64,000 nt of DNA from Candidatus Chisholmbacteria bacterium RIFCSPHIGHO2_01_FULL_52_32 (GTDB taxonomy: Bacteria; Patescibacteriota; Microgenomatia; UBA1400; Chisholmbacteraceae): contig MHCJ01000003.1 in assembly GCA_001816585.1 (NCBI GenBank), forward strand, positions 522,681 to 586,680, in the 5' to 3' direction. The notes beneath the pieces are model-generated. The model was not told where the DNA came from. It was given only the letters and a program-made list of their open reading frames with translations, and searched no databases. How positions within the stretch are numbered: position 1 is the stretch's first letter; every line of letters begins with the position of its first letter. Position numbers and translations under genes: made by a program. Positions 1 to 64,000 of this stretch are shown here, piece by piece.

Positions 1-687
1 ATCTGCCCCTGTTTTTTCACACAGATTTGCGATTTCGTTGATGAAGGCAATTCGTGTTGCGAGGTAAGCATTCGCGGCGTACTTGGTCAATTGCGCGCTC
101 TCCGGCCTCATGACGATCTTTGGGCCTTGGAGTGGCTTATGAAGATCCAAAAGCTTGGCAACGACCCATTTGTTCGTTGATCCGATGATGACACGCTGGG
201 GATTCAGGGCATCCGCGACCGCGGTTCCCTCTTTGAGAAACTCCGGTATCGAGGCACTGAAAAACTTGTTCTTCGTCTTTCTCTCAATGATTTGATCAAT
301 TTTCCTGTTCGTTGACGGAGGAACAGTTGATTTGATTACAATAATTACCCGATCTTTGATAAATGGCGCGAGGGACTGGGCAGCTGAGAACACGTATTTC
401 AAGTCAGCCTGGCCGTTTGGGGCTGACGGGGTTCCGACGCAGATGAAAATCACTTCGGAGTCTTTAACTGCCTCCTGATAACCGGATGTAAATTTCAGAC
501 GATTTTTTTTGAGATTCTCTTTGACAAGTTCTTCAAGATTCGGTTCGTAAAAAAAGATTTTTCCGGTATTGAGGAGCTTGACTTTTTCTTTGTCTACGTC
601 CAGCGCCCAGACGAAGTTCCCGAACTTGGCAAAAACTGCGGCCGTCACGACCCCAACAAAGCCGGTTCCAATTACCGTAATTTGCAT
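1..687 (-). CDS. UDP-glucose/GDP-mannose 6-dehydrogenase family protein, N-terminal part; the 3' end runs off the window
   Basis: Own translation of the minus strand from ATG at 685-687: MQITVIGTGFVGVV... (NAD-binding GxGxxG) ... PEFLKEGTAV motif. Not in the ORF track because it is truncated by the window edge. Confidence 0.8.
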   Translation of the reverse strand, partial: MQITVIGTGFVGVVTAAVFAKFGNFVWALDVDKEKVKLLNTGKIFFYEPNLEELVKENLKKNRLKFTSGYQEAVKDSEVIFICVGTPSAPNGQADLKYVFSAAQSLAPFIKDRVIIVIKSTVPPSTNRKIDQIIERKTKNKFFSASIPEFLKEGTAVADALNPQRVIIGSTNKWVVAKLLDLHKPLQGPKIVMRPESAQLTKYAANAYLATRIAFINEIANLCEKTGAD

Positions 688-766
688 GGGTTAATGATAT
701 CAGAAAACCACTTTGCTTGGGAGGTGGGGCAGTTTTTTTGTTATCATAGCTTTATAAGCCATATTT

Positions 767-1510
767 ATGCGTATCGATATCCTAACCGTTTTTCCGCAGA
801 TGTTCGCAGGCCCTCTTGATGCCAGCATCGTGGCTCGGGCAAAAGAGCATGGGCTGGTTGAGGTATGGATTCATGATCTTCGGCGTTGGACGACCGATCG
901 GCGGAAAACCGTTGATGATCGGCCATACGGGGGAGGATCGGGAATGGTAATGATGGTCGAGCCCATCGATCGTGCATTACACGATCTCAAGTTAAAAGTT
1001 AAAAGTGAAAAGTTAAAAGTTATTCTTCTTAGTCCGCAAGGGAAAGTCTTTTCTCAAGCGAGGGCCAGGGATCTCGCGAAGTTAGATAATCTCATCCTTA
1101 TTGCCGGACATTATGAGGGGGTTGATGAACGGGTAAGGGAACACTTGGTTGATGAGGAAATTTCTATCGGTGATTATGTGTTAACCGGAGGCGAACTTCC
1201 GGCAATGGTCTTGGTCGATTCGATCGTTCGCCTCATTCCGGGCGTCCTGGAAAAACCTGAAGCGACCGAACTCGAGTCTTTCAGTACCTTTCACGCTCCC
1301 CCTGAATACCCCAAGAGCACGGGACGAGCAGTGCGCGGTCGTTACCCTTTGCTTGAATATCCACAATATACCCGGCCGGCAAATTTCAAGGGTTGGAAGG
1401 TTCCTGAAATCCTCCGCTCCGGAGACCATGCCGGAGTTGAAACGTGGCAGATGAAACAAGCGCTGAAACGGACGCGGGAACGCCGACCGGATTTGTTGAA
1501 AGGTAAATAA
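767..1510 (+). CDS. trmD: tRNA (guanine37-N1)-methyltransferase TrmD
   Basis: [13 protein letters not shown]...[12 protein letters not shown]...[10 protein letters not shown]...[11 protein letters not shown]: collinear with the TrmD SPOUT fold. Confidence 0.9.
989..1022 (+). repeat. type-A short repeat AAGTTAAAAGTTAAAAGTGAAAAGTTAAAAGTTA, in frame inside trmD
   Basis: Near-identical copies at 51349-51385 (intergenic) and 55472-55506 (inverted, intergenic). Here it encodes [12 protein letters not shown] in a loop of TrmD. Confidence 0.6.
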
Positions 1511-1541
1511 GTCACCGACTTTTCTCACCAACATATCCCTG

Positions 1542-2291
1542 ATGCAACTGAAGTTTCTCACCTTAAATATTCTTAAGGGAGATCTCCTGAATAAGGTTAT
1601 CGACTTCCTTCGCAAAGAGGATCCCGATATTGTTGTGCTTCAGGAAGTTTACAATGGCACGGATTCTTTTCGTGCGCGGAAATATCGGTCATTTTCCGTC
1701 ATCAAACAGGAGCTCGGAATACCCCACGGTGCGTTTGCTCCTGCGTTTCTTGATGTTACCGAGGGTCGGAATGTTGATAACGGCAATGCGATTTTTTCAA
1801 AATTTCCTATTCGTTCTTCGCATGTCGTTTTCTTCGACGTTCCCTATGGTTCCTACATCGATTCTCCCGAAAACTATGCCCACTGCCCGAGAAATCTGTT
1901 ACGTACAATTCTGAACGTTGATTCCCGTGAAATCGATGTCATCAATACCCATGGGATTTGGGGCCTTGATGGCAAGGATAGTAAGCGCCGCCTGAAGATG
2001 AGTCAAACGATCGTAAAAAACGTTCAAGACAAGGAGCTTGTCATTCTCGCCGGAGACTTTAACCTTCAGCCTTCCACTCGAACCATCGGGAATATTGAAA
2101 AGCACCTACGGAACGTGTTTGCGGATGAGCTTCAAACGACATTCAACATGAAACGGAAAACTCACCCCGGCTACGCAGCTGCAGCGGTGGACATGATTTT
2201 TGTCAGCAGGTCCTTGCGGATTCTCGACCATTATTGCCCCCGGGTTGATGTTTCTGATCACCTGCCACTCGTTTGCATTCTGGAGGTTTAA
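1542..2291 (+). CDS. endonuclease/exonuclease/phosphatase (EEP) family protein
   Basis: LNILKG...DIVVLQEV...NTHGIW...SDHLPLV motifs typical of the EEP fold. Confidence 0.7.
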   Translation: MQLKFLTLNILKGDLLNKVIDFLRKEDPDIVVLQEVYNGTDSFRARKYRSFSVIKQELGIPHGAFAPAFLDVTEGRNVDNGNAIFSKFPIRSSHVVFFDVPYGSYIDSPENYAHCPRNLLRTILNVDSREIDVINTHGIWGLDGKDSKRRLKMSQTIVKNVQDKELVILAGDFNLQPSTRTIGNIEKHLRNVFADELQTTFNMKRKTHPGYAAAAVDMIFVSRSLRILDHYCPRVDVSDHLPLVCILEV

Positions 2292-2317
2292 TTTGAGAAG
2301 TGTTCTTCTCGGAAGGC

Positions 2318-3208
2318 TTAACTCTGTCGCATTTGTTTTGCTACTTCGCGGAGTGATTGATCGATCGTCCTCATGGTGATTCCCAGCTCCGTTTTTATCT
2401 TTGCATTGGACATGGCAAGCCGTTTTTGATAGGGCCGTTTTGCCGTCCTGAGGTACTCTGTAAGGCTTCCCTTCATGACCGCTTGTTCGTTGTAGCTAAA
2501 GGCCCGGGCAATACTCTTGGCGAGAACATAGGGAGAAACCGCCGAGGATCCGACAACGTGATAGATCCCACGGGGGCGTTTTTGGATGATGGTACCCAGC
2601 GCTATGGCGATGTCATCGATGAATGTCGGCGTAATGATCTGATCCGAAAACATCGGGTAGAGTGTTCCTGTTTTTAGCTTTTCCAAGATGGTCCGAACGA
2701 GATCAGGCTTCAGTTTGTAGTCGGTACGGAACGGGAAAGCAATCCGCAGGATTGCGAAGCTACCGCCTGCCTTCTGTACTTCCTGCTCAGCCCAGTACTT
2801 CGTTTGGCCGTACCATTCAATCGGGTGGGGACGGTCCGTTTCCGTATAGGGTTTCCGCTTCTTCCCGTCAAAAACAAAATCAGTCGAAATGTGGATCAGA
2901 TACCTCTCCTGTTCAGCTGAATATTGTGCGACATGACGGGTTCCCAAGACATTGACTTTGTAACACGCCCCGTTTTTATCTCCCATCTGACGATAGGCTT
3001 CGTCGACATTGGTGTAGGCTGCAAAATGGACCACCGCTTCCCCACTCGCCTTCCCCATCGCTTTTTTCACGGAGGCTTCATCGGCGAGGTCGACTCCCGT
3101 CGTCAGGTCAAGGTTTTGAAAACTGAATTTGGTTGAGAGAAGCTCTTCCACACGGGAGCCGACCAATCCTGAGAGTCCGGTTGATACAATCTTAGGCCTT
3201 TTTGACAT
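2318..3208 (-). CDS. rfbD: dTDP-4-dehydrorhamnose reductase (RmlD/RfbD-like); start placed at the internal Met MSKRPKIV
   Basis: Rossmann N-terminus VSTGLSGLVGSRV and RmlD-like body. The track ORF extends upstream in frame into rfbC; the internal ATG at 3208 gives a typical length (~296 aa). Confidence 0.7.
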   Translation of the reverse strand: MSKRPKIVSTGLSGLVGSRVEELLSTKFSFQNLDLTTGVDLADEASVKKAMGKASGEAVVHFAAYTNVDEAYRQMGDKNGACYKVNVLGTRHVAQYSAEQERYLIHISTDFVFDGKKRKPYTETDRPHPIEWYGQTKYWAEQEVQKAGGSFAILRIAFPFRTDYKLKPDLVRTILEKLKTGTLYPMFSDQIITPTFIDDIAIALGTIIQKRPRGIYHVVGSSAVSPYVLAKSIARAFSYNEQAVMKGSLTEYLRTAKRPYQKRLAMSNAKIKTELGITMRTIDQSLREVAKQMRQS

Positions 3209-3770
3209 AGCGTTCGTAGGCTCGCCGAACTTTGTCCCAGGAAAAGGTAGAACCATCAGGAAGCGGGAAGTTCTCAAACGGAAGACGTACCTCTTCCTTG
3301 GGATCATAAAGCCGGCTGGGAAAGTTGAGAAGCGTGGCTTCCTTCTGACCGACCACGAGGAATCCGTGGAGGGTGTGTGCAGGAACAAGCAGTTCATATT
3401 GACCAAGTAGTCCCTGCGATTCACCGACCAAAAAGAGATTGAGCCGATCCTTCGACGGGGAGTTTTCGCGTACATCGTAGATTGCAAAAACGACATCGCC
3501 GAAGATCACCGCATAGCGATCGACCTGACCTCCGGGATGGAAGTGCCAACGGTCAACGTCGCGGGCGGTACCGGATTTCGTAGCTGAATAATATACTTGG
3601 GTAAATGGCAACGTCTTTGCATTGTAGATATCCTCCCACGTCGTCTTGAGGATCTCGGTCAACGTCCCTCTGGGATCGGCGTTGACCACAAGCTTTCGGA
3701 TGACTACATCGTGGATTACGGGGTATCCTTTTTCCTTCGTTGTGAAGATGTTATACAGAGGTCTTTTCAT
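3192..3770 (-). CDS. rfbC: dTDP-4-dehydrorhamnose 3,5-epimerase (RmlC/RfbC)
   Basis: Cupin epimerase signature; a 192-aa protein in operon order between rfbB and rfbD. Confidence 0.8.
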   Translation of the reverse strand: MKRPLYNIFTTKEKGYPVIHDVVIRKLVVNADPRGTLTEILKTTWEDIYNAKTLPFTQVYYSATKSGTARDVDRWHFHPGGQVDRYAVIFGDVVFAIYDVRENSPSKDRLNLFLVGESQGLLGQYELLVPAHTLHGFLVVGQKEATLLNFPSRLYDPKEEVRLPFENFPLPDGSTFSWDKVRRAYERYVKKA

Positions 3771-4300
3771 TTTCCTGTCTTTTTCTCTATCTCTTCCTCC
3801 AGCGTTTTCAGGTAGTCTTGCCCTGCCTCTTCTTTTGGGGCCCAGGGGGCGAGATTCTTATGGCTGTCCGGCTCATACGGCCCTTGGACTACCTCAAACA
3901 AGGCTGTCCCCGGTTTCAAGGAGACGAAGGTGTGCCACGTCCTCGGCGGGATGTCCACGGCATACTCGGGCCCTTTCTCGTCGATGATGTGAATTTCGGT
4001 GACGTTTCCTTTGTCATCAAAGTTCAGGCAGGCGGCGCGACCTTTGAGGATGATGAAGGCTTCGATTTTGTCGGGGTTCTCGTGCTTGTGGGGAGGAATA
4101 TAACTGCCCGGTTCCATGGCGTTCACCATCCGCTGGACGGGATCACTGAATTGGTGGAAAAGAACATGTGCCCGTCTGCGGGGACTCAGCTTGGCTTTTT
4201 GCGAAAGTTCCTCTAAGAGCTTGTCAGAAACGGTTCTCATCGATTTCGATATTGCTTTTGATAATACTCCTGGTATTCTCCCGACTTGACGCGTTTCCAC
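3767..4300 (-). CDS. cupin-fold protein (WbuC-like) embedded in the rhamnose operon
   Basis: 177 aa with a PPHKHEN...WH cupin metal-binding motif; 4-nt overlaps with the neighbouring genes. Confidence 0.5.
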   Translation of the reverse strand: METRQVGRIPGVLSKAISKSMRTVSDKLLEELSQKAKLSPRRRAHVLFHQFSDPVQRMVNAMEPGSYIPPHKHENPDKIEAFIILKGRAACLNFDDKGNVTEIHIIDEKGPEYAVDIPPRTWHTFVSLKPGTALFEVVQGPYEPDSHKNLAPWAPKEEAGQDYLKTLEEEIEKKTGK

Positions 4301-5250
4301 CAGTCCGTGTTTTGTTTATACCACACTACGGTCTTTGCCAGCCAGGTGTCAAAATCATGCTCGGGTTTCCAGCCGAGTTCCCGGTGAATTTTTGTCCAAT
4401 CCATGGCATAGCGAAGGTCGTGTCCGGGGCGATCTTTGACAAATTCTATCGCGGATTGGTCTTTTCCGAGAAGTTTGGCGATTTTTTTGACTACTTGAAG
4501 GTTCGTAACCCCATCCATTTGACCGCCAATGCAATAGGTCTCCCCGTTCTTGCCTTTCTTCACTACCAAGTCAATCGCACGGCAGTGATCCGAAACATAG
4601 AGCCAGTCCCTCACCTGATTACCTTCTCCATAGACAGGGACCTTTTTTCCTTCCAGAAGGTTCGTTGTGGCAAGCGGAATGAGTTTCTCGGGGAACTGAT
4701 AAGGTCCGAAGTTGTTTGAACAGTTGGTAATGGTGATCGGCAATCCATATGTTGTGCGGTAGGCACGCACCAAATGGTCAGACGCGGCCTTTGAGGCCGA
4801 GTAGGGACTGCGGGGGTTGTACTGCGACTGCTCATGAAATTTCTCCTTCGATCCCAGCTTTAACGTCCCGAATACCTCGTCGGTCGATACGTGGTGGAAG
4901 TGCTTGACTTTGGCTTGAAGCGCGGCATCCAAAAGAGTCTGTGTCCCGACAACATTGGTCATCATAAAGACCGCGGGACCTAAAATGGATCTGTCGACAT
5001 GGCTTTCGGCGGCGAAGTGGACGACCAGATCCACCTTGTGCATTGCGATCCGAACCGCATCGGCATCACAGATATCTCCTTTGATAAATCGGTAATTTTT
5101 CTGGTTCTCAACTTTCCGCAAGCTCTCCAAATTCCCCGCGTAGGTGAGTTTGTCCAAGTTCACAATCGAATCGTTCGGATACTTGTTCATCCAGTAGAGG
5201 ATGAAGTTTGAGCCGATAAACCCAGCGCCGCCGGTTACGAGTAACTTCAT
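4237..5250 (-). CDS. rfbB: dTDP-glucose 4,6-dehydratase (RmlB/RfbB)
   Basis: MKLLVTGGAGFIGSNF... YxxxK SDR active site (YSASKAASD). Start taken at the Met of MKLL. Confidence 0.85.
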   Translation of the reverse strand: MKLLVTGGAGFIGSNFILYWMNKYPNDSIVNLDKLTYAGNLESLRKVENQKNYRFIKGDICDADAVRIAMHKVDLVVHFAAESHVDRSILGPAVFMMTNVVGTQTLLDAALQAKVKHFHHVSTDEVFGTLKLGSKEKFHEQSQYNPRSPYSASKAASDHLVRAYRTTYGLPITITNCSNNFGPYQFPEKLIPLATTNLLEGKKVPVYGEGNQVRDWLYVSDHCRAIDLVVKKGKNGETYCIGGQMDGVTNLQVVKKIAKLLGKDQSAIEFVKDRPGHDLRYAMDWTKIHRELGWKPEHDFDTWLAKTVVWYKQNTDWWKRVKSGEYQEYYQKQYRNR

Positions 5251-5302
5251 GGATTGATGTCTAATGATCAATGGTTAATGGCTGATGACTTGAGACCAGA
5301 GA

Positions 5303-5344
5303 TCATTGTTCTCTGTTCATTGTTTTCTGTTCACTGTTTTCTGT
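5303..5344. promoter_or_regulatory. three tandem 14-bp repeats (CAYTGTTYTCTGTT) in the leader/promoter region of the rfbB operon
   Basis: cattgttctctgtt cattgttttctgtt cactgttttctgtt, 55-95 bp upstream of the rfbB start. Confidence 0.35.
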
Positions 5345-5347
5345 TAT

Positions 5348-5848
5348 TCAGGCATGCCTATCCGCAACTGACGAAGCTCCGAAGGAGTCCGGCTTGGTTT
5401 TCGCCGTGTAGCCATTTCCCATGACCATCCCGACTACTTCTTTGATCATTTCCCGCGTCTCGCCTGATTGTCCGACATCGATGTGGATTTCAAGCTCCCA
5501 GTTGCTGTTTCCGTTCAATTTCGTTGAAAGCTTCGGGACGAGCTGCTCGGCAACTTCCAATGAACGAAAGGTTTCTGTATAGATCTTTTGACGCAGGGAT
5601 CGCATCTGTTCCTTTTTTCCGTTTCTCCAGAAATATCTGCCCCCTTTTCCTATCCGATGGACCACAACCGCGGTAACAAAATTGGTGTATTTCCTGCCGC
5701 TTGCCCGTCGATCCTGCGAATCTGTACCGATCACCAAGCGGTAATGAGACTGCGGTTCTTCGTAGAGATAGTTGGCTATTCCTTCGATGACTTCTTCAAG
5801 AGAAACACGTCCAAGTGTTGGGCTTGTGAAGGTATCGATCCCAGACAT
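5348..5848 (-). CDS. DUF458/YkuK-like RNase H-fold protein
   Basis: Resemblance to the Bacillus YkuK family (HYRLVIGTDSQ...). Confidence 0.55.
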   Translation of the reverse strand: MSGIDTFTSPTLGRVSLEEVIEGIANYLYEEPQSHYRLVIGTDSQDRRASGRKYTNFVTAVVVHRIGKGGRYFWRNGKKEQMRSLRQKIYTETFRSLEVAEQLVPKLSTKLNGNSNWELEIHIDVGQSGETREMIKEVVGMVMGNGYTAKTKPDSFGASSVADRHA

Positions 5849-5899
5849 GCGGGTATTATAACACGTTCCTTTTCAGGGAGAGTTTCTTTTTTCGGTTGT

Positions 5900-6256
5900 C
5901 TAGCGAACCAAAAGTGAGGGGGTGTACACCCGTTTCCCGAATTTGCAGGTTCGGTCGCAGTAGATCTCTTCGTTGTGGCAGGCGTTTTTCCCATCACAGA
6001 TCTGTTCGCCCTGGCAATACGGTTTCACGAGGAGATTAAAGATTTCGATCTTTTCTTTATTGATGACCATTTCCGTTCCTCCCTGGTCACAGCCACAGCA
6101 GGTCGTTTCGACCCAGACACAATCTGAATCCTTGCGGCAGGACTGCAGACCTTCCATCACCCCATCTTGGATGAATCCCCCTTGTGCGATGAAGAAACGC
6201 GCCGGAAGAATGACAAGGGCTGAGAGAATAACCAAAATGAGAATGATCTTTACCAT
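5900..6256 (-). CDS. small Cys-rich secreted/membrane-anchored hypothetical protein
   Basis: N-terminal hydrophobic helix, then about 12 Cys (CCGCDQ, CQGEQIC). Confidence 0.4.
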   Translation of the reverse strand: MVKIILILVILSALVILPARFFIAQGGFIQDGVMEGLQSCRKDSDCVWVETTCCGCDQGGTEMVINKEKIEIFNLLVKPYCQGEQICDGKNACHNEEIYCDRTCKFGKRVYTPSLLVR

Positions 6257-6341
6257 GATGCTTTTTTTACCTCCAAGCCTTGTCCACTGTTATTTAAGCT
6301 GGTTTTCCCTTCCGCTGCAAGTCTCGCTTCAAACGGCGCCC

Positions 6342-7067
6342 TCAGCCATACTTTTTCCTGGTCGCCCATTCCAGCATTTTGACCGCGAGGTACAACGGCA
6401 AGAGACATAAAAGGTTGAGGATAACAACAAACGTAAGACCGACCGCAAATGAGTTCACTATCTGTTGCAATTCGGTTATCACAGTCCCTGTTACCGACGA
6501 GGTGGTTGGGGACCAAATCGCAGCGAGACCCAGTGCGATGAGTATCGCGAGTGTCGGGAAAAGTCCTTCCCGGTCGCTTTTTGAAAGCGCCATGGTGTTT
6601 GATATCGCAAAGAGGCCGTAGAGGTACAACGCAGTTTTTAAGGAAAAGTTTGAAACGATTGTCTCTCCGATAACCCTGAGAGATTCTGGCTCAAGCGGAA
6701 ACGTGAACATGAGTCTTGAGAGGATCATCAAAAGTATCAGTCCGACCAAAAGCGGAGCGGCACCGATACAGGCGTTTCTTAAAAAATCAGCCCTGCTTAC
6801 CTTCACCGATCCCAGCCGTAATCCTTCTTTGCTCTCCCTGGGAAAAATCTCAAGCGGTCCCGTCCGAACCCCCAGCAGTCCTGCCATAAAGAAGTGCGAC
6901 AGCTCATGGATGATAACACCGGGAAAGAAGATCACCGCATAGACGACTTCTCCCAAACGTATCGAACCGGTAATAAGCATCGAGGCTTTCGCAACTGACC
7001 TCGCAAAGGCTGTCTGGAGGATAAGAAGACTTCCCAATGCCGATACTGCCCAGAGGAAAACAATCAC
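6342..7067 (-). CDS. polytopic membrane protein with an intramembrane HExxH (putative zinc metalloprotease, site-2-protease-like)
   Basis: VIIHELSHFF lies inside a predicted TM helix; several further TM segments. Confidence 0.45.
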   Translation of the reverse strand: MIVFLWAVSALGSLLILQTAFARSVAKASMLITGSIRLGEVVYAVIFFPGVIIHELSHFFMAGLLGVRTGPLEIFPRESKEGLRLGSVKVSRADFLRNACIGAAPLLVGLILLMILSRLMFTFPLEPESLRVIGETIVSNFSLKTALYLYGLFAISNTMALSKSDREGLFPTLAILIALGLAAIWSPTTSSVTGTVITELQQIVNSFAVGLTFVVILNLLCLLPLYLAVKMLEWATRKKYG

Positions 7068-8800
7068 CAGCTGCCTCCCCCTCCGCCGCCGAAACCGCCG
7101 CCCGAAAATCCCCCTCCCCCAAAACCGCTGCCGCCGCTAGACGCTGATTTTGTAGCGGGCATGGTTGTCGTTGCGGCGTTGGTAAAATCTTCCATACTGT
7201 AGGCGAAGGCATTGACCTGAAAGGGTCGGCTTCCGGTGTACCAACTCGGCGGCGGAACATTGATTTTTGCGAAGGCGGCCGCCAGTTTATGCGTCAGGCT
7301 GAAGGCTATGGCATAGGGGAGCACTTCTTCAAACAGGTTTGCCTTTTCCCAGAGTTGCTCGCGGTAGGCTCCGAGGGAAATGAAATTTCTCAAACCCAGA
7401 ACGCGTAAATACTCTTTCCTCCCGTGGGCGGTTCTCTTCGGCATGGCTTTGGCAAACAGGACGATCAGAAGCCCCGAAGATGCCAGAGCGACTCCCCATG
7501 CAACCGATTGAGAGAAGGCGGGAAAACCAAGAAGTCCAAGCGCGATTCCGATCACCCGATAGAATGTGACAACCTTGTCCGGTCTCCGCGAAAAGATGCC
7601 CTTTTTTGTCAGCGATTCGTACAGGCTGTCGCGGATTTTGGAAAGATGGGCGGCGAAGTGGTATTTCAGTTCTGACAGGAGAACCGTATCTCCGGTTTTA
7701 CCCTTCCCGAAAAGAGCAAGGACGAGTTTACTCTCGTAGTCATCAAGATTCCCGATATCTTTCTTGACCCAGATCAACCGGTAATCAGCTTTCCTGAAGA
7801 GACCGTCTTTTGCCACTTCTTCGATCCGAAGATAACCCCTGACGGCAAGGTCGACGATCGTGGCTGTGAGATCACGGAGATTCACCTCTTCATCGATAAG
7901 CGTTCCCGCCTCGGCAGGCCTGATGTCTGTTATGGGAGCGTAGGTTTGCGGGACGAGTTCCGAAGAGAAAGCGGGGAGCGTTTCAATACCTCTTGAAGGA
8001 TCAAATAAGGATTTGTACTGCTGGTCCCTGCCATGCTGCCAATAGAGCCAGAGAAGAAGTGAAAGCGTTATCAGGGGAATCGCGTAGGGCCAATTGTCGC
8101 TTACAAGCCACCAGAGTCGGGTTGTCACCGAGGGCTCCTTGATAGCACCCTTCGGAAGCGAGGTAACGATGGTGAATCCTTCAGCGGGGTTCAACTCTAT
8201 GTCGGCTTGAAAATCCACCGCCGAACCCAAGCTTCCGACCGTGCACCGGTTCAGGCTTGAGCCATAGGGGCCAGAAAAGCAGGTCGCATCGGTTGCTGGC
8301 TGGGGAAGGAGAACTTTCGCCTTCGCACTTCTGATTGAAACCGGCCAAGCATTTCCCGTGACATTCCAATACAATTCATCGTGATCGCTAAGTCTCGAGA
8401 TGACGCGCTGCACCCTGTATTTGAGGATATACGTCTGAAAACCACTGATCGTCTCATTTGGGTCCCCGATTTTAATCTCCAGGTTTTCACCTTTTCTGCT
8501 TGCCTGATATTGTCTCCCTTGCCCGTTCTCGCCCGTCACCTGATCAATTTTCAGCCGGATGTTTACTTTGTTCCCGAATCGATCGCGGTAAACGACGGGA
8601 ATCGTCCGATAAATCCCGTGCTTTGAGAGACCGTCAAAATCAACCCTGATCGTTTCCTCGACAGATACGCTGGCATCTTCATGGGCGGTGATGTTTGACT
8701 CGAATTCATCGATGACCCAACCGGTATCTTGGGCCTGTATCGGGGAGATAAGTAAAGCGAAGCTAAACAGAAGCGAAAGCAAACTACGGAATACGTCCAT
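7064..8800 (-). CDS. DUF2207-family membrane protein with a Gly-rich C-terminus
   Basis: Signal peptide MDVFRSLLSLLFSFALLISPIQAQ, internal TM helices, C-terminal GGSGFGGGGFSGGGFGGGGGGSW. Confidence 0.55.
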   Translation of the reverse strand: MDVFRSLLSLLFSFALLISPIQAQDTGWVIDEFESNITAHEDASVSVEETIRVDFDGLSKHGIYRTIPVVYRDRFGNKVNIRLKIDQVTGENGQGRQYQASRKGENLEIKIGDPNETISGFQTYILKYRVQRVISRLSDHDELYWNVTGNAWPVSIRSAKAKVLLPQPATDATCFSGPYGSSLNRCTVGSLGSAVDFQADIELNPAEGFTIVTSLPKGAIKEPSVTTRLWWLVSDNWPYAIPLITLSLLLWLYWQHGRDQQYKSLFDPSRGIETLPAFSSELVPQTYAPITDIRPAEAGTLIDEEVNLRDLTATIVDLAVRGYLRIEEVAKDGLFRKADYRLIWVKKDIGNLDDYESKLVLALFGKGKTGDTVLLSELKYHFAAHLSKIRDSLYESLTKKGIFSRRPDKVVTFYRVIGIALGLLGFPAFSQSVAWGVALASSGLLIVLFAKAMPKRTAHGRKEYLRVLGLRNFISLGAYREQLWEKANLFEEVLPYAIAFSLTHKLAAAFAKINVPPPSWYTGSRPFQVNAFAYSMEDFTNAATTTMPATKSASSGGSGFGGGGFSGGGFGGGGGGSW

Positions 8801-8807
8801 GCTCACT

Positions 8808-9566
8808 CTATTGTAGCTTTTTTTTGTCCCGTTTCGATAGCCTTCCTGTAACAAATCCGAAGAGAAGCAGGGTTGCCGCCCCGAGGAAGGCGATACTGGT
8901 CCATAGAGATTCCGATTGAAGCAGGCCGCGCTTTGGTGGAGAAGTGGTCGGTTGAACAGGAGAAGGCTTCATCTCGTTTTCCCGGTTCGCATTCTCGATT
9001 GAGGCTTTGGTCGCTTCGGTTGCCTCACCCCCCCCGTTCTCCAAGCCTCCTTCGTTTTTTCCCGTAGATTTGACGATGACAACGGAGATCGGTTCTGAAA
9101 CGATGAGCCGTTTGCCGCTCTCACGTTTCGGCGCCTCAAGGCTTGCCGTCGAAGTTATTGTTTGGGCTATTGCCGATTCTCGGACGGCGACTGTCATTGT
9201 CAACTTTCCCTCGCCGGTTGCTTCAAACGATTCGAGCTCGGGGATAAAATATTCGGGAAGACTCCCAAATTCACTCGAGAGCCAATTGGAAGGTTGCGGG
9301 TCGGCGGTAACGTACGTGAGCGGGGCTCTCCCTCCAAGGGCTGTGTTCAGCGTTATCCTCACGTTTTCCGCCATCCGAGGGCCTCTGTTCCCGAAGGTAA
9401 TGGTGTAGGAAAATTCGTCTTTCGGTCTGACCTCTTTTTGCGAAGCAACGATCGAAAGGTAAGGCTCCGAGTTTTCAGCTTGCAGAGGCTCTCCCGCTTG
9501 GACGCTTGCAAGGGATAGCCACCCGATAAGTACGAACGGAAGTGCTGTGAAAAATGTTCTCATCAC
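8808..9566 (-). CDS. secreted protein with a C-terminal TM anchor (DUF11-like beta-sandwich?)
   Basis: Signal peptide, C-terminal hydrophobic helix plus KRDKKK tail. Confidence 0.45.
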   Translation of the reverse strand: MMRTFFTALPFVLIGWLSLASVQAGEPLQAENSEPYLSIVASQKEVRPKDEFSYTITFGNRGPRMAENVRITLNTALGGRAPLTYVTADPQPSNWLSSEFGSLPEYFIPELESFEATGEGKLTMTVAVRESAIAQTITSTASLEAPKRESGKRLIVSEPISVVIVKSTGKNEGGLENGGGEATEATKASIENANRENEMKPSPVQPTTSPPKRGLLQSESLWTSIAFLGAATLLLFGFVTGRLSKRDKKKLQ

Positions 9567-9620
9567 AAAGGCAGGGTAATTTCTTCTCTTGAAAGGGTAA
9601 CGAGAAGATTCGCAAACTTG

Positions 9621-9944
9621 TTACTGGGCAACCTTGACCTTTGGCTCCTCAAGCTTTTGGTAGAACCACCAGGTTCCCTGGAGCAGAACGGTCCAGAGGA
9701 GGATATTGAGGAAGACTTTTTCCCACATGACTTGATTTTTATCCGGGGAAAGCCAATGGGTCAGTTTTCCGGTCGGCTCGATATCTCCGGCAAGTCGGTA
9801 CTCTACTTTGTACATCACCAGAGGCCAGCCGGCTACCTTTTGGAATTCCCCAAGATTCTGAGGAAAGAAAATAGAGGTATTCGTTAACACGATCGAGAAG
9901 AAAAGAAAGGCTGCAAACGGAGTTTTCGCAAACAGGTTATACAT
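9621..9944 (-). CDS. small membrane protein, hypothetical
   Basis: Two predicted TM helices; ORF only. Confidence 0.3.
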   Translation of the reverse strand: MYNLFAKTPFAAFLFFSIVLTNTSIFFPQNLGEFQKVAGWPLVMYKVEYRLAGDIEPTGKLTHWLSPDKNQVMWEKVFLNILLWTVLLQGTWWFYQKLEEPKVKVAQ

Positions 9945-9987
9945 CGTTATCCACCAAGTTCCATCTTACACGCTCTCCGAAAGGATT

Positions 9988-10899
9988 TCAATATTTTTTA
10001 TCTTCTGTACCCCAGCTTCTTAAGAATTGTATCCAGATTTCCGGGACGCTGCGAGAATAACCACCGGCACAGAGGGTGCAACAATGTTCAATGCCTTTGA
10101 GCTTTTCTCCAAGTTTTTCGTAGGTTTCAAGCTCCAGTTTGATATTTGCCAATGGATCCTCCTTAAACGTATCGGCACCCAGTACCAGAACAGTCAGGTC
10201 GGGATTGAACTTTTTGTGCAAACGGAGCCCCTCTTCAACTGCGGCGAGAAATTGGATTTCCCCTGCTCCCGGGTTAAGGATGATGTTCCGGTTGAATCCC
10301 TTTCCTTTTCCCTCCCCTTCCTGCTTTGGGAATCCCGTTCCCGGATACAGCGTGTGAGGATCCTGATGGATCGAAAGGGTGAAGACCGTCGGGTCATCGT
10401 AGAAGATTTCCTGCGTGCCTTGACCCGCATGTACATCAACGTCAAACACGAAGGCTGTTTTGATTTTCTTCTCTTTTTGAAGCTTTCGAATGGCGATGGC
10501 GTGATCGTTGAAGATGCAAAACCCGGAGGAATCGGATATGCCGGCATGGTGGAGTCCACCGAGGAGATTCATCACCCGTTTACCGCCCAGGGCTAGCTCA
10601 GTCGCAAGGATTGTTCCGCCCACTGAAAAATATGCTGCTTCCAAAACTCCCGCATCCACTGGTGTGTCGATGGAAAGTGCGCCACCACTTTGGGCAAGGT
10701 ATTTCACGCGATTCAGGTACTCTCCGGCGTGGGCAAGCAGGATGTCCTTATCTTTTGCTCTTTGGGGTTTATGAAGCTTGTAAGGAAGCGTTGTTTCTTT
10801 GAGTCGTTTCAGAAACACTTCTGCTCTTTCGGGCCAAAACGGATGACCGGGACCGAAACTATAGTCAAGGTATTTGGGGTGAAAGACAATATGAAGCAT
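9988..10899 (-). CDS. histone deacetylase/acetoin-utilisation (HDAC/AcuC) family deacetylase
   Basis: HHAGISDSSGFCIFND...DVDVHAGQGTQEIF: classic arginase/deacetylase-fold motifs. Confidence 0.8.
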   Translation of the reverse strand: MLHIVFHPKYLDYSFGPGHPFWPERAEVFLKRLKETTLPYKLHKPQRAKDKDILLAHAGEYLNRVKYLAQSGGALSIDTPVDAGVLEAAYFSVGGTILATELALGGKRVMNLLGGLHHAGISDSSGFCIFNDHAIAIRKLQKEKKIKTAFVFDVDVHAGQGTQEIFYDDPTVFTLSIHQDPHTLYPGTGFPKQEGEGKGKGFNRNIILNPGAGEIQFLAAVEEGLRLHKKFNPDLTVLVLGADTFKEDPLANIKLELETYEKLGEKLKGIEHCCTLCAGGYSRSVPEIWIQFLRSWGTEDKKY

Positions 10900-11008
10900 G
10901 AATTAAGAATTATGAATCATGAATTATGGACTGGGGATAAAATTTTCTTCTGGTTCCTTTGGATTGCTTTTACCATTATTCTTTATTCCTCATTCATTAT
11001 TCTTTTTC

Positions 11009-11491
11009 TCAGCTTTCCGGTGTTTCCCGTAAGCGCCGAGAAAATTCTTTTTTCGTCATGTAGCCTAAGAGAAAAAGCGGCGCGGCAACGTGGGCGATCC
11101 CGGCATCCTTCGGAATCCGGTTCAACGGAAACCACTTTATTTGATCAAATTTCTCCGGCTCAAGTATCTTTGGTATTCCTTTCTTCACTTTGCATAGGAA
11201 TGTCACACAATGCCAATGGATACGAGATTTCGGAAGGATTTGGTCCCAATGGCCGATGGGTTCTTCGATCGTGATCTCTATTCCCACTTCCTCCATTGTT
11301 TCTCTTTTCACCGCATCTTCCACCCGCTCGCCGAACTCCACTTCCCCACCCGGGATTGACCATAATCCTGCTGTCGTGCGGTGATTGGCAATCTTTTTGT
11401 TTCGCTTCATGAGCAGAATTTCGTTCTTCCCATTCAGAACGACCGCACCGCAACCTACTCCGATAAAATCCTTCCCCGTTATCATTTTCAT
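11009..11491 (-). CDS. NUDIX hydrolase
   Basis: Nudix box GGEVEFGERVEDAVKRETMEEVGIE. Confidence 0.8.
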   Translation of the reverse strand: MKMITGKDFIGVGCGAVVLNGKNEILLMKRNKKIANHRTTAGLWSIPGGEVEFGERVEDAVKRETMEEVGIEITIEEPIGHWDQILPKSRIHWHCVTFLCKVKKGIPKILEPEKFDQIKWFPLNRIPKDAGIAHVAAPLFLLGYMTKKEFSRRLRETPES

Positions 11492-12213
11492 AGCTGCTGT
11501 TGGAGCTTTCTTGGCAAGTTTCTTGATCCCTCCCGAAAAGTGAGACCGGACATTTTCTCTTTATATTTTTTAATAAACCTCACCACCTCTTCCGGTCTGC
11601 TTTTGCACAGTTCCCGCAGGGTCCAGCCGATCGCTTTGCGGATAAAGAAGCGTTCTTCTTTCGACCAGGTTTTCCCTTCCTCAAACATCGGGACTGCGAG
11701 CTTGAAAAAGAGTGCGTGGTCCCCTTTCCCTTTTCGGAAAAGCAATATTTGCGAGAGGAGAGAGGCCCGGCGGACCCAGAAGTTTTTGGATGTTGCCCAT
11801 TTCGAAAGGTAACGAATGGCCTTGGGGTCGTTTTCGATCATCGCTCCGACAAGATGGGCGGCAATCTCGTCCAAGTGATCCCAACCCGTGGCTTCTTTGA
11901 TCATTATTTCAATGAAGGGCATGTGGCTGACGGTAAGATGCTTTTTCTTTTCCGCGAGTATCATGATGGCGATCGTTTTTTCATCATGCCACTGCGAATC
12001 CCACAGTTTTTCGGCAAGTTTTTCGAGTTCAGGGATTTCGATTTTCGGATGGTCTTTGAACCACTGGTTGACGATTACCCTCCTTCTTGACATGTCCACA
12101 CCATAAAACTTCCACGGGCTTTTCAGGTACTTCTTTTCGCCTTCGGCGCGCTTCGGGTTGACTTGGCGCTTGAGTTCCTGTCTAAACCAAACTATTTCCT
12201 CAACGATGTTCAT
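11488..12213 (-). CDS. DNA alkylation repair protein (AlkD-like HEAT-repeat)
   Basis: Helical repeat protein resembling AlkC/AlkD; 4-nt overlaps with its neighbours (operon). Confidence 0.6.
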   Translation of the reverse strand: MNIVEEIVWFRQELKRQVNPKRAEGEKKYLKSPWKFYGVDMSRRRVIVNQWFKDHPKIEIPELEKLAEKLWDSQWHDEKTIAIMILAEKKKHLTVSHMPFIEIMIKEATGWDHLDEIAAHLVGAMIENDPKAIRYLSKWATSKNFWVRRASLLSQILLFRKGKGDHALFFKLAVPMFEEGKTWSKEERFFIRKAIGWTLRELCKSRPEEVVRFIKKYKEKMSGLTFREGSRNLPRKLQQQL

Positions 12214-12824
12214 TTCTCCTCCAAGTGTGATGTATCCGAGAGAACGGCTATGTGATATTCGCCCCAGCGATCTTTTTCAAGTACGGTCACGCCGGCGTTC
12301 TGAAATGCCGTTCCTTCCTTGAGAGGTTTTTTTATCAGCAATTGGAGAAGGTACCACTGTGTGCCTCCATGGGTGACAATCGCAACGATTTTTTGTTTAT
12401 ATTTCTTGTTGAGATTATTGAGGAAAGCGTGTAACCGAGCTTTTGTTTCTCTGATAGATTCCCCACCATGCCCCTTGTAGGTTTCATCCGTATCATTAAA
12501 AAAATTCTCCCAAATTTTCTTTATTCGTACGTCTTTCTCTTCTTTGTGCCTTCCTTCGAGCAATCCCATTGCCCGTTCGCGCAGCTTCGTGGTTTTGATT
12601 GGCTTGATTCCGAGGGACTTTGCAATTGAATGGGTCGTCTGTACCGCTCGTTTGAGATCGGAGGTGAAAAGCGCGTTAATCACCTCGCCCTTGAGTCTTC
12701 GCGCAAGTTTCTTCGCCTGAAGCTTGCCTGCTGCATTTAAAGGAACATCTACCCACCCATGCCACTTTCCCAAGCGGTTGTATTCTGTTTCACCGTGACG
12801 GATGAGGATGATCTTTTTGGGCAT
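12210..12824 (-). CDS. histidine phosphatase (phosphoglycerate mutase-like) family protein
   Basis: N-terminal RHGETEYN catalytic-His motif. Confidence 0.75.
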   Translation of the reverse strand: MPKKIILIRHGETEYNRLGKWHGWVDVPLNAAGKLQAKKLARRLKGEVINALFTSDLKRAVQTTHSIAKSLGIKPIKTTKLRERAMGLLEGRHKEEKDVRIKKIWENFFNDTDETYKGHGGESIRETKARLHAFLNNLNKKYKQKIVAIVTHGGTQWYLLQLLIKKPLKEGTAFQNAGVTVLEKDRWGEYHIAVLSDTSHLEEK

Positions 12825-12836
12825 TTTTATTGGCGC

Positions 12837-12855
12837 GTACAGGTGCGACCTGTAC
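12837..12855. repeat. REP element GTACAGGTGCGACCTGTAC (perfect copy)
   Basis: 7-bp inverted arms GTACAGG/CCTGTAC around spacer TGCGA; lies in the 45-bp gap between the histidine phosphatase and Fic genes. Confidence 0.85.
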
Positions 12856-12869
12856 GATTTGTTTTCATA

Positions 12870-13862
12870 CTACTCTTTTGGTTCGTAGATTGCCCCTTTT
12901 GTCACGCCTCTTTTCTTAATGAATTCTGCGTCTTGGAGTTTTTTTAAATCATACCTCAAGAGCCGATCCGAAACAGCCATAAAGCGCCTTCTTACGAAGT
13001 CGAACGATACCTGTCTATGATCTTTAATGATTCTCAATATTTCATAGCGACGAGGAGGAAGAAGTTCTTCTTTGTTTGTTTTCCCAGGCCGAGCTTGAGC
13101 CTTTACTGCATCTTTGAAGGAGACTTTCAGACTTTGCAAGAAAAATTCAACAAAGAAAGTGATATCGTTTTTCCTCATGGCTAAAAGATCGTAATAGGCT
13201 GTTCTTTCTTGATCGAAATACTCTTCGAACGCCACGAGACCTCTCAAATCAAACTTCCATTTTTTCAGAAGAAGGTGTATCAACAGGCGTCCTACTCTCC
13301 CATTGCCATCCAAGAAGGGGTGGATTTTTTCAAACGCGTGGTGAGTGAGCGCAGCTTTCACGGGAGCGAATGGCTCGTTGTCCTCGTTCACGTAATGGAG
13401 TAACTGATTGAGTAGGTCCTTGATTTCTTGTGGGGGTGGACAAACGTAGATGGCGATCCCCGCTTGGTTGAAGATTGCTGATGGTTCCCCGCGAAGTATT
13501 CCTGCTTCTGGAGAGAGATCATTCAAGACCATTGCATTGAGGTTTTTGATGTCATCGATAGACACGTCTTTCTTCCATGAATGTTTCAAGACAAACTCAA
13601 GGGTTCTCACGAGATTCCAAAGCTCACGTTTGTGTTTCTCTTTTGAATTCTTAATGCTTTGAGTCGACACTTCTTCCAGTGTCTTAGGGTTGCCTTCAAT
13701 CCTTGCAGAGTACACTGCGCTTTTCAGAATGCTTTTCCGGCGAGTATATTTCTCAAGAAGGATATCTTGAGGAAAGAGATCAAATTCTGTCTTTAACCGC
13801 TCTATCTGTTGAAGTAAGATAACGATGTTTTTATTGAGCGTGTATGGTGGAGGGATGTTCAC
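12870..13862 (-). CDS. Fic/DOC family protein with a C-terminal wHTH
   Basis: Fic motif HPFLDGNGRVGRLL; REP copies on both sides. Confidence 0.85.
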   Translation of the reverse strand: MNIPPPYTLNKNIVILLQQIERLKTEFDLFPQDILLEKYTRRKSILKSAVYSARIEGNPKTLEEVSTQSIKNSKEKHKRELWNLVRTLEFVLKHSWKKDVSIDDIKNLNAMVLNDLSPEAGILRGEPSAIFNQAGIAIYVCPPPQEIKDLLNQLLHYVNEDNEPFAPVKAALTHHAFEKIHPFLDGNGRVGRLLIHLLLKKWKFDLRGLVAFEEYFDQERTAYYDLLAMRKNDITFFVEFFLQSLKVSFKDAVKAQARPGKTNKEELLPPRRYEILRIIKDHRQVSFDFVRRRFMAVSDRLLRYDLKKLQDAEFIKKRGVTKGAIYEPKE

Positions 13863-13875
13863 GTAACAAGATTAC

Positions 13876-13918
13876 CAGATATTTCCTGATATTTCCATAT
13901 GTTTCCTGATATTTCCGG
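13876..13918. promoter_or_regulatory. four tandem 10-bp iteron-like repeats (TGATATTTCC) in the upstream region of the Fic gene
   Basis: cagATATTTCCtgATATTTCCatATGTTTCCtgATATTTCCgg, 14-56 bp upstream of the Fic start codon (minus strand). Confidence 0.4.
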
Positions 13919-13927
13919 ATAATTTGT

Positions 13928-13944
13928 GTGCAGGTGCGACCTGC
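13928..13944. repeat. REP element, degenerate (TGCAGGTGCGACCTGC)
   Basis: Core GCAGGTGCGACCTGC, still palindromic; Fic/AlkA-like intergenic gap. Confidence 0.6.
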
Positions 13945-13962
13945 CCCCCAACCACTTTGATT

Positions 13963-14529
13963 TCATTTTTTCGCTGTGTCTAGACTGTGCCAAAGAGCGA
14001 TGCAACCGTAGGATCGGTATGGGCTCCATCTTTTAATGATCTTTTCTATTCGTGATCGGGTTGGGTGCTTAAGATTGTAGAGTTTGGTGATTGCCGTTCT
14101 TAGTCCTTGGTCACCGTGAGAATAGACGTCTTCACGCCCCAACGAGAAGATCAGGAACATCTCAGCGGTCCAAGTCCCGATTCCTTTCACTTTGATCAGT
14201 TCCTGAATCACCTCATCGTCAGGCATCTTGGGGAGAGCGGAAAGATCTAATTCACCGCTTTTTGTTGCCACAGCGATATTTTTGACGTAGCTCGCTTTGG
14301 ACCAGGACATGCCTGCCTTCCTTAAGTTGTCATCCGAAAGGGAGAGCACGACCTCCGGGGTCACTTTCTTGCCAGGTATCAGGGCGAGAAAACGTTCGTA
14401 GATGGTTGTGGCTGCTTTGTCCGAGAGCTGTTGGGAGATGATATCCGAGCAGAGGCTTGAGAAAAATTTGGAGTTGGGGCGTTTTTTCACCCATTTCCCC
14501 AAGTTCAGGTCTTTCAGTATCGAATACAT
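13963..14529 (-). CDS. HhH-GPD DNA glycosylase (3-methyladenine DNA glycosylase AlkA-like)
   Basis: HhH-GPD signature VKGIGTWTAEMFLIF...D. Confidence 0.7.
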   Translation of the reverse strand: MYSILKDLNLGKWVKKRPNSKFFSSLCSDIISQQLSDKAATTIYERFLALIPGKKVTPEVVLSLSDDNLRKAGMSWSKASYVKNIAVATKSGELDLSALPKMPDDEVIQELIKVKGIGTWTAEMFLIFSLGREDVYSHGDQGLRTAITKLYNLKHPTRSRIEKIIKRWSPYRSYGCIALWHSLDTAKK

Positions 14530-14587
14530 GATCGGATCGGCTTTTCTGAAGTGGTGTTTGATTGTTATGGTGTTCAGATACTTCGTT

Positions 14588-14606
14588 TTGCAGGTCCGAC
14601 CTGTAC
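14588..14606. repeat. REP element variant (TTGCAGGTCCGACCTGTAC)
   Basis: Spacer variant TCCGA; intergenic. Confidence 0.65.
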
Positions 14607-14618
14607 GTACTCGTTTTA

Positions 14619-15482
14619 TTACCCGATTATGTTTAACGGTTTGTGTTTGATTTTGGTATGTTTTACTAATCTTATCAAAACATCCGCAAAATCCCGAGGA
14701 AGGTCCAGGGCGTGATAATCCGCGGAAATCACTCTTTTACCATCGCGCGTAAATGTCATTACCCTTTCTATATCTGCAGTTAATGGTGTCCCGTCTTTCA
14801 TGAGATTTACATGGAGTGTGAATCCTTGCCGGTGATCTTGAAGGCTTATAGTGACGAGCCCTTGGGAGGTTAACATCAGCGGTACGTATCTGTGTTCATA
14901 AATTCTTTCATCCGAATCAGCGTGTTGTGTACTCATCTGGGATGCGATGACAATCGGAGTATATCTCTCCTGCAATGCAACTGGGTGTATGAGTTGAAAA
15001 ACAGGATCGATGATCACAGCGTGTTTGTCAACCAGGTCTTTAATGCTCTGATTGTATCCTTCCTGAAGCTGTGTCCCGCTTGATAATATCCAGAGATGAG
15101 TTCCATCACTCCCTGGTGTGACTTGCGAAAAAAATGGAGAAACCGTTCCACCCACAAAATATGTGAAAACATTTGGGTGCTCGAACTGTAAGACCTCTCG
15201 CAGCAATTCACTCTGGTCTCTGCACCAGTAGAGTTCTCTGGGGTGATCTCTGGTATAGAGGTTCGGGAGAATCAGAGCAGGAATATTTTTATCGAGAAGC
15301 GGTGTTCCCGAGTATTCGGCCAAAGGCTCATAGATACCATAGGTAAATCCTTTCATATACCTCTCGGCATCCCGGAAGAAACGAGCATACGATTCGACCG
15401 GCAATGGGCCCCTCATATACTCGGCTAAGTCCGGTATCGGCAATGTATTTTCGAATGATTCTATTCTTCTCATACTTTTCAT
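14619..15482 (-). CDS. hypothetical protein
   Basis: 287-aa ORF with coding-like composition; no family recognised. Confidence 0.4.
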   Translation of the reverse strand: MKSMRRIESFENTLPIPDLAEYMRGPLPVESYARFFRDAERYMKGFTYGIYEPLAEYSGTPLLDKNIPALILPNLYTRDHPRELYWCRDQSELLREVLQFEHPNVFTYFVGGTVSPFFSQVTPGSDGTHLWILSSGTQLQEGYNQSIKDLVDKHAVIIDPVFQLIHPVALQERYTPIVIASQMSTQHADSDERIYEHRYVPLMLTSQGLVTISLQDHRQGFTLHVNLMKDGTPLTADIERVMTFTRDGKRVISADYHALDLPRDFADVLIRLVKHTKIKHKPLNIIG

Positions 15483-15508
15483 CGATACGCCGATGAATGT
15501 CCTGGTGG

Positions 15509-16759
15509 CTACTTTCGAAAGTATTTCTTCCCTTTCAATTTCTCCGGCAGAAGGTCTTCACGGGAGTATTTCTCGTATCCGCGGCCATAGCCGAGATTTT
15601 TCATCAGCTTCGTAACGGGGTTGCGAAGATTCAAGGGAATGGGGAGATTGCCGTGTTTTTTTACGTCGTCGACTGCCCGGAAATACGCCTCATAGGCGGA
15701 GCGGTCTTTTTTTGCAGTGGCAAGGTAGACTACGCCATGGGCAAGGTTGATCGCACATTCCGGATAGCCGATGGTTTCGCAGGCGCGGAAGACTTCGTTG
15801 GCGACGACCAATGCTGTGGGTTGGGCCATCCCTATGTCTTCGGAGGCGAATATCACCATTCGGCGGGCGATGAACAGCGGGTCTTCGCCGGCATCGACCA
15901 TGCGGGCAAGGTAGTAGAGGGCGGCGTCGATGTTACTGGCTCTCATGCTTTTAATAAATGAGCTAATGGTGTTGTAGTGCTCTTCTCCCGCCTGGTCGTA
16001 GCGGAGGAATTTTGCCTGGAGTGCATTTTTGAGGTTCTCGACCGTGATCCGCCGATAGAGCCGTGCGGTGACTTCAAGGAGATTGAGGATTTGCCGCGCG
16101 TCGCCGTTTGAAAATCGGATGAGAAAATCCTGTGCGTTTTTAGGAACTTTGAGCCGTAGTTCTTTTGCCCCGCTCGTAACAATCCGGGCGAGTTCCTTCT
16201 CCGACAGCTCGTTGAGAACGAATACCTGACACCGGGACATGAGAGGCGGAATGACCTCGAAGCTCGGGTTCTCCGTGGTCGCGCCGATTAAAACGATCGT
16301 GCCGTCTTCAACGAAAGGCAGAAGGTAATCCTGTTGGGCTTTGTTGAAGCGGTGGATCTCATCTAAAAAAACTATGTTTTTTTTGGAAATGTTTGATGTT
16401 TGACCCGCCTGACGGCGAGGCAGGTGTTTAATGTTTAATTGCTGTTGTGCAGAACTCTTCACGCTTCTCACAATGTTTCTTATATCGTCTTTTCCGGCTG
16501 ATACGGCAGACAAGTGATGGAATTTTCCTCCGATTTCGCTTGCGATGATTCTTGCGAGCGTTGTCTTGCCGCTCCCCGGAGGTCCCCAGAAAATCATCGA
16601 ATGGATTTGTTTCTTTTCAATGGCCAGGCGAACTGGTTTCCCGGGACCGACTAGGTGAACCTGACCGATAAACTTTGAGAGCTTCTGGGGGCGGATACGA
16701 TCGGCAAGGGGTCTTTCCGAACTCCCGTTACCGGATAGCGGTTGGTTTTGTGACGTCAT
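15509..16759 (-). CDS. rarA: replication-associated recombination protein A (RarA/MgsA AAA+ ATPase)
   Basis: Walker [14 protein letters not shown], Walker B FLDEIHRF, MgsA C-terminal helical domain. Confidence 0.9.
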
Positions 16760-18113
16760 GTTTCAAAGCTTAATCGAATTAAACCCGAATATCAAGCAAC
16801 AACTCATGAAGTGGCGTCTTTTCCCTAAATTGATTATGATGTGCTCTGTGAACAAAACCCACATTATTTTTGTTTCCATCCTCACGTTCCTGCTCCTTTC
16901 TTACAAACTCACCTGGCCATTTTGGGGACATCACGAGTTCAATGGGGTGTATTACGGCATGATCGCGAAGAATTATCTGCGGTATGGGCTTTGGGCAACG
17001 AAGGGCGGACAGGTAAATAATCTCTATCCTGCTCTCCCTTCCGAGTGGAGTTATCACGTGAACCATCCGGCGACCTATCCGCTTCTGTTGGCTTTATCAT
17101 TCCGCATGTTTGGCGTTACGGAGGTAACCGCAAGACTGGTTTCCATTATCGCTTCAGTGCTCGGGGTCGTGTTTTTGGCAAAGCTCTTAAGCGCCCTTTA
17201 TAAGGATCATGTTGCTTGGCTTGCCGCTGTGGTTGTCATTTTTTCCCCGCTTTTTCTCTACTTCGGATCGCTGCCGGTGTTTGAACCGATTCTCTTTCCC
17301 GTCGTCACCCTTGGGCTTTGGCGCTACTTTATAACGCGAAGGATTAAATTCCCCGGGTCGGTTATCATCGTCTCCTTTGCCGCATCGCTGATTGACTGGC
17401 CGGGGTTTTGGCTTCCGGTTTCTCTAATCGTCTATGAGTGGCTGACCCGAAAGAGGAAGAAGCTCATTCTTTTTCTTGTGGCAACTACCCTTCTCGCGTT
17501 CTTCATTATTATTGCGCATCAAGCCATTGTTACCGGCAGTGCACTTGAAAACCTCAAAGGGGTTTTTGAATATCGCTTCAGTGTCACAAAACAACCCTAC
17601 ACTCCGATCGCTTGGGTACGGCTCCTGGCTGCCCGCACCCGGGCTTTTTGGGGGCTTCCGATCATTGTTGCCTCCGGCATTGGATATCTTTTGGCTTTCC
17701 GCGGCACGCGAAAGCTTGGGGGTTTTCTCTCCGCAATCCTTGCTTTAGGGCTTGCCCATATCCTGGTTTTCCGCAACATCACTTGGTATCACGACTATAT
17801 GCTCTATCACACTATTCCTTTCGTCGGTGCCTCCCTCGGAAGCTTACTGAGCTTTGTTTTTCGAAAAACCCGGTCTCGAATCGCGGTTTATATGTTGGTT
17901 GCAATTCTCATCGGATTGACCATCACCACTACCAATGCGTTTTTTATTGCTTTAGCTTCGATGAATGGTTATAAGGACTGTACCGAAATGGCCTACGCTG
18001 CCCGAACCAACCCGACGCCGCTCACCTTTCGACTTTCTCAGGAAAAGGCCAAAGAATGTCCGCCGTTTGTTGGGTTTTACGCAGAAAAGCCGTTCGGAAT
18101 CAAAGCTTATTAG
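16758..18113 (+). CDS. GT-C fold membrane glycosyltransferase (ArnT/PMT family 39-like)
   Basis: About 12 TM helices with a conserved N-terminal loop, typical of 4-amino-arabinose/mannosyl transferases. Confidence 0.6.
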   Translation: MFQSLIELNPNIKQQLMKWRLFPKLIMMCSVNKTHIIFVSILTFLLLSYKLTWPFWGHHEFNGVYYGMIAKNYLRYGLWATKGGQVNNLYPALPSEWSYHVNHPATYPLLLALSFRMFGVTEVTARLVSIIASVLGVVFLAKLLSALYKDHVAWLAAVVVIFSPLFLYFGSLPVFEPILFPVVTLGLWRYFITRRIKFPGSVIIVSFAASLIDWPGFWLPVSLIVYEWLTRKRKKLILFLVATTLLAFFIIIAHQAIVTGSALENLKGVFEYRFSVTKQPYTPIAWVRLLAARTRAFWGLPIIVASGIGYLLAFRGTRKLGGFLSAILALGLAHILVFRNITWYHDYMLYHTIPFVGASLGSLLSFVFRKTRSRIAVYMLVAILIGLTITTTNAFFIALASMNGYKDCTEMAYAARTNPTPLTFRLSQEKAKECPPFVGFYAEKPFGIKAY

Positions 18114-18142
18114 CTTGTAGCTTGTAGTTTGTAGCTTGTAGC
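18111..18142. repeat. type-C short tandem repeat (TAGCTTG/TAGTTTG)n
   Basis: Second copy at 53179-53203, where it is fused to a type-E motif (53204-53227). Confidence 0.6.
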
Positions 18143-18145
18143 TTT

Positions 18146-18535
18146 TTAGAGGCCGATCTTTAAGTCCACCGAAGGAATGCTTAAGTCTTTCTGGGCCGGA
18201 TCGAAGGCATCGATATCCGAAAGTAAATGGTCAATTTCTTCAGGAGCAAGGGTTGGTCTCGGAGGAATGGGTATGTTTGTGGGGGTGGGGGCCGGTGCTT
18301 CGGACCCCGGTGCTTCTTTTTCTTTCCCGCCTCTGAAGACCGAGGCGATCGAAAGAAGAATAGCCGTCGCTATGGCAAACGCCCCAAGGATCATAACGAA
18401 TTTCGCTTTCGGTGAGTTCTCGCTGATATTCTTGAGTGTGTTGAGGATTTTCTCGATACCGGTTTTCCTGACCGGTTGCTGTTCGGTGCCTTCCCCGCTC
18501 TCCTTTTTTAGGTCCTTCGGTAACGGTTGTTCCAT
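18146..18535 (-). CDS. membrane-anchored hypothetical protein
   Basis: Single TM helix with a Pro-rich periplasmic tail. Confidence 0.3.
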   Translation of the reverse strand: MEQPLPKDLKKESGEGTEQQPVRKTGIEKILNTLKNISENSPKAKFVMILGAFAIATAILLSIASVFRGGKEKEAPGSEAPAPTPTNIPIPPRPTLAPEEIDHLLSDIDAFDPAQKDLSIPSVDLKIGL

Positions 18536-18545
18536 AGCTTAATAC

Positions 18546-19343
18546 TCAGAGGTTCTTCAGTTCTTTTATTAATTGTGTTGCTTCCTTCAGGGTTGTTTTA
18601 GCCCTTCGCATTTCCGCCTGCACTGCCTGATATACCGCCTGGCCCTTCGTGGCTGTTTTGGTTTTTCCGCTCTGGTAGTCCGCAAGAATTTGGTTGGCTC
18701 TGTCGGCGGTAACGCGAACCTGGGTGAGTTTTCTATTAATCTCGCTTACTCCTTCCTCAAAGCTTCTGTCTTTTGCCTCAGTTGCCTTCTGCTGTTCTTC
18801 AAGAAGAAGTCTGGCCCTCACCTCTAGCCCTTGGATCTCACCGATTAAAACGTATCCGAGCACCTCGTATGAGAGGTCCGAAATCGAATTTGCTTCCCGT
18901 TCAAGCCTGCCTGATTCCGCATTGACCTCGGCCAGGCTATTGATTTTTTCGACGTTCGCTTTATGTGTTTCAAGAAATGCCTGGGTTGCTTCAAGTTTCC
19001 CAACTTCCGATTCCCGTAGGCCGGAATCAAGCTGCCGCTTGGAAATGAGCCGAAGTTTTAACCGTTGAAGATAGGTGCGTAATACCTCGGCCCGAAGGAT
19101 AAGTACCGCCTTTGTTTTTTCGACTGCCTCCTTTTGAGCGGTGATTGTGCTGAATTTCTGATAGGTTTCTTTGGCCGTTTTGTATGCTTGGTACGCCTCC
19201 GCGTAGTTGGCATACTGGAAGAGGTAATCAGACCGGGCCCGATCCTCATCTTGTGAGATTGAAGCCGAATCTTGCGCTTGGAGAAGGACCCCGTTTAAAA
19301 GGAGAACAATCGTCAAGAGAACGAGGGTAAGCGCGCGTTTCAT
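18546..19343 (-). CDS. secreted coiled-coil protein
   Basis: Signal peptide plus heptad-rich sequence. Confidence 0.4.
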   Translation of the reverse strand: MKRALTLVLLTIVLLLNGVLLQAQDSASISQDEDRARSDYLFQYANYAEAYQAYKTAKETYQKFSTITAQKEAVEKTKAVLILRAEVLRTYLQRLKLRLISKRQLDSGLRESEVGKLEATQAFLETHKANVEKINSLAEVNAESGRLEREANSISDLSYEVLGYVLIGEIQGLEVRARLLLEEQQKATEAKDRSFEEGVSEINRKLTQVRVTADRANQILADYQSGKTKTATKGQAVYQAVQAEMRRAKTTLKEATQLIKELKNL

Positions 19344-19391
19344 CTTCCTTAAGTCTAGCAGGTGTCCTCTGGTTGGGTCAAATGGGACGGG

Positions 19392-20381
19392 TTAAAACGA
19401 GGGGAGGTAGGCGGCCCGAAATCCCGGAGTAAAACGGGCCATCAGGCTTGACACCGGGTTCACCATGGTTTCGATTCTTCCCAGCAGGACGTCCAGCGCG
19501 GACTGGGTCCTGTAGCGGACGATCTTAACTTCCGTAAGGTTCTGAAGCTTTTTGGCCTCCTCCACGCCATCCTCGACCGATCCGAGGCCATCAATCAAGC
19601 GAAGTTCAAGCGCTTTATTCCCTGAGTAGATCTGCCCCTGGGCTAAACCATGCACGACGGTTTTATCCATGTTCCTTCCTTCGGAGACGCGGGAGACAAA
19701 CATGTCGTACGCGGTGTCGATGTACTCCTGGATAAGCTTTTTTTCCTCATCGGTCCTTCCTCTTGCGAATGAGGAGAAATCCTTGAATTTCCCGGATTTG
19801 TAGACCTCGACACTGACGCCGACTTTCTTTAATAACTCCTCGATGTTTGTGATCTCGGAGATTACGCCGATTGATCCGGTGAGGGTGGCGGGACTCGCTA
19901 TGATCCGGTCAGCCGCCACCGCAATATAGTAGGCGCCGGAGGTTGCGGTGTCTTCCATGACGACCACCACACTTTTCCCCGAGGCTCGAAAGGTTTTCAT
20001 CGCCTTGTAAATCTCATCCGCGGCAACCGGTGAGCCGCCCGGAGAGTTGAGTTCAATGACAACGGCTTTGACTTGGTCATCTTTGAGGATTTCCCGAAGC
20101 CAACGTTTTACCTCCCCCGGGGTAATGACGGTCGATGAGGCAAAGAAGTCTTCCGGACCGGAGGAAAGAATCAGCCCTTCCATACGGATAATCCCGATTT
20201 TGGCTTCTTCCTCTTCTCCGGAAATGACATCTTCAGAGAGGGAATTCTCTTGGATCCTGGCAAAAAATCCGGATACTGCGCCCACGGAAAACGCAGCTAC
20301 TGCCGTCACACCAAGAAACATGAGAACGACTGTGATAATAATGAACCGTTTTAGCCAAATCTTCATTGCAATTCCCATCAT
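19392..20381 (-). CDS. sppA: signal peptide peptidase SppA (S49 family, 36K type)
   Basis: ClpP/crotonase-fold motifs ...MEDTATSGAYYIAVAADRIIASPATLTGSIGV. Confidence 0.8.
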   Translation of the reverse strand: MMGIAMKIWLKRFIIITVVLMFLGVTAVAAFSVGAVSGFFARIQENSLSEDVISGEEEEAKIGIIRMEGLILSSGPEDFFASSTVITPGEVKRWLREILKDDQVKAVVIELNSPGGSPVAADEIYKAMKTFRASGKSVVVVMEDTATSGAYYIAVAADRIIASPATLTGSIGVISEITNIEELLKKVGVSVEVYKSGKFKDFSSFARGRTDEEKKLIQEYIDTAYDMFVSRVSEGRNMDKTVVHGLAQGQIYSGNKALELRLIDGLGSVEDGVEEAKKLQNLTEVKIVRYRTQSALDVLLGRIETMVNPVSSLMARFTPGFRAAYLPSF

Positions 20382-20405
20382 AGCAGGGAGAGAGAGAAGG
20401 GTCTA

Positions 20406-20478
20406 GGGGATAGGGTTTAGGGTTTAGGGTTTAGAAATTTAGATTAAAGACTTATCACTTATTCCTTATTCCTTACTC
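20406..20478 (+). repeat. ~75-bp composite repeat, copy 1: (TTTAGGG)3-like tract + TTAGATTAAAGACTTATCACTTATTCCTTATTCC; carries the probable rtcB promoter (-10 TATAAT at about 20470)
   Basis: Direct repeat of 21906-22027, which lies on the other side of rtcB. Confidence 0.7.
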
Positions 20479-20493
20479 CTCTATAATAATAGT

Positions 20494-21915
20494 ATGTCAG
20501 ATGTTGCCTTCGAGAAGATTGATGTCAATGCCTATCGCCTCAAGCGTTTACCCGGAATGCAGGCGGATGCGGTATTCTATGCCAAGGAAGAGATGTTGCC
20601 CCAAGTGACGAAAGATCGCTCCCTCCTGCAGCTTATGCAAACCGCGATGCTTCCGAGGCTTCTTTCCCCTGTCGTTGCCATGCCCGATATGCATGAGGGG
20701 TATGGGATTCCGGTCGGGGGGATTATGGTCGGCGACGGGTTGGTTTCTGCCGGGTGTGTGGGGATGGATATCAATTGCGGGGTGCGTTTACTGACGACCG
20801 GCCTTGAGTACGATCCGAAAATCTTCAGCAGAGAAGTCTTGCTTGAGCTGGTGCTGATACTTGAACGGGCCATCCCGATTGGTTTGGGCGGTGAGTACAC
20901 GAGCGAGCACTCCCACCTGGCTTTGGATAAGATCGTCTTTGACGGAGTGAAACACCTGGCGAGCGCCGGGTATGCCACGGACGAGGATATCGAACATACC
21001 GAAGAAGAGGGCCGGATCACAGGTGCTGCCGTTATCGCGCTTTCCGATCGCGCTCTAAAGCGGGCCAGACTTCAACTCGGAACTTTGGGAAGCGGGAACC
21101 ACTTCATGGAGCTTGAGCGGGTTTCCCACATTTTCGAACCGGAGATTGCAAAAACCTTCGGTCTTCACGAGAACCAACTCTGTTTTATGATCCATTCCGG
21201 AAGCCGGGCTTTGGGGCACCAGACTTGCCTGGATTATGTGGGGAAGTTCTTCCCCAAAGAGCACGAGTGGGGTATTGAGGTACCCAACAGGGAACTGGCT
21301 TCCCTTCCGGTTGAGACCAAGGAAGGAGCGGATTACCTTTCTGCCATGCACGGGGCGATCAATTTCGCATTCGCGAACCGCCAGATGATGACCCATAAGT
21401 TCCGTTCGATGTTTACCGGGTTTATGAAATCAAAGGGAATTGCCGCGGATGTGCGGCTGGTCTATGACGTTGCCCACAACAGCGCCAAGTGGGAGATGCA
21501 CCGTGACAAGCGGGTCTTGGTCCATCGCAAAGGCGCAACCCGGGCATTACCCGCCGGACATCCGGATAACCCAAAGCAGTTTGCAAGGACCGGGCATCCC
21601 GCCTTTGTCCCCGGCAACATGGCGACGGGTTCGTACGTACTGGTCGGAACGCCGGAGGCGGTTAAGACCTACTACTCCGTTAATCACGGCGCGGGGCGGG
21701 CGATGAGCCGGACGGAGGCAAAACAGACGATCTCAAAACAGGAATTCGAGAAGGAGATGGGTGAGGTTGTCTACAACAAACCGTTCCGCGTGATAAGCGA
21801 CGAAGCGCCGGCGGCGTACAAGGATTTGGATTTGGTGATCCGGACGCTTGAGGAAGCCGGCATTACCAAGCGTGTCGCCCGCCTCGTGCCTCTGGCGGTG
21901 ATTAAGGGGGATTAG
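20494..21915 (+). CDS. rtcB: RNA 3'-phosphate/2',3'-cyclic phosphate ligase RtcB
   Basis: DINCGVRLL, GSGNHFMEL, HNSAKWE, NHGAGR metal/GTP-binding motifs; 473 aa. Confidence 0.9.
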   Translation: MSDVAFEKIDVNAYRLKRLPGMQADAVFYAKEEMLPQVTKDRSLLQLMQTAMLPRLLSPVVAMPDMHEGYGIPVGGIMVGDGLVSAGCVGMDINCGVRLLTTGLEYDPKIFSREVLLELVLILERAIPIGLGGEYTSEHSHLALDKIVFDGVKHLASAGYATDEDIEHTEEEGRITGAAVIALSDRALKRARLQLGTLGSGNHFMELERVSHIFEPEIAKTFGLHENQLCFMIHSGSRALGHQTCLDYVGKFFPKEHEWGIEVPNRELASLPVETKEGADYLSAMHGAINFAFANRQMMTHKFRSMFTGFMKSKGIAADVRLVYDVAHNSAKWEMHRDKRVLVHRKGATRALPAGHPDNPKQFARTGHPAFVPGNMATGSYVLVGTPEAVKTYYSVNHGAGRAMSRTEAKQTISKQEFEKEMGEVVYNKPFRVISDEAPAAYKDLDLVIRTLEEAGITKRVARLVPLAVIKGD

Positions 21916-22027
21916 GGAAATAGGGTATAGGGTTTAGGGTTTGGAGTTTAGCCCTTCGACTGCGCTCAGGACAAGGGTTTAGGAATTAAGATTAAAGACT
22001 TATCACTTATTCCTTATTCTTTAATCC
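21906..22027 (+). repeat. composite repeat, copy 2 (TTTAGGG-like tract + inserted type-E motif + TTAAGATTAAAGACTTATCACTTATTCCTTATTC)
   Basis: Same modules and orientation as 20406-20478. Confidence 0.7.
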
Positions 22028-22030
22028 TCT

Positions 22031-22297
22031 TCAATACCCGATCAGGCTTATGACCATCAGGGAGCCGATCGCGGCGACCAGGAGGTATTCGAAGATGATC
22101 TCGATCGTCAGGTAATGGGAAAGTTTGTGGTGGACGATTCCCCAAATGGCGTAGGAAACCGCGGTCAGAAAGATCACGTACGCTTGGGCAATTTGGTTGA
22201 ACCGATAGTAGAGGAAGAGCGAAAATCCTGCTCCGATGATCGAGACAAGTGCGACATAATGGCTGTAGTGGGGGGGGTGTTTTCTGTCCGGCATCAT
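22031..22297 (-). CDS. small membrane protein (3 TM helices)
   Basis: Hydrophobic 88-aa ORF. Preferred over the overlapping Pro/Arg-rich 22014..22322 frame. Confidence 0.4.
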   Translation of the reverse strand: MMPDRKHPPHYSHYVALVSIIGAGFSLFLYYRFNQIAQAYVIFLTAVSYAIWGIVHHKLSHYLTIEIIFEYLLVAAIGSLMVISLIGY

Positions 22298-23292
22298 AGA
22301 ATCTTTCCTCCGGCGAACTCAAGCATCATCAGGCCCGCAGCGCCAAGGAACATCAGGTGTGCCCAATTTTTTCCGACAAGCCGGACCGTTCTTCGCCGGT
22401 GGGCTATAGCCCAGTCTACCACCAAGGTCCCAAGAATAAGCGCAACCAGCATCAAGCCGAAGGTTTGGGTCACTTGGTTTGGAGAAATCAGCCGCTGGGA
22501 ACGATCCGATTGCATACTGCCTTCGAAAATCGAGGTTCCGGCGAATTGGGGGGTGACTAATTTTGGACTTGTATTCCTGAAGAACGGAACTTCCTCAAGG
22601 CCAGGTTGGGTTTGGACAACAGGTACTTCCTTCGTGACCACGGTTTCTGTTTCTTTTACCGGCGGTGTCACCGGTGCAGTTTCTCTTGGTCTCTGGGCAA
22701 TGGGTGCGGCAATCGGTGATCCGAACATCTGGACAACAAGGCGGGTTTCCACTCCCAAGAGGGTGCCGTCGACCACCGCAACGCCAATATCGCGGTAGTT
22801 TCCGCTTAATATATTCTCTTTGTGGGTCGGGGACGCCATCCAGGCATCCATGAGCAATGAAGTCTCGGAGAAGTCCCGCGCGAGGTTTTCGCCGGCATAG
22901 CGGTAGCGGTAGCCGGTTTGTTTAATAAATGCCCAAGGCTCGGTCCCTGTCGGAGACACATGTGCCCAGTAGTTCTCGGTGAACATGTCGGCTGCTTTTG
23001 CATACGCGGCTTGGGAGAGTTGCGGGTTTTGCGTCAGGGGCGACAGACCGACCTTGGCGCGTTCGTCGTTGGTCCTCTTGATGACTTCATCAATGGTAAC
23101 CGAGGAGGAAAAACCTAAGACGAGTCCGGGGATGTAGGAAACCAAGGAACGGAGGGAGTTTAGGACCAAAAACGACGCAACCAGAACCGACAACCCGGCA
23201 GGGTGGAGGATGCGGGGACGTTGGTTGTTACTTTTTCTTGGAAGAAATACGTGGGAGAACCATTCCCCCACTTTTTCCCGGACAGGGTTCAT
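22294..23292 (-). CDS. CAP/SCP/PR-1 domain protein, membrane-anchored
   Basis: C-terminal CAP domain (YWAHVSP...YAGENLA...HKENIL...IGVAVV); N-terminal TM helix. Confidence 0.7.
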   Translation of the reverse strand: MNPVREKVGEWFSHVFLPRKSNNQRPRILHPAGLSVLVASFLVLNSLRSLVSYIPGLVLGFSSSVTIDEVIKRTNDERAKVGLSPLTQNPQLSQAAYAKAADMFTENYWAHVSPTGTEPWAFIKQTGYRYRYAGENLARDFSETSLLMDAWMASPTHKENILSGNYRDIGVAVVDGTLLGVETRLVVQMFGSPIAAPIAQRPRETAPVTPPVKETETVVTKEVPVVQTQPGLEEVPFFRNTSPKLVTPQFAGTSIFEGSMQSDRSQRLISPNQVTQTFGLMLVALILGTLVVDWAIAHRRRTVRLVGKNWAHLMFLGAAGLMMLEFAGGKIL

Positions 23293-23401
23293 TTTTCCAC
23301 CTCATCCTATTATGTCAGTTTACCCTTGGCGCTTCAACCGGTTTCTGCTCTTTTTAGAGTTTGGCTTCAGCCCTTTTTCGGTAATCTTTGATACAGGTTA
23401 T

Positions 23402-23422
23402 TATACTATATCCTATAGTATA
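23402..23422. promoter_or_regulatory. perfect palindrome TATACTATA-TCC-TATAGTATA upstream of the CAP-domain gene (candidate operator)
   Basis: 9-bp inverted arms. A related palindrome GATACTAT-TTT-ATAGTATC lies at 57125-57143, upstream of the repeat-protein/sortase-3 operon. Confidence 0.4.
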
Positions 23423-23481
23423 GTCAACCTGGCATGGGAAATGAGGGAAAATGCCCTTGGGGTGGTTTCTGGCACCAGCTT

Positions 23482-24093
23482 TTAAATCCCCTCAAGCTGT
23501 CCTCTGACAATCAAACGCTTGAAGGTGGTTCCCGGCGGCCAACAGGTCATGAGGGTGAGGGTCGGTTCCGGCGATGCACCGGAAAGATAGGAAACGTCGC
23601 TTGAAGCCACGATTCTTTTGTCCGTGATCCGGTATGTATAGAGCTCTTCCCGGTACGCCAGGATGATTTCGTCCCCTTGTTCCATTTTGCTTAAGAGGTA
23701 AAAAACCGAGTTGTAGCGGCTGGCTTCGAAGAAATTTGCGGACGAGTGAGAAAAGATGAAGATATTACCCGGCTGGCCGGGAAATGCCGTTCCTTTGGCA
23801 TGGGCCACTCCTTCGGTAAGGGCGCGTTGATATACTTTCGCGTCGTACGGATCGACGTTTGCGACCACCTTCGCATTGGCACCTATTTTGGGGATGACGA
23901 TGCCAAATTCCTTGTCAACGGGAAGCAGGCTGTCCGGCTTTTCCCCGCTAAGAGAGACCTGTCTCAGACTGGATTGCGGTTTGAGCCGATACGAGATTTC
24001 TTGGGAAACTACAGGGTAGAACGTGAGGGCGGCAATTGCGATAGCTCCTACAAGGAGGCAAATTCCAACGAGGGTCAGGACAGTCGAGCGCAT
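23482..24093 (-). CDS. sortase family transpeptidase (sortase 1)
   Basis: N-terminal TM helix, His in FIFSHSS, TLxTC-type motif LTLMTC. Start placed at the Met of MRSTVL. Confidence 0.7.
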   Translation of the reverse strand: MRSTVLTLVGICLLVGAIAIAALTFYPVVSQEISYRLKPQSSLRQVSLSGEKPDSLLPVDKEFGIVIPKIGANAKVVANVDPYDAKVYQRALTEGVAHAKGTAFPGQPGNIFIFSHSSANFFEASRYNSVFYLLSKMEQGDEIILAYREELYTYRITDKRIVASSDVSYLSGASPEPTLTLMTCWPPGTTFKRLIVRGQLEGI

Positions 24094-24094
24094 C

Positions 24095-25057
24095 TTATTC
24101 CCTTGGTTGTTTTCTTCGGAAGAGGATCGTGCCGCCGCCAACGAGAATGAGAAGGATACCGGCAACAATCGGCCACTGTGCGGCTTTCAAGGCGCTTAAG
24201 AATCCTGGCGTAGTGGGAGTAGGCGAAGGAGCGGCTTCACCTAAGACTATTCCCTCTGAGGATTCTTCGTTCGGTAGTTGGAGCTCTTCCTTCGGTTCTT
24301 CGACGGCCGTGCCGCTTGCGATCGATCCGCCGGTTCCTGCCGGAATTGCCCCTGTGGTCGGGGTCGCCTGGATAATGGTAATGGATGTCGTATCTCCGAC
24401 CGCATCGGATCCGTTGCCCGCATCATTGAAGGCGCGGACGGCATAGTAGTAGGTCTTATTGCACTCCGGCACGGTGTCCAGATGCGAGCCTTCCTGGTTT
24501 GAACCGATGGTGACCGTCGCAATCCTCGTACCGGAATCTGCGTTGAAGCTTGTCTGATCGGAGCGGTAGACCTCGACTTTGACCGTCTTGCCGGCGTCGT
24601 CCGCAGTCTTAAATTTAATATTGTATTGGCACGTTGAGGGATGATCTTTCCCATAATACGTGGGTGTCCCCGGGCCTCCAGCTTTGTAATCGACAGAGAC
24701 GGTCGCGGATTGGACTGTTTCTGCTTCGGCTGAGGCGATTACATAATACTGGTAGGTGCCCTCGGCGCTTACCAAACTCGAGGTGACGCTGCAGGTTCCC
24801 GAACCACCGCCTGAAGGAAGGTTTTTGTCCGAATCAAAGATAGAAAATCCTCCCTCGCTGGGCGTCTTTTTATAACAGCGGACCACAACCGGGCGGTTTT
24901 GGATGTCGAGTGCGACAAAGGTAATAGTGTAGTCCCGCTGGTTTTCCGGTGTCTTGGGCTTTTCGAGCACCGCTGAAAGACCCGCAGCGTACACCGCCCC
25001 TTCAGTGAGAATTGCGAAGGCGAGTACCGATAGTGCAACTTTCACGATTTTATTCAT
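24095..25057 (-). CDS. secreted protein with a C-terminal TM helix and basic tail (candidate sortase substrate with a non-canonical sorting motif)
   Basis: Signal peptide; C-terminus ...TPGFLSALKAAQWPIVAGILLILVGGGTILFRRKQPRE. Confidence 0.5.
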   Translation of the reverse strand: MNKIVKVALSVLAFAILTEGAVYAAGLSAVLEKPKTPENQRDYTITFVALDIQNRPVVVRCYKKTPSEGGFSIFDSDKNLPSGGGSGTCSVTSSLVSAEGTYQYYVIASAEAETVQSATVSVDYKAGGPGTPTYYGKDHPSTCQYNIKFKTADDAGKTVKVEVYRSDQTSFNADSGTRIATVTIGSNQEGSHLDTVPECNKTYYYAVRAFNDAGNGSDAVGDTTSITIIQATPTTGAIPAGTGGSIASGTAVEEPKEELQLPNEESSEGIVLGEAAPSPTPTTPGFLSALKAAQWPIVAGILLILVGGGTILFRRKQPRE

Positions 25058-28000
25058 GTTTGTTTCTCTCCTTCACTCCGAGTGATACCAGGCCAATACC
25101 AAAGATCATCATCAGCGAGGCAAGGATAAGCCAAAGATTTTGAGCACCGGTTGCAGGCAGGGCGGTTGCAGCACCCAAGACCTGGTTTATCACGTTGTAC
25201 GAGGCTCCCGGCTGATTGTCTTTTTTGACTTCAACTTCGGTTCCGACGAAATTGGTATCGAGGTATCCGGGATCAACAGCCAGGGCGAGTAAAGCACCGG
25301 GATCGGTCGAAAGACAGTCGATATCCTTCTGGCAACCAAAAGCGTAGGCGAGATCGCCGTAGGTCCCGGCAAGTTGGGTATCGCTGATTTTTGCCTGGAA
25401 GGAAAGGAGTACCGTTTCTAAGGCCGTCATATCCCCCAGCTGCCAGACGCCTGGGCTTGCGTAGACCGGCTCCGGGGTTACGCCTCCCTCCTTGAGATCA
25501 CCCCGTTCGTTTGAAAGAGCGGTCCATGATCCGCCAACGTACGAGAATCCTTCGGGAAGAAGATCGGTTACCTGGACGTTGAAAATGGTCCGTCGGTTGG
25601 GGTTATAGATCGTGAGGGTGTATATTACCGTATCGCCCGGGCCCTTGGCTCCGGAGGCGTCGTTGACCTTTGAGATCTGAAACTCTGTCGGTAATTGTTG
25701 GTTTCCGAAGTTGTTGCCGAGGTCGTTTTCTCCCGACTCAAGCGTTACTGCATGACAGCTTGGTTCCGTGGGATAGGTCTGTTCCCAGCCTTCTTGCGGT
25801 ACTTCGCAGATAAAGTAGTCACCGGCATCGATGTTTTCGAAGAGGTAGTTTCCATTTTGATCCGTTACTGCGTCATCGCCGACCTGGTCACCAAGGTCCC
25901 CATCTTCATCTAGGAAGAGCTGGACGTGCCAGCCTGCAAGCCCCGGTTCCTCGCCAAGCTCTCCATTCCCGTCTTCATCGTTCCATTTCTTGCCGGCGAT
26001 TGTACCCGGCTGGTCGTCGTTTTCGATAGTGCAGGTCTTGTTCTCGCCTTCGGCCAAGGTGACGGAACCGTCTTCGTTACAGTCGCCGCCCCAGCTTCCG
26101 GCGGTGTAGCCGCTTAGTTCGGATTCACTGGCGGTATAGGAACCGACATTGAGCGTCTGGGGGATTCCCCAAGGAATGGGACTGGCGTCAATGGAGGCTT
26201 GGAAGTCATCCGCGCTTGCATTCCCTCCATTATCATTCACAACGGTCTTCTCCAAAGTCAGGGTGGGGGCGATATCGTCGTTTTCGATGGTGCAGCTTTT
26301 CTCATCTCCTACAGCGAGCGTTACACTTCCCTGGGCGTCACAATCCCCACTGATCGCCATTGTGTAGCCTGCATCTTGGGTTTCACTGACGGTGTAGGCC
26401 CCGGCGTCGAATCCATTCTGTACTCCGCTTGTTACCGGGGTCTGATCGACGAAGAGCGGGAAGTCGCCGACTTGTTTTGTGCCGCCGTTGTCGGTCACAA
26501 CCACTTTCGTCACAGTCAATTTCGGCTGGACATCGTCATTGGTGATGGTGCAGGTGATGTCTTCCCCTTCATCGAGGGTGACTGTTCCTCCGAGTTGGGA
26601 CGGACACTTCTCATCCCCGGTGAGGGAGATAAAGGTGTATCCGGTGAGCCCTGCTTCATTGATCGCAATTGGAGTGTTGGCATTAACTGCGGCGACTTGG
26701 CCAGAAGTGACTCCGCCGCCATCAACGGTCAAGCCAAAATCGTTCTCACTAGCAGTACCGCCATTATCATTGATCACTTCTTTTACGAGCGTAATTGTTG
26801 GTGCAATATCATCGTTTGTGATTGTGCATGTCTTGGATTCACCGGGTAAAAGTGTGACATTCCCCTGGGAATCACAATCATCTCCCCACCCTGAGGCAGA
26901 ATAGCCAGAGACAGCATCTTCGCTTACCGTGTAGGAGCCGGCTGCAACTGTATGGGCTCCCCAGCTTGATACTTGTCCGTTTATGTAGACTGCAAAGTTG
27001 ATTTCAGTTTCATTTCCACCGTTGTCATTGGGGAGAGTTTTGACAAGCGTGAGCGTTGCGGGCTGGTCATCGTTGGTGATCTCGCAGGTTTTTTGGTCCC
27101 CAGGCAGAAGAATCACATTTCCGCTTGCATCGCAGTCACCTCCCCAGTTACCGGCAGTATAGCCGCCCAGTGTATCTTCGCTGACAATATATGATCCTGC
27201 ATTAAGGAGGTGTGATCCCCAGCTTGCCTGATTCCCGTCGATGTAGACTGTAAAATTATTTTCAGTTGCTGTACCACCGTCGTCATTTGGAAGATTTTTT
27301 ACAAGTGTTAAGCTTGCCTGTTGATCGTCATTGGTGATCGTGCATGTAGCGGTCCCGCCGTTTGATACCTCTACTTGACTGCAATTGTCATAGGTTGTGC
27401 TGTATCCGGTGACAGATGGCTCGGTGATGGTGTATGTTCCGGCATCAACGGTCAGATCGTTCTGGCCGTCCGCTTCAAAGGGGACCGCGCCACCGCCATT
27501 GACTTGGAAAGAAAAGTCTTCAGCTTCGAGCGTGCCGCCGTTGTCGTTCGTAACGACCTTCTTAACGATGAGTATGCCCGGCTGGTCGTCGTTCGTCAGG
27601 GTACAGGTTACTTCCTGGCCTGCGACGACGGTGACATTTCCTTGGCTATCGCAATTGCCGCTGAAACCGGAGAATGTATATCCGGGTGGGAGTGTGTCTT
27701 CGCTGACCGCATAGGTTCCACCGGTAAGTGTGTACACTGTCCCGGTCGAAGAACCTGCTTGCGGACTGCCCGAAATATCCACTCCTCCGCTTTTGACGTG
27801 AAGGGTGAATGCCGAAGAAGAAGTTTGTCCTCCGTCATCGTTGACGACGCTTTTTATCACCCGGAGCGTTCCTTGCTGGATAACGGCTGTATCTTCGGAA
27901 TCGGAATTATTAGTCGAGTTGGTATCGGTACTTACCGCCGTATCTAAGGTGACCGCAGCCGAATTGGTAACGGAAACCTGGCCTGTAGTTAAGGTGCCGA

Positions 28001-30122
28001 CAATCGTCACCGTTGCATTGCCGCCGCTGGCTAATGAACCGAGTTCACACTGGATCGATGGTGCGGAAGTGTCAGAACACGATCCCAGGCTTGGCGTAAC
28101 CGAAGTTATGGCATATCCTGCAGGCAACGTATCGGTTACAACCACTCCGCTTGCTGTATCAGGCCCTGCATTGTTAATCGTGAGTGTATAGGTAAGGGTA
28201 TCACCGCTGGTAACCGGGTCCGGGTTGTCGCTTTTGACGATAGATAGGTCTGAAAGGGCTTCGTAACAGTTGAGGTGGTCTTTGTTGTAGTTATTTGCAT
28301 TCGTTGACGTTGCAAAAAACTTTGTGGTTGAGACATTAATGCCTCTTGACGTGAGTTCTGAAACAGGAATAGCCCAATCAATATAATAAGGACCCGATCC
28401 AGTTACGCGTCCATAAAAAGAAGATGCTCCTTCCCAAACTACACTATCTGCAGGATCATTAAAGAGTGGTTGAAAGTCTACTCCCCCCGAATCAGGAGAA
28501 TGGGTAGGGTTATCGTAAAGAAGAACTTTATTGCCGGCTTTACCGCTTATGGAGCCGAGATATTGGTATTGTGGAGTAGAAGTCTGAAATAACACTACCC
28601 AAGAATACTGATGCAAATTACTTACTGTTCCCGGGTTTCCATTTATGCGCTCTCTGAAGTACAAGTAATTGCTATCTGAACCAAATCCCACGGCGGGGGT
28701 AACAGTAGTTCCGACCAGATCAACTTCAGTTGGAGCAACACCAGATTCACCAGACAGATCAGCAACACAACTACCAGGTGTAGCCCAACTTGTAGGCCAA
28801 GCTGGCGCTGGTACTTCTGTATAAGTAACAACAGCGCGAATGGTACCAACCCATACTTCACTCGTGTCAGTGGCAGTTTTTAAAACCCCAACTTCAAGTG
28901 TTGTTGCTCCGCTTTTAACTGTATCGGCAACATTTATGGTTTGTGTCCCTGAAGTACACGTGGTATTTGTTGCGACGAGATTAACTCCTGAATTCAATTC
29001 AGTACCGTTGAGGCGTGTGAAAGTCTGAAATGTACCGTCATCTGCCCCGCCATCATTACCATTTCTGTAAGTTACACTTACATCAACACTAGTTATTGTA
29101 GATCCATCAGGAATACTTGTTAGATTGATTAAGACTGATTCGCGATTCCCGGTAGTTGAGGCTGATATATTGTCTTGACCGTCTCCTCCATCGTCGCAAT
29201 CTGGAGAGCCTGTTTCGTCGATATCACCTTCATCACCCGTCCAGCTTGTATATGTTCCTTGTCCGTTAGGGTAAAGCGTTCCTGTGGCTGCATCTGTAAA
29301 TGTTGTTGAGGCAACAACCTGACCATCAACATCTTTCGCTTCGACTAAATAGTTGGGACGGTAATTGCCATCAAGTTGATAGGCGTAGATGAAGAAGCCG
29401 GTTTCGTCGGCTTGTACCTCGGTTTCAAAATGCACGGCTGGTTCATTCTCCGAAGTAATTACAATAGTGTAGGTCTCGTTAGGGGTGAAGTCGGTGCCGG
29501 TGATGACCACGGTATCAGTGGGTGCGTAATCTGGTTTATCGGTTACAAGAGCGGCGCTCGTTTCAGCGTCGGGCGAGGCGAGATCCAAGGATACCGCTTC
29601 AACGTTTTGAAGAACGGCAACGGTCAGTTGGCCTTCTTCAGGACTGACTGTGGTGACTTCGGGCATTGGGATGGCTTCCGTCGAAGCACCATCAAGGATT
29701 TGATCGGTCGGTTCCGTTGCGGGAGGTCCTGTTTCATTGGGAGGCGCTTCGTCTGAAGAAGCTGGGATGTCTTGGCTTGATGTGGGTGCAGGAGTGATTT
29801 CCGGCGTCGGTTCGGGAGCTAGGGTCGGTTCGGGAGTAACCTCCGGCGTCGGTGCGGGTGTCGGAGACTGGGTGGTTTCAGGTTCGTTGATAGGATCGGA
29901 AGTAATCGTTTGTTCCGGCTCTGGGTCGGTAGTAAGTTCTGCGGAAGGCGTTTGTTCTTCCGCAGGTGTCGGGATCGGTGTTTCTTCAACTACCGTGGTT
30001 GGTTCGGGAGTTATTTCTTGCGCGTATGCAAATTGTGCGAGCGCAATCGGATTGAGCGATTGAATGAAAATCGCGACGATGGCGATGAGGTTGGTGGTTT
30101 TCCGAGCGAGCTTTATGTTCAC
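25050..30122 (-). CDS. giant (1690 aa) LPATG-anchored surface protein with tandem beta-sandwich repeats ending in TCTITNDD
   Basis: Signal peptide; more than 8 repeats of (G/S)YTxxxWxGDCDxxGxVTLxxGxxKTCTIxNDD...LTLxKxVxNDNGG; C-terminus ALPATGAQN + hydrophobic helix + KERNKHE. GTG start. Confidence 0.8.
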   Translation of the reverse strand: MNIKLARKTTNLIAIVAIFIQSLNPIALAQFAYAQEITPEPTTVVEETPIPTPAEEQTPSAELTTDPEPEQTITSDPINEPETTQSPTPAPTPEVTPEPTLAPEPTPEITPAPTSSQDIPASSDEAPPNETGPPATEPTDQILDGASTEAIPMPEVTTVSPEEGQLTVAVLQNVEAVSLDLASPDAETSAALVTDKPDYAPTDTVVITGTDFTPNETYTIVITSENEPAVHFETEVQADETGFFIYAYQLDGNYRPNYLVEAKDVDGQVVASTTFTDAATGTLYPNGQGTYTSWTGDEGDIDETGSPDCDDGGDGQDNISASTTGNRESVLINLTSIPDGSTITSVDVSVTYRNGNDGGADDGTFQTFTRLNGTELNSGVNLVATNTTCTSGTQTINVADTVKSGATTLEVGVLKTATDTSEVWVGTIRAVVTYTEVPAPAWPTSWATPGSCVADLSGESGVAPTEVDLVGTTVTPAVGFGSDSNYLYFRERINGNPGTVSNLHQYSWVVLFQTSTPQYQYLGSISGKAGNKVLLYDNPTHSPDSGGVDFQPLFNDPADSVVWEGASSFYGRVTGSGPYYIDWAIPVSELTSRGINVSTTKFFATSTNANNYNKDHLNCYEALSDLSIVKSDNPDPVTSGDTLTYTLTINNAGPDTASGVVVTDTLPAGYAITSVTPSLGSCSDTSAPSIQCELGSLASGGNATVTIVGTLTTGQVSVTNSAAVTLDTAVSTDTNSTNNSDSEDTAVIQQGTLRVIKSVVNDDGGQTSSSAFTLHVKSGGVDISGSPQAGSSTGTVYTLTGGTYAVSEDTLPPGYTFSGFSGNCDSQGNVTVVAGQEVTCTLTNDDQPGILIVKKVVTNDNGGTLEAEDFSFQVNGGGAVPFEADGQNDLTVDAGTYTITEPSVTGYSTTYDNCSQVEVSNGGTATCTITNDDQQASLTLVKNLPNDDGGTATENNFTVYIDGNQASWGSHLLNAGSYIVSEDTLGGYTAGNWGGDCDASGNVILLPGDQKTCEITNDDQPATLTLVKTLPNDNGGNETEINFAVYINGQVSSWGAHTVAAGSYTVSEDAVSGYSASGWGDDCDSQGNVTLLPGESKTCTITNDDIAPTITLVKEVINDNGGTASENDFGLTVDGGGVTSGQVAAVNANTPIAINEAGLTGYTFISLTGDEKCPSQLGGTVTLDEGEDITCTITNDDVQPKLTVTKVVVTDNGGTKQVGDFPLFVDQTPVTSGVQNGFDAGAYTVSETQDAGYTMAISGDCDAQGSVTLAVGDEKSCTIENDDIAPTLTLEKTVVNDNGGNASADDFQASIDASPIPWGIPQTLNVGSYTASESELSGYTAGSWGGDCNEDGSVTLAEGENKTCTIENDDQPGTIAGKKWNDEDGNGELGEEPGLAGWHVQLFLDEDGDLGDQVGDDAVTDQNGNYLFENIDAGDYFICEVPQEGWEQTYPTEPSCHAVTLESGENDLGNNFGNQQLPTEFQISKVNDASGAKGPGDTVIYTLTIYNPNRRTIFNVQVTDLLPEGFSYVGGSWTALSNERGDLKEGGVTPEPVYASPGVWQLGDMTALETVLLSFQAKISDTQLAGTYGDLAYAFGCQKDIDCLSTDPGALLALAVDPGYLDTNFVGTEVEVKKDNQPGASYNVINQVLGAATALPATGAQNLWLILASLMMIFGIGLVSLGVKERNKHE

Positions 30123-30603
30123 TTTAGTTTAATGAAGTTTTATTTCCTGATTTGAGTCTGAAATATTTCCTCTTTTAATTACCAAAAACCAGCTACGAGC
30201 CTCTCGGTCCTTCGCTGGGTAATTTTTCGATCGGGCGGTATTATTTCACCTTTTCAATCATTTGTCAACTATAGGGTTATTCTGATCGGTTTACTATCGG
30301 AGTTTCTTTACAATAAAGTTATGATATACTAGCGAAATAATGAGAGAAAAACCGATCTATTCATTAGGTCTTCAGACTTCAGAGGGTGTAGTGGGATTCA
30401 CCATGGACTTGCGAGAGAAGCTCCCTGATTTCATCCATCAGGACATGTGGAGGGTAGTTCACGCAGCCAAAGGGGTTGAGGACCGATACGGCAAACAATC
30501 ATTTGGTCCGACGCACTTTGCGCGAAGAGACCCGACAATATAAGACCCGCTTTTTCAGATACCGGATTCACTCCGGACAAAGGCAGGCTTCCGATCTTCC
30601 GAA

Positions 30604-31350
30604 TTAATACAGCTTCTGAATCCCCGTGATGTCGCCGTCGTTTAGGGTCCGTTTGATGATATCCCCTTCGGTTGAGTAGCCGAACATGGTTTCAAGGTTG
30701 CAGGATGTGTTGTAGAGATCGTCCATGCCGGCGCTGTGACCGAGTTCGTGGGTCGCTATGTTGCGTAGGTCCATCAATAAGGGATTACTTGTCGCGTCAC
30801 CCCATGTCCAGCTGGAATCTGTGTTAAACAACATGTCCCACTCAACGAGCGCCCTGGTTTGCGGCGGGCCGCCGAAATAGCCCCAGACGTTCGTCACTGC
30901 GATCACGCCGGAATCAGCGTATGGTCCGAATGAGGCACTGTTCTTTCCGTCCATACTTTCGTTATAGGTTATATCCGGATCCTTGATACTGTTTCCGAAG
31001 ATGCTGTTTCCTCCGTAGTTTTCCCACTCGGATACTCCGGCATCAACTGCGTTCATGACATCATTGTCATTGAGTCCATCAGGATTGGTGGGATTGACAC
31101 GGTAATCCTCCGTTGTCTTCCACTTGGCCCCATTGGCAAGGAATCCATAGCATGCAGTTGCTTTTGGTTTTCCGACCTGCGCTGGCTTGGCATATCCTTT
31201 TTTGTGGTGGATGAAGGTGATCTTGGTTAAGGGGCCTCGATCATCAAGGCCTTTGGGACGCTCGTCACCGTTTTGGGCCAAAATAGGGAACGCCCAAACC
31301 AGTGCGGTAAAAATCCCAAGAATCGAGAATGTAACTATTGCTTTCTTCAT
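30604..31350 (-). CDS. secreted zinc metalloprotease, HExxHxxGxxD (snapalysin/M7-like metzincin-type motif)
   Basis: IATHELGHSAGMDDLY. Signal peptide MKKAIVTFSILGIFTALVWAFPILAQ (start moved to this Met). Confidence 0.55.
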   Translation of the reverse strand: MKKAIVTFSILGIFTALVWAFPILAQNGDERPKGLDDRGPLTKITFIHHKKGYAKPAQVGKPKATACYGFLANGAKWKTTEDYRVNPTNPDGLNDNDVMNAVDAGVSEWENYGGNSIFGNSIKDPDITYNESMDGKNSASFGPYADSGVIAVTNVWGYFGGPPQTRALVEWDMLFNTDSSWTWGDATSNPLLMDLRNIATHELGHSAGMDDLYNTSCNLETMFGYSTEGDIIKRTLNDGDITGIQKLY

Positions 31351-31472
31351 TATCTGTTCACCACCTTTCTTTTCGCTGTGATGGTACGATAACTGATCGC
31401 GACTTTCTGTGTTGTATATTACACTATTCTTGCAACTTATGGGCCAGTTAGCAAATGACTCTGTTATTATTG

Positions 31473-31748
31473 TCAAGCGGTCTCGTTCTTTTCAATACGC
31501 TGGAAGATTACTCCTTCTTCCCTACACTCATGGCAAAGCGGAAATGCCTCCCTTGCCGGAGCACCTTGTTCTTCAATAAAACTGCTCCCTCTTGTTGCAG
31601 GGAGTACATCTTGTGCGGCTCTTGCCAGATCGAGCGCAAGTTCAGGACTTGCCGGGAACCCGATTTTCAGGCACTGAGTGTTTTGCTCCGGGTCCTTTGA
31701 ACAGATTCGCAGGCTTACGGTGCGTGCTTGAATACCTTCTTTAAACAT
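31473..31748 (-). CDS. small Cys-containing hypothetical protein, overlaps the metalloprotease start by 4 nt
   Basis: C-x9-C ... CHEC; operon position only. Confidence 0.3.
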   Translation of the reverse strand: MFKEGIQARTVSLRICSKDPEQNTQCLKIGFPASPELALDLARAAQDVLPATRGSSFIEEQGAPAREAFPLCHECREEGVIFQRIEKNETA

Positions 31749-31830
31749 GGCTTATCCTTTCCAAGCGGGCAGAAATACACCGCTTTTTTGTGGGTAAAAA
31801 ATAACAAAGGTAGGGATTTCCCTACCTCGT

Positions 31831-31849
31831 GTACAGGTGCGACCTGTAC
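31831..31849. repeat. REP element (perfect) preceded by a GGTAGGGATTTCCCTACC hairpin
   Basis: Seen directly; intergenic gap 31749-31850. Confidence 0.85.
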
Positions 31850-32111
31850 GTTACTGTCTTTGGGATTGATCGGGGGTCTGGCGCGGTTCTTGCGCTATCT
31901 CTTTTGGCACGCCGGTTGGCTTGCCGTCTTCCCCAAAAATGAATTGTCCTGCTCCACTCCACAGCTCTCCATCGGCATAAGGATTAGGCTCTGATGGTTG
32001 AACCGCTGACTTTGGTCTTGGCGCTTCTGCAGTAAGCATTTCCCCTCCTTTCTTACACACTGGTTACATATGCTTATTGCAGTATAGCTTGTTTGCGTCA
32101 TCCAAGCAACC

Positions 32112-32813
32112 ATGTATTTCTTAATGCCAATCATCCCCGTAGGCTTGACTATAAGTTTTTCCTATGTTAGGATACCCGTCACTCCTGCCGCTTCTGCCAA
32201 GGACCCGCCCAAACGTATGATCCAATTCCTAACTGCATTGTTGTTGTTTGTGTTCGGCTTCAATCCGGTGACCCAACCGCCGGTTTCTCCTGTAGAAATC
32301 CTCGCACTGGCCGAAGAACATCTTTCTCAGATTGAAGTACCGGCACAGGTTGAAGTACCTGTAGGCGACCCGGTTTCCCAACACGCCCAAGGTCCGCAGG
32401 ACAGCGGAGAAGCGAATCCGCCGGCCCAGATTTTCCAAGATTCTCAAAATGATGAGGATCCCGAGGATCCTCCCGCCCCTTCCGTTTCCCAGCAAGGCAC
32501 CGAACCTGAACAGCCGGACACCACGAAAGTTACAGCCTACAATACCTCAAGCGGAACGGTGATTGAGCAAGTGGCGGCGGTTGCGGTTGAACACGCAGGA
32601 CCTTTAGTTTCCTGTGATGACCCGACGGTGTCGGAACTTTGTGAAGAATCGTCCGTGCCCGAATCGGATCCTGAACCAACACCGACACCCACCCCAACGC
32701 CCCCGCCCGGTGACCCTGAACCCCCATTTCCCCCACCTCCGTGTCCACCCTTTCCACATTCCGAAGGGGGAAGGGCGCTTTTAATGCCCTGTCTCCTCGA
32801 CTCCGATTTCTGA
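32112..32813 (+). CDS. Pro-rich secreted hypothetical protein
   Basis: TM/signal helix, PTPTPTPTPPPGDPEPPFPPPP tail. Confidence 0.35.
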   Translation: MYFLMPIIPVGLTISFSYVRIPVTPAASAKDPPKRMIQFLTALLLFVFGFNPVTQPPVSPVEILALAEEHLSQIEVPAQVEVPVGDPVSQHAQGPQDSGEANPPAQIFQDSQNDEDPEDPPAPSVSQQGTEPEQPDTTKVTAYNTSSGTVIEQVAAVAVEHAGPLVSCDDPTVSELCEESSVPESDPEPTPTPTPTPPPGDPEPPFPPPPCPPFPHSEGGRALLMPCLLDSDF

Positions 32814-32844
32814 TTCCTTTTTTGCTAACTGGTTCTGATTCCCT

Positions 32845-32860
32845 GTTCAGGTCGCACCCG
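32845..32860. repeat. REP remnant (CAGGTCGCACCCGC, inverted orientation)
   Basis: Partial match to the REP core in inverted orientation. Confidence 0.4.
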
Positions 32861-33351
32861 CAAGAATATCAAGCATCCCGGAGAACTTGAGGAAAATTAC
32901 GAACTTATTTCAAAACTCCGTAGATACCCTGGAACTTCGATCCAACTTTCTCAAGTGATTATGCGTTTTTTGAGACGACCTAACTTTCCTAAAGAATTGT
33001 TCTTGGAAGTGCGGCCGCACTTTAAATAACAATATGTATCGCAGACATCTCTATGAGTCCGTTTCAAAACTCTATTTCCTGTAAGTTTTAACGCAGTGAT
33101 CCGATTTGATTTTTTTAAGTTGGGTTTGGACCTCATTTTTCCCACATACGTATACAAAGATGCAGTTGACAGTATGTGCTACGCGTTTGGTACACTGCAA
33201 CTAATCTTCTTTTTGTTGGCCGCCAACGGAAACAAAGAAGGCACTGCCCCAGAATCAATCCCTGTCCTTTTTTAGTGAAGTCTGCCCAGACTGCTTAGCA
33301 TGAAACGAATTCTGCTCAGCCTGCTTTTCTTTGATACCGTTGGAGGGACTT

Positions 33352-33381
33352 AAGACTCCTTTATTTTTGGAGTCTTTTTTT
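33352..33381 (+). terminator. rho-independent terminator (AAGACTCC-TTTATTTTT-GGAGTCTT followed by TTTTT)
   Basis: 8-bp stem plus T-run on the + strand. No annotated + strand gene within 500 bp upstream. Confidence 0.55.
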
Positions 33382-33422
33382 GTGGATAGTTAAGTTATCA
33401 GTTTGGCAGTTTGGCTTGAAAG

Positions 33423-33809
33423 TTGGTGATCAACATGAAAAACATTCTTAAACGCACTGCCTCGGTGGCTGTTGCTGGTGCTTTGCTTCTGCAGTTCTCG
33501 TCCACTGTGTTTGCAGGAACCAGAGTTGTGATTCGGAACAACGGTGCACATAGCAGGAACAGGGTAAGGATACAGAGTACGCAGGACGTGGATGTTACAC
33601 AAACCAATAGGGCGAATATCACGAACACGGTCGTGGCTGTTGCAAACACGGGAGATAACCTTGCCAATGGGAATACCGGCGGGAATACCTCGATCACCAC
33701 GGGTGATGCCTCGGCTTCGGCAACAATCGTCAATGTTGCGAATGCCAATATTGCGGTGGTGAATACCTGTTGTAATGGGGATACTCCGTGTGAACCGGTG
33801 GTTGAATGA
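33423..33809 (+). CDS. small secreted protein = one copy of the 'NTGxN...NTGG...CC' repeat domain
   Basis: Signal peptide; Q(S/T)NxAxxxNxVxAxANTGDNLANGNTGGNTSITTGDA...VNTCC. Same repeat as in 37190..38524, 52014..53174, 53235..55433 and 55575..56867. Confidence 0.5.
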   Translation: MVINMKNILKRTASVAVAGALLLQFSSTVFAGTRVVIRNNGAHSRNRVRIQSTQDVDVTQTNRANITNTVVAVANTGDNLANGNTGGNTSITTGDASASATIVNVANANIAVVNTCCNGDTPCEPVVE

Positions 33810-33915
33810 ATCTGCCCGAAAGATTACGGGTAGTTTGACATTATTTATTGCCAGGTCCCGGTGAGATAGGCTCTGCCACCTCACGGGTTCAAACAAGAGG
33901 TAACACATTACAATA

Positions 33916-34758
33916 GTGCCTCTTCAGAAAGGTGGTGAAAAAACAATGAAGCGATTTTTATTGAGCGTGTTTACGATTGCCGCGGTTGCCGGACTCGCGT
34001 TCGGCGCAACATCGGCGTTCTTCTCCGATACGGAAACGTCAACGGGGAATACATTCGCGGCAGGAGAATTGGATCTTCACATCGATAACACCAGTTATCT
34101 TAATGGAGCGCTCAATCCAGGCACTACGTGGGAGCCTTCTGATTTAACAAATCAGTTATTTTTCAATTTTCTCGATGTTAAGCCCGGAGACGAGGGTGAA
34201 GATACAGTTAGTATTCATGTTGCTGACAACGATGCTTGGGCGTGCGTGGACATCGATATCACTGAGAACGATGACGTGAGTTGTACAGAACCTGAATTGG
34301 CTGATGATGGAACTTGTGCAGAAGGAGATGGAGTGCCAGACGGTGATCTTACCGATGGTGATTTAGCAGGCGACCTTGAGTTTTTGTTCTGGACCGATGA
34401 TGGTGACAATGTGTTTGAAGACGATGAAACTCCCTTAACTCAAGGTTTGGCATCTTCGGTTCTTAACGATGTAACGTGGACTCTGGCTGATGCGGATGAA
34501 AATAACGTTGGCGGAATAGATGGGGATCCTTTGGATGGTGATACGACCTACCACATCGGAAAGGCATGGTGCTTTGGTGATCTAACCCTAGATGCAACTG
34601 CATCAGGGCAAGGTGTTAATCCAACGGTCGATCCAGGTGTTGAATGTAACGGGACTCTCGTTGATGATGCCTCGCAGTCTGACAAGTTGATGGGTGATAT
34701 CAGCTTCTACGCTGAGCAGTGGAGGAACAATCCGAATTTCCAGTGCGGGCAGGATTAA
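33916..34758 (+). CDS. TasA/camelysin (M73)-like protein with a SipW-cognate-type signal peptide, copy 1
   Basis: MKRFLLSVFTIAAVAGLAFGATSAFFSDTETSTGNTFAAGELDL; ...FFNFLDVKPGDEGEDTVSIHV. Confidence 0.6.
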   Translation: MPLQKGGEKTMKRFLLSVFTIAAVAGLAFGATSAFFSDTETSTGNTFAAGELDLHIDNTSYLNGALNPGTTWEPSDLTNQLFFNFLDVKPGDEGEDTVSIHVADNDAWACVDIDITENDDVSCTEPELADDGTCAEGDGVPDGDLTDGDLAGDLEFLFWTDDGDNVFEDDETPLTQGLASSVLNDVTWTLADADENNVGGIDGDPLDGDTTYHIGKAWCFGDLTLDATASGQGVNPTVDPGVECNGTLVDDASQSDKLMGDISFYAEQWRNNPNFQCGQD

Positions 34759-35018
34759 TTGGAGTCGGATTGATAGTTGACAAGATATTTTGTGCGATCC
34801 TCTAGCCCTTCGGCTAAGCTCAGGGTCTTAATCGATCCTCTGACTTTGCGCAAGGGTTAGAGGGTACCCCGCTGGTCGGACGCACGGCATGGGAAAGACT
34901 CAATCTTCCTTTGCTACTGCCCGGCCGGCGGGGTGCCGCCCAACTTCAGCCAACTGAAGTTGGAAAATCCGAAATCCGAAGCACGAAGCACGAAATAAAT
35001 GCTTTATGCAAGTAGGAT

Positions 35019-35885
35019 ATGTGTGGAGGTATGAAGAAGCTTTTTGTCAGCCTGGTTACGTTGGCCGCTGTGGGAGCGCTTGGTTTTGGCGCAACGCGGG
35101 CGTTCTTTTCCGACACCGAAACCAGTACGGGAAATACCTTTCAAGCCGGAGGCCTTGATTTGAAAGTCGATAGCGAGTGCCACTACTTCCAAAATAATGA
35201 GGCCATCGGCTGCGATGGCTTCGGCACATGGGGAGAAGCGGATTTGGTTCCGGGAATTCACAAATTTTTCAACTTTACGGATATCAAACCCGGTGACTAC
35301 GGAGAAGATACGCTAAGCCTTCATGTTGTCGGTAACGATGCCTGGGGGCGGCTGGTCATCGGTGATTTTCAAGATTCTGATAATACATGTCCCGAACCTG
35401 AAGAAGAAGCGGAAGGAGAACCTTGCGGGACAGAAGGGGAACTTGGGGAGAATTTACTGGTCTCTGTGTGGCTTGATCAAGGGATAAGCGTTGGATTTGG
35501 GGGAAAACCGTCCCCACAAGGAGGAGATGCGGGAGAAGGGGACAACATTCGGCAAACCCAAGAACCATTTCTGATCGCTGAGACCACGCTCGATCAGCTT
35601 CCAAGCACTATTGACCTTACTCAAGAACTTGCCGATTATCGCCAGTCTATTAGTGCCACCTGCGATTTTTATGATCCGGATGGTGACGGTCAAACCGGCG
35701 GGCCGGGATATTGTCAAGGATTGGCCACTGATGGGCGTCTTGTAGGCAGCGTTACCTACTATTTTGCGATTGCCTGGGAGCTACCGGCGAGTGTCGGAAA
35801 TGAGGTGCAGACAGATAGTGTTGGATTTGATCTTGCGTTTGAAGTAGAACAGACTCGGAATAACCCGACGCCTTTTGAGATCTAA
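35019..35885 (+). CDS. TasA/camelysin-like protein with a SipW-cognate-type signal peptide, copy 2
   Basis: MKKLFVSLVTLAAVGALGFGATRAFFSDTETSTGNTFQAGGLDL; FFNFTDIKPGDYGEDTLSLHV. Confidence 0.6.
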   Translation: MCGGMKKLFVSLVTLAAVGALGFGATRAFFSDTETSTGNTFQAGGLDLKVDSECHYFQNNEAIGCDGFGTWGEADLVPGIHKFFNFTDIKPGDYGEDTLSLHVVGNDAWGRLVIGDFQDSDNTCPEPEEEAEGEPCGTEGELGENLLVSVWLDQGISVGFGGKPSPQGGDAGEGDNIRQTQEPFLIAETTLDQLPSTIDLTQELADYRQSISATCDFYDPDGDGQTGGPGYCQGLATDGRLVGSVTYYFAIAWELPASVGNEVQTDSVGFDLAFEVEQTRNNPTPFEI

Positions 35886-37188
35886 GATCGCATCTATGAT
35901 AGATGTTTTGAAAATGAGAGTACCACTAATCAAAGGTTTTTTTGTTATTTTTCAAGTCTTTCTTGGAACCGCGATTGTTGGAACTGCGGCTCTTCTTCTG
36001 GCCGATCACTTCGGGGTGTTGGAGTTTGTCAAACCCTATGTCGTCATGTCCGGGTCGATGGAGCCGGCGGTCCGGCTTGGAAGTGTGGTGGTCGTGCGAC
36101 CGCAATCTTCCTATTCATCTAATGACGTTGTTACCTATGCCCCTAATGGAGACAAAGAAAAACCGGTCACCCACCGCATCCTGTTCAAGTCGTATCCTGA
36201 CGGCATTACCCAGGCGCCTGTTTACCTCACAAAAGGTGATGCTAATGAGGATTTCGATCGGGCTGCGGTGAGTGCAAAAGACGTTATCGGGAAGTCGCTG
36301 TTTGTAATCCCCTTTCTTGGTTATGTGGTGAATTTCGCCAAACAGCCGTATGGATTTATCTTCCTCGTGATTGTTCCGGCAACGATTGTGATTTACGAGG
36401 AATTCAAATTCCTTGGGAAAGAACTCTCTATTTTCCTCATGAACAGTTCTTCTTGGCTATCCGCCCGGATCTCTAAGAAGAACGGAATTCGTCTGCGTCG
36501 GGGGATCAATCTTCTTTCGAAACGCGAAAAGGGAGTTCCCAAAGCAGCGGCTGTTGTTCCGGTCATCGGGACGATTTTGGTTCTTTCCGCTTTCACCGGT
36601 GCGTTTTTCTCGGATACCGAGCAAAGCTCCGGGAATGTCTTCAGCGCGGCGGAGAGTTTCGGACCGCCGATTGCAAATCATCTGGTGATCAATGAAGTGT
36701 ATTACGATGTGGCACCAGGTAAAGGAGATGAAGGTGATAGTGCAAATCCAGACGAGTGGGTTGAGCTCTATAATCCTACTTCTTCACCTGTCGATATCAA
36801 AGATTGGAGTATAGGTGATGATGAGGATGGAGATAATGTCTCCTCCGCTGAAAAAATTATTCCTCCTGGAGGTTTTGCTCTTATTGCAAAAAGCAATAGC
36901 ACCTGGAATAACTGGGATGAAGATCCTGATGCGGACAAGATCCCTATCGGAGATAAGATTGGTAATGGTCTAGCCAACGCAGGTGACACAGTAATTCTCC
37001 TTGATGACAATGGAGCTGAAGTTGATCGAATGAGTTGGGGAAACGATACTTCTGGTTTCACTTCAGGTTGTGCATCCTCATGCCCTACAGTTGCTGAAGG
37101 TCACTCGTTAGAGAGAGATCCAGATGGAGTTGATACAAATACCGCTGCTGATTTTGTTGACCGCACAACTCCAACGCCAGGTACCTAA
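35875..37188 (+). CDS. sipW: ER/archaeal-type signal peptidase I (SipW, S26B) fused in frame to a C-terminal lamin-tail domain (LTD) segment that carries its own SipW-cognate-like signal motif
   Basis: S26B Ser motif VVMSGSMEP, His motif PVTHRI, TKGDANEDFD; then TM helix; then KKNGIRLRRG...AAAVVPVIGTILVLSAFTGAFFSDTEQSSGN; then LTD (LVINEVYYD...EWVELYNPT...DIKDWSI...GDTVILLD). No stop codon between the two parts. Confidence 0.65.
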   Translation: MRSKIASMIDVLKMRVPLIKGFFVIFQVFLGTAIVGTAALLLADHFGVLEFVKPYVVMSGSMEPAVRLGSVVVVRPQSSYSSNDVVTYAPNGDKEKPVTHRILFKSYPDGITQAPVYLTKGDANEDFDRAAVSAKDVIGKSLFVIPFLGYVVNFAKQPYGFIFLVIVPATIVIYEEFKFLGKELSIFLMNSSSWLSARISKKNGIRLRRGINLLSKREKGVPKAAAVVPVIGTILVLSAFTGAFFSDTEQSSGNVFSAAESFGPPIANHLVINEVYYDVAPGKGDEGDSANPDEWVELYNPTSSPVDIKDWSIGDDEDGDNVSSAEKIIPPGGFALIAKSNSTWNNWDEDPDADKIPIGDKIGNGLANAGDTVILLDDNGAEVDRMSWGNDTSGFTSGCASSCPTVAEGHSLERDPDGVDTNTAADFVDRTTPTPGT

Positions 37189-37189
37189 G

Positions 37190-38524
37190 ATGAAAAAAGC
37201 AATTAGAAAAATCCTGATTTTAATACTCGCACTAGCGGTTATTGCTCGATTCGGGAATTTCCGGCAGGAGCGTTCGAGACCCGTCTATGCCGTTGGCGAT
37301 TTGGTGATCACACATGGTGGCAATCCTCTCGGACCGCCGATTTTTACCGTGACGAATATGCTGCCTGGGGACGAGGAGTCTCAAGATGTGGTCGTCACAA
37401 ACAGCGGAACGGTCCCCCGGTTTGTGGCGGTTCGGGGCGTACGGACGGGACCTCCTGATGAGTTGGATCCGAAGTTTGAGACCGTCCTTGAGATTGTTAT
37501 CAGCGAAGGGGGAACGGATCTTTACGGCGGGACGCTCGGCACGAAGACGGTTCAGGACTTTTTCGATGACAGCACAGACCCGAACGGAATTCTTCTCTCA
37601 ATCGTCAACCCATCTGACACAACCACCTACCATTTTGAGGTTACCTTCCCTGAGTCGGGTGATAATGACTTCGATAACCAGTTTCAGGGAAAATCGGTGA
37701 TTTTCGATCTCATCTTTGGCGTTATCACCGGAGAAAGCTTAGTGATCAACGAGGTGTACTACGAAGTCGACGGGAACCACGGGGTTGATAGTCCGAAGGA
37801 CCGCGGGATCGTTTCGATTAACGGGAGGAATATAACCGTTATTATCGAAGGGAACGGGGCCGGCTCGACCAACACGGTGACTATGACGATTTCGCAGTAC
37901 TGTAATATCACCCAATCGAACAACGCTACTATTAATAATGGTGTGATTGTTATTTCTAATACCGGGGGCAACTCGGCATCCGGGAACACCGGAGGGAGTA
38001 CCTCGATCATCACCGGGGCGGCCAATGCGGTCGTCAACATCATCAACATCGCAAACCTTAATATCGGCACCTGCAACGGGAAAAAGCTCGGTCTGAACGA
38101 TGAATGGATTGAGATTTACAACCCGACGGACCACGCGATTTCCCTTAAAAACTGGCGGCTGCGGGATAATTCCGGTTCGGATACCGTGATCAACGCCAAT
38201 AAGAGCGTTCCGGCGTTTGGGTTCGCCCTGATTTCTAAGGACGCCCGGCCCTGGAGCTTCTGGAACGAGAATCCCCTGGCAAAGAAAATCGAGCTTGGGC
38301 GGCAGATCGGGGATGGCCTCGACAACGATGGGGACCATGTATACCTCAAGAAGCCGGATGGGACGGTGGTTGACGCTGTCGGCTGGGGCGATGATACGGC
38401 GGTTTGGAATCCGGCAGTACCTCTGGTTGCCTTAGGATCTTCGATCGAGCGGTTGGTTCCCGGGTTTGATTTCGATCTTGTTTCCGACTGGGATGAGCAA
38501 GCTCCTCCAACTCCCGGTATTTAG
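37190..38524 (+). CDS. secreted protein: TasA-like N-terminal region plus an LTD interrupted by a 'NTGGN...NTGG' repeat insert
   Basis: Start at MKKAIRKILILILALAV; TNMLPGDEESQDVVVTNSG; LVINEVYYEVDG...[GNGAGSTN...NTGGNSASGNTGGSTSIITGAANA...NIGTCNG]...EWIEIYNPTDHAISLKNWRL...GDHVYL. Confidence 0.55.
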   Translation: MKKAIRKILILILALAVIARFGNFRQERSRPVYAVGDLVITHGGNPLGPPIFTVTNMLPGDEESQDVVVTNSGTVPRFVAVRGVRTGPPDELDPKFETVLEIVISEGGTDLYGGTLGTKTVQDFFDDSTDPNGILLSIVNPSDTTTYHFEVTFPESGDNDFDNQFQGKSVIFDLIFGVITGESLVINEVYYEVDGNHGVDSPKDRGIVSINGRNITVIIEGNGAGSTNTVTMTISQYCNITQSNNATINNGVIVISNTGGNSASGNTGGSTSIITGAANAVVNIINIANLNIGTCNGKKLGLNDEWIEIYNPTDHAISLKNWRLRDNSGSDTVINANKSVPAFGFALISKDARPWSFWNENPLAKKIELGRQIGDGLDNDGDHVYLKKPDGTVVDAVGWGDDTAVWNPAVPLVALGSSIERLVPGFDFDLVSDWDEQAPPTPGI

Positions 38525-38540
38525 TTCCTTTCTTCCCTCC

Positions 38541-38608
38541 GTACAGGTGCGACCTGTACGTGTGAATATACATGGCTATCTGACCTCCTGTACAGGTGCG
38601 ACCTGTAC
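38541..38608. repeat. direct REP doublet (38541-38559 and 38590-38608, both perfect)
   Basis: CCTCCGTACAGGTGCGACCTGTACGTGTG...CCTCCTGTACAGGTGCGACCTGTACATGGCG, in the convergent gap between the LTD gene and sortase 2. Confidence 0.85.
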
Positions 38609-38615
38609 ATGGCGG

Positions 38616-39173
38616 CTAGAGGAGGGCGGCAAAGGATGAGGCGGGTTTGGCGATGATGATCAGGCGTTGGGATTTTTGCGCTCCCGTGCAAGTAAGGAGC
38701 GTGAGGCGTTCGTCGGCTGTCTGTGCAATGACCCCGACCTCGGCCGGGCTGACAACGCGGATCGCGGAAACAAGATAACTTTTTGTTTTCCCTTCTCCCT
38801 CGATGAAGACCCGATCGCCAAGAAAAACTTTCTCAAGCGGTCCGAAGAAGTCTTCGGTATTGTGCGCATATATCACCGCGTTTCCCCATTCTCCAGGTTT
38901 GGCACTGGTTGCGAGGTAGGAGGCGGCATCCGGGAAGAACTCATAGCTTCCCGCTTGGCTTGCTGCTGACTTGAGTTGCAGATCAAGGTTCGTTTTTGGA
39001 ATGTATATCCTTTCCGGGGTGACAATGACCCTTTGGTGGTACTCGTGGGTTGGGGCTTGCACCAAGAGCGGGGCAAATTGGCTCTCGACCGGCTGAGGGT
39101 TTTGTCCAAACAGCGAGGCAAGGCTCATCCCGGCAAACGTGGCGATGGTGGCAACGAGCAATGGTATCTTCAT
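38616..39173 (-). CDS. sortase family transpeptidase (sortase 2)
   Basis: N-terminal TM helix; VIYAHNTEDFFGPL; TLxTC motif LTLLTC. Confidence 0.65.
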   Translation of the reverse strand: MKIPLLVATIATFAGMSLASLFGQNPQPVESQFAPLLVQAPTHEYHQRVIVTPERIYIPKTNLDLQLKSAASQAGSYEFFPDAASYLATSAKPGEWGNAVIYAHNTEDFFGPLEKVFLGDRVFIEGEGKTKSYLVSAIRVVSPAEVGVIAQTADERLTLLTCTGAQKSQRLIIIAKPASSFAALL

Positions 39174-39332
39174 GACTTCCTTTATAAAAAGGACTCCTAG
39201 TGGGAATCCTTGCGGCCTATACTATCCTTTCTCCCTTCGTTGTCAAGTCTGTACAGGTGCGACCTGTACGCGCAGTTTTTCCTGGCATTCATTCTCTCTG
39301 TACAGGTCGCACCTGTACGGTACAATGGGCAT

Positions 39333-39992
39333 ATGCCCGCAAAGTACACAGTCAAGATGTATGTTGAAAACGGTTATTATCATCTCCTCAACAGAGGGGT
39401 GGATAAACGATCTATTTTCTTCGATAAGAAAGATTCCGTCACCTTTCTGTCTCTTCTTAAGCGCTACCTTACTAATCCTGACCTTCTCCCACCTGAACTT
39501 CAGTTTCTCCGCCCGTCGCGCAGGTCGCACCTGTACGAGCAGATAACGCTCGTTGCCTACTGCCTTATGCCAAACCACTTTCACCTACTTGTAAGGCAGA
39601 AATCCAGGAACGCCATCACTGAATTCGCCCGTTGCCTCATGAACTCCTATGTCCGGCACTTTAATGACCGCCACGAGCGAGTAGGTCCTCTCTTCCAAGG
39701 AAGAATCAAGGGGATACTGGTGGATAATGATTCCTACCTCCTCCATTTGACACGATATATCCACCGCAATCCGGAAGAGTTTTGGGAACGTTCTCTTCGA
39801 GATTACCCGTATTCAAGCTATGCTGAGTATCTTGGTCTTCGAAGTACCTCTTGGATTCATCCGGAAGCGATTCTTGCCTATTTCAGATCACCCCTAAATA
39901 AAAGTCTGCATGATTATTTTTCCTACGAAAGCTTCGTCGAGGAATCAAAAGACGATTCGTCTGAGATCCTTAAGGAGATCACCCTCGAATAG
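39333..39992 (+). CDS. REP-associated tyrosine transposase (RAYT; IS200/IS605-like Y1 HuH transposase, transposase_17 type)
   Basis: YYHLLNRG...FFD (N-terminal motif), HuH motif AYCLMPNHFHLL, catalytic Tyr region YLLHLTRYIHRNP, DYPYSSY. Start at Met42 of the track ORF because the upstream in-frame residues are REP sequence. Flanked by REP doublets. Confidence 0.8.
   Translation: MPAKYTVKMYVENGYYHLLNRGVDKRSIFFDKKDSVTFLSLLKRYLTNPDLLPPELQFLRPSRRSHLYEQITLVAYCLMPNHFHLLVRQKSRNAITEFARCLMNSYVRHFNDRHERVGPLFQGRIKGILVDNDSYLLHLTRYIHRNPEEFWERSLRDYPYSSYAEYLGLRSTSWIHPEAILAYFRSPLNKSLHDYFSYESFVEESKDDSSEILKEITLE
39520..39536. repeat. REP-like copy inside the rayT coding sequence (GCAGGTCGCACCTGTAC, inverted orientation, 17 of 19 positions)
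   Basis: In frame it encodes RRSHLYE within a variable region of the RAYT, just upstream of the HuH motif. Confidence 0.6.
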
Positions 39993-40067
39993 CACCTCCG
40001 TACAGGTGCGACCTGTACGGTGTGTACGGGTGCGACCTGTACATGCGTGTTCTTTTGCTACCACTTG

Positions 40068-40583
40068 TTAGGGGACGAGGAGCTTCTTGACGGGGCTGGT
40101 TTTGGAGGACTTTCCACCGATATCGAATCCTCCGCTTCCCGGTTCATAGTCAGAAATGTAGATACCACTGCTATCTTTGTCCCAGCAATGAACCAATAGG
40201 CTTGAGAAGGAACTGTAATATGTACCAATTTCTTGGTTTACATCTGACCGGAAGATTTTTATCCATTTGGTTCTCATTCTTTGGCCATTTTCTATATCAA
40301 TATAATAATTCTTATCTGGAGAGTAAACGGGAAAGGGCCAATCCAGTGATGTTTGAGGGTAGATTTGTCTTGTCTCAGCACATACTTCTTTCAAAGAAAC
40401 TCCTAGCTCGGAAAGATTTGCCCACTTGAGTGTTGATCTGGGAGTATTACTCCACCACATTACTAGCACTAGAGCTGTAAGTATGAAACCTAAACTTAAA
40501 ATCTTCCATCTGTTTCTCCGTATTAGTGACGTTATATTTTTTCGTGACATGGAATGTGAGGTAAATATTCTATGGCCTTTCAA
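40068..40583 (-). CDS. small membrane-anchored protein, paralog 1 (partner of the lipase-like gene)
   Basis: N-terminal TM helix; C-terminus ...DYEPGSGGFDIGGKSSKTSPVKKLLVP is almost identical at the nucleotide level to the 3' end of 61128..61628. Confidence 0.5.
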   Translation of the reverse strand: MKGHRIFTSHSMSRKNITSLIRRNRWKILSLGFILTALVLVMWWSNTPRSTLKWANLSELGVSLKEVCAETRQIYPQTSLDWPFPVYSPDKNYYIDIENGQRMRTKWIKIFRSDVNQEIGTYYSSFSSLLVHCWDKDSSGIYISDYEPGSGGFDIGGKSSKTSPVKKLLVP

Positions 40584-40613
40584 GATGATGTTATCAGCTC
40601 GAGATATTCCAGG

Positions 40614-43600
40614 TCAATCCCCTACAATAAAGATTACATTAGCATCAAGCTCATGACCAAATTCAGATACACCTATCAGGTAAGTCTTGCCAGACTTAAA
40701 GTTGTAATCGCGAAGATGAAGATTAACGATGTAGTGTTGTTTGTCTGCGTCAATTCGTATGACATCGCTTTTCCCATGCAGACCTGGATTTTCCATTGAA
40801 AGGAATGCAATGGCCGAAGAGGGATTGCTCGGATCAACGACCCAAACCTGCACACTCTCATCTTCAGCAAATCTTCCTTCAGCATCACGAATGGTGAACT
40901 TGATGGGAAGGGTCGCATTGCGTGAAACTCTCGGCGGTTTATCCGGATCATTTAACGGTGAGTCCCATTGGATACTTAATGGAGCCGTGGGAAGACTAGC
41001 TCGATTATATGTAGCCGTATGCTCATGAATGTCTCCTGGTGAGGTGGTCCCTGTGAATTCTGCGAAGGTAAGAATGCCTGCGTCACTAAGCGCTTGTACT
41101 AGTACCATGTAATTTCCTTCCTCTACTCCTAGTAACTTGATTGTGTATTCTCCCTCCAAGGGATCCGGGATGAAGATGAAGTCCGGCTCATTAACCTCAA
41201 TTGATCTACTGAACAATGTTCCCGGAATTTCTGATAGTTCCTCACCTGTATTAAAATCAAGGCCCACTCGTCTTCCCAGAGGATCGGTTATCTGAATTTC
41301 CACCGGCGAGAGAATAATGAACCCTAAAGCAGCCTCATGCAAATTGATGCCCGGATCAACAAAGCCGGCGTTAAAAAATGGTCGTGTCTTCGTTAAGAGC
41401 TCTACAATGCTTTGTTGGAGTTGGGTCGGCAAGTGTCCATGCTCAATAATCGATGTATTATCTGCACTCAGATAATACCGGGGCACGAGACGAGTATCGA
41501 TGAAGCTTAGATCAGCGCTCGCTGTTGGTACGGTTTTATCTCCTCTTCCCAGTGGACGAAAATCTCTGCCTTTTAATACCTTTCCGTTCTGCCATATGCC
41601 ATAAATATCATCTAGAAGGTTGCGCCCCACGACTTTGTACAATTTGTCAGTATCCTCAAGTGGACGTTCATTCTCATAGCGATCTCCGACTACAGAAATC
41701 ACATTGTTTCCTCCTAACCGATTAATGAGAACTACTATATTTTCATTGAGTGAGGTCAAGAATTCATTTATCTGATGCCCGAATGGGTAAATCGAGTTTA
41801 AATTATCTGCGGCGACAAGATACCCTCCGGGATCATCCCTCAAATACTCATCCACTGGAAAAAGTTCTCGGATACTCGGCACCTTATCTTTAATGTATTG
41901 GTAGAGATCAGTCTTCGTGGTGAAGCAGAGCTTTGTGAGGTCGGTACAGTACCCTTTCTTCCTCGCTAGAGCGCGGAGTAACCATTCCGCAAGAATCTTT
42001 CCTTTATCGCCGACGATATCATCGAAGAAATCAAATTCCAGACCTTCTGCCGCCAGGTACGCTTTCGGTGCACCAAGGTGGGGTGTTCCTAGCGTGATCA
42101 GCCGATGGACATCTCCCGTGTATGAATCGCCTTGGACGTAGGCGCGGGACACAAGCCCGCCAAGACTGTGCCCAACAAGATCCACGGAAGAGGAGTCCAC
42201 GTACTCCGACACTGATGCTTTTGGAAGCATTGAGCTTCGTATTGCAATGCCTAACTCGCCTCCTGACTTGGAAATGTGCTGTCTCCAGTCATACGGGAAT
42301 GTGAATAGGCTTTGATCAACTTCGTACCCAGCAAATTGTAATTCTTCGAGAAGATTGTTATATGTACCGAGGATAGGATCTATAGTCCATTGTCCAAAAG
42401 CATTTTTCATCGAACCCAGTAGGCCGGGAATAACTACCACCGGATGGATTCGGGCAGTTGGGATAATCATGGTTTCTTGATCGACGCCGAGGATTTCTCC
42501 GTTTGAATCATTAAACATTTTCGCGGTAACGAGAATGGTTTGCCCCGACATCGGCTGAATCCACATCGGCCACATTATTGGGAGGGACTGACCGGGATTT
42601 AACCTTAATGCTCGTCTTAGTATCGCTGGTGGCTCGAGGAGCGTTCCATTATCTTCAAAGAGCAGGCGACTGGGATTTGAGAACGAGACTTCGAGATCCC
42701 CCACCATAATGGCAGATCCCGTATTTGACACACTCACTCGTACTTCCGTGGGATTCTGTGCATACCAACCATCTTCATTGAGCGTGAGTTCGTGCGGTAC
42801 AGCGACATCGACGATTGGACCAGAACCTAATGGTGCGGTGGTGGAGAAGAAAATATCCCAGCTGGTACCTTCGATTTCCTCCATCCAAACAGCATAGGCG
42901 TAGCCCTGTCCATCCATGGCCACATCGGGGGCAAGTTTGCGACGTGTCAGGTCAGGAGTAACGAGAGTGTTCGGACTCCAGGTTCCATCTGCCTCCCTAT
43001 ATGTAGAGTAGATCTCATAGGAATCAGGGAGAACAGTGATGAGGTTATCCGCCCAGACCACAACGGCCTCCCCGGCAGGAGTGACGGCAATTGCCGAAAA
43101 ATCACGGAAGCCATTTTGGGCGTCGCTGACTTGACTGATCGGATCCCATGCTCCACTCGCGTTCCGCTTGCGGAAGGCAATCTCCCAGTCCGGAGTGGCT
43201 TGTGTCCAAACCACATAGGAATTCGCGGAGGCGTCAATTCCGACATCGGGGTTTTGGCCGAAAGCGGTGGAGACGGGTTCGTTCGCTCCCCAAGAATCTC
43301 CTTGTGGACGATGGGAGAAATAGATCTGCTGGAGTCTATTGCGCAGATCGGTCCAAACTACAGCCGCATTCCCGCCCTGATCGACAGTAAGGGAGGGCCC
43401 GCGTGTACCGCTCGTGATCACGGACCCCGGGACATCGTTGACTAGTGTATCAGTTCCCCAGTTTCCTCCATGGGGTCGGTAGTCGAAAAAGAGGTCTTGA
43501 AAATCAGTAGAATCGGGAGGATTCCGCCGATCATACCAAGCAGCATAGGCATTTCCCGCAGGATCAACGGCAATATCCGCATAGGGCTGGGCTTGGGCAT

Positions 43601-44036
43601 CGGGATCGGTTACCTGTTCCCGAACGAGGGTTTCCGTGGCCCAGCCTCCCCCGGCAGGAAGAAAGACAAACCAGAGTTTCCCAAAGCTTTCCCAAAGCAC
43701 ATAGGCATTCCCGCCTGCGTCCACGGCGATACTCGGTTCGTCGCCGACCGTTAAGGCATCGTTCACCTGTACTTCCGATCCCCAATTCCCTCCCGCAGGA
43801 CGGTAATCCACGTAGATGTCAAAGTGATTACTATTTCGCTTATCCATCCAGACCGCGTAGGCGTTGCCCGCCCCATCAACCGTAACTGAAATTGCCGGAT
43901 ACCACTGCTCGGCAGGTCCAAGGTCATCATTCACTCGGACCTTGGGGCTCCAAACAGGGTCGGCGGCATGGGCAGAGGGAGTAAAAAAGAAAAAAGGGAG
44001 GAAAAAGAGAAGTGTGAAGATGCATCGGCGGATCAT
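40614..44036 (-). CDS. large secreted protein: 7-bladed beta-propeller (xGNAYxVW repeats) + PGAP1-like alpha/beta-hydrolase (lipase/esterase, GHSLGG) + C-terminal beta-sandwich domains; paralog 1
   Basis: Signal peptide; repeats DGAGNAYAVWMDKRN x7; VVVIPGLLGS...LVGHSLGGLVSRAY...LITLGTPHLGAPKA. Confidence 0.7.
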   Translation of the reverse strand: MIRRCIFTLLFFLPFFFFTPSAHAADPVWSPKVRVNDDLGPAEQWYPAISVTVDGAGNAYAVWMDKRNSNHFDIYVDYRPAGGNWGSEVQVNDALTVGDEPSIAVDAGGNAYVLWESFGKLWFVFLPAGGGWATETLVREQVTDPDAQAQPYADIAVDPAGNAYAAWYDRRNPPDSTDFQDLFFDYRPHGGNWGTDTLVNDVPGSVITSGTRGPSLTVDQGGNAAVVWTDLRNRLQQIYFSHRPQGDSWGANEPVSTAFGQNPDVGIDASANSYVVWTQATPDWEIAFRKRNASGAWDPISQVSDAQNGFRDFSAIAVTPAGEAVVVWADNLITVLPDSYEIYSTYREADGTWSPNTLVTPDLTRRKLAPDVAMDGQGYAYAVWMEEIEGTSWDIFFSTTAPLGSGPIVDVAVPHELTLNEDGWYAQNPTEVRVSVSNTGSAIMVGDLEVSFSNPSRLLFEDNGTLLEPPAILRRALRLNPGQSLPIMWPMWIQPMSGQTILVTAKMFNDSNGEILGVDQETMIIPTARIHPVVVIPGLLGSMKNAFGQWTIDPILGTYNNLLEELQFAGYEVDQSLFTFPYDWRQHISKSGGELGIAIRSSMLPKASVSEYVDSSSVDLVGHSLGGLVSRAYVQGDSYTGDVHRLITLGTPHLGAPKAYLAAEGLEFDFFDDIVGDKGKILAEWLLRALARKKGYCTDLTKLCFTTKTDLYQYIKDKVPSIRELFPVDEYLRDDPGGYLVAADNLNSIYPFGHQINEFLTSLNENIVVLINRLGGNNVISVVGDRYENERPLEDTDKLYKVVGRNLLDDIYGIWQNGKVLKGRDFRPLGRGDKTVPTASADLSFIDTRLVPRYYLSADNTSIIEHGHLPTQLQQSIVELLTKTRPFFNAGFVDPGINLHEAALGFIILSPVEIQITDPLGRRVGLDFNTGEELSEIPGTLFSRSIEVNEPDFIFIPDPLEGEYTIKLLGVEEGNYMVLVQALSDAGILTFAEFTGTTSPGDIHEHTATYNRASLPTAPLSIQWDSPLNDPDKPPRVSRNATLPIKFTIRDAEGRFAEDESVQVWVVDPSNPSSAIAFLSMENPGLHGKSDVIRIDADKQHYIVNLHLRDYNFKSGKTYLIGVSEFGHELDANVIFIVGD

Positions 44037-44123
44037 GCTCGGTTTCAGAGGTAGTTAAGGGCATTGTCGCACAGAAAAAATGAAACGCAAAGAGGCAACA
44101 GTCACATTCAGATGCACAGACAT

Positions 44124-44142
44124 ATACAGGTGCGACCTGTAC
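44124..44142. repeat. REP element (ATACAGGTGCGACCTGTAC; extended palindrome CATATATACAGG...CCTGTACATGG)
   Basis: Seen directly, in the 245-bp gap between the lipase-like gene start and the PIG-L gene. Confidence 0.75.
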
Positions 44143-44280
44143 ATGGATTCCTCTCTTGACAATAGTTCATAATTTACTATGATTGCAGCCGAGAGCAAAC
44201 AGTATTTTGCCGACCGCAAACGGAGGCAGTTTCTTTGCATAAAGGAGCTGCTTTTTTCTTCATGATGCATTTTCGTTTCA

Positions 44281-45030
44281 GTGCGTCAGGGGATTGTTAT
44301 GGCTGTACGGAAACAAACGACACTCGATCTTTCGAAGCAACGGCTGCTGATCATCGCTCCTCACCCCGATGATGAGGTGATCGGCTGCGGGGGGCTTATG
44401 GTCCGGGTTAAAGAGGAAGGCGGAAAGGTGTATGTCCTGATCATGACCGTCGGTGATACCAACGATTTCTCCAAGACCGGTTATTCATCCCAGAAAGAAC
44501 GCATGAAGGAGATCGATGATGTGGCAAACTATTTTCGTCTCGACGGATGTCATGTCGCTCTCGGAGGGAATTCAAATCACCTTCGACTGGATCAGCAAGC
44601 CCAGTTGGACCTCATATCTATTATCGAACGTGGTACGCCTGTTTCCATTGAAACCGTCAAACCGACTATGATCCTCTTCCCGCAGTTGACAAGCTACAAT
44701 CAAGATCATCGGGCAGCCACCCGCGCCGCCTTTGCCGCGTGCCGGCCGGCATCGCGTCGATATAAATCGCTACCCAAGTTAATCCTTTCCTATGAGGAAG
44801 CGGCAGATCAGTGGAGCCTGGAGCATCTGCCTCCCGTCAATTTCTTCGTCGGGATTTCCGCGCGACACCTCCATAAGAAAATCTCCGGCCTTCGCCTCTA
44901 CCAAAGCCAATGGCGCGCGCGCGCCAATCCCCGCTCTGCAAAAGCCCTGGCAGGACTCGCGGCTTTGCGGGGGGCCCAAACCGGCGTTAACCTCGCAGAA
45001 GCCTTTTTCTGTCAGCGTTTTCTCGCGTAA
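44281..45030 (+). CDS. PIG-L/LmbE family N-acetylglucosaminyl deacetylase
   Basis: LLIIAPHPDDEVIGCGG ... HxxH region. Confidence 0.8.
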   Translation: MRQGIVMAVRKQTTLDLSKQRLLIIAPHPDDEVIGCGGLMVRVKEEGGKVYVLIMTVGDTNDFSKTGYSSQKERMKEIDDVANYFRLDGCHVALGGNSNHLRLDQQAQLDLISIIERGTPVSIETVKPTMILFPQLTSYNQDHRAATRAAFAACRPASRRYKSLPKLILSYEEAADQWSLEHLPPVNFFVGISARHLHKKISGLRLYQSQWRARANPRSAKALAGLAALRGAQTGVNLAEAFFCQRFLA

Positions 45031-45054
45031 ATCCCAAGCGTTACTTGATAGCGT

Positions 45055-45864
45055 ATGCGATATTCCGGAATACAACCACAATACTTCCCCAGGCTCCATT
45101 ACTTTGCGAGAGCACTTCAATCGGATGTGTTTGTCTTTCGCGATGATGTCCAGTTCGTTCGGAAGCATAAATATCCCGACGGAAGGACCGATAAATCTTT
45201 TCAGGTTCATACCCCGATTAAGCAATCGTTCGGGATTCAACTTCTGTCAGTCCCCGTCCAGTCGAGCGGCTTCCCCACGTTAATCACGACTCCGGTTTCC
45301 CGCTCGGTTGATTGGGCCGGTGCACAGCTTAAGACCCTGCAGATTGCTTACGGACAATCGCCGAACTTTGCCGAAGTGTATGAGGAGATCAATAAAATCA
45401 TGTATACTCCGTACGTGTACCTTGCCGATCTCAATATCGCAACCGTTCTGTGGGGAATTCTTCGTCTTCTCGGGGTCAAACGGATCAACCCCAAACAGTT
45501 AACACTTGAGACTGTCAATCGGAAACTTGCTGTCAAGCGTCCGGTTCGGTTGAAAACCATCAAGAAAGCCTCGCAAAGCAGAGCCTTGCCGAAGCTTGTT
45601 CATGCCACGGCGAACGAGAAGATTTTTTCCCTTATCAAAGAAGCCGGAGCTGATGAAGATTATTGCGGAGGGACCGCCTACGCTGCCTATATGGATCAGG
45701 AGGGGTATCGGAAGCACGGCATTACGATAACCGTTCAGGAATGGGTTTGCCCGGAATACCCGCAACGGTTCACCCGACAACTTGGGTTCCTCCCGAATCT
45801 GTCGATTATTGATCTTCTGATGAATGTTCCTGCCAAACAAGCCCTATCCATACTAACGCAATAA
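45055..45864 (+). CDS. WbqC-like family protein
   Basis: N-terminus MRYSGIQPQYFPRLHYFARAL... characteristic of WbqC-like proteins found in O-antigen/sugar-modification loci. Confidence 0.6.
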   Translation: MRYSGIQPQYFPRLHYFARALQSDVFVFRDDVQFVRKHKYPDGRTDKSFQVHTPIKQSFGIQLLSVPVQSSGFPTLITTPVSRSVDWAGAQLKTLQIAYGQSPNFAEVYEEINKIMYTPYVYLADLNIATVLWGILRLLGVKRINPKQLTLETVNRKLAVKRPVRLKTIKKASQSRALPKLVHATANEKIFSLIKEAGADEDYCGGTAYAAYMDQEGYRKHGITITVQEWVCPEYPQRFTRQLGFLPNLSIIDLLMNVPAKQALSILTQ

Positions 45865-45872
45865 GTCTGACT

Positions 45873-47027
45873 TTGCCCAACAACCGAGTTTTACCAAGAC
45901 TAGGCTTTCTGGTTCTCGCCTTTATCATTTTGTTCCTGACGCTTTTGAAGGTTCTTTTAAGCGTCCGCAGTCCCACGATCGCCCCCATGACTACTCGTGA
46001 AGATTCCGAGAGCCCATCGGTCAGAAATTTCCCCCTAGCGGTGCGCGGTTCGCTCCCGTATTGGGATCAACAACCGGCGTTTAACTCTTTTTCAACCAAC
46101 GTTGACCGATTCCGGCACATCAGTCTGTTTTGGTACTACATGACGGAGAAAGGGGAAGTTCATAAATATGCTTATGCGAAAGAAGATCGGGCCATCATCG
46201 AATTTGCCCATGCTAACAAAGTGTCTGTTTCGGCAGTGATCACCAATCTTCCCGATGATCCCGATGCCGGCTGGGATTCGTCGCGCGTCGAAGCCGTCCT
46301 TGAAGACCCGGTGAGGCGGACATTTCTTATCGGCCAAATCTCGGAGAAGCTATCTGAGCTTGGCTTTGATGGGGTGTCTATCGATTATGAAGCGGTCGAT
46401 GGGGGGCAGCGTGGGCCTTTCTCGTTGTTTATCAAGGAACTTTCAGGAGTCCTCCATAAAGAGAACAAGTACGTTGGAGTAGCCCTTCACCCAAAAACAG
46501 GAGAAAAGGCAGATGAGCGGTACCGGTTCCAGGATTGGCGGGCGATCGGGCAATACGCGGACTATTTATACATTATGGCCTACGGAGAGCATTGGGATGG
46601 CGGTTCTCCCGGGCCGATTGCCTCAATGCCATGGGTTGAGCGGATCAGCGACTATGCCATCCGGGCGCGTGTTCCGCGTAAAAAAGTCTTCCTCGGTATT
46701 CCCCTCTACGGTTACGATTGGGAAAAGGGCAGCAATGAGGAGGCTTTGGGCCTTACCTATACGGATGTTCAGCGGATTCTTGGAGAATACCGGGTCAAGG
46801 AGCAGTGGGACCCAGAAGCACAGACGCCGTATTTTATCTATGAGAACGACGGACAGACCCATGAAGTGTGGTTTGAAAACGCAAAGAGCGTTGAAGCAAA
46901 AGTCTCTTTGGCGGATCGACTAGGCTTCGGGGGCGTTACCTTCTGGCGACTAGGGGGAGAGGATCCGGAAGTATGGGAAAAATTAGGTCAATTTACTGAA
47001 CCCGTGTTAAGACCCTCTGCGCATTAG
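45873..47027 (+). CDS. membrane-anchored glycoside hydrolase family 18-like protein (variant DxxSxDxE motif)
   Basis: N-terminal TM helix; FDGVSIDYE in place of the canonical DGxDxDWE. Confidence 0.6.
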   Translation: MPNNRVLPRLGFLVLAFIILFLTLLKVLLSVRSPTIAPMTTREDSESPSVRNFPLAVRGSLPYWDQQPAFNSFSTNVDRFRHISLFWYYMTEKGEVHKYAYAKEDRAIIEFAHANKVSVSAVITNLPDDPDAGWDSSRVEAVLEDPVRRTFLIGQISEKLSELGFDGVSIDYEAVDGGQRGPFSLFIKELSGVLHKENKYVGVALHPKTGEKADERYRFQDWRAIGQYADYLYIMAYGEHWDGGSPGPIASMPWVERISDYAIRARVPRKKVFLGIPLYGYDWEKGSNEEALGLTYTDVQRILGEYRVKEQWDPEAQTPYFIYENDGQTHEVWFENAKSVEAKVSLADRLGFGGVTFWRLGGEDPEVWEKLGQFTEPVLRPSAH

Positions 47028-47042
47028 GGTTATCCCATGCCT

Positions 47043-47996
47043 CTACTCGGTGCCTGTCTCATGAACGAATTTCAATACATTTGCGGTGAGGTGTTGGATT
47101 TTCGCCTCGTAATCTTCTTGAATACCTCCTGATGCGCGTGGTGTTTTCCCGTCAGCTTCGTACAGCAATTCCCGGTATTTCTCGAGAGAGAATTCAGCGA
47201 CACCGCGGAGCTCCGGATGGGCGAGAATCTTCGGCCAATTACTGATCCTCCTTCCGTCAACCGTGTCAACAAAATTCGTCCCGTCTAAGGCGTGTAGCTC
47301 TTCCTCCGGAGCTGGCCTTATCCCGTGCCTTAAGGAGGCAAAACGCTCGAAATCCGGCGCGAAATCACACACCCACTTAACAAAAGCGTGGGAGTGAGAC
47401 TCTCCATGTTTCCATGCCACTCCCCCTTCCTGATCCCAATTGCTGCCAGCAAAATGGACTCCATGAGCCTGTTCTAAAACCTGCTTTAGCGAAATAAAGT
47501 CAGGGGTATTCGGGCGCGCCATATAGTTCATCCAGTTGCCTCCGTCGCCGTTGATGAGAAAAAACCGCTCAAAACCTTCACGCTTTAATCTCCCGATTAC
47601 GGCATGCCAGATTTCGAGCATCGGGGAAGTTTGCGAAGCATTGAACTGTTCCCAATCTTCAATGGCGACTGATCCGGGAATATCCTTGGTTACCGAGTAG
47701 GTTCCGATATCCGCAAAGCTGTTGAAAATTATTGGTCGGATGCCGTGTTTTTTATGCAAATCAAATGCGACTCGATCAGTTGCTACTTGGGCCATCATCG
47801 CATCCAAACCCAGTGCTAAATATGGTCCGTGGGCTTCAAGGACTCCCCATGTTACGAGGACGAGCCGATTCTCCGGTGGGGTTGCTTCAACGTGGTCGGA
47901 AAGCTCACGCGAACCCATCCGCCGCCAATAGAGAAGCTCCGGTGGCCAGAGTTTTTGTTGAAATTCCGAAGGTGGTAGAGACTCTTCCGTCGACAT
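47043..47996 (-). CDS. creatininase (creatinine amidohydrolase) family protein
   Basis: VLEAHGPYLALGLD, LINGDGGN motifs. Start placed at MSTEESL. Confidence 0.55.
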   Translation of the reverse strand: MSTEESLPPSEFQQKLWPPELLYWRRMGSRELSDHVEATPPENRLVLVTWGVLEAHGPYLALGLDAMMAQVATDRVAFDLHKKHGIRPIIFNSFADIGTYSVTKDIPGSVAIEDWEQFNASQTSPMLEIWHAVIGRLKREGFERFFLINGDGGNWMNYMARPNTPDFISLKQVLEQAHGVHFAGSNWDQEGGVAWKHGESHSHAFVKWVCDFAPDFERFASLRHGIRPAPEEELHALDGTNFVDTVDGRRISNWPKILAHPELRGVAEFSLEKYRELLYEADGKTPRASGGIQEDYEAKIQHLTANVLKFVHETGTE

Positions 47997-48010
47997 CGTT
48001 GATGGTTTTA

Positions 48011-48778
48011 TCAGAGCGTAAATACTCTGTCTTTCAATGCTTCGCTTAAGATATTTTTTCTCGGATACTGCTCGAGTAATTGCTGCATAAATCCCTCTCC
48101 GTACTCGACGCGGGCCTGTTGGCCACGCGTGATTGCCCAACGCCGGGTTTTTTCAACCGAATCAATTGTTCTCCCTGATGATTCTACCTTTAAAAAGCCA
48201 ATTTGACTTTTGTGTGAAGCAAAGGCGCTGAGTTTGGTCTCGACTACTTCACTAATATCCACGATAGTGTTTACCCTGACGATTTGGCCGTCTAGACCGA
48301 TTAATCCTTGCGGGTCCGTGTGGTAGACCCAGGGTTGCTTTTCAAGTGCCGGAGCATTTGTTTCAACAGGAAAATTGGGATGTGTGGCTTCCGGAACCGC
48401 CCAGAGAACGAGCTGTCCTGTATGGGCGTGGTCCGTCATGTAGTCGACAGTGGGGTGGGTGAAAATGATTTGCGGTTGATATTCACGCATTAGCTTGACG
48501 ATCTTTTTTGTGGTTTCAAGATCGTAGCTTACACATCCATCACGGATATTAAGACACGTTACTTTTGCGCCGATTTTCTTGGCTCCCAGTTTCGCTTCTT
48601 TTTGCCTTATTTTGACGATTTCTTTTGCACTTAATTCATTCGTGCCACATTCACCGGCTGTTAACACGGCGATCAGGATATCATATCCTTGCTTGCGAAG
48701 GAGAAGCAGTGTTCCCCCGCAGAATTGCTCCATGTCGTCATAGTGGGCGCCGATTGCGAGGACTTTTTTCTGATTCAT
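48011..48778 (-). CDS. PIG-L/LmbE family deacetylase (second copy)
   Basis: VLAIGAHYDDMEQFCGGT. Start placed at MNQKK. Confidence 0.75.
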   Translation of the reverse strand: MNQKKVLAIGAHYDDMEQFCGGTLLLLRKQGYDILIAVLTAGECGTNELSAKEIVKIRQKEAKLGAKKIGAKVTCLNIRDGCVSYDLETTKKIVKLMREYQPQIIFTHPTVDYMTDHAHTGQLVLWAVPEATHPNFPVETNAPALEKQPWVYHTDPQGLIGLDGQIVRVNTIVDISEVVETKLSAFASHKSQIGFLKVESSGRTIDSVEKTRRWAITRGQQARVEYGEGFMQQLLEQYPRKNILSEALKDRVFTL

Positions 48779-48836
48779 GAAGTGATTATACCTCAACTTC
48801 GTTCCCAAGAAATAAAGGTGTGGTGACTACTATCTT

Positions 48837-49982
48837 TTAAACCTCTCTTCTGGTGGGCGAGATCCACCGACCTTCTGAAGATCGGAAGAATCCGGGAATG
48901 ATTGAAGTCAATAAAATGAGGGACGTTACGTAATGCATAAAGAAGAAGAATAAGCCATAGATGAGAAGCTGGGGTCTTTTGTATATCCATGCGACAATTA
49001 TTGTTAGCCAATAATCCATGAGAAACGTACCGAAAAAAAGCGTGCGGAGGCTAATGGATTTGTACGGTCCGAATTGCGAAGAGAAAGTCATCACCGTAGT
49101 GAATATGGGATGAAGACTTGCCAGTGATGGGAAGATCCAAAGAAGAAGAAGCAGGGGGAGTAGAACGATAAAGATTGAGTTGAGTGTTACCTCTAAGGAA
49201 AAGGTTCCTAACGCCAACCAGAAGAAAGAAGGCCAGATTCCGTTTTGCCTTATTGTTTGAAAGAATCCGATATTCCATCGCCTTACCTGTTTCCAATAAT
49301 CCTTTAGGTTGTCCGGATACTGTTCCCAGCCGATGAGTGACGTGTGATAGGCAATCTTACCCAGTTTCTTCCTGTGTAACTGAAACGCCAAATTAAAGTC
49401 TTCAATGAGCAGTCCCGGAGTGTCGATTTCCAATTGTTTAAGGATTTTTGATCGGTAGATCGTGCAAAAACCTGGGATCACGTAGTTGACGTTGGTGTAT
49501 TTCCAGGTCTGACCATAGATATAAAAATAGACAAGGAGTCTGTTTAACCGATCTCTGTAGGAAACAAAATACCATTTCAGCCTTGGGAAAATGTGTTGTG
49601 GCCAGTGGATCTTCGTCGCTGCAGTGACAACCGAGATTTCCGGGTCGTTGAAAAACGGGAGGGCGCGGGGGATGAGATTTTTATCTACCCTGTTATCAGC
49701 GTCAACGATGAAAATTAACTGGTATTTTTTAAAGAGATGGAAGCGTTTAAAAAGGTATTTCAGGGCTCTCGCCTTCCCTCGGCCAGGGTTGAGGCGGGAG
49801 ACGTGACAACCCTCCATGCGGGCTCTTCGGTAGGTTTTATCCGATGAGCCATCAGAAACAACGTAGATTTGCTTTGGACGAAGTGAGTATTTCAGGGACT
49901 TGATGCATTGTCTAATGATCACTTCTTCATTATGAGCTGGGACGACTACCGCAATGTCGTTTGGTTTCATTTTCGTTTTCAT
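48837..49982 (-). CDS. processive family-2 glycosyltransferase (NodC/HAS/PgaC-like, QxxRW)
   Basis: VVVPAHNEE, DAD, QVRRWNIG, then 4-5 C-terminal TM helices. Start uncertain (49970, 49982 or 50102). Confidence 0.7.
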   Translation of the reverse strand: MKTKMKPNDIAVVVPAHNEEVIIRQCIKSLKYSLRPKQIYVVSDGSSDKTYRRARMEGCHVSRLNPGRGKARALKYLFKRFHLFKKYQLIFIVDADNRVDKNLIPRALPFFNDPEISVVTAATKIHWPQHIFPRLKWYFVSYRDRLNRLLVYFYIYGQTWKYTNVNYVIPGFCTIYRSKILKQLEIDTPGLLIEDFNLAFQLHRKKLGKIAYHTSLIGWEQYPDNLKDYWKQVRRWNIGFFQTIRQNGIWPSFFWLALGTFSLEVTLNSIFIVLLPLLLLLWIFPSLASLHPIFTTVMTFSSQFGPYKSISLRTLFFGTFLMDYWLTIIVAWIYKRPQLLIYGLFFFFMHYVTSLILLTSIIPGFFRSSEGRWISPTRREV

Positions 49983-50199
49983 GTTTCTCGTGGTTTTCGT
50001 TCTTCTCCCAAGCTTCTCAGTCAATAACCGCACGAGACCGATGATTCCCCAGAACGACGAAGTAATTCCGAATGGCAAACCGAATGGAGAAATTGGCTTC
50101 ATTCTATTGAACTGCCTTTGGTGATTGTAATATTGAGCTCAAGAAGCGAATTATACCACTCTCTGCAGGCTATTTTAGGGATGATGTGGCGTAGCAACC

Positions 50200-51318
50200 T
50201 TGAGAATGGAAAGTGCCTATGATAGAATGCAGGCCGTTATGAATTATGCAACATCCCGTATTTCGCACAATAAACCTTGTGTCGGCCGGGAAGAGTTGGA
50301 AGCTTTGCGCCAGGTGTTTGCCCGCCATTGGCTCATCAAAGGGGAAGAGGCGGAAAAGCTTGAACATACCGTCGCCAGGCTGGTGGGAGTAAAGTACGCC
50401 CTTGCCGTTAATAGCGGGCTTTCGGCACTCCATCTGGCTCTCCTTTCCCTTGGTGTTACGAAGGGTGATCAGGTTATCCTTCCCACGTATACCTGTGTTG
50501 CGCTTCTTCACGCCGTGAACTATGTAGGAGCTGTCCCAATCCTCGTTGATTCCAGCAAAGAGGGTTTCAATATGGATCCGGTTCTGGTTTCAAAGAGGTG
50601 TTCCAAACGAACGAAAGCAATTATTGTCCCCCACACCTTCGGTTTTCCGGCAGCCATCGACCGGATCCTTCAGTTACGTGTGCCTGTTATTGAGGATTGT
50701 GCACAGGGGCTCGGGAGTACCTACCTCGGAAAACCGCTCGGTTCCTTCGGGGATATTAGTGTTTTCTCCTTCTACGCAACGAAGGTAGTTGCTACGGGGC
50801 AAGGGGGTATGTTGGCAACGAATAACAAACGCTACTTTCAAACTGCTTGTGATCTGGTACACCCTGGCATTGGGGCAACCTATCGCGCACGTTATAACTA
50901 TCTGATGCCTGATGTTGCAGCCGCGATCGGCAATTCGCAACTTCCAAAGCTTCGATCGTTTATCTCCCGTAGGAAAGCCATTGCTGCCAGTTATCGAGCC
51001 GTTTTACAAAAGAAATCGTCTCTCTCATTCGTTCCCGGGAAAAAGGATACTCACGTCAATCATTTTCGTTTCATTATCCGATTTCGGAATGAAGGAGCTA
51101 GAGACACTGCACGAAAGGTTCTTTTAAAAAAGGGAATTGCATCGATTCCCCCAATTTCGAGAGATGAACTGCTTCACCGTCTTTTAAAGCTACCAGACCA
51201 CTCCTTCCCATATGCCGAACGATTGGCAGAGACAGCGTTATCCCTTCCTATCTATCCATGTCTTCGTGATACCGAGGTTGGGAGAATTGTCCGGGCGCTT
51301 CACTCACTTCCCTTGTAG
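50200..51318 (+). CDS. DegT/DnrJ/EryC1/StrS family PLP-dependent sugar aminotransferase
   Basis: Fold-type-I aminotransferase; typical ATKVVATGQGGML lysine region. Confidence 0.85.
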   Translation: MRMESAYDRMQAVMNYATSRISHNKPCVGREELEALRQVFARHWLIKGEEAEKLEHTVARLVGVKYALAVNSGLSALHLALLSLGVTKGDQVILPTYTCVALLHAVNYVGAVPILVDSSKEGFNMDPVLVSKRCSKRTKAIIVPHTFGFPAAIDRILQLRVPVIEDCAQGLGSTYLGKPLGSFGDISVFSFYATKVVATGQGGMLATNNKRYFQTACDLVHPGIGATYRARYNYLMPDVAAAIGNSQLPKLRSFISRRKAIAASYRAVLQKKSSLSFVPGKKDTHVNHFRFIIRFRNEGARDTARKVLLKKGIASIPPISRDELLHRLLKLPDHSFPYAERLAETALSLPIYPCLRDTEVGRIVRALHSLPL

Positions 51319-51323
51319 ATTTC

Positions 51324-51340
51324 GTACAGGTGCGACCTGC
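51324..51340. repeat. REP element, 3'-truncated (GTACAGGTGCGACCTGC), directly followed by an 'AAGTTAAAAG' type-A repeat
   Basis: Lies just after the aminotransferase stop codon. Confidence 0.7.
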
Positions 51341-51372
51341 AATAATTTCAGTTAAAAGTTTAAAGTGAAAAG

Positions 51373-52005
51373 TTAAAAGTTATCCACCCTCTCAGCAAAG
51401 ACCAGGAGGCGTTTGAGGGCGGTACCGATAGGGGTGCAGGTTTGGAGAACTAGTTGGTTTCGCTTTTGCTCCGTTAAGTACTTCACTTCGTTTGGCCAAA
51501 CTGTTTTTTTCTCGCGGACACGGTAGACAATATCCTTTCCCTTATACGTCACAATGATTTGATCACCCTCTTTTACCCTTCCGAGGCGGAAGAAGGCGGT
51601 GTTGTAGCGGGTCATGCGCCACGGGAGATCGGAAGAGTGGGCAAAAAGATACATCAAACCGGATTGGTTGGGAACGGCCGAGCCGGTGGCATGAGCAACC
51701 CCGTTTTTCAGCGCTTCTACGTAGAGCCTTTGGTTCCAGGGATCTACGTTTTCGACCACAGGGCTGTTGATTCCGATCGTCGGGATACGGATATTGAAAA
51801 CTTCTGAAGTTGCAGTTTGTGTGATGACATTTGTTGTTCTATATGTATACTCTTCCTTGATGATAGGGAAAAATATAATAAGCGCAAAAACCATAGACAA
51901 CCCCATGAGAACGTTGCCTATGGTTGAAAGAGTTTGAGGGGTTCTTTTGCTGGTCTTTCCCATGATAGAAGGGTGAATTGTAGAAGAAGTGAAGCGAAAA
52001 AGCAA
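51373..52005 (-). CDS. sortase family transpeptidase (sortase 3; paralog of 23482..24093)
   Basis: TM helix; ...NGVAHATGSAVPNQSGLMYLFAHSS...LVLQTCTP. Confidence 0.65.
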   Translation of the reverse strand: MLFRFTSSTIHPSIMGKTSKRTPQTLSTIGNVLMGLSMVFALIIFFPIIKEEYTYRTTNVITQTATSEVFNIRIPTIGINSPVVENVDPWNQRLYVEALKNGVAHATGSAVPNQSGLMYLFAHSSDLPWRMTRYNTAFFRLGRVKEGDQIIVTYKGKDIVYRVREKKTVWPNEVKYLTEQKRNQLVLQTCTPIGTALKRLLVFAERVDNF

Positions 52006-52013
52006 AAGAACCT

Positions 52014-53174
52014 TTACGCTTTCCTAGAAATGAGGGCGAGTCTTGTCGGAGATCGTCCGGCCCGAAGCCGGAGGTAGAGTCCGAAGAGGAACATGGCAAC
52101 ATTTGCCAAAAGCAAAAGTAAAAGGGCGAGGTTCCCGGTTGCCGGCAGGATTGATCCCGTTGCCATTGCCAGAGTCTGGCCATTGCCGTTGCCATTTCCG
52201 TTCCCGTTTCCATTCCCATTGCTGCTGCCGTTACCATTTTGGCTTCCGCTGCCACCCGTTCCCGGTTGGGGCGGTGTTGGTGGCGGGGTTGGGGTCGGCG
52301 GGTCTGCCGGATCAAAGGGATCGCAGCAGCCAACATCGACACCGCCCCGGTTGATCGGGCCGTTGTGGACCGATATCCCGAAGACGATGTCGCCGGTTTT
52401 CATCGTGACGTCACCGTTGTTGCCGTTGGCCTCATTCCTTCCGGTGTTCAGGTCGAAGAAGATATTGTTTAAGATATTTGCAAGGCTCAGTTTCTCGATT
52501 GAGGTTTCATTGGAAAGTGACAGACCGATTGAGTTTTTCGAATCTACTCCGTTGCCACTGATCAAGAGCGCGATATCCGTAAATCCGCCGACTGCGGCAT
52601 GTATGTTTTCCTGATTCGCTTCGTTGTTGATCTCGACTCCCCCGGTAATATTTCCGGTTTCGATGGTGACGTTGCCGTTGTTGTTGTTGGCTTTGTTCTC
52701 ACCGGTGTTGGCGCTTCCGATAACCGTGTTTTGGACGTTGGCCGTCTGATAGACAGAGATATTTGTTTGATCGGTCAGCGTGAGATCAATGGCATTCGTT
52801 GAATCGGAGCCATTCCCATCAATCGTTGCGGAGAGATCCCCCTGCGGGCAGCAGCCCGTGTCGATTGTTGAGGTATTGAGCTGGTTATCAATCGTCGTTT
52901 GGGTTTCAATGCTGCCGGTTTGAATGTCTGTATCTCCGCCCGTGTTTGACGAGGCCTCATTCCCGCCGGTATTGGCGCTGGTGTTGACCTCATTTGAAAC
53001 ATTGGCATCGTTTGTTTGGGTGACTGTGGTTTCCGAGGTTACCGTGGTTGAGATTTCATTTGAAGAGCCATCCCCGTTTCCGGAGATGACAAACTCCTCG
53101 GCACGGACGGGGGTAGAGACAAGGGCAGTGGTAAAGAGGAGCGCTGAGAGCGCAAGCAATACTCTTTTTGCCAT
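52014..53174 (-). CDS. LPATG-anchored surface protein built from the ~90-aa 'GNGSxSxN...ANTGxNxAxxNTGG...TGDA...CC' repeat
   Basis: Signal peptide; 3 repeats; (GN)6 linker; C-terminus ILPATGNLALLLLLLANVAMFLFGLYLRLRAGR. Confidence 0.65.
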   Translation of the reverse strand: MAKRVLLALSALLFTTALVSTPVRAEEFVISGNGDGSSNEISTTVTSETTVTQTNDANVSNEVNTSANTGGNEASSNTGGDTDIQTGSIETQTTIDNQLNTSTIDTGCCPQGDLSATIDGNGSDSTNAIDLTLTDQTNISVYQTANVQNTVIGSANTGENKANNNNGNVTIETGNITGGVEINNEANQENIHAAVGGFTDIALLISGNGVDSKNSIGLSLSNETSIEKLSLANILNNIFFDLNTGRNEANGNNGDVTMKTGDIVFGISVHNGPINRGGVDVGCCDPFDPADPPTPTPPPTPPQPGTGGSGSQNGNGSSNGNGNGNGNGNGNGQTLAMATGSILPATGNLALLLLLLANVAMFLFGLYLRLRAGRSPTRLALISRKA

Positions 53175-53234
53175 GTTAGTTGCTTGTAGCTTGTAGCTTG
53201 TAGTCCTTCGACTTTGCTCAGGACAAGTGCTTTC

Positions 53235-55433
53235 TTAGGAATGGGCGAGGGGCAGTCTGCGTCTTAGGATGATAAAGAGAATTGCGAGCGGGATGAGACC
53301 GAGGAGCCAGGCAAGGTTCAGGTTCAGGACCTTGTTTCCTCCGGTCCCGGCTTCTGCGGCAGCTTCTTCTGTTTGCGAACCTTGGAGGGCACCGGCTACC
53401 AGCGACAGGAACGGATTTCCGGTTCGGACTGCGACCGTTGTGATTGTTCCGCCGCTGCCGGATGTTGTTTGGCTGGTACCCCCGCTATCTCCACTGCTGC
53501 TTCCGCCCCCGCTTCCGGATGAACTGGTTGATCCAGCATTCTGAGCTGAAGCCCCGCCAGTTCCCGGCTGATCTGCGATCGGATCGTGATTCTCTTTTGT
53601 ACTCCCCGGTGTGACAAAGTCCCCGAACCAGCTGCCGAAGACGTTGACGACGGTCACGAACAGCTTGCCGCCGCCAATGATGTTGTTGTTGACGAAGTTG
53701 ACAAGGTTGGCGATGACCTTGGCGTCACCCGTCGTGATTGAAGAATTTCCGCCGGTGTTTCGGGAAGCAGAGTTGCCGCCGGTGTTGGCAGAGAGATTGA
53801 GGTTGTTCGTGATATTGGCGGTATTGTTTTGGACGATCGTGTTATTTGATTCTTGGTTTATGGTGGCGTTGTTCGTAGAGTCGGACCCGTTCCCAGAATT
53901 GACCGCAGTGATCTCTCCCACCTCATTGATCGTGAACTCCGTACCGGCAGATCCTGCGAAGTTGGCGCCGTCGGGCGCGCCCAAGATCTTACCGATCCAT
54001 TGACCGGCTTCATTGACGATCACCAGCCACCAATTGCCGCCGATCACGTTTGAGTTTGCAATATTGAGGACCTGGGCATCGATTGAGGCGTCTCCAGTAG
54101 TCACCGAAGAGGTTCCGCCGGTGTTGCTGCTTGTCGAATTATCGCCGGTAGTTGCTGACAACCACAAGGCGTTGCTTATGTCAGCGGTGTTGAATTGGGA
54201 CACATCGTTTGAGGTGGTTTGCGTTACCTCTGCGGTGTTGGTTGATCCCGAACCGTTATCGAGATTTGCGACGTCAATCCCATAGGCCAGGAGCTCCTCC
54301 GGAAAGATGATGTCGCCGATAAGGTCTCCGAAGATATTGACGACAGCGTAGTAAACGTCTCCGGCGAGGTTGTTGTTGGCGAACGTCAGTGAGTTTGCCG
54401 ATACATTGGCGTCTCCGGTTACAATGGTAGAATCTCCACCTGTGTTCTTGTCGGTATCATTCTCGCCGCTATTCGATTCAAGCGTCATGGTATTCTCGAC
54501 CGTTGCGTCGTTGGTTTGAAAGGTCGCGTCGTTTACGGTTTGATCAACAGTTCCGGTGTTCGTCGAATCGCTCCCATTGCCGGAATTGACAACCTCTGTC
54601 GGCGTTCCGGCTGTGCAGCCGCCAATGATGCAGCTTGTGCTAAAGTCGAGGACAATGTCGCCGATATGGTCATCAGCGATGTTGAACTCGGCAACCGCCA
54701 CGCCATCGATGTTGGTGTTGACCGCGGTTATCAATGTTCCGGTGGTGTTGGCATCACCGGTTTCAATGGTTGAATTCCCGACGTTTTTGGAAGCGGAGTT
54801 GTCGCCGGTATTCGTATCGAGGTCGAGGTTATTCCCAACCGTTGCGCTGTTATTTTGGTTCGTGGTGGAATCATCTGAGATGGTTGCCGATCCGGTATTG
54901 GTTGAGCCCGAGCCATTCCCGTCGTTGATCACCGATATCCCGCCCGGGTCACTTCCGAGTGGTGTTAGTGAGGCGTTGGAGTTTGCCGAGGTGGTGACGG
55001 CTCCGGTTGTCGTTGCATTTCCTGTGTCGACTGCTGTATCTCCGACATTGCCATCTGCCGTTTCACCTTCTGAATCGCTCTCCTCGGAGGTCGTTTCGTC
55101 TTCGGATGTCTGTTCCGACTCATCTGAATTCCAGTCGTGTTCATCGTCATTTCCAGACCACTCTTCGTCTTCATTTGACTGCGAAGTTGAGTCTTCCAGC
55201 GTGGGTGCGTCCGGAGCGGTCGGGGCTTCCGGGGCGGTCGGGGCTTCCGGAGCAGAGGGTGCGGTTGGGGCTTCAGCCGTTGTGGCATCGGAAGAGGTCG
55301 GCGCAGTCGGAGCTTCCGGCGCTGTCGGAGCAGTCGGGTAATCGAAGGCCCATACGGGAGCAACACGCATTCCTACCAAGAGGATGATTGCGGCTATTGA
55401 GATGAGTTTGGACAATTTCCTGCTGTGCATCAC
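53235..55433 (-). CDS. large secreted repeat protein (same repeat family), N-terminal APTAPEAPTAP-rich linker, C-terminal TM helix + RRR tail
   Basis: About 6 repeats of ...NxAxVxNxxxLxxNTGxNxxxxNxGxSxIxTGDAxxxAxxL.FxNNN...; C-terminus AVRTGNPF...LIPLAILFIILRRRLPLAHS. Confidence 0.6.
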   Translation of the reverse strand: MMHSRKLSKLISIAAIILLVGMRVAPVWAFDYPTAPTAPEAPTAPTSSDATTAEAPTAPSAPEAPTAPEAPTAPDAPTLEDSTSQSNEDEEWSGNDDEHDWNSDESEQTSEDETTSEESDSEGETADGNVGDTAVDTGNATTTGAVTTSANSNASLTPLGSDPGGISVINDGNGSGSTNTGSATISDDSTTNQNNSATVGNNLDLDTNTGDNSASKNVGNSTIETGDANTTGTLITAVNTNIDGVAVAEFNIADDHIGDIVLDFSTSCIIGGCTAGTPTEVVNSGNGSDSTNTGTVDQTVNDATFQTNDATVENTMTLESNSGENDTDKNTGGDSTIVTGDANVSANSLTFANNNLAGDVYYAVVNIFGDLIGDIIFPEELLAYGIDVANLDNGSGSTNTAEVTQTTSNDVSQFNTADISNALWLSATTGDNSTSSNTGGTSSVTTGDASIDAQVLNIANSNVIGGNWWLVIVNEAGQWIGKILGAPDGANFAGSAGTEFTINEVGEITAVNSGNGSDSTNNATINQESNNTIVQNNTANITNNLNLSANTGGNSASRNTGGNSSITTGDAKVIANLVNFVNNNIIGGGKLFVTVVNVFGSWFGDFVTPGSTKENHDPIADQPGTGGASAQNAGSTSSSGSGGGSSSGDSGGTSQTTSGSGGTITTVAVRTGNPFLSLVAGALQGSQTEEAAAEAGTGGNKVLNLNLAWLLGLIPLAILFIILRRRLPLAHS

Positions 55434-55506
55434 GGTTATGAATAAAGAATTATGAATGATGAATTATGAATCAACTTTTAACTTTTCACTTTACACTTTT
55501 AATTTG
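55434..55506. repeat. composite intergenic repeat: type B (GAATTATGAATGATGAATTATGAATC) + type A (inverted)
   Basis: Type B also occurs at 10897-10929, 58661-58682 and 58720-58756. Confidence 0.6.
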
Positions 55507-55574
55507 ATATTCCCTTGGGCTGTGGGGCCCCGCAAATAGCTTCGTCAGCGGGGCTCCCACAAACCCATAAGGAT

Positions 55575-56867
55575 TTACGCTAACCCGAGGAGGTCCAATA
55601 GGTCGCTCAGATCAAGCGTTATGTTGATCGAGAACCCTCCCAGCCATTCCGGGAGCTCCCATTCGGGTGTTTCGCCGTAGACATTGGCATTTCCGGTATT
55701 TTCCAAATCAACGTCGACGGTGGCATCACCTGTCTCGACGGTCGGATCATCTCCCGGATCACCGGTGTTGTCCTCGGCTTCGTTGTCGCCGGTATCAGCG
55801 TCTGCCCAAACCTTATTATCGACTTCACATTCCTCTCGTCCATGATTTGTTTGAGCATCCAGTCCCAAATCGTCACAATTTCCTTGGAAAACTGCGAGTT
55901 CGTCCTCAAGCTCAAGCTCAATTTCGTTATCGGAGTCTTCTCCATTGCCGGCGATCTTGGCCAAAACATCAAACAGACAGCCGCAATCTACGTCTGCCCA
56001 GTTGAAGTTGACCATGTTGTCGATGTCAACGGTTGCCTCGGCATCACCGGTATCGATCAAGACCGATCCGCCGGTGTTATCCTCGGCGTCATTGTCTCCG
56101 GTGTCGGCATCCGCGCTCACTTTGTTGTAGATATCAGCAAAGTTGCTTTGGACGACTGCCAGTTCTTTTTCGAGTTCGATTTCGATCTCGTTATCACTGT
56201 CAGATCCATTGCCGATGATGCGCGCACTCAGGGTGCTTTCGCCATCGCTGCCTCCACCCACTCGGGCGGAGTTTGCGTTCGCGGATGTTGACAACGTCAC
56301 GCCAACCGTAGCGCTGCCGGTTTTGATTTCGACATCGCCGCCGGTATTGTCTTCTGCTTCGTTGTCACCGGTGTCGGCATCTGCATAGACTTTGTTGTCG
56401 ATCTCGGCTACGTTCGATTGGAAAACTGATATTCCTGTGTCTTTTTTCCAGGAATCATTGACTTCCACTTCGACTTCGTTATCCGAGCCTTCTCCGTTGC
56501 CTTCGATCAGAACATCAACGTCACCTGCCTGGCAACAATCAACGCTGGCAACATTGCTGTTTGCCTCGTTCTTGACATCTACGGTTGTCTCGGCATCGCC
56601 GGTATCAATTTTAACGTCGCCTCCGGTATTCCCTTCAGCATCGTTTCCACCGGTATCGGCGTCAGCATGGACTTCGTTGTAGATATCTGCATTATTGCTC
56701 TGAACGACTGTGGTTGACTGTTCCACTTCAACCTCTGCCTCATTGTCTGAATCGGAACCGTTCCCGGAGATCACGACTGTGTAATCAGCGAAAACCGGAA
56801 GGGCGGTATTGAAGAGTAAGGCACCGGTTGCAATTGCCGTTGCAAATTTCTTTTGCAATTTAGTCAT
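55575..56867 (-). CDS. secreted acidic repeat protein (same repeat family, 4 repeats, each ending in a Cys pair)
   Basis: Signal peptide; repeats GNGSDSDNExEVE...VQSNxADIYNxVxADADTGDNxAEDNTGGxVxIxTGDAExTVD...CC. Confidence 0.6.
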   Translation of the reverse strand: MTKLQKKFATAIATGALLFNTALPVFADYTVVISGNGSDSDNEAEVEVEQSTTVVQSNNADIYNEVHADADTGGNDAEGNTGGDVKIDTGDAETTVDVKNEANSNVASVDCCQAGDVDVLIEGNGEGSDNEVEVEVNDSWKKDTGISVFQSNVAEIDNKVYADADTGDNEAEDNTGGDVEIKTGSATVGVTLSTSANANSARVGGGSDGESTLSARIIGNGSDSDNEIEIELEKELAVVQSNFADIYNKVSADADTGDNDAEDNTGGSVLIDTGDAEATVDIDNMVNFNWADVDCGCLFDVLAKIAGNGEDSDNEIELELEDELAVFQGNCDDLGLDAQTNHGREECEVDNKVWADADTGDNEAEDNTGDPGDDPTVETGDATVDVDLENTGNANVYGETPEWELPEWLGGFSINITLDLSDLLDLLGLA

Positions 56868-56917
56868 TTTTTCTGTTCACCTCCCTTCAAACGAATTTTG
56901 CGAGTAATCTCGCAATC

Positions 56918-57009
56918 TCCTTCGATTTCACTCAGGACAGGCCTTCGACTCCGCTCCCTCCTTCTCCGCCAGCTGGCGGATCAGGGTCGTTTCCAGGAGG
57001 TCCTGGAAA
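56918..57009. repeat. composite element: two type-E motifs (CCTTCGAYTNNRCTCAGGACAG) + palindrome CCGCCAGCTGGCGG + hairpin TTTCCAGG-AGGT-CCTGGAAA
   Basis: Related composites at 58481-58540 (type E + CCGCTAGCTGGCGG) and 34804-34880. Isolated type-E copies at 21952-21975 and 53204-53227. Confidence 0.55.
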
Positions 57010-57124
57010 CGAAAACGGAGGCCTTGTTACCCCCCTTCCCTCTTAAGGAAAGAGTTTTTGAGATAACAGTGCCTCCGTTTGCGGTTGGCTATCTGATCTT
57101 TAGTTTTTAAATATCGGTCTTATT

Positions 57125-57143
57125 GATACTATTTTATAGTATC
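57125..57143. promoter_or_regulatory. palindrome GATACTAT-TTT-ATAGTATC upstream of the 55575..56867 operon (candidate operator)
   Basis: 8-bp inverted arms sharing the ATACTAT/ATAGTAT half-sites with 23402-23422. Confidence 0.4.
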
Positions 57144-57156
57144 TTTTTCACTGTCT

Positions 57157-57366
57157 TTATTGCTTTTGAAATCCTTTTTTGATTCCAAAACCGTTGGTTT
57201 TTTTGATATTGCGTACAGTGATCTGTGTAACTGTGGAATTCTGGACGTAAATCTCAACACTGCCGTATGCATCAATGCTTTTTAGGGCTCTTGATACTTC
57301 TTCAATAAGCGACCTCGTGATTCGCTTCGTCGAATAATCGGCCATTGTAACCAATGGATCCAACAT
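57157..57366 (-). CDS. YezD/DUF2292-like small protein
   Basis: 69 aa; ...GSVEIYVQNSTVTQITVRNIKK resembles the YezD family. Confidence 0.35.
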   Translation of the reverse strand: MLDPLVTMADYSTKRITRSLIEEVSRALKSIDAYGSVEIYVQNSTVTQITVRNIKKTNGFGIKKGFQKQ

Positions 57367-57480
57367 CTTGCTTACGGGGCAGGTTTTTCTTGAGATCTTT
57401 GGGAAAGACTCATAAAAACTATATATTCTCCAATATCCTTTGTCAAGAGTGACTTTTTTTCAATTACTCTCGGCTAATTC

Positions 57481-58056
57481 TTAAAAATTCAGTTCCACTT
57501 TTTGTTTTTCTCCCTGAATCTCTCCGACATAGATTGCCAGGTTTTTATCCGTGTCGTTTATGGGAAATCCAACTCTGGTGAACTTGGTTGAGTCAGCCTG
57601 GACCTGAACCGGATCGTTGTGAATGTCCGGGGCGAGCTTCTCGCCCTCATTGTTGTTAACGGTCAGACGAACGTAATTCTTGCTGTCTACTTCGATCGAC
57701 TGGTTATATGAATTGGTGATTTTTAGGGTTAGGATAAGGAATGTTCTGCCTCTCACCGAAGTTGCACGTTGGCCTTTGACAATGATTTCATCCCGAAGCT
57801 CCGCATTCTCAAAGGTGAATTTGATCTTACTCACTTCTTCTCCGCTAGCATCCTTTAACGGAAACTCAAAATCACGGTTAAGGGCGATTGCGGCTTTGGC
57901 TCCGGCAACCTGGACCCGCTTGTCCTGAAAGCCATTCTTCAGCCCCGAGCCCAGCTTTCCCCCTCTTTTCAGTATCAAGCCGATGCCGATGAGTAGGAGA
58001 ACAATAATCAGCGCAAGAAAAACTTTTTTATTGAATTTGATGTTCCTTCGCTTCAT
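57481..58056 (-). CDS. DUF4352-like membrane-anchored beta-sandwich protein
   Basis: Start at MKRRNIKF; TM helix; ...LTLKITNSYNQSIEVDSKNYVRL. Confidence 0.55.
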   Translation of the reverse strand: MKRRNIKFNKKVFLALIIVLLLIGIGLILKRGGKLGSGLKNGFQDKRVQVAGAKAAIALNRDFEFPLKDASGEEVSKIKFTFENAELRDEIIVKGQRATSVRGRTFLILTLKITNSYNQSIEVDSKNYVRLTVNNNEGEKLAPDIHNDPVQVQADSTKFTRVGFPINDTDKNLAIYVGEIQGEKQKVELNF

Positions 58057-58809
58057 TCTTTGGGAAAGTATGTCCAAGCGTTCTCGAATGGAGGATTTTC
58101 GAACCGTTTGGGTCAGCGGAGTAAAGAAAGCGGTAACACCGAGTTTGATTTGGGCCCAACTGACACGGAATCCGTTTGTGGCAAACGGTATACCTTGCAA
58201 AGTTTCTGAAGATGTTAATTTTCTTTGCATATAAAAAACCCTCTCTTACAAGCAGGGCACTTCATTATCTTAAAGTATGCGTATACTACCCGAAAGCGCA
58301 TTGGCTTGTCAATAGAGCAGATTTTTCATTGTTCAATTGCTACATTGTTCTATTGTTACAGAACTGACCACTTCTTTACTTGTCTAAAGTTTTATGCCCA
58401 TTCTTTGTTCGTCCAAAGAATGGGCTAAGAAAGGACGCCCTGTGAAGCCTTGCCGGCGATTCCTCTGGCTCGACGGTGGGAGCCCTTCGGCTTCGCTCAG
58501 GGCATTTCATTACCCTCGGAAATTCACCGCTAGCTGGCGGTTCAGTTTCCGTATCCCACTCGTCTCGCCCTCGAATCGCAACTGCAGCGGCTTCAAAAGG
58601 GAGAGAGAACTCTTAGGTGAATTCTTCTTGAAGAAATTGTTCAAAGGGGTTTCTAATTCGTAATTCATGATTCATAATTCTTTCTTTTGGCTGCGTTCAA
58701 AGGTGTCTTTGCATCATCCATAATTCATGATTCATAATTCATGATCCGTGATTTCTAAACACTCTATGTTTGATCAATAATGATGAAGCTCAAAAGGAGA
58801 AACGAAGGT

Positions 58810-59319
58810 TTAGGTGGAGGTGATGGAGACTTTGATTTCGGTGGTAGGATTTCCGGCTGGCTTTGTGATCTCAACCCGAATTTCGGTTTTCCCGTCCGCC
58901 CCGACGAGTTTGTTTAAGACATTGTCATTGGTCTTTGTCTTCACGAATGATTTGGTGTTCATTCCTAACCTAACAATTATTTCTTTGTACCAATCCGTAA
59001 TATCGTCCGAGTCATCATTGCTTTTAAGAACCAGGGAATTTTCGTTTGAACTTTCCTTCGTCGCATTCGGGTACTGGAAATTTGAGAGTAACGCTTCATC
59101 TTTCGGGGTCGGTTTAGCCTGCGGTTTTGTGGGTTGCGGTGATGGTAGAGGACTCGGTGTGGCTGTTGGCGCTTCTGTTTCTGTTGTTCCTGGCTTTTCC
59201 TCGACTGTCTGCTGAACTTTTGTTTCTTGTTGCTGTGAAACCTGATTGGTTCTTAATTCATTAAACACAGCGCCGGCGATTACGATGGTGACTGCGATGA
59301 TAGTGATGACAAGACTCAT
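58810..59319 (-). CDS. membrane-anchored hypothetical protein with a Pro/Thr-rich linker
   Basis: N-terminal TM helix; ORF only. Confidence 0.4.
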   Translation of the reverse strand: MSLVITIIAVTIVIAGAVFNELRTNQVSQQQETKVQQTVEEKPGTTETEAPTATPSPLPSPQPTKPQAKPTPKDEALLSNFQYPNATKESSNENSLVLKSNDDSDDITDWYKEIIVRLGMNTKSFVKTKTNDNVLNKLVGADGKTEIRVEITKPAGNPTTEIKVSITST

Positions 59320-59392
59320 CTTTTCCTTAAGGCTGAAGCGAGTTGATTATACACCCCTCTTTAAATTCGAAGCGCAAAGTTCTTTCGATCGC

Positions 59393-60775
59393 TTATTGGC
59401 AAGTGTAATGGCTGGGGATGTACCTGCACCACCACGGTTTTGAAGTCGGGGTTGGGGTCGGAGTAGGTGTCGGTTCTCCGGTTGGCGAAGGTGTCGGAGT
59501 CGGGGTGGGTGTGAGCGTGGGTAAAGGAGTTGGTGTGGGGGTGGGGGTTGGAGTTGATGTCGGCGTCGGGGTGGGCGGTGCGGATACAACTCCTCCGACT
59601 GCGGCCGCAGCGTTGACTCTTCCCGCGGACCAATAGGTACCGGTGCCCTGGATTTTATCCGCTGTTTGTTCGAGTCGGTCGCGGATTTGTTGGTTGGTAT
59701 CCGATGGGAATGTTGCCTTGATCAGCGCTGCGACGCCCGCCACGTGAGGCGTTGCCATACTCGTTCCGCTTAATGTATCGTAATCATTGTTCGGAATCGT
59801 TGAGATAATGTTGACACCCGGAGCGGCAATGTCCACCCAAGAGCCGTAGGAAGAGAAGGAAGCTTTTTTATCGTTTGCATCGGTCGCAGCAACCGCAATG
59901 GCCTTATCATAGTAGGCCGGGTACGAGCGTTGGGTGCTGCCGGAGTTCCCTGCTGCAGCGACTACGACTACTCCTTTCCCCCATGCGTAATTGACGGCAT
60001 CCTGCAACGCACTTGATCCCGAACTTCCTCCTAAACTCATGTTGATTACTTCGGCCCCGTTATCCGTCGCCCAGTAGATACCGTTTATGATCCACGAATA
60101 ATACCCTGCGCCTTGGTCATCGAGTACCTTCACCGAATAGAGGCGGGCGTTATAACCGGTACCGGCAATACCAAGGCCGTTATTTGTCAGTGCTGCTGCG
60201 ATGCCTGCAACATGAGTTCCATGGCCATCCCGATCATATCGGCTGGAGGACCTTGTATAGTTTTGCCACTCGTCTACTTTCCCTGTTACGTCGGGGTGGC
60301 TTTCGGCTATCCCGGTATCTAAGATAGCGATGTCAACCGATCCGTCGTGGGTCATATCCCACGCGCCCGGGGTTTGAGTCTTATATTGTCCCCACTGACC
60401 GGAGAACTGGGGGTCATTGGGGATCTCCAGTGCGTAGGCAAGCGCATCCGGCTCGGCGTACTCTACCCAAACGCTATCCTTGTATCGCTTGGCAATGGAA
60501 TCTTCTTGGCCTTCCGGAACTTGCACGACAACCGTGTTTGCGGGGAGGAGGGATTGAATCTCCTGGGTTCCGATGGTGTTATGGAGGGCGCTTCGAACAA
60601 GTTTGGGTACAAAGGAGCGGAAGCGGACAATCACCCGCTGGGTGGAAACGGTTGGCGGTGTTTGCGCTGACGGAGGATTGGGAGTTTGGGGAATGGTTCC
60701 GATTGCCCAGATACCTGTTGGGAGAACAAGAAGTGCAATCAGGAGAGTGAGACTCTTCAGCGATTGTCGCAGCAT
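59393..60775 (-). CDS. secreted S8 family serine peptidase (subtilase) with a (PT)n C-terminal tail
   Basis: Catalytic D (AILDTGI), H (GHGTHVAG), S (GTSMATPHVAG); PTPTPTSTPTPTPTPTP...WWCRYIPSHYTCQ. Confidence 0.85.
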   Translation of the reverse strand: MLRQSLKSLTLLIALLVLPTGIWAIGTIPQTPNPPSAQTPPTVSTQRVIVRFRSFVPKLVRSALHNTIGTQEIQSLLPANTVVVQVPEGQEDSIAKRYKDSVWVEYAEPDALAYALEIPNDPQFSGQWGQYKTQTPGAWDMTHDGSVDIAILDTGIAESHPDVTGKVDEWQNYTRSSSRYDRDGHGTHVAGIAAALTNNGLGIAGTGYNARLYSVKVLDDQGAGYYSWIINGIYWATDNGAEVINMSLGGSSGSSALQDAVNYAWGKGVVVVAAAGNSGSTQRSYPAYYDKAIAVAATDANDKKASFSSYGSWVDIAAPGVNIISTIPNNDYDTLSGTSMATPHVAGVAALIKATFPSDTNQQIRDRLEQTADKIQGTGTYWSAGRVNAAAAVGGVVSAPPTPTPTSTPTPTPTPTPLPTLTPTPTPTPSPTGEPTPTPTPTPTSKPWWCRYIPSHYTCQ

Positions 60776-60909
60776 GGAGGACTATCCTACTCCAAATAGC
60801 TCTCTTCCGTCAACGGTTATCAGCTTGAGTATTCTCTCCCCGTTATTCTCTGACGCCCCTAACTCCTCCGGGCAATCCAGGGGTTCTCCAGATACTCCCG
60901 GAGTAATCG

Positions 60910-61086
60910 GTACAGGTCCGACCTGTACAGCGCATATTATATGGCTTTTTGCTCTTACGTACAGGTGCGACCTGTATATCGGCGCCCACACAGCTTATCT
61001 CAAACGTCTCTATCTATGCGACGATCGAAAGCAGTTAACGACATATCCAGGCTAAGCGTCCGGGCATGTACGGGTGCGACCTGTAC
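60910..61086. repeat. cluster of three REP copies (60910-60928 spacer variant TCCGA; 60959-60977; 61068-61086 GTACGGG variant)
   Basis: Between the S8 protease start and the stop of the paralog-2 small gene. Confidence 0.8.
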
Positions 61087-61127
61087 ATGTACCGTACTGG
61101 GAATTGTTGCGAAGCCTCCAAACCGGG

Positions 61128-61628
61128 CTATGGAACAAGGAGTTTTTTGACGGGGCTGGTTTTGGATGACTTTCCACCGATAACGAAGATACTTCCGCTT
61201 CCCGGTTCATAGTCAGCTACGTATATTCCGGAGCTGTCCTCTGCCCAACAATAGATGACAAAGTCAGAGTAGTCACTAAAATATGTTCCAGTATATGTGT
61301 TTGTATTTATATTGAAAAGCTTAATGGCTTTACTTTGGCCGAAGTAAGCATTTTCCAAATCTATAGAGTACTGCTTATTTGGAGAGAAAAGCGGGAAGAG
61401 TTGGTCAGGTCCGGGATATACAGCATATCGAGCCTTGCAAATTTCTTCGACAACCGTCGGCGCCTTCTCGTTTTGGTTTTCCCAGATAAGCGTGGATGTT
61501 GGAAAAAAGATTCGGAAGCGAATGATTACGCTAATACTTAACAACACAACAATCGCCGAGATGATAGTTATCACTACAATCATAACGCTCTTTTTTCCTA
61601 TGAAATTTGCTGAGTTCTTAATGACCAT
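61128..61628 (-). CDS. small membrane-anchored protein, paralog 2
   Basis: Same architecture as 40068..40583 and the same C-terminal ...DYEPGSGSIFVIGGKSSKTSPVKKLLVP. Confidence 0.5.
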   Translation of the reverse strand: MVIKNSANFIGKKSVMIVVITIISAIVVLLSISVIIRFRIFFPTSTLIWENQNEKAPTVVEEICKARYAVYPGPDQLFPLFSPNKQYSIDLENAYFGQSKAIKLFNINTNTYTGTYFSDYSDFVIYCWAEDSSGIYVADYEPGSGSIFVIGGKSSKTSPVKKLLVP

Positions 61629-61778
61629 AGGATAGATGTCTCCGCATTATATTCGTGATTAAACTCTATCAAATTTGTTGTTTCTAGACTAGGGTAAGAT
61701 TCCTCGCTATGGGTTTGAAAAAATCTAACTCTCCGGTTAATTTCCTTATCTTTTGACACTAACTAATTCTTTCACTCT

Positions 61779-64000
61779 TTAGTCACTCTTCGATTGAACA
61801 CTGATTCCCCGCCCCTCGAATTCTTGACCCAATAGACCAACTTCAACGACATATGTCTTCCCAGTCTCAAAGTTAAAATCGGGAAGATGAAGATTAACAA
61901 TATAGTGTTGTTCGGTCGCGTCTATTCGTATGACATCGCTTTTCCCTTGCAAACTTGTTTCTTCCATTGAAAAGGCTGCGACGACCGAAGAAGGATCGTT
62001 TGAATCTATGACCCAGACCTGCACACTCTTATCTTCGACAAATCCTCCCTCGGCATCACGAATTGTGAACTTGATGGGAAGGGTGGATTTTAGCGTAACT
62101 TTACGGGGTTCATCCGGATTATTCAACGGTGGGTACCATTGGATATTCAGCGGAGCTATGGGCAGACTAGCTCGATTATAGACAGCTGTATGTTCATGAG
62201 TACCTCCTGGTGAAGTGGCCCCTGTGAATTCTACGATGGTTAGATAACCTTCCTCACTGAATGCTTGTACTTGCACCGTGTAATTCCCATAATCTATTCC
62301 TTGTAAGTTGATCGTGTATGCTCCTTCCAAGGGTTCCGGGATGAGAATAAAGTCCGGCTCATTAGCCTCGTTTGAACGGCTAAATAATGCCCCTGGAATC
62401 TCTGGGAGTTCCTCACCCGTATTAAAATCAAGACCCGTTCGTCTTCCCAGTGGATCGGTTATCTGAATTTCCACCGGCGACAAATTGATGAACCCTAAAG
62501 CTGCTTCGTGCAAATTGATGCCCGGATCGACAAAGCCGGCGTTAAAAAATGGACGGGAGATCGTTAAGTGCTCTAGTACGCTCTGCTGAAGTTGGGAGGG
62601 CATGTGTTGATGTGTGATGATTGAGCCATCATCACTCTGAGTTTTGTGCTCTGCCTGCATTCGCTCATCAAATAGACTGAGGTCAGCACTTGACAATGGA
62701 ACTGTTTCGTCACCAGGGCCTATCTCTCGAAATTCTCTTCCCTGCTTTACTTTCCCGTTAGTCCATAATCTCAATTGAGATTCTATGAAGTTACGTTCTA
62801 CTACCCTATAGAATGAGGGCGTATCTCTCTGTGGTCGATCTCCTATAAACGAAATCACATTGTTCCCTCCTAGCCGATCAATGAGAACTTCAATATTTTC
62901 ATTTAGTGAGGTCAAAAACTCATTCATCTGATGACCGAATGGGTAAATCGTTGTCGGTTCATTAGTGGAAATAAGGTACCCCCCAGGATCATTCTCTAAA
63001 TACTCATCCACTGGAAAAAGTTCCCGGATGCTCGACACCTTGTCTTCAATGTATCTGTAGAGATCTGTTTTAGTAGTTAAGCAAATTTTTATTAAGTCGG
63101 TGCAGTACCCATTTTTCCGGGCAAGACTGCGGATTAAAACATCTGCTAATATTTTCCCTACCTCGCCAGTATCATCGAAAAAATCAAACTCTAAGCCTTC
63201 TGCTACTAAATACGCTTTCGGTGCACCAAGGTGAGGTGTTCCAAGCGTAATTAACCGATGCACGTTACCCGTGTATGTGTCGCTCTGGACGTATGCCCGA
63301 GATACCAGCCCTCCGAGACTATGCCCAACAAGATCTACCGAGGAGGAGTTGATATATTCCTTCGATGCGGCTACCGGAAGTATTTTCGTTTTGATTGAAA
63401 CACCAAGCTCGTTTCCTGACTCTGAAATATGTTGCCGCCAATCGTATGGGAATGTGAATAGACTTGTATCTTTTTCATAACCAGCAAATTGTAGTTCTTC
63501 AAGGAGATTGTCATATGTACCAGCGACGGGATCTATTGTCCACTGTCCAAAAGCATTTTTCATTGAACCCAGAAGGCCGGGAATGACTACCACCGGGTGG
63601 ATTTGGGCGGTTGGGACGATCATGCTGTCTTCATCTTCGGCGATGACTTCTCCGCTTGAATCATTAAACAGTTTCGCGGTAACGAGAATAGTTTGTCCTG
63701 ACATCGGCTGAATCCACATCGGCCAGACTAAAGGCAGAGATTGGCCGGGTTGCAAGTTTATTGATCGCCGTAATATAGCCGGCGGCTCGATGAGGGTGTC
63801 ATTATATTCAAAGAGCAAGCGATCGGGATTTGAAAACGAAACAACGATAGTACCCAGCGCAGAAACTGATCCCGTATTTGACACATTGACCCGCACCTCA
63901 GCCGGATTCTGCGCATACCAGCCGCTGTCATTCAGCGTGAGTTCGTGCGGGACATCGACATCAACGACGATTGGAGCGGAGGCCGCGGTGGTGGAGAAGA
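61779..64000 (-). CDS. beta-propeller/PGAP1-like alpha/beta-hydrolase protein, paralog 2; N-terminus (propeller) lies beyond the window end
   Basis: The track ORF starts at a GTG at 63896, but the upstream frame stays open to the window end and aligns to paralog 1 (..VDVDVPHELTLNDSGWYAQNPAEVRVNVSNTG..). Also VVVIPGLLGS...GHSLGG...TPHLGAPKA. Confidence 0.7.
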   Translation of the reverse strand, partial: FSTTAASAPIVVDVDVPHELTLNDSGWYAQNPAEVRVNVSNTGSVSALGTIVVSFSNPDRLLFEYNDTLIEPPAILRRSINLQPGQSLPLVWPMWIQPMSGQTILVTAKLFNDSSGEVIAEDEDSMIVPTAQIHPVVVIPGLLGSMKNAFGQWTIDPVAGTYDNLLEELQFAGYEKDTSLFTFPYDWRQHISESGNELGVSIKTKILPVAASKEYINSSSVDLVGHSLGGLVSRAYVQSDTYTGNVHRLITLGTPHLGAPKAYLVAEGLEFDFFDDTGEVGKILADVLIRSLARKNGYCTDLIKICLTTKTDLYRYIEDKVSSIRELFPVDEYLENDPGGYLISTNEPTTIYPFGHQMNEFLTSLNENIEVLIDRLGGNNVISFIGDRPQRDTPSFYRVVERNFIESQLRLWTNGKVKQGREFREIGPGDETVPLSSADLSLFDERMQAEHKTQSDDGSIITHQHMPSQLQQSVLEHLTISRPFFNAGFVDPGINLHEAALGFINLSPVEIQITDPLGRRTGLDFNTGEELPEIPGALFSRSNEANEPDFILIPEPLEGAYTINLQGIDYGNYTVQVQAFSEEGYLTIVEFTGATSPGGTHEHTAVYNRASLPIAPLNIQWYPPLNNPDEPRKVTLKSTLPIKFTIRDAEGGFVEDKSVQVWVIDSNDPSSVVAAFSMEETSLQGKSDVIRIDATEQHYIVNLHLPDFNFETGKTYVVEVGLLGQEFEGRGISVQSKSD

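Follow-up and report, generated by a model that had tools for sequence, protein, structure and literature searches.

TasA fibres serve as a model for the biofilm scaffolds of Gram-positive bacteria. In Bacillus subtilis, the tapA-sipW-tasA genes encode a dedicated signal peptidase of the archaeal/ER type together with its substrates, which carry signals of the TIGR04088 type; TasA gives its fold to the major subunit, and the accessory protein, encoded beside the peptidase gene and overlapping it, has a donor-strand-like N-terminus followed by a complete Ig-like domain. The TasA donor strand comprises residues 28–38, TapA couples its donor-strand-like N-terminus to a complete Ig fold, and tapA is expressed together with sipW, with which its reading frame overlaps (PMC9674648, PMC10151520). 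Other filaments of the TasA superfamily, such as the archaeal bundling pili of Pyrobaculum (AbpA/AbpB), are also built of TasA-fold subunits with donor-strand complementation and have a minor multi-domain partner encoded nearby. In the uncultivated Patescibacteria, homologs of the TasA/camelysin family PF12389 have been recorded solely as Pfam matches, in a study that did not analyse their loci (PMC9245690). Bacterial lamin-tail domains (LTDs, PF00932), present for example in the secreted nuclease ExeM/NucH, have been proposed either to target proteins to membranes or other structures or to help in dealing with DNA (PMC6085458, PMC5118699).

Here, we analyse a 64,000-nucleotide stretch of DNA (the window) from Candidatus Chisholmbacteria, a member of the CPR or Patescibacteria, which contains a cluster of five genes (g1–g5; 33435–38524, + strand). 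CPR cells are mostly episymbionts. The dedicated peptidase with its co-encoded substrates, the TIGR04088-type signals, the TasA fold and an accessory of this design all have their likeness in this cluster, and it shares with the archaeal pili the TasA-like subunits, a nearby multi-domain partner and, we infer, donor-strand complementation. The cluster differs from that of B. subtilis in several respects: the order is two TasA-like genes, SipW and then the accessories; in place of the V-set Ig domain of TapA, the accessory has an LTD; an internal signal, predicted to be cleaved, joins this accessory to the peptidase; there is an additional subunit without a donor strand (g5); g2 and g3 do not reach the TasA equivalog cutoff, nor the peptidase the SipW one; and the host is a CPR bacterium. 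The archaeal bundling pili, unlike this locus, have neither a dedicated signal peptidase nor an LTD, and the LTDs here, unlike that of ExeM/NucH, accompany a donor-strand-like peptide (g4) or a putative TasA-like domain (g5) and not a hydrolase. We did not find this architecture described in the literature on TasA or SipW in combination with LTDs or CPR. The locus and its many relatives suggest a conserved, differently wired version of the TasA/SipW system. We consider it probable, at roughly 60%, that g2–g5, possibly with g1, are a Patescibacteria variant of the donor-strand fibre system.

Gene Content of the Locus

The features of the cluster and its downstream flank are the following.

33435–33809, + strand: g1, small secreted protein of 124 aa, single module of ~95 aa
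33946–34758, + strand: g2, TasA-like putative fibre subunit 1, 270 aa
35031–35885, + strand: g3, TasA-like putative fibre subunit 2, 284 aa, paralog of g2
35875–36603, + strand: g4, N-terminal part, SipW-class (archaeal/ER-type) signal peptidase I
36604–37188, + strand: g4, C-terminal part, predicted SipW-released protein with an LTD
37190–37744, + strand: g5, N-terminal part, signal/anchor helix and then a divergent, putatively TasA/camelysin-like beta-sandwich
37745–38524, + strand: g5, C-terminal part, LTD interrupted at about nt 37800–38080 by an inserted g1-like module
38541–38608, no strand assigned: REP doublet in the gap between g5 and the sortase gene, two exact copies of GTACAGGTGCGACCTGTAC
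38616–39173, - strand: sortase, 185 aa, PF04203, convergent with the cluster

Every gene reported in a first-pass annotation of this DNA was recovered at the position given there, and its main identifications (two paralogous TasA-like proteins with SipW-cognate signals, a sipW-LTD gene and a second LTD protein with a repeat insert) are borne out by the scores presented below. The packing is tight: g3 and g4 either overlap or are separated by 10 nt, and the gap between g4 and g5 is 1 nt. Scans for promoters and terminators gave counts that did not exceed the shuffled expectation, and the operon boundaries are therefore based on spacing alone. Exactly three SipW-type motifs occur in the whole window: those of g2 and g3, and one internal to g4.

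The most likely start of g1 is the ATG at 33435, which yields a product identical to NCBI A2900_02855; its identity with a hypothetical protein of Chisholmbacteria is 100%. Although g1 was initially described as a small repeat protein, it has a single copy of its module and is not internally repetitive. This module is 52% identical (E 7e-15) to an insert in g5 (residues ~217–280), and belongs to a family of 1880 representative proteins in which it usually occurs as three to five tandem copies. The family emerged from an exhaustive search, a word-based search having returned only two proteins; Pfam, NCBIfam and PDB matches to it were all absent. In the ENA gene calls, g1 is replaced by an antisense ORF of 172 aa (33390–33908, - strand), which we rejected because g1 shows protein-level homology both with the in-frame insert of g5 and with other loci. 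A g1-like gene is present in just 5 of 30 related loci; g1 may plausibly be part of the system, but the case for it is weak.

Two TasA-Like Proteins

The products of g2 and g3 are 42% identical and share the N-terminus FFSDTETSTGNTF. Both exceed the cutoffs of the SipW-cognate signal model TIGR04088 (28.5 and 28.7 bits, respectively; cutoff 19) and of PF12389 (31 and 25.4 bits; cutoff 22.5), so the TasA-like assignment survives the profile searches; the PF12389 match is limited to the first ~50–60 residues, that is to the signal and the first strand (model positions ~4–63). In g2 the predicted SipW cleavage is at ...ATSA|FFSDTETSTGNTF, which places the start of the mature protein at about nt 34018. 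Against the equivalog model for B. subtilis TasA (NF046066), g2/g3 score 18.1 bits, far under its cutoff of 450; their profile matches place them among the members of the TasA superfamily and not among TasA orthologs.

Structure prediction agrees with this placement. The AlphaFold2 (AF2) model of g2 (pLDDT 84.5, pTM 0.82) has a single match at E<=1e-3 in a Foldseek search of the PDB, the TasA fibre 8AUR_A (E 2.2e-5, probability 1.0, with a modest TM score of 0.45–0.47), and on this model the whole of g2/g3 is predicted to have a TasA-like jelly-roll/beta-sandwich fold. PDB sequence searches with g2, or with the profile of its family, gave nothing useful. In the monomer model the first 15 mature residues are disordered, as would be expected of a free donor strand. 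This disorder and the conserved N-terminal peptide are the features observed that bear on polymerisation by donor-strand exchange, which is putative for these proteins. The g2 family has >2441 members, many of which bear additional adhesin-like domains, for example VWA.

A Signal Peptidase Joined to a Lamin-Tail Protein

NCBI annotates g4 as a signal peptidase I of 430 aa starting at 35896. Residues 44–178 match the archaeal-type signal peptidase I model TIGR02228 (85.8 bits; cutoff 51.85), and the motifs SGSMEP, THR and GDAN of the catalytic domain are present; the peptidase scores 89 with the Bacillus SipW equivalog model NF046067, whose cutoff is 190. The N-terminal part consists of TM1, the catalytic domain, TM2, a basic cytoplasmic loop and TM3, the last of which ends in a predicted cleavage site, ...AFTGA (residue 243). 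There a motif search revealed an internal SipW-type sequence, AFFSDTE (AFFSDTEQSSGN), preceded by a hydrophobic segment; the site is known from the motif only and is not reported by the TIGR04088 HMM. The first-pass annotation had missed this internal signal. The C-terminal part then continues with a peptide that resembles a donor strand (FFSDTEQSSGNVF), followed by a short linker and the LTD (PF00932, 67.9 bits, residues 268–389; cutoff 34.3). The FFSDTETSTGNTF peptide is conserved in g2, g3 and g4.

The relatives of g4 are instructive. In ~10 loci SipW and LTD are fused as they are in g4, and in ~20 others the LTD unit is a gene of its own, often with a 4-nt overlap with sipW. These split LTD genes begin with a TM segment and an (A/S)(F/Y)(F/Y)xD signal, of which the internal motif of g4 is the counterpart, kept in both forms. 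The correspondence indicates that in g4, as far as can be judged from its sequence, a signal peptidase and a substrate of that peptidase, an LTD protein, are combined in a single polypeptide. Once released, this protein could act in the manner of TapA, since it would begin with a donor-strand-like peptide resembling that of the TasA-like subunits (FFSDTEQSSGNVF versus FFSDTETSTGNTF), followed by the LTD, and would be liberated at a SipW-type site. This likeness would be one of function and not of family membership, as the protein has no homology to TapA.

The Second Lamin-Tail Protein

The LTD of g5 scores 56.4 bits with PF00932 (cutoff 34.3), and in Foldseek searches the g5 model matches the Ig folds of lamins A/C, B1 and B2 (probability 1.0, TMt 0.54–0.61). 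The AF2 model has a helix at residues 2–22 and a well-predicted beta domain at 38–178, and gives low confidence to the g1-like insert (pLDDT ~45–60), which is missing from some members of the family (P0199, P0219, P0222 and P0234).

The N-terminal domain (g5N) may be linked to the TasA-like proteins as a divergent, putative TasA/camelysin-like domain, a similarity which is remote. A profile comparison (hhalign) with the g2 family gives a probability of 87% and an E of 4e-6 over only ~70–80 columns; PF12389 does not match the window's g5 itself and matches 10 of 40 members of its family (best E 1.2e-5). The g5N profile found nothing among PDB sequences, and the Foldseek search matched the beta-sandwiches of WxLIP and AvmM and not TasA. 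The FFSDTE donor-strand motif is lacking in this domain, and the peptide is absent across the g5 family. Homologs of g5N have canonical AxA signal-peptidase sites directly ahead of the first strand; in the subfamily of the window's g5 the AxA site lies ~13 residues past the hydrophobic core, so the protein possibly stays uncleaved and anchored in the membrane. The C-terminal modules of the family are interchangeable, comprising an LTD, RTX repeats, or an LPXTG signal or TM segment; the sorting signals include LPVTG, LPITG and LVATG. By analogy only, g5 can be compared with the tip adhesins of chaperone-usher pili (FimH, PapG), as it would have an acceptor groove without a donor strand and a second functional domain; the two have neither fold family nor assembly machinery in common. 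The pilin domains of FimG and PapG are matched weakly by the g5 model (E ~1e-2).

Conservation among the Patescibacteria

The conserved core consists of one to three TasA-like genes, SipW, a protein with a SipW signal and usually an LTD, and a g5N-type protein, in this order. Among the SipW loci of representative genomes, TasA-like genes lie directly upstream of SipW in 25/30 and a g5N-type gene directly downstream in 13/30; three look-ups anchored on TasA-like genes gave the same gene order as the SipW-anchored loci. The co-conservation of the genes, proposed earlier as a check, is thus observed. In one locus (L089) the SipW-signal protein has no LTD. The first-pass view that the LTD-containing version is unusual has to be abandoned: Patescibacteria commonly have this form, and the complete g5 architecture is found there in >100 protein clusters.

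The Neighbouring Sortase and REP Elements

A sortase had been noted convergent to the cluster, and it is indeed present. It scores 74 bits with PF04203 and passes the cutoff of the generic model TIGR01076 alone, all the class-specific sortase models being below theirs. A REP doublet separates it from g5, and it adjoins a RAYT. The REP sequence GTACAGGTGCGACCTGTAC has 24 matches in the window, where 0 are expected. The doublets were thought to lie on both sides of the cluster: downstream they do (38541/38590 and 39251/39300), but the upstream side has one REP copy only, at 31831, which is 1.6 kb ahead of g1.

The functional membership of the sortase in the system, which was implied at first pass, is not supported, although sortases of this type recur beside such clusters. 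Those most closely related to it lie within 10 kb of the cluster, flanking it, in six loci (L007, L009, L010, L015, L021 and L025). The substrate encoded next to the sortase in relatives is a small protein of its own with an LA[TDA]TG motif, and the present locus lacks it. No sorting signals were found in g1–g5 with strict or relaxed patterns, and the sole LPXTG protein of the window (1690 aa, 25050–30122) is in an operon with a second sortase of its own (23482–24168).

Discussion

The donor-strand reading can be set out as a mechanism. The products of g2 and g3 would be exported, and the SipW domain of g4 would cut them just ahead of the conserved FFSDTETSTGNTF peptide, which by homology with TasA residues 28–38 would be the donor strand that links the subunits into a fibre. 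Following TM2 and the basic cytoplasmic loop, TM3 of g4 would act as an internal signal peptide ending in the AFFSDTE site, and cleavage there would free an LTD protein with an N-terminus that mimics a donor strand. This protein would have the design of TapA, the fibre initiator of Bacillus, in which a donor strand precedes a complete Ig-like domain, and may cap or nucleate one end of the fibre. In g5 the arrangement appears as a mirror image: a putative TasA-like acceptor domain, which has no donor strand and is followed by a C-terminal module, would occupy the other end of the fibre and serve, through that module, as an anchor or adhesin, the LTD presumably engaging a binding partner. The new wiring would then comprise a TapA-like initiator fused to the peptidase, with the LTD replacing the Ig domain of TapA, and a family of donor-strand-less subunits with swappable anchors.

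Several other explanations must be weighed. The cluster might be a dedicated secretion and processing module in which SipW matures the surface or matrix proteins (TasA-like, LTD) encoded with it; these would serve as independent adhesins or envelope components, and nothing would polymerise. Such a module would call only on the SipW-type signals and folds that have been shown, and the adhesin-like domains of many family members, such as VWA, and the LTD-less SipW-signal protein of L089 speak for it. Yet the post-cleavage peptide of g2, g3 and g4 is conserved far beyond the needs of a signal-peptidase site and corresponds to the TasA donor strand, and among structures the best match is the fibre form of TasA; we leave this explanation a small chance. 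A slightly smaller one goes to the idea that g4 is never cleaved, so that peptidase and LTD remain linked and the LTD, on the outer face of the membrane, recruits substrates or binds the envelope. The conservation of the fusion in ~10 lineages speaks for it, as does the proposal that bacterial LTDs direct proteins to membrane-associated structures (PMC6085458), but in ~20 relatives the LTD unit is separate, with a normal N-terminal SipW-type signal peptide, and the cleavage motif is intact in the fused forms.

That the convergent sortase attaches or polymerises the cluster proteins is quite improbable. Six related loci do have such sortases close by, and g5N homologs of L011, L012, L022 and L032 end in LPXTG-like signals; nonetheless, here g1–g5 are devoid of sorting signals even by the relaxed pattern, the small substrate of the relatives is missing, and the sortase gene runs in the opposite direction beside a RAYT, with the REP doublet between it and g5. 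Hardly credible is the notion of g2/g3 as camelysin-type (Peptidase_M73) cell-surface metalloproteases and not structural subunits. It follows from the name of the matched Pfam family, but the match covers the signal and first strand only, no HExxH or similar metalloprotease motif is visible in g2/g3, and the structural match is to a TasA fibre subunit.

The value of the donor-strand fibre reading is that of a well-supported hypothesis, rather than of a demonstrated mechanism. It leads to testable predictions as to how CPR cells build surface filaments, how bacterial LTDs, which are poorly understood, function (PMC6085458) and whether a peptidase may be joined to its own substrate; for the LTD, the locus thus suggests a role that can be tested. 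A bolder extension, to which we hold only tentatively and which is more doubtful than probable, is that g4 is a self-processing peptidase–cargo polyprotein that releases its own LTD at the internal signal peptide, and that, in Microgenomates episymbionts, the main non-type-IV surface filament bears LTDs as its end-modules, which would anchor it or attach it to a host. If true, this would be the first defined structural role for a bacterial lamin tail domain.

Organization of the cluster

The Candidatus Chisholmbacteria source of the window (CPR/Microgenomates, Rifle aquifer MAGs) carries a real, conserved TasA-type surface-fibre cluster, the genes of which are listed here with two neighbouring features.

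Features of the cluster and its surroundings (window coordinates)
24095-25057, -: 320-aa ORF in a separate classical sortase locus, 23482-30122
33435-33809, +: g1, small secreted one-module protein
33946-34758, +: g2, TasA-like protein (TIGR04088, PF12389)
35031-35885, +: g3, TasA-like protein (TIGR04088, PF12389)
35875-37188 (NCBI start 35896), +: g4, SipW-class signal peptidase fused to a lamin tail domain, LTD (TIGR02228, PF00932)
37190-38524, +: g5, second LTD protein
38616-39173, -, convergent with g1-g5: sortase (PF04203)
39210-39992: RAYT (REP-associated tyrosine transposase), adjoining the sortase; additional REP copies at 40000 and 40024

The six proteins, of g1-g5 and the sortase, match those of RIFCSPLOWO2_01_FULL_50_28 and RIFCSPHIGHO2_01_FULL_52_32 at 100%, and existing annotation calls them only hypothetical protein, signal peptidase I, LTD domain-containing protein or sortase. 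The genes are closely spaced: g4 either overlaps g3 or follows it after a 10-nt gap, and a gap of 1 nt separates it from g5. An antisense ORF of 172 aa (33390-33908, -), which replaces g1 in ENA metagenome gene calls (L001-L005), is unsupported, g1 having protein-level homologs. Upstream of g1, the 17-codon mini-ORF MKRILLSLLFFDTVGGT* (33300-33383, +) looks like the start of TasA-like signal peptides and may represent a leader or what remains of a gene; it is followed, just 5' of g1, by a terminator-like hairpin with a U-run, which folded no better than shuffled sequence. Secreted proteins are abundant around the cluster (30604-31476, -; 40614-44036, -), among them a matrixin-like metalloprotease (PF00413), a 233-aa proline-rich protein (32112-32813) and one of 1140 aa whose alpha/beta-hydrolase domain is PGAP1/LCAT-like.

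The TasA-like subunits and their conservation

Both g2 and g3, which are 42% identical, exceed the cutoffs of TIGR04088 (28.5 and 28.7 bits versus 19) and of PF12389 (31 and 25.4 bits versus 22.5), the latter match being confined to the signal peptide and the first strand. Against the TasA equivalog model they reach 18 bits, far under its cutoff of 450, and they are therefore TasA-superfamily subunits rather than TasA orthologs. The g2 family is large (>2441 matches), its members being named TasA family or SipW-dependent signal proteins by several sources, and a 40-sequence alignment retains the motifs FFSDTETSTGNTFxAGxLDL and DLKPGDxGEDT and the C-terminal QTDxLxGDIxFxAEQxRNN. In the AF2 model of g2 (pLDDT 84.5, pTM 0.82) mature residues 1-15 are disordered, and its sole significant PDB match is 8AUR, the cryo-EM TasA fibre (E 2.2e-5, probability 1.0, TM ~0.46). 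Many close g2 homologs (P0005, P0006, P0011-P0015 and others) are ~470 aa long with a C-terminal von Willebrand A domain (PF00092/PF13519), and others bear a different C-terminal domain of ~170 aa, which suggests that related genomes encode TasA-like subunits specialised as adhesin carriers.

A synteny scan with g4 as query and one genome per species yielded 80 loci, almost all from Patescibacteria (Woese-, Gottesman-, Roizman-, Shapiro-, Kerfeld-, Beckwithbacteria and others), and their ORFs were annotated by phmmer with the window proteins as queries. Among the 30 loci with a SipW homolog, one to three TasA-like genes lie directly upstream of it in 25 and a g5N-type gene (g5N being the N-domain of g5) directly downstream in 13; a sortase is found within 10 kb in nine and a g1-like protein in five. 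Three look-ups anchored on TasA-like genes gave the same order: two or three TasA-like genes, SipW, a gene whose product has a SipW-type signal (and, in two of the three look-ups, an LTD) and a g5N-type gene.

The first-pass annotation had proposed two TasA-like proteins, SipW, two LTD proteins and a sortase as one surface-fibre cluster. Given the profile scores of g2-g5 and the sortase, all above curated thresholds, and the REP count (24 copies of the palindrome GTACAGGTGCGACCTGTAC in the window versus 0 expected), its account of genes and domains is therefore confirmed with minor corrections; its TasA-like assignment held in profile searches and in the structural model, and co-conservation was borne out by the scan and the TasA-anchored look-ups alike.

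The sortase and the REP elements

Inclusion of the sortase in the cluster fared less well. It matches PF04203 (74 bits), with no class-specific model passing. A search of the cluster proteins for sorting signals found none, and the sole LPXTG protein of the window, of 1690 aa (25050-30122, -; seven SpaA_2, DUF11, Cna_B and an LPATG anchor), shares an operon with its own, second sortase (23482-24168, -; Pfam 91 bits); there is thus no support for a functional link to the cluster in this genome. In six related loci the cluster is neighboured by the closest relatives of the 38616 sortase and not of the second one, several with a small LA[TDA]TG protein beside it, which indicates a loose, recurrent neighbourhood. 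The REP doublets reported on both sides do flank the sortase (38541/38590 and 39251/39300), but only one copy lies 5' of the cluster, at 31831.

The SipW-LTD fusion

The g4 protein scores 85.8 bits against TIGR02228 (archaeal-type signal peptidase I; cutoff 51.85) and 67.9 against PF00932 (LTD; cutoff 34.3). Assembly error does not explain the fused ORF, since the identical 437-aa protein occurs on seven independent contigs. Between peptidase domain and LTD, a third hydrophobic segment is followed by AFTGA/FFSDTEQSSGNVF at residue 243. Some ~20 related loci encode SipW and the LTD protein by separate genes, often with a 4-nt overlap, and the split LTD protein has a TM segment and an (A/S)(F/Y)(F/Y)xD motif at its N-terminus; ~10 loci have the fusion and keep the motif internally. 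Because the topology is taken from sequence, we infer rather than observe a coherent arrangement: TM1 out, catalytic domain outside, TM2 in, basic loop inside, TM3 out, and cleavage site and LTD outside. We conclude from these sequence features that g4 joins SipW and one of the peptidase's substrates in a single protein, with predicted cleavage.

In B. subtilis the TasA donor strand, the peptide by which fibre subunits are linked, comprises residues 28-38, directly after the SipW site; TapA, the fibre initiator, joins a donor-strand-like N-terminus to a complete Ig fold (PMC9674648; PMC10151520), and the genes tapA and sipW have overlapping reading frames and are co-expressed (PMC10151520). 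The released g4 fragment would likewise start with almost the same peptide as mature g2 and g3, then have a short linker and a complete Ig-like LTD, but it lacks sequence homology to TapA; by this analogy it would work like TapA without belonging to its family.

The g5 protein and the g1 module

The AF2 model of g5 (pLDDT 78.5) begins with a helix and contains a beta domain (38-178) and an LTD, both modelled with confidence, as well as an insert (~200-300) of low confidence; the LTD (PF00932, 56 bits) matches lamin Ig-folds. The link of g5N to TasA is remote: PF12389 matches 10 out of 40 members of the family, an hhalign comparison with the g2 family reaches 87% probability across only 70-80 columns, L029 and L035 contain some short TasA-like ORFs matched by g2 and g5N alike, and the g5N profile found nothing among PDB sequences. 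The FFSDTE peptide is absent from the family, and in many members the first strand is immediately preceded by a canonical AxA signal-peptidase site.

C-termini of g5N proteins, by locus
LTD: window, L013, L025, L029, L031
RTX-type repeats ending SCEL or TCEL: L007 (7078-8229), L008 (2421-3614), L015 (5487-6626), L016 (11152-12411), L021 (11232-12242), L034 (5544-6353), L088
LPXTG-like sorting signal: L011 (LPVTG), L012 (LPITG), L022 (LVATG), L032 (LAGTG)
TM anchor: L038, L087

We infer for g5 the role of an acceptor-only end subunit with an anchor or adhesin, at what may be the cell-proximal or the distal end of the fibre. The RTX-like proteins, with GGxGxD repeats and no LTD, share their terminal tetrapeptide, which may be an unrecognised C-terminal signal.

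The g5 insert (37800-38080) is 52% identical to the g1 module, of ~95 aa, which starts with (V/I)xISGNGAxS, has the core NTGGNxAxGNTGG and has no match in Pfam, NCBIfam or PDB. Its family of secreted repeat proteins (1880 representative proteins/clusters, P0243-P0391 among them) typically has 3-5 tandem copies and ordinary signal peptides. Some g5-family members lack the insert, and in L030 it is located in the SipW-LTD protein instead.

A probable SipW-dependent surface system

Patescibacterial TasA homologs are mentioned only as Pfam counts (PMC9245690), the function of bacterial LTDs is unresolved in the literature (PMC6085458; PMC5118699), and we found no description of the g1-g5 architecture in work on TasA or SipW combined with LTD or CPR. 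To the explanation as a whole, comprising a SipW-dependent system, its fibre ends and g4 self-processing, we assign a probability of roughly 0.6. The model of donor-only and acceptor-only ends with self-processing of g4 is tentative, with chances a little short of even; a single SipW-dependent surface system made up of g2-g5 is, taken separately, highly probable.

What the first reader, a model, noticed from the sequence alone, without database searches (positions are those of the whole stretch)
35875..37188. SipW-type signal peptidase fused in frame to its own substrate-like LTD domain (internal SipW-cognate signal motif, no internal start or stop)
Residues 1-190 are a typical ER/archaeal-type SPase I (S26B: SGSMEP Ser motif, VTHRI His motif, C-terminal TM). 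The ORF then continues with a basic stretch, a hydrophobic stretch and TGAFFSDTEQSSGNVF, which is the same cleavage-adjacent motif as in the two upstream TasA-like proteins (ATSAFFSDTETSTGNTF / ATRAFFSDTETSTGNTF). A complete lamin-tail domain follows. There is no stop codon and no convincing RBS/start for a separate gene; the only internal ATG is at about 36439, with no Shine-Dalgarno sequence. This suggests a peptidase that carries and possibly self-releases an LTD cargo. The alternative is internal translation initiation of a TapA-like partner.
Basis: partly seen in the sequence, partly recalled or inferred. Interest (0 to 1): 0.75.

Follow-up and report, generated by a model that had tools for sequence, protein, structure and literature searches.

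The report
Signal peptidase fused to its substrate
In this uncultured groundwater bacterium, and in a whole clade of its relatives, the dedicated signal peptidase of a TasA-type fibre system is fused in one gene to one of its own substrates, so the enzyme probably cuts itself to release a small fibre-starting protein.

Summary
The ORF at 35875-37188 (likely start ATG 35896, 430 aa) encodes four parts in one frame. They are an ER/archaeal-type signal peptidase I with intact Ser/His/Asp residues, a lysine/arginine-rich loop, an internal signal peptide with the FFSDTE.S..N.F.A motif, and a lamin-tail domain (LTD).

It is not an artefact. The identical protein occurs in two Chisholmbacteria MAGs. 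More than 100 homologues at 35-55% identity keep the same architecture.

In other Patescibacteria the same cassette has a stand-alone SipW. The next gene, often overlapping by ATGA, starts with the same signal and motif and carries an LTD. So the C-terminal half is orthologous to a genuine SipW-type substrate.

The internal site keeps small residues at -3 and -1 in 98% of 136 fusions, as free substrates do. The distal cargo varies and can shrink to 19 residues.

In Bacillus TasA this motif position is the donor strand. I therefore read the cargo as a TapA-like fibre initiator released by the peptidase. The gene downstream is a TasA-fold protein that lacks the donor strand, a possible complementary end-piece.

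Cleavage and fibre function are inferred, not shown. This is a new variant of the TapA-SipW-TasA system.

The parts
35896..37188 (+). Fusion gene (430 aa plus stop). The mechanical ORF extends upstream to TTG 35875.
   Evidence: P0001 = OGY18615.1 / OGY20014.1, 100% identical
35929..36009 (+). N-terminal transmembrane helix (TM1) of the peptidase
   Evidence: hydrophobicity peak at residues 17-35; AF2 helix 2-38
36004..36408 (+). ER/archaeal-type signal peptidase I catalytic domain. Ser54 codon is 36055-36057 (SGSMEP), His93 codon is 36172-36174 (VTHRI), and Asp115 and Asp121 lie in GDANEDFD.
   Evidence: TIGR02228 85.8 bits; SEC11A/C by sequence and fold; residues invariant or nearly so in 102 homologues
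36343..36414 (+). Second transmembrane helix (TM2), the normal C-terminal anchor of SipW-type peptidases
36415..36543 (+). Lys/Arg-rich loop, predicted cytoplasmic. It corresponds to the SipW C-tail plus the substrate n-region.
   Evidence: 12 K+R against 3 D+E here; net positive in 99% of 91 homologues; length 14-72 aa
36544..36603 (+). Internal signal peptide h- and c-region (AAAVVPVIGTILVLSAFTGA). Predicted cleavage is after Ala236, at nt 36603|36604.
   Evidence: TIGR04088 match; -3 S/T/A in 98% and -1 S/A/G in 98% of 136 fusions
36604..36651 (+). FFSDTEQSSGNVFSAA. It occupies the position of the TasA donor strand and would be the new N-terminus after cleavage.
   Evidence: motif frequencies; disordered in the AF2 monomer; TasA donor strand = first 11 mature residues (PMC9674648)
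36673..37185 (+). Lamin-tail domain (Ig-like) cargo
   Evidence: Pfam PF00932; pLDDT above 90; lamin Ig-fold matches
33946..34758 (+). TasA/camelysin-like subunit 1 with an N-terminal SipW-type signal and donor strand
   Evidence: TIGR04088 and Peptidase_M73; family HMM
35031..35885 (+). TasA/camelysin-like subunit 2. It ends 10 nt before the fusion gene start.
   Evidence: hhalign to cassette TasA-like family 99.8%; that family hits TasA 5OF1/8AUR at E 2e-9
37190..38524 (+). Downstream partner, starting 1 nt after the fusion's stop. It has a signal peptide, a TasA-fold domain that lacks the FFSDTE donor strand, and an LTD split by an insertion.
38616..39173 (-). Sortase. It is a conserved neighbour of the cassette in L001 and L003, and its link to the fibre system is uncertain.
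   Evidence: Pfam Sortase; neighbourhoods

Best explanation
The gene is a conserved fusion of a dedicated SipW-type signal peptidase with one of its own substrates. That substrate is a functional analogue of Bacillus TapA.

Predicted topology: N-terminus inside, TM1, catalytic domain outside, TM2, basic loop inside, a third hydrophobic segment that is really a signal peptide, then the cleavage site, the FFSDTE... strand and the LTD outside.

Proposed mechanism: once the third segment is inserted, the already exported catalytic domain cuts after TGA (Ala236). The cutting molecule could be the same one or a neighbour. This leaves a three-helix peptidase in the membrane. It releases a roughly 21-kDa protein whose new N-terminus is a TasA-type donor strand followed by an Ig-like LTD.

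The released strand would complement the first of the two TasA-like subunits encoded just upstream. That would start or cap a donor-strand-exchange fibre and place the LTD at one end. The downstream TasA-fold protein lacks a donor strand and carries another LTD. It is the natural candidate for the opposite end.

Fusion fixes enzyme and initiator at 1:1 and in the same place.

Shown: the architecture, its conservation, orthology to stand-alone substrates, and conservation of the cleavage-site and catalytic residues. Inferred: cleavage, who performs it, and the fibre role.
For: Architecture and domains.

Not an artefact. The identical protein is in two MAGs on 8 contigs, with intact near-identical copies in other assemblies. 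Nearly all of the 120 best homologues, at 35-55% identity, keep peptidase-loop-signal-motif.

Catalytic residues Ser54, His93, Asp115 and Asp121 are invariant or nearly so in 102 fusions.

The internal site has the same profile as N-terminal signals of 120 TasA-like neighbours and 21 stand-alone LTD proteins. In the fusions: -3 S/T/A 98%, -1 S/A/G 98%, +1 F/Y 94%, +2 F 86%, +4 D 97%, +11 N 94%.

The loop is net positive in 99% of homologues, which fits an in-out-in-out topology.

Split orthologues exist. L001 has SipW (192 aa), an ATGA overlap, then a 244-aa signal-motif-LTD protein. Of the 80 best species loci, 30 are fused and 41 are split with the signal/LTD gene next. Starts overlap the SipW stop by 4 nt in 8 of 29 cases.

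The fused state forms essentially one clade, plus three isolated fusions.

The cargo beyond the strand is variable: LTD, other domains, a full TasA-like domain (P0062), or only 19-55 residues (L043, L050, L003). What is conserved is the strand.

Literature. The TasA donor strand is mature residues 28-38, and TapA supplies the first strand (PMC9674648). TapA acts by strand complementation, is as scarce as SipW, its stop overlaps the sipW start, and TapA 44-57 alone suffices (PMC10151520). An aromatic P2' residue is poorly cut by LepB and needs SipW (PMC10269814).

The upstream genes are TasA homologues. The downstream gene has the TasA fold without the donor strand.
Against: There is no direct evidence of cleavage.

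AlphaFold2 gave pLDDT below 50 for residues 235-251 and did not place the site in the active site.

The window's internal segment falls just short of the TIGR04088 cutoff (17.9-18.7 against 19). Only 21 of 60 homologous segments match at E<=0.01.

Conservation of the strand motif could reflect strand function without cleavage. Only the -3/-1 pattern speaks specifically for cutting.

The LTD is not homologous to TapA's domain.

No complex prediction of strand plus TasA-like subunit could be run.

Whether these organisms make TasA-type fibres at all is unknown.
Confidence: 0.6

Rival explanations
1. The fusion is not cleaved. The third hydrophobic segment is a permanent TM helix. The strand motif and LTD stay tethered to the peptidase and act as a membrane anchor or docking point for TasA-like fibres, or as a pseudo-substrate that regulates the enzyme.
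For: TapA was first described as an anchoring/assembly protein found at the membrane (PMC10151520). The AF2 model shows a helix for residues 217-232 and no docking of the site. A tethered strand could in principle still complement a subunit.
Against: The -3/-1 small-residue rule is kept in 98% of 136 fusions over deep divergence, exactly as in free substrates. The h-region carries Pro at -15 and Gly at -12 and is of signal-peptide length. Orthologous stand-alone proteins have ordinary N-terminal signals. Minimal versions with only 19-30 residues after the site make little sense as anchors.
Confidence: 0.2
2. The internal site is cleaved, but by the housekeeping LepB-type signal peptidase or another protease rather than by the SipW domain. 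The fusion only co-expresses the two.
For: The site obeys the general small -3/-1 rule.
Against: F/Y at +1 (94%) and F at +2 (86%) are conserved. An aromatic P2' residue hinders LepB, and TasA needs SipW (PMC10269814). The site is the same as that of the neighbouring TasA-like proteins, whose only dedicated peptidase in the cassette is this one.
Confidence: 0.1
3. Two proteins are made from one ORF. Internal translation initiation in the loop (ATG 36439) yields an ordinary pre-protein with its own signal peptide.
For: An in-frame ATG exists at 36439 and would give a plausible long n-region. Lack of an SD-like sequence is not decisive, because the gene's own start also lacks one.
Against: Only 23% of 91 homologues have any Met in the loop, and loop length and sequence are not conserved. 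No SD-like sequence precedes 36439.
Confidence: 0.05
4. Sequencing or assembly error, or a recent pseudogene-like loss of a stop codon joining two genes in this genome only.
For: Split orthologues with 4-nt overlaps exist, so a single-base change could fuse them. One related Chisholmbacteria MAG (L017) has its LTD in another frame.
Against: The identical protein is in two MAGs and on 8 contigs. Over 110 distinct fused clusters and 30 of the 80 best species loci are fused, forming a clade. Functional residues are conserved in both halves.
Confidence: 0.02

Closest known systems
Bacillus subtilis tapA-sipW-tasA operon (TapA initiator, SipW peptidase, TasA fibre)
   Same: [quoted passage not shown] A minor secreted protein has an N-terminus that mimics the TasA donor strand and is followed by an Ig-like domain. 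Both are cut by SipW. TapA and SipW are low-abundance and translationally coupled by a stop/start overlap (PMC10151520, PMC9674648).
   Different: Here peptidase and initiator are one polypeptide joined through an internal signal peptide. The gene order is tasA-like x2, then sipW::cargo. The cargo domain is an LTD, not the TapA domain. The peptidase scores below the Bacillus SipW equivalog cutoff (89 against 190 bits). A donor-strand-less TasA-fold protein follows.
Split SipW + signal-motif-LTD gene pairs in other Patescibacteria (e.g. L001, L028, L038)
   Same: Same cassette and same order. The peptidase and LTD protein are orthologous, and the signal/motif is the same.
   Different: They are two genes, usually with a 4-nt or other short overlap. 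The LTD protein has its own Met and an N-terminal signal.
Bacillus cereus sipW-tasA-capP-calY system
   Same: SipW-type peptidase, two camelysin-type subunits with FFSD-type N-termini, and an accessory assembly factor (PMC13082335).
   Different: The accessory factor CapP is a separate chaperone-like protein, and there is no fusion to the peptidase. I did not compare sequences with CapP.
Streptococcus pyogenes SipA/LepA, a signal-peptidase homologue needed for pilus polymerisation (PDB 4N31)
   Same: Signal-peptidase fold dedicated to a surface fibre. It appears among the fold matches.
   Different: SipA belongs to sortase-built pili. From my own knowledge, it is described as lacking the catalytic residues and acting as a chaperone. 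Here the catalytic Ser/His/Asp are conserved.
Polyproteins with internal signal peptides cut by signal peptidase (e.g. flavivirus or bunyavirus glycoprotein precursors; from my own knowledge)
   Same: An internal hydrophobic segment re-initiates translocation and is cleaved on the trans side. This separates two mature products from one ORF.
   Different: In those cases the peptidase is a separate host enzyme. Here the upstream product would be the peptidase itself.

Membership tests
ER/archaeal-type signal peptidase I (MEROPS S26B; SipW/Sec11 type) | Match to the family model above its curated cutoff | tested here: met
   TIGR02228 sigpep_I_arch 85.8 bits against a cutoff of 51.85, aa 44-178
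ER/archaeal-type signal peptidase I (MEROPS S26B; SipW/Sec11 type) | Catalytic Ser (SGSMEP) and His instead of Lys (THR), plus the conserved Asp residues | tested here: met
   S54 nearly invariant; H93, D115 and D121 invariant in 102 homologues; read directly in the sequence
ER/archaeal-type signal peptidase I (MEROPS S26B; SipW/Sec11 type) | SEC11-like fold with flanking membrane anchors | tested here: met
   Foldseek top hits 7P2Q and 7P2P; phmmer SEC11C 5e-7; TM1 and TM2
ER/archaeal-type signal peptidase I (MEROPS S26B; SipW/Sec11 type) | Peptidase activity on signal peptides | not testable with these tools
   needs biochemistry
Bacillus SipW equivalog (NF046067) | Score above the equivalog cutoff | tested here: not met
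   89.2 bits against a cutoff of 190. It is SipW-type, not an orthologue-level SipW.
SipW-cognate signal peptide (TIGR04088) | Match to the 34-position model at 19 bits or more | tested here: inconclusive
   Window segment 17.9-18.7 bits, with no other family hit. 21 of 60 homologous internal segments match at E<=0.01, best 1e-9. Upstream neighbours pass at 28.5 and 28.7 bits.
SipW-cognate signal peptide (TIGR04088) | Basic n-region, hydrophobic h-region, small -3/-1, aromatic +1/+2, and D at +4, E at +6, N at +11 | tested here: met
   position frequencies equal those of 120 N-terminal signals in the same cassettes; basic loop
SipW-cognate signal peptide (TIGR04088) | Located at the N-terminus of a pre-protein | tested here: not met
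   It is internal, at about residues 217-252 of 430. This is the distinguishing feature of the fusion.
Lamin-tail domain (Pfam PF00932) | Match above the gathering score and an Ig-like lamin fold | tested here: met
   67.9 bits against 34.3; lamin Ig-domain structures 3JT0 and 1IFR
TasA/camelysin subunit (Pfam PF12389) - for the fused cargo | Jelly-roll body after the donor strand | tested here: not met
   No M73 hit on the fusion; the LTD follows the strand directly. One homologue, P0062, does carry an M73 domain there.
TapA (B. subtilis) - for the fused cargo | Sequence homology to TapA | tested here: not met
   Pfam and NCBIfam scans gave only the peptidase, TIGR04088 and LTD matches. I did not confirm that either library holds a TapA model.
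TapA (B. subtilis) - for the fused cargo | Mature N-terminus resembles the donor strand of the major subunit and nucleates fibres | not testable with these tools
   Sequence resemblance to the neighbours' strand is shown. Nucleation needs experiment or multimer modelling.

The most novel reading that the evidence does not exclude
This is a self-processing enzyme-substrate polyprotein. A membrane signal peptidase cleaves its own C-terminal half at an internal signal peptide. It thereby releases, one per enzyme molecule and at the site of secretion, the donor-strand initiator (with an LTD adhesin) of a TasA-type fibre in ultra-small Patescibacteria. The downstream donor-strand-less TasA-LTD protein closes the other end. 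Together they would form a complete, chaperone-free, polar donor-strand-exchange pilus whose two ends are specified genetically.
Probability: 0.4. Interest if true: 0.75.

Novelty: new variant of a known kind. Interest (0 to 1): 0.6.

Why it matters
Signal peptidases are normally separate from what they cut. I found no paper describing a SipW-type peptidase fused to a substrate or to an LTD, although the databases simply label these proteins 'signal peptidase I'.

If the fusion self-processes, it is a natural one-polypeptide assay for SipW-type specificity. It would also give a genetic argument that the long-noted TapA-SipW coupling in Bacillus reflects a real functional pairing of initiator and peptidase.

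The minimal versions, with a strand of 19-30 residues and no cargo, are natural counterparts of the engineered TapA 44-57 result.

It also points to a TasA-type surface fibre with LTD ends as a widespread cell-surface structure in Patescibacteria. Their attachment to hosts is central to their biology but poorly understood.

Tried and rejected
- **Locus search.** The search for related loci with the 102-sequence alignment failed for lack of a conserved stretch. I repeated it with 15 closer sequences.
- **TasA-like 2 against PDB.** Single-sequence phmmer found nothing meaningful. A family profile was needed to reach TasA 5OF1/8AUR.
- **TIGR04088.** It did not appear when the whole fusion was scanned at E<=0.01. 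It appeared only on the isolated segment, just under the cutoff.
- **AlphaFold2 of the fusion.** It gave confident domains but a disordered cleavage region and pTM 0.51. It therefore says nothing for or against cis-cleavage.
- **SD argument.** I rejected it as decisive because the gene's own start also lacks an SD-like sequence.
- **Sortase substrate.** From reading the sequence, I do not think the LTD proteins are sortase substrates. Their conserved C-terminal PTPG is followed by only one residue. The LPXTG protein at 25050-30122 is the obvious substrate.
- **Not run.** A complex prediction of strand plus subunit, and a representative-library search for total family size.
Full report
**1. The observation**

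It runs from 35875 to 37188 on the + strand, is 437 codons from a TTG, and has no internal stop. The public protein that matches it at 100% is P0001, 430 aa. It is annotated 'signal peptidase I' in Candidatus Chisholmbacteria bacterium RIFCSPLOWO2_01_FULL_50_28 and RIFCSPHIGHO2_01_FULL_52_32. It starts at ATG 35896, 10 nt after the stop of the preceding gene. Residue numbers below are P0001 numbers; add 7 for the 437-aa ORF.

- Peptidase half: NCBIfam TIGR02228 (archaeal/ER-type signal peptidase I) at 85.8 bits against a cutoff of 51.85. The Bacillus SipW equivalog model scores only 89 against a cutoff of 190.
- Closest solved relatives: human SEC11C and SEC11A, by sequence and by fold of the AlphaFold2 model.
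- C-terminal half: Pfam LTD at 67.9 bits against 34.3, with lamin Ig-fold matches.
- Hydrophobic segments: three, at about residues 17-35, 152-173 and 217-233. The AF2 model shows them as helices 2-38, 151-194 and 217-232.
- Between the second and third segments lies a loop with 12 Lys/Arg and 3 Asp/Glu.
- After the third segment comes TGA|FFSDTEQSSGNVFSAA. The two upstream proteins have TSA|FFSDTETSTGNTF and TRA|FFSDTETSTGNTF at their N-termini.
- Scanned alone, the internal segment hits only TIGR04088, the SipW-cognate signal model, at 17.9-18.7 bits. This is just under the cutoff of 19. The upstream proteins pass it, and also pass Pfam Peptidase_M73.
- A family HMM of the signal+motif region finds three places in the 64-kb window: the two upstream genes and this internal site. 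The window has one SipW-type peptidase domain.

**2. It is not an artefact**

P0001 is identical in two separately binned MAGs and is seen on 8 contigs. Cluster members at 90% identity or more, of 424-437 aa, occur in other assemblies.

More importantly, the 120 best database hits at 35-55% identity almost all cover 88-98% of the query and carry an LTD. An alignment of the linker shows the same order in nearly all of them: TM2, a basic loop of variable length, a hydrophobic segment, then small-x-small followed by [FY]F[SF]D.E.S..N.[FL].A.

In 102 aligned fusions, His93, Asp115 and Asp121 are invariant. Ser52-Gly-Ser54-Met-x-Pro is nearly invariant, as are Asp240 and Asn247 of the motif.

**3. 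What the C-terminal half is**

I scanned one genome per species (GTDB representatives). This found 323 loci with a relative, all in Patescibacteria/CPR MAGs, some mislabelled in their titles.

I built HMMs for the peptidase, the signal+motif and the LTD, and classified the best 80 loci:

| State | Loci |
|---|---|
| Peptidase + signal + motif + LTD in one ORF | 17 |
| Peptidase + signal + motif + another tail in one ORF | 13 |
| Stand-alone SipW (about 170-200 aa), with the next ORF carrying the signal+motif and/or an LTD | 41 |
| Stand-alone SipW, nothing detected next | 8 |
| No strong peptidase hit (the locus begins inside the peptidase gene) | 1 |

Nearly all loci have one to three TasA-like genes with the N-terminal motif just upstream.

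L001 shows the split state clearly. It has a Peptidase_M73 gene, then SipW of 192 aa, then an ATGA overlap. Next comes a 244-aa protein, MRKLYFLFIFGSLLLIFSMRFTHS|YFTDASVSGVNTF..., followed by a Pro/Thr linker and an LTD very like the window's. Among split loci the downstream start overlaps the SipW stop by 4 nt in 8 of 29 cases, and by other short distances in most others.

The fused C-terminal half is therefore the orthologue of a stand-alone secreted protein with a SipW-type signal peptide. The loop corresponds to the SipW C-tail plus the substrate's n-region.

A neighbour-joining tree of the peptidase domains puts almost all fusions in one clade of Woese-, Ames- and Chisholmbacteria and 'Microgenomates'. 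Three isolated fusions lie elsewhere. The tree needs 6 state changes among 81 sequences. So the fusion is old, retained and recurrent.

**4. Evidence bearing on cleavage**

I compared position frequencies around the predicted site in three sets.

| Position | Fused internal sites (n=136) | N-terminal signals of TasA-like neighbours (n=120) |
|---|---|---|
| -3 | S/T/A 98% | T/S 98% |
| -1 | S/A/G 98% | A/S 98% |
| +1 | F/Y 94% | F/Y 91% |
| +2 | F 86% | F 93% |
| +4 | D 97% | D 98% |
| +6 | E 81% | E 95% |
| +8 | S 80% | S 91% |
| +11 | N 94% | N 99% |
| +15 | A 87% | A 90% |

The 21 stand-alone LTD proteins show the same pattern. A relic junction would not be expected to keep the small -3/-1 residues over this divergence.

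The loop is net positive in 99% of 91 homologues, with a median of 11 K+R against 4 D+E. This fits an N-in, out, in, out topology that places the site on the same side as the catalytic domain. Because the catalytic domain is made and exported first, cis-cleavage is feasible in time. Cleavage in trans by a neighbour is equally possible.

The conserved aromatic residues at +1 and +2 matter. E. coli LepB handles aromatic P2' residues poorly, and TasA depends on SipW (PMC10269814).

Three points weigh against over-confidence:
- AF2 left residues 235-251 at pLDDT below 50 and did not dock them.
- The TIGR04088 score is marginal.
- Nothing here measures cleavage.

Internal initiation is unlikely as a general mechanism. 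Only 23% of homologues have a Met anywhere in the loop, and ATG 36439 has no SD-like sequence. The gene's own start also has none.

**5. What the released piece would do**

In B. subtilis TasA fibres, the first 11 mature residues (28-38) are the donor strand that completes the next subunit. F29, I32 and F39 make the hydrophobic contacts. TapA has a similar N-terminus and is proposed to give the first strand (PMC9674648). TapA acts by strand complementation, is as scarce as SipW, and its stop overlaps the sipW start. A strain secreting only TapA 44-57 forms normal biofilms (PMC10151520).

Aligning AFNDIKSKDATFASGTLDL with FFSDTETSTGNTFTAGTLDL by eye puts the FFSD...N segment at the donor-strand position. 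The fused cargo has this strand but no TasA body.

Across homologues the part after the strand varies:
- mostly an LTD;
- sometimes other domains;
- once a full Peptidase_M73 domain plus LTD (P0062);
- sometimes almost nothing. L043 ends 19 residues after the site. L050, L032, L058 and L003 have short tails.

The conserved unit is thus peptidase + internal signal + strand. This is what a TapA-like initiator needs.

The upstream genes are true TasA homologues. Window subunit 2 matches the cassette family at hhalign 99.8%. That family's profile hits TasA 5OF1 and 8AUR at E 2e-9 over the whole jelly-roll.

**6. The downstream gene**

The gene at 37190-38524 starts 1 nt after the fusion's stop and is conserved in fused-type cassettes.

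- Its N-domain family aligns to the TasA-like family at 98.6% probability (E 8e-16). The alignment begins at the AGTLDL position, so the protein lacks the donor strand.
- 10 of 20 members hit Peptidase_M73.
- It has an ordinary signal with a conserved V-x-A before xGDL, and a C-terminal LTD.

So the cassette encodes a strand-only protein and a strand-less acceptor, both with LTDs, around two complete subunits. I infer that they occupy opposite ends of a polar fibre. This is the weakest step and is untested.

**7. Comparison and novelty**

The system works like tapA-sipW-tasA, but it is not a member at orthologue level. The peptidase fails the Bacillus SipW equivalog cutoff, and the cargo gave no match other than the LTD and TIGR04088. 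The signal is internal rather than N-terminal.

Full-text searches found no paper linking SipW or signal peptidase with an LTD, a substrate fusion or CPR bacteria. One paper notes only that TasA homologues occur in Patescibacteria (PMC9245690).

I class it as a new variant of a known kind.

| Claim | Confidence |
|---|---|
| Conserved peptidase-substrate fusion | about 0.9 |
| Cleavage at Ala236 by SipW-type activity | about 0.65 |
| Initiator or cap role in a TasA-type fibre | about 0.5 |
| Full best explanation | 0.6 |

Noticed in passing
window 37190-38524 (+): The gene right after the fusion encodes a signal peptide, a TasA-fold domain that lacks the N-terminal donor strand, and an LTD. 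It is widely conserved (over 100 full-length homologues at 45-63% identity). It is complementary in design to the strand-only cargo of the fusion.
   Followed up: yes
window 33423-33809 (+) and 37190-38524 (aa ~205-300): A 128-aa secreted ORF with no Pfam match is 52% identical over 64 aa (E 8e-15) to a roughly 95-aa insertion. That insertion splits the LTD of the downstream protein between its first strand and EWIEIYNPT. The shared motif is NTG(G/D)N.A.GNTGG.TSI.TG. The insertion is conserved in the downstream protein's homologues but has low pLDDT in the model.
   Followed up: partly
L043, L050, L032, L058, L003 (related loci): These are natural minimal fusions: SipW + internal signal + donor-strand motif followed by only 19-55 residues and no cargo domain (L043 ends ...AYYSDSEKSTQNSFTASNNF). 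They resemble the engineered TapA 44-57 construct that suffices in B. subtilis.
   Followed up: partly
L004 (P0062, 649 aa): One homologue carries a full Peptidase_M73 (TasA-like) domain between the internal motif and the LTD. That is a peptidase fused to a complete fibre subunit.
   Followed up: partly
L017 5968-7171 (Chisholmbacteria MAG JACOWY010000006): The closest other Chisholmbacteria locus has the peptidase+signal+motif ORF ending soon after IAQTLVM, and the LTD continuing in another frame. This is either a frameshift error or a decaying copy.
   Followed up: no
window 25050-30122 (-) and 38616-39173 (-): A 1690-aa surface protein has seven SpaA_2 domains, DUF11 and an LPATG cell-wall sorting signal. 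A sortase gene flanks the cassette. A sortase is also next to the cassette in L001 and L003.
   Followed up: partly
window 30604-31476 (-): Secreted matrixin-type (Peptidase_M10) metalloprotease with a HELGH motif, next to the fibre cassette.
   Followed up: no
window 39210-39992 (+): IS200-like Y1 transposase domain protein (Y1_Tnp) between the sortase and the next large gene.
   Followed up: no
window 40614-44036 (-): A 1140-aa secreted protein with a PGAP1/LCAT-like alpha/beta-hydrolase (lipase) domain in its middle.
   Followed up: no
L014, L019, L023, L044 (minus strand): Some related loci carry a second, more divergent SipW-type peptidase gene a few kb away on the opposite strand (family HMM scores about 100-114). 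None was seen in this window.
   Followed up: no
Genome contigs record titles: Many of the matching MAG contigs are titled 'uncultured Gammaproteobacteria', 'Pseudomonadales' or 'Saccharibacteria'. Yet they carry the same Patescibacteria-type cassette and cluster with Woesebacteria in the peptidase tree. These are probably mislabelled records.
   Followed up: no

Follow-up and report, generated by a model that had tools for sequence, protein, structure and literature searches.

The 64-kb window analysed here (the whole stretch of DNA under study) very probably carries a REPtron-type system of a CPR bacterium, consisting of a RAYT/TnpAREP-type HuH/Tyr (Y1) endonuclease-ligase and its cognate REPs. 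The organism is a member of Candidatus Chisholmbacteria, and the CPR-like lineage proposed in a preliminary description of this DNA was therefore correct. The REP/RAYT-type system is real and, in the CPR, apparently undescribed: we found no paper linking REP/RAYT to these bacteria, as the preliminary description had also supposed.

The REP is a 19-nt palindrome (GTACAGGTGCGACCTGTAC) with a GTAC foot on both sides. It is present in 17 copies at 11 loci, within a 48-kb span around the rayT-like gene. Seven copies are perfect (12837, 31831, 38541, 38590, 39251, 39300 in minus orientation, and 40000), five have one mismatch (40024, 44124, 60910, 60959, 61068), two have two (39518, 51324), two have three (13928, 14588), and a single degenerate copy has four (32845). 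All 17 sites listed in the preliminary description were recovered, with the starts of two of them corrected from 39520 to 39518 and from 40025 to 40024. Within the window the excess over shuffled sequence is pronounced: 15 copies with up to two mismatches compare with 0.00 expected from dinucleotide-preserving shuffles, the expectation is likewise 0.00 at up to three mismatches, and the core AGGTNNNACCT was counted 14 times where 0.58 occurrences would be expected. A chance origin of the palindromes was rejected because the shuffles expect none; a CRISPR-like array was also rejected, given the irregular spacing and the lack of cas genes. Rfam returned no family match in the window.

The copies are mostly intergenic, as first reported, with 16 of the 17 lying between long ORFs; the exception is the copy at 39518, within the transposase-like CDS. 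Eight of the 11 loci adjoin a gene 3' end, and the loop reads GCG on the plus strand in 14 of the 17 copies. Single perfect REPs occupy a 45-bp gap between co-directional genes (12837–12855, plus strand) and a divergent intergenic region (31831–31849, plus). The copy at 44124–44142 (plus; one mismatch) is also in a divergent intergenic region, and that at 51324–51342 (plus; two mismatches) lies 5 nt past a stop codon between convergent genes. Both decayed copies with three mismatches are intergenic (13928–13946 and 14588–14606, both plus, the latter with the loop CCG), and the degenerate copy with four mismatches lies between convergent genes (32845–32863, minus). A direct doublet (38541 and 38590; 38541–38608, plus) separates the 3' ends of the convergent LTD-domain and sortase genes, and a cluster at 60910–61086 (plus) comprises a copy with the loop variant CCG at 60910, another 49 bp later at 60959 and a GTACGGG variant at 61068. 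Three doublets share a 49-bp period, and their spacers are partly alignable. Only one of these three is an inverted, REPIN-type pair (39251/39300), and two are direct. REPs were also observed at rearrangement junctions near duplicated gene modules. As a separate observation, the sole close paralogue of a 1140-aa lipase-like protein is the one already at the right edge of the window.

No REP copies were found at 1–12.8 kb or 61.1–64 kb of the window or in 11.8 kb past its ends, that is, in the 27.5 kb examined outside the 48-kb span; the total sequence examined was 76 kb of a 1.16-Mb contig. A metagenome scan for the exact 19-mer returned eight contigs, three of which belong to this organism and all map within the window, while the remaining five are single chance matches. 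The 19-mer in L011 was rejected as a REP; it lies on a low-GC contig and encodes GTGATCT in a Cys-rich repeat protein. Among 185,579 representative genomes, a set that does not include the source genome, the exact 19-mer gave three single chance matches in unrelated high- or low-GC taxa. On the available evidence, the distribution of the REP points towards regional clustering.

The REP is predicted to fold into a hairpin with a 9-bp stem and a 3-nt loop (-8.8 kcal/mol, z -4.6). A GTAG-type 5' tetranucleotide, raised as a possibility in the preliminary description, did not materialise: no GT[AG]G is conserved at the hairpin foot of the window copies or of the relatives described below. Apart from a pyrimidine at -1 and a purine at +1, both simple extensions of the palindrome, the flanks of the window copies have no conserved bases. 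Given that there is no GT[AG]G guide, recognition rules derived from E. coli may not apply.

The rayT-like gene (39333–39992, plus) encodes 219 amino acids and has a sortase gene and a hypothetical gene as neighbours; the 76 kb examined contain no second copy. Its ATG at 39333 matches the MPAK start common to all homologues. The ORF start at 39210 is thus an artefact, as had been noticed early on, and its 41 extra codons are translated REPs. The translation contains YYHLLNRG, AYCLMPNHFHLL and YIHRNP, the motifs by which the gene had been recognised. The CDS is a class-2 (Y---NP) HuH/Y1 protein: the HuH motif is H82-F-H84, the catalytic tyrosine lies in Y142-IHRNP and not in a Y---Q motif, and a C-terminal YPYSSY tail domain is present. 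The family has more than 4000 database members. In 64 homologues, H82, H84, Y142 and N146 are invariant and NHFH and YIHRNP are conserved; at the level of sequence, the invariance of the HuH histidines and the tyrosine argues for retained catalysis.

The proposed profile check was only partly favourable. Y1_Tnp, which belongs to the IS200-like Pfam family, matched above the Pfam cutoff, but the NCBIfam RAYT equivalog REP_Tyr_transpos (NF047646) scored 38.1 bits, below its cutoff of 80, which argues against orthology with the E. coli-type enzyme and sets the protein apart from it. Searches of the PDB with the single sequence and with a profile gave IS200-type transposases as the sole family matches, at weak E-values (0.8 and 0.003), and 4er8 was absent from the results of both. 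The top raw phmmer matches were unrelated repeat and proteasome-activator proteins. These searches are uninformative as to RAYT versus IS200, and a structure comparison was therefore needed. The AlphaFold model has a pLDDT of 86.7, with a dip at residues 51–70, and its top structural match is E. coli TnpAREP with a bound REP hairpin, not the TnpA of IS608 or ISDra2. There is no TnpB and there are no IS ends at the gene. Overall, the interpretation in the preliminary description is partly supported.

The gene is bracketed by REPs in the arrangement originally described. Upstream is the inverted, REPIN-like doublet (39251–39318), made up of two perfect copies (39251–39269, plus; 39300–39318, minus) and a 30-nt spacer; as single-stranded DNA it is predicted to form one 23-bp hairpin (-24 kcal/mol, z -6.9). 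The direct doublet downstream (40000–40042, plus; copies at 40000–40018 and 40024–40042) starts 8 nt past the stop codon, and two hairpins are predicted for it. A terminator-like site at 40020–40046 is followed by GTGTTCTTTT, and the second 3' copy and its T-run resemble an intrinsic terminator, for which they are a candidate. The proximal upstream REP is overlapped by a sigma-70-like promoter match, a consensus match only (39299–39326, plus; TGTACA, 16 nt, TACAAT). In the consensus scan 6 nt separate the predicted -10 hexamer from the ATG, which would give a leaderless or almost leaderless mRNA. A consensus match with its -35 element abutting the REP and its -10 element ending 3–8 nt from the start codon is found at nine of ten loci, the distance being 4–8 nt in eight.

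The most informative feature is the in-frame REP within the CDS (39518–39536, minus; 17/19 match). The preliminary description had listed this copy without pointing out its in-frame position in the gene. Its letters are read as codons 64–68, AGG TCG CAC CTG TAC, encoding R-S-H-L-Y. The site falls in a low-confidence stretch of the model at about residues 58–70, just ahead of the strand formed by residues 71–78 and N-terminal to the HuH motif.

Palindromes of the form AGGT-NNN-ACCT are present at nine related loci of CPR bacteria (Microgenomates), and each locus has its own triplet: GCG, TTA, CCG, CCA or GGC. The hairpin feet in these relatives are CC, ACA, CG or ACAA, and AGGT/ACCT alone is invariant. 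Up to four sites are conserved per locus, located about 30 nt before the ATG, at codons 50–68, at codons 146–158, and at the stop codon or 3' end; by chance, AGGT-NNN-ACCT sites would be expected at 0.16 per 20 kb. The co-variation of the triplets can be read directly from the loci: the promoter, coding and 3' copies at each locus carry one common triplet, which points to concerted evolution. Between L016 and L026, whose proteins share 79% identity, all homologous sites have nevertheless switched between TTA and GGC. A paralogue in L016 has a distinct flanking repeat of its own.

The match extends to the proteins, in that homologues carry peptides matching their respective REP triplets. Two predictions derived solely from the protein agreed with the flanking DNA, RSHL with a CGC loop and RSDL with a CGG loop. 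Among 112 homologues there are 32 intragenic VxP...RxxL pairs, and 28 of them, representing 12 of 16 distinct types, fit the inverted pair of one element. A permutation test gave a mean of 4.0 out of 16 types, and 12 was reached in none of 5000 permutations (0/5000). The intragenic REP pairs of the relatives are for the most part inverted. L028, L020, L024 and L025 retain the peptide R-x-D-L at the first coding site although the palindrome in the DNA has degenerated, which indicates that part of the conservation acts at the protein level. In-frame REPs are also present in host genes of the relatives (DegT, hydrolase, FemAB, S16). Five divergent relatives have the gene at the same syntenic position in a type IV pilus cluster, flanked by the genes for the prepilin peptidase and a pilin. 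One relative has a rayT-like protein that is 85% identical, next to an LTD protein that is just 39% identical.

The system shares several properties with the E. coli TnpAREP/RAYT-REP/BIME system (REPtron; PDB 4ER8; Quentin subclass 2.2, Bertels Group 2). Both have a HuH motif and a single tyrosine in Y---NP, a single-copy gene bracketed by its own palindromes, which are also dispersed between genes, and a cognate REP particular to each lineage. The CPR protein differs in sharing only 13–14% identity with E. coli TnpAREP and in scoring below the NCBIfam equivalog cutoff. The CPR REP is a short perfect palindrome without a bulge or GTAG guide and with an invariant AGGT/ACCT, and some copies occupy the promoter spacer or interrupt the coding sequence in frame. 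The host genome is about 1 Mb, with the known copies within 48 kb.

Judged from published motifs, the protein is a candidate member of TnpAY1 subclass 2.1 (Bertels Group 1 RAYTs/TIRYTs), with which it shares NH[YF]H, FQ for WQ, Y[IV]HLNP, an SS tail and a length of about 220–240 amino acids (PMC6006769). No REP-like sequences near the gene were reported for subclass 2.1 (Quentin et al. 2018, PMC6006769), whereas the CPR loci examined all have cognate palindromes. REPs within tnpAREP that leave the reading frame intact are known from TnpAY1 subclass 2.4 (Bertels Group 4; Cyanobacteria, Bacteroidetes), to which intragenic REPs were said to be unique and whose REPs are 'double-foot' palindromes (PMC6006769), like those of the CPR. 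The motifs of subclass 2.4, WQ and YIxNNP, are unlike those of the CPR protein, and its insertion sites lie between HuH and Tyr, whereas those of the CPR lie before HuH and after Tyr. Rickettsia RPEs and intragenic REPs (Di Nocera et al. 2013, PMC3733652) are also in-frame palindromes in functional genes of a small genome, but the RPEs are longer and have no Y1 gene, whereas the CPR elements are 11–21 nt long and tied to a RAYT-like gene.

We propose that a single rayT-like gene is inherited vertically, together with cognate REPs that are short palindromes. Each REP would act as a hairpin of 19–21 nt in which the AGGT...ACCT stem is conserved and the 3-nt centre is lineage-specific. On single-stranded DNA, such as the lagging-strand template, the enzyme would bind the extruded REP hairpin, cleave beside it using Tyr142 and a metal bound by the H82/H84 HuH motif, and then rejoin the DNA. 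In this way single REPs and 68-nt REP-spacer-REP doublets could be copied or moved to nearby intergenic gaps, and existing REPs could be overwritten by the same activity, which would keep the copies at a locus identical. With a REP in the gene's own promoter spacer, binding of the protein there probably limits its own expression; the protein may tolerate the in-frame REPs because they fall in two of its surface loops or linkers. The data show the anatomy, the fold and catalytic motifs, the enrichment, the synteny of the relatives and the triplet co-variation among promoter, coding and flanking copies; that the enzyme acts catalytically on REPs, does so by way of single-stranded DNA, regulates itself and homogenises its REPs is what we infer. 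Only tentatively do we suggest that, across this CPR-wide family, the enzyme keeps rewriting its own hairpins through RAYT-catalysed REP-by-REP replacement, gene-conversion-like and on single-stranded DNA, with the gene being both source and target and self-regulated via the promoter copy.

A different reading gives the palindromes a regulatory or structural role and takes the Y1 protein to be, by now, only a sequence-specific binder, acting as an autorepressor or nucleoid factor. The REP at the rayT promoter would then be an operator and those elsewhere terminators, mRNA-end stabilisers or binding sites, having spread by duplication and selection rather than transposition. The promoter-spacer position at nine of ten loci and the many variants that are perfect dyad-symmetric 15-mers (e.g. 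ACAGGTCSGACCTGT), typical of dimer operators and just as readily explained as double-stranded DNA sites for a dimer, would suit this reading, as would L016, L018 and L026, where cognate copies are confined to the gene; yet the whole triplet set switches jointly between proteins that are 79% identical. Intrinsic-terminator-like T-runs follow some REPs and a gene 3' end adjoins eight of 11 loci, but 17 near-identical copies at 11 unrelated intergenic loci are hard to explain without a copying mechanism, as are the three doublets with a 49-bp period and the in-frame copies that relatives carry in unrelated host genes. That the gene serves the host is indicated by its deep synteny and strong conservation, but the HuH histidines and the tyrosine are invariant in the same 64 homologues. 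We consider a purely regulatory role improbable.

Far less credible is a conventional autonomous IS200/IS605 element whose ends are the flanking hairpins, with the other palindromes being solo ends or MITE-like; this explanation is already largely refuted. The locus does share the HuH/Y1 core fold and a hairpin-flanked gene with IS200/IS605 TnpA (IS608, ISDra2), and both the Pfam match and the PDB family matches are to IS200-type proteins. The criteria for IS200/IS605 are a Y---Q motif, multiple near-identical copies and often a TnpB, Y---NP being the class-2 signature (PMC6006769). The CPR gene has Y---NP, one copy in 76 kb and no TnpB; it encodes 219 amino acids including an extra C-terminal domain, its protein is structurally closest to TnpAREP and not to IS608 or ISDra2 TnpA, and it keeps the same chromosomal position in five divergent species. 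A further reading, in which the palindromes merely lie next to the gene and are spread or maintained by another factor such as a GTAC- or AGGT-recognising restriction-modification or recombination system, can practically be dismissed: GTAC is a common restriction site and the REPs mark rearrangement junctions, but the palindrome recurs at the same gene-relative positions at ten independent loci with common lineage-specific triplets, the L016 paralogue has its own flanking repeat, and the permutation test gave 0/5000.

To our knowledge, studies of RAYTs and REPs have been almost confined to Proteobacteria and Cyanobacteria. Non-IS Y1 genes are reported to favour large genomes (PMC6006769); the RAYT-like family described here resides in CPR genomes of about 1 Mb and frequently occupies a single conserved position within a type IV pilus cluster. 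It also poses an annotation problem, in that translated REPs extend or decorate CPR ORFs, as in the false 260-aa start of the present gene and the RSDL and VRP peptides in host genes of the relatives. Because the REPs are unusually small, with an 11-nt core and just three variable bases, cognate recognition can be read straight from the sequence, and the coupled changes in promoter, coding and flanking copies provide a built-in test of REP-RAYT co-evolution and possible self-regulation. If the enzyme indeed rewrites its own hairpins, the coupled triplet switches would be a natural record of changes in REP-RAYT specificity, and the minimal CPR genomes would offer the simplest known system in which to test RAYT function.

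The 19-nt palindrome GTACAGGTGCGACCTGTAC or a close variant of it is present at all of the REP positions given in the preliminary description. Seven of the 17 copies are perfect, five contain one mismatch and two contain two; the copies at 13928 and 14588 have three mismatches each, and the copy at 32845 has four. No matches were found in dinucleotide-preserving shuffles of the window, which has 14 copies of the 11-nt core AGGTNNNACCT (0.58 expected). The REP has a TGCGA centre inside a 7-bp stem (GTACAGG/CCTGTAC). Because pairing extends to the outermost T and A of this centre, the direction of the element is set by the central triplet (GCG or CGC) alone. Nearly all window copies have a pyrimidine just before and a purine just after, making the dyad longer still. 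Folded as single-stranded DNA, the REP reaches -8.8 kcal/mol (z = -4.6). As described earlier, the copies are mostly intergenic, with 16 of 17 located between long ORFs; the 11 intergenic REP loci are convergent (four), divergent (three) or co-directional (four). Three doublets, at 38541/38590, 39251/39300 and 60910/60959, share an exact 49-bp period. Weak alignment of the three spacers on a TGGC core suggests that the unit is a composite of 68 nt. GCG is on the forward strand in 14 of the 17 REPs, a bias that could stem from the replication strand, as is known for single-strand transposases. Most flanking genes are on the reverse strand, and cumulative GC skew increases across the window.

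REP copies extend from 12.8 to 61.1 kb. There are none in the remainder of the window (1-12.8 kb and 61.1-64 kb), nor in the 4.2 kb to its left or the 7.6 kb to its right. A metagenome scan for the exact 19-mer returned just three contigs from the Candidatus Chisholmbacteria host, all three mapping within the window; the collection used for a scan of representative genomes does not include the host genome. Such hints favour a concentration of REPs around the gene. An unrelated contig with a GC content of 31% (L011, 2035-2185) also has two exact copies of the 19-mer. This is a coding coincidence and not a REP: the 19-mer there encodes GTGATCT within a Cys-rich tandem repeat, part of a large protein of secreted type.

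The rayT-like gene (39333..39992, forward strand) encodes a protein of 219 residues. The preliminary description had called the ORF start at 39210 an artefact, and this is correct: the extra codons are translated REPs, and the homologues all begin at MPAK (ATG at 39333). Of the profile matches proposed at that stage, Pfam Y1_Tnp was obtained (31.5 bits, cutoff 23), and the NCBIfam RAYT equivalog scored 38 bits, under its cutoff of 80. In PDB sequence searches the only family matches are IS200-type transposases, with weak E-values, and the top raw phmmer matches are unrelated proteins. An AlphaFold model built with 64 homologues (pLDDT 86.7, pTM 0.85) has as its best Foldseek match in the PDB the E. 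coli TnpAREP complex with a REP hairpin (4ER8, E = 4e-7); ISDra2 and IS608 TnpA are weaker matches in the same comparison (about 3e-4 to 1e-3). H82-F-H84 is invariant across the homologue family, as are Y142 and N146 of the YIHRNP motif. Class-2 (TnpAREP) proteins have the signature Y---NP, and IS200 proteins Y---Q (PMC6006769). The gene adjoins a sortase gene and a small hypothetical gene. There is no TnpB among its neighbours, and tblastn detected no second rayT copy in the window and both extensions. An identical protein is encoded on a 1,158,385-bp contig of GCA_001816955.1, Candidatus Chisholmbacteria bacterium RIFCSPHIGHO2_01_FULL_52_32 (CPR/Microgenomates).

Database searches gave more than 4000 relatives at E < 1e-5, the named hosts being Levybacteria, Curtissbacteria, Microgenomates and 'Patescibacteria group'. 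We fetched nine related loci, and all nine contain palindromes of the general form AGGT-NNN-ACCT, where NNN is a triplet characteristic of the lineage; L020 has 17 copies (0.16 expected). Protein identities to the window protein and central triplets are as follows: L029, 85%, GCG, with flanking copies of a GGGT stem variant; L028, 66%, CGG; L027, 65%, CGC; L024, 57%, CCG/CGG; L018, 56%, CCG/CGG; L026, 56%, GGC/GCC; L016, 55%, TTA/TAA; L020, 54%, CCA/TGG, with a dispersed second family of CGA/TCG; and L025, 48%, CCG/CGG. A near-identical second contig of L020 encoding the same protein (L021) was left out of the locus count. Cognate copies are found at the gene alone in L016, L018 and L026, and as far as 10 kb from it in L020, L024 and L025, several in frame in host genes. 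L016, L020 (also L021), L024, L025 and L026 have the gene at one syntenic site (about 9000-11600) in a type IV pilus cluster, on the opposite strand, with prepilin peptidase on one side and pilin/PilC/PilB genes on the other. That five divergent Microgenomates species share this site points to vertical inheritance. L016 also has another Y1 gene, a paralogue with about 40% identity (16617-17294), which is flanked on both sides by a direct repeat of its own, about 40 nt long (16537-17360). It thus forms a separate gene-repeat pair; this repeat holds AGGT-GTCCT-ACCT and the palindrome CCACCT-CTA-AGGTGG.

Palindromes occupy up to four conserved positions around the gene (in some loci, fewer than four hold an intact copy): 28-36 nt upstream of the start codon; codons 50-68 (first coding site); codons 146-158 (second coding site, missing in the Chisholmbacteria clade); and at the stop codon or just 3' of it. 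The gene-proximal copies of any one locus have a single common triplet or its complement. The L016 and L026 proteins are 79% identical, yet all three central bases differ at each homologous palindrome site. Their intragenic pairs, GAG GTT AAA CCT...AGG TTT AAC CTC and GAG GTG CCA CCT...AGG TGG CAC CTC, respectively, show changes that compensate between the two halves. The encoded peptides track the DNA (VKP/RFNL, VPP/RWHL, VRP/RSDL, VQP/RSNL), and in the window AGG TCG CAC CTG TAC encodes RSHLY. We made two predictions of flanking elements from protein sequence alone. For the homologue P0006, RSHLY predicted the CGC type, and at its locus, L027, the gene is preceded by ACAGGTCGCACCcGTAC and followed by GTACAGGTCGCACCcGAC; for P0005, RSDL predicted the CGG type, and CCAGGTCGGACCTGG flanks the L028 gene on both sides. 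A [QKE]VxP...RxxL pair is present at the second coding site in 32 of 112 homologues. An inverted pair of one AGGT-NNN-ACCT element fits 28 of these 32 pairs and 12 of the 16 distinct types; permuting partners among types gave a mean of 4.0, and none of 5000 permutations reached 12. Several lineages have retained the R-x-D-L peptide of the first coding site although the DNA palindrome has decayed, so that some of the conservation there now acts on the protein. In the AlphaFold model, the first site lies in the loop of lowest confidence (residues about 58-70) and the second in the linker from the Tyr helix to the C-terminal YPYSSY domain.

The proximal REP of the window is overlapped by a sigma-70-like consensus match, TGTACA-16-TACAAT, with 6 nt between its -10 hexamer and the ATG. 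The same criteria gave consensus matches in nine of ten loci, with spacers of 16-18 nt. From the end of the -10 hexamer to the start codon there are 3-8 nt, and in eight of the nine loci this distance is 4-8 nt. Seven of the nine have a -35 hexamer that touches or overlaps the REP's left arm (a perfect TTGACA in five, TGTACA in the window, TGCACA in L027); for L018 and L028, the hexamer was matched within the REP. Consensus matches of this kind do not demonstrate function, but they make it reasonable to infer a leaderless transcript and autoregulation via the promoter REP. Together with a T-run, the second of the two downstream REPs is terminator-like.

A two-gene module is duplicated in the window (40068-44036 and 61128-64000, the second running on to 6410-10501 of the right extension, L023). 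It encodes a lipase-like (PGAP1/LCAT) protein of 1140/1146 residues and a small protein of 171/166 residues. Identity is 44% between the two small proteins and reaches 81% in a stretch of the large genes at the DNA level. A REP cluster lies directly 3' of the small gene in both modules (40000/40024 and 60910-61086). In L029 (841-3292, compared with 39333-64000 of the window and 4689-6390 of L023), the closest relative, the gene and two downstream REPs directly adjoin a TsaD-like/VanZ/LTD trio, and the upstream neighbour is different. In the window genome this trio is about 25 kb away, past the second module, so that the intervening segment looks inserted or rearranged between REP clusters. The LTD proteins are only 39% identical, and conservation of the RAYT (85%) thus far exceeds that of its surroundings. 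A short tandem motif rich in AT, ATGAATTATGAATC with its variants, recurs at four intergenic sites (10907, 55461, 58669 and 58729), where both orientations are represented; it is a possible promoter or operator element. Another motif, AAGTTAAAAGTTAAAAGTGAAAAGTTAAAAGTT, has one copy in a trmD-like gene and two intergenic copies (989-1030, 51365-51400 and 55473-55510), one of the latter immediately beside the REP at 51324.

In the relatives, the lineage's own REP is also found in frame inside ordinary host genes (L025 17623 and 18679; L024 20342; L020 568 and 1893-1920; L016 4833-4860 and 5845). These genes encode a hydrolase, DegT aminotransferase, FemAB, NusB, ribosomal protein S16 (in its C-terminal tail) and a pilus-cluster protein, and the added peptides include TRSDLV and GEVQPPERLNL. 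In this respect they resemble the Rickettsia palindromic elements.

The protein motifs (NHFH, FQ, YIHLNP/YIHRNP, an SS-containing tail, about 220 residues) fit subclass 2.1 of Quentin et al. 2018 (Bertels Group 1; PMC6006769), which was reported to lack REP-like sequences near the gene. In-frame REP insertions within the gene have been called unique to subclass 2.4, where they lie between the HuH and Tyr motifs (PMC6006769); the in-frame copies here, in contrast, lie before HuH and after Tyr. Non-IS Y1 genes were reported to occur mainly in large genomes (PMC6006769). Canonical REPs have GT[AG]G, but the REPs here do not, and the GTAG-type tetranucleotide suggested earlier is absent from them. 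Full-text searches returned no literature linking REP/RAYT with CPR or Patescibacteria, save an incidental KEGG annotation in an archaeon. Anatomy, fold, motifs, synteny and co-variation support the original REP/RAYT reading in kind. The system is not a canonical member, given the missing GTAG, the sub-cutoff score and known REP copies that lie within 12.8-61.1 kb of the window. The system is best described as a REP/RAYT-type variant conserved across CPR Microgenomates. What is distinctive is the minimal AGGT-N3-ACCT REP, its presence in the gene's own promoter, and in-frame REP/REPIN copies that change in concert with the flanking ones. In such a system, the protein would recognise the hairpin on single-stranded DNA, with Tyr-mediated cleavage and rejoining; the gene would regulate itself, and its REP copies would be homogenised by replacement.
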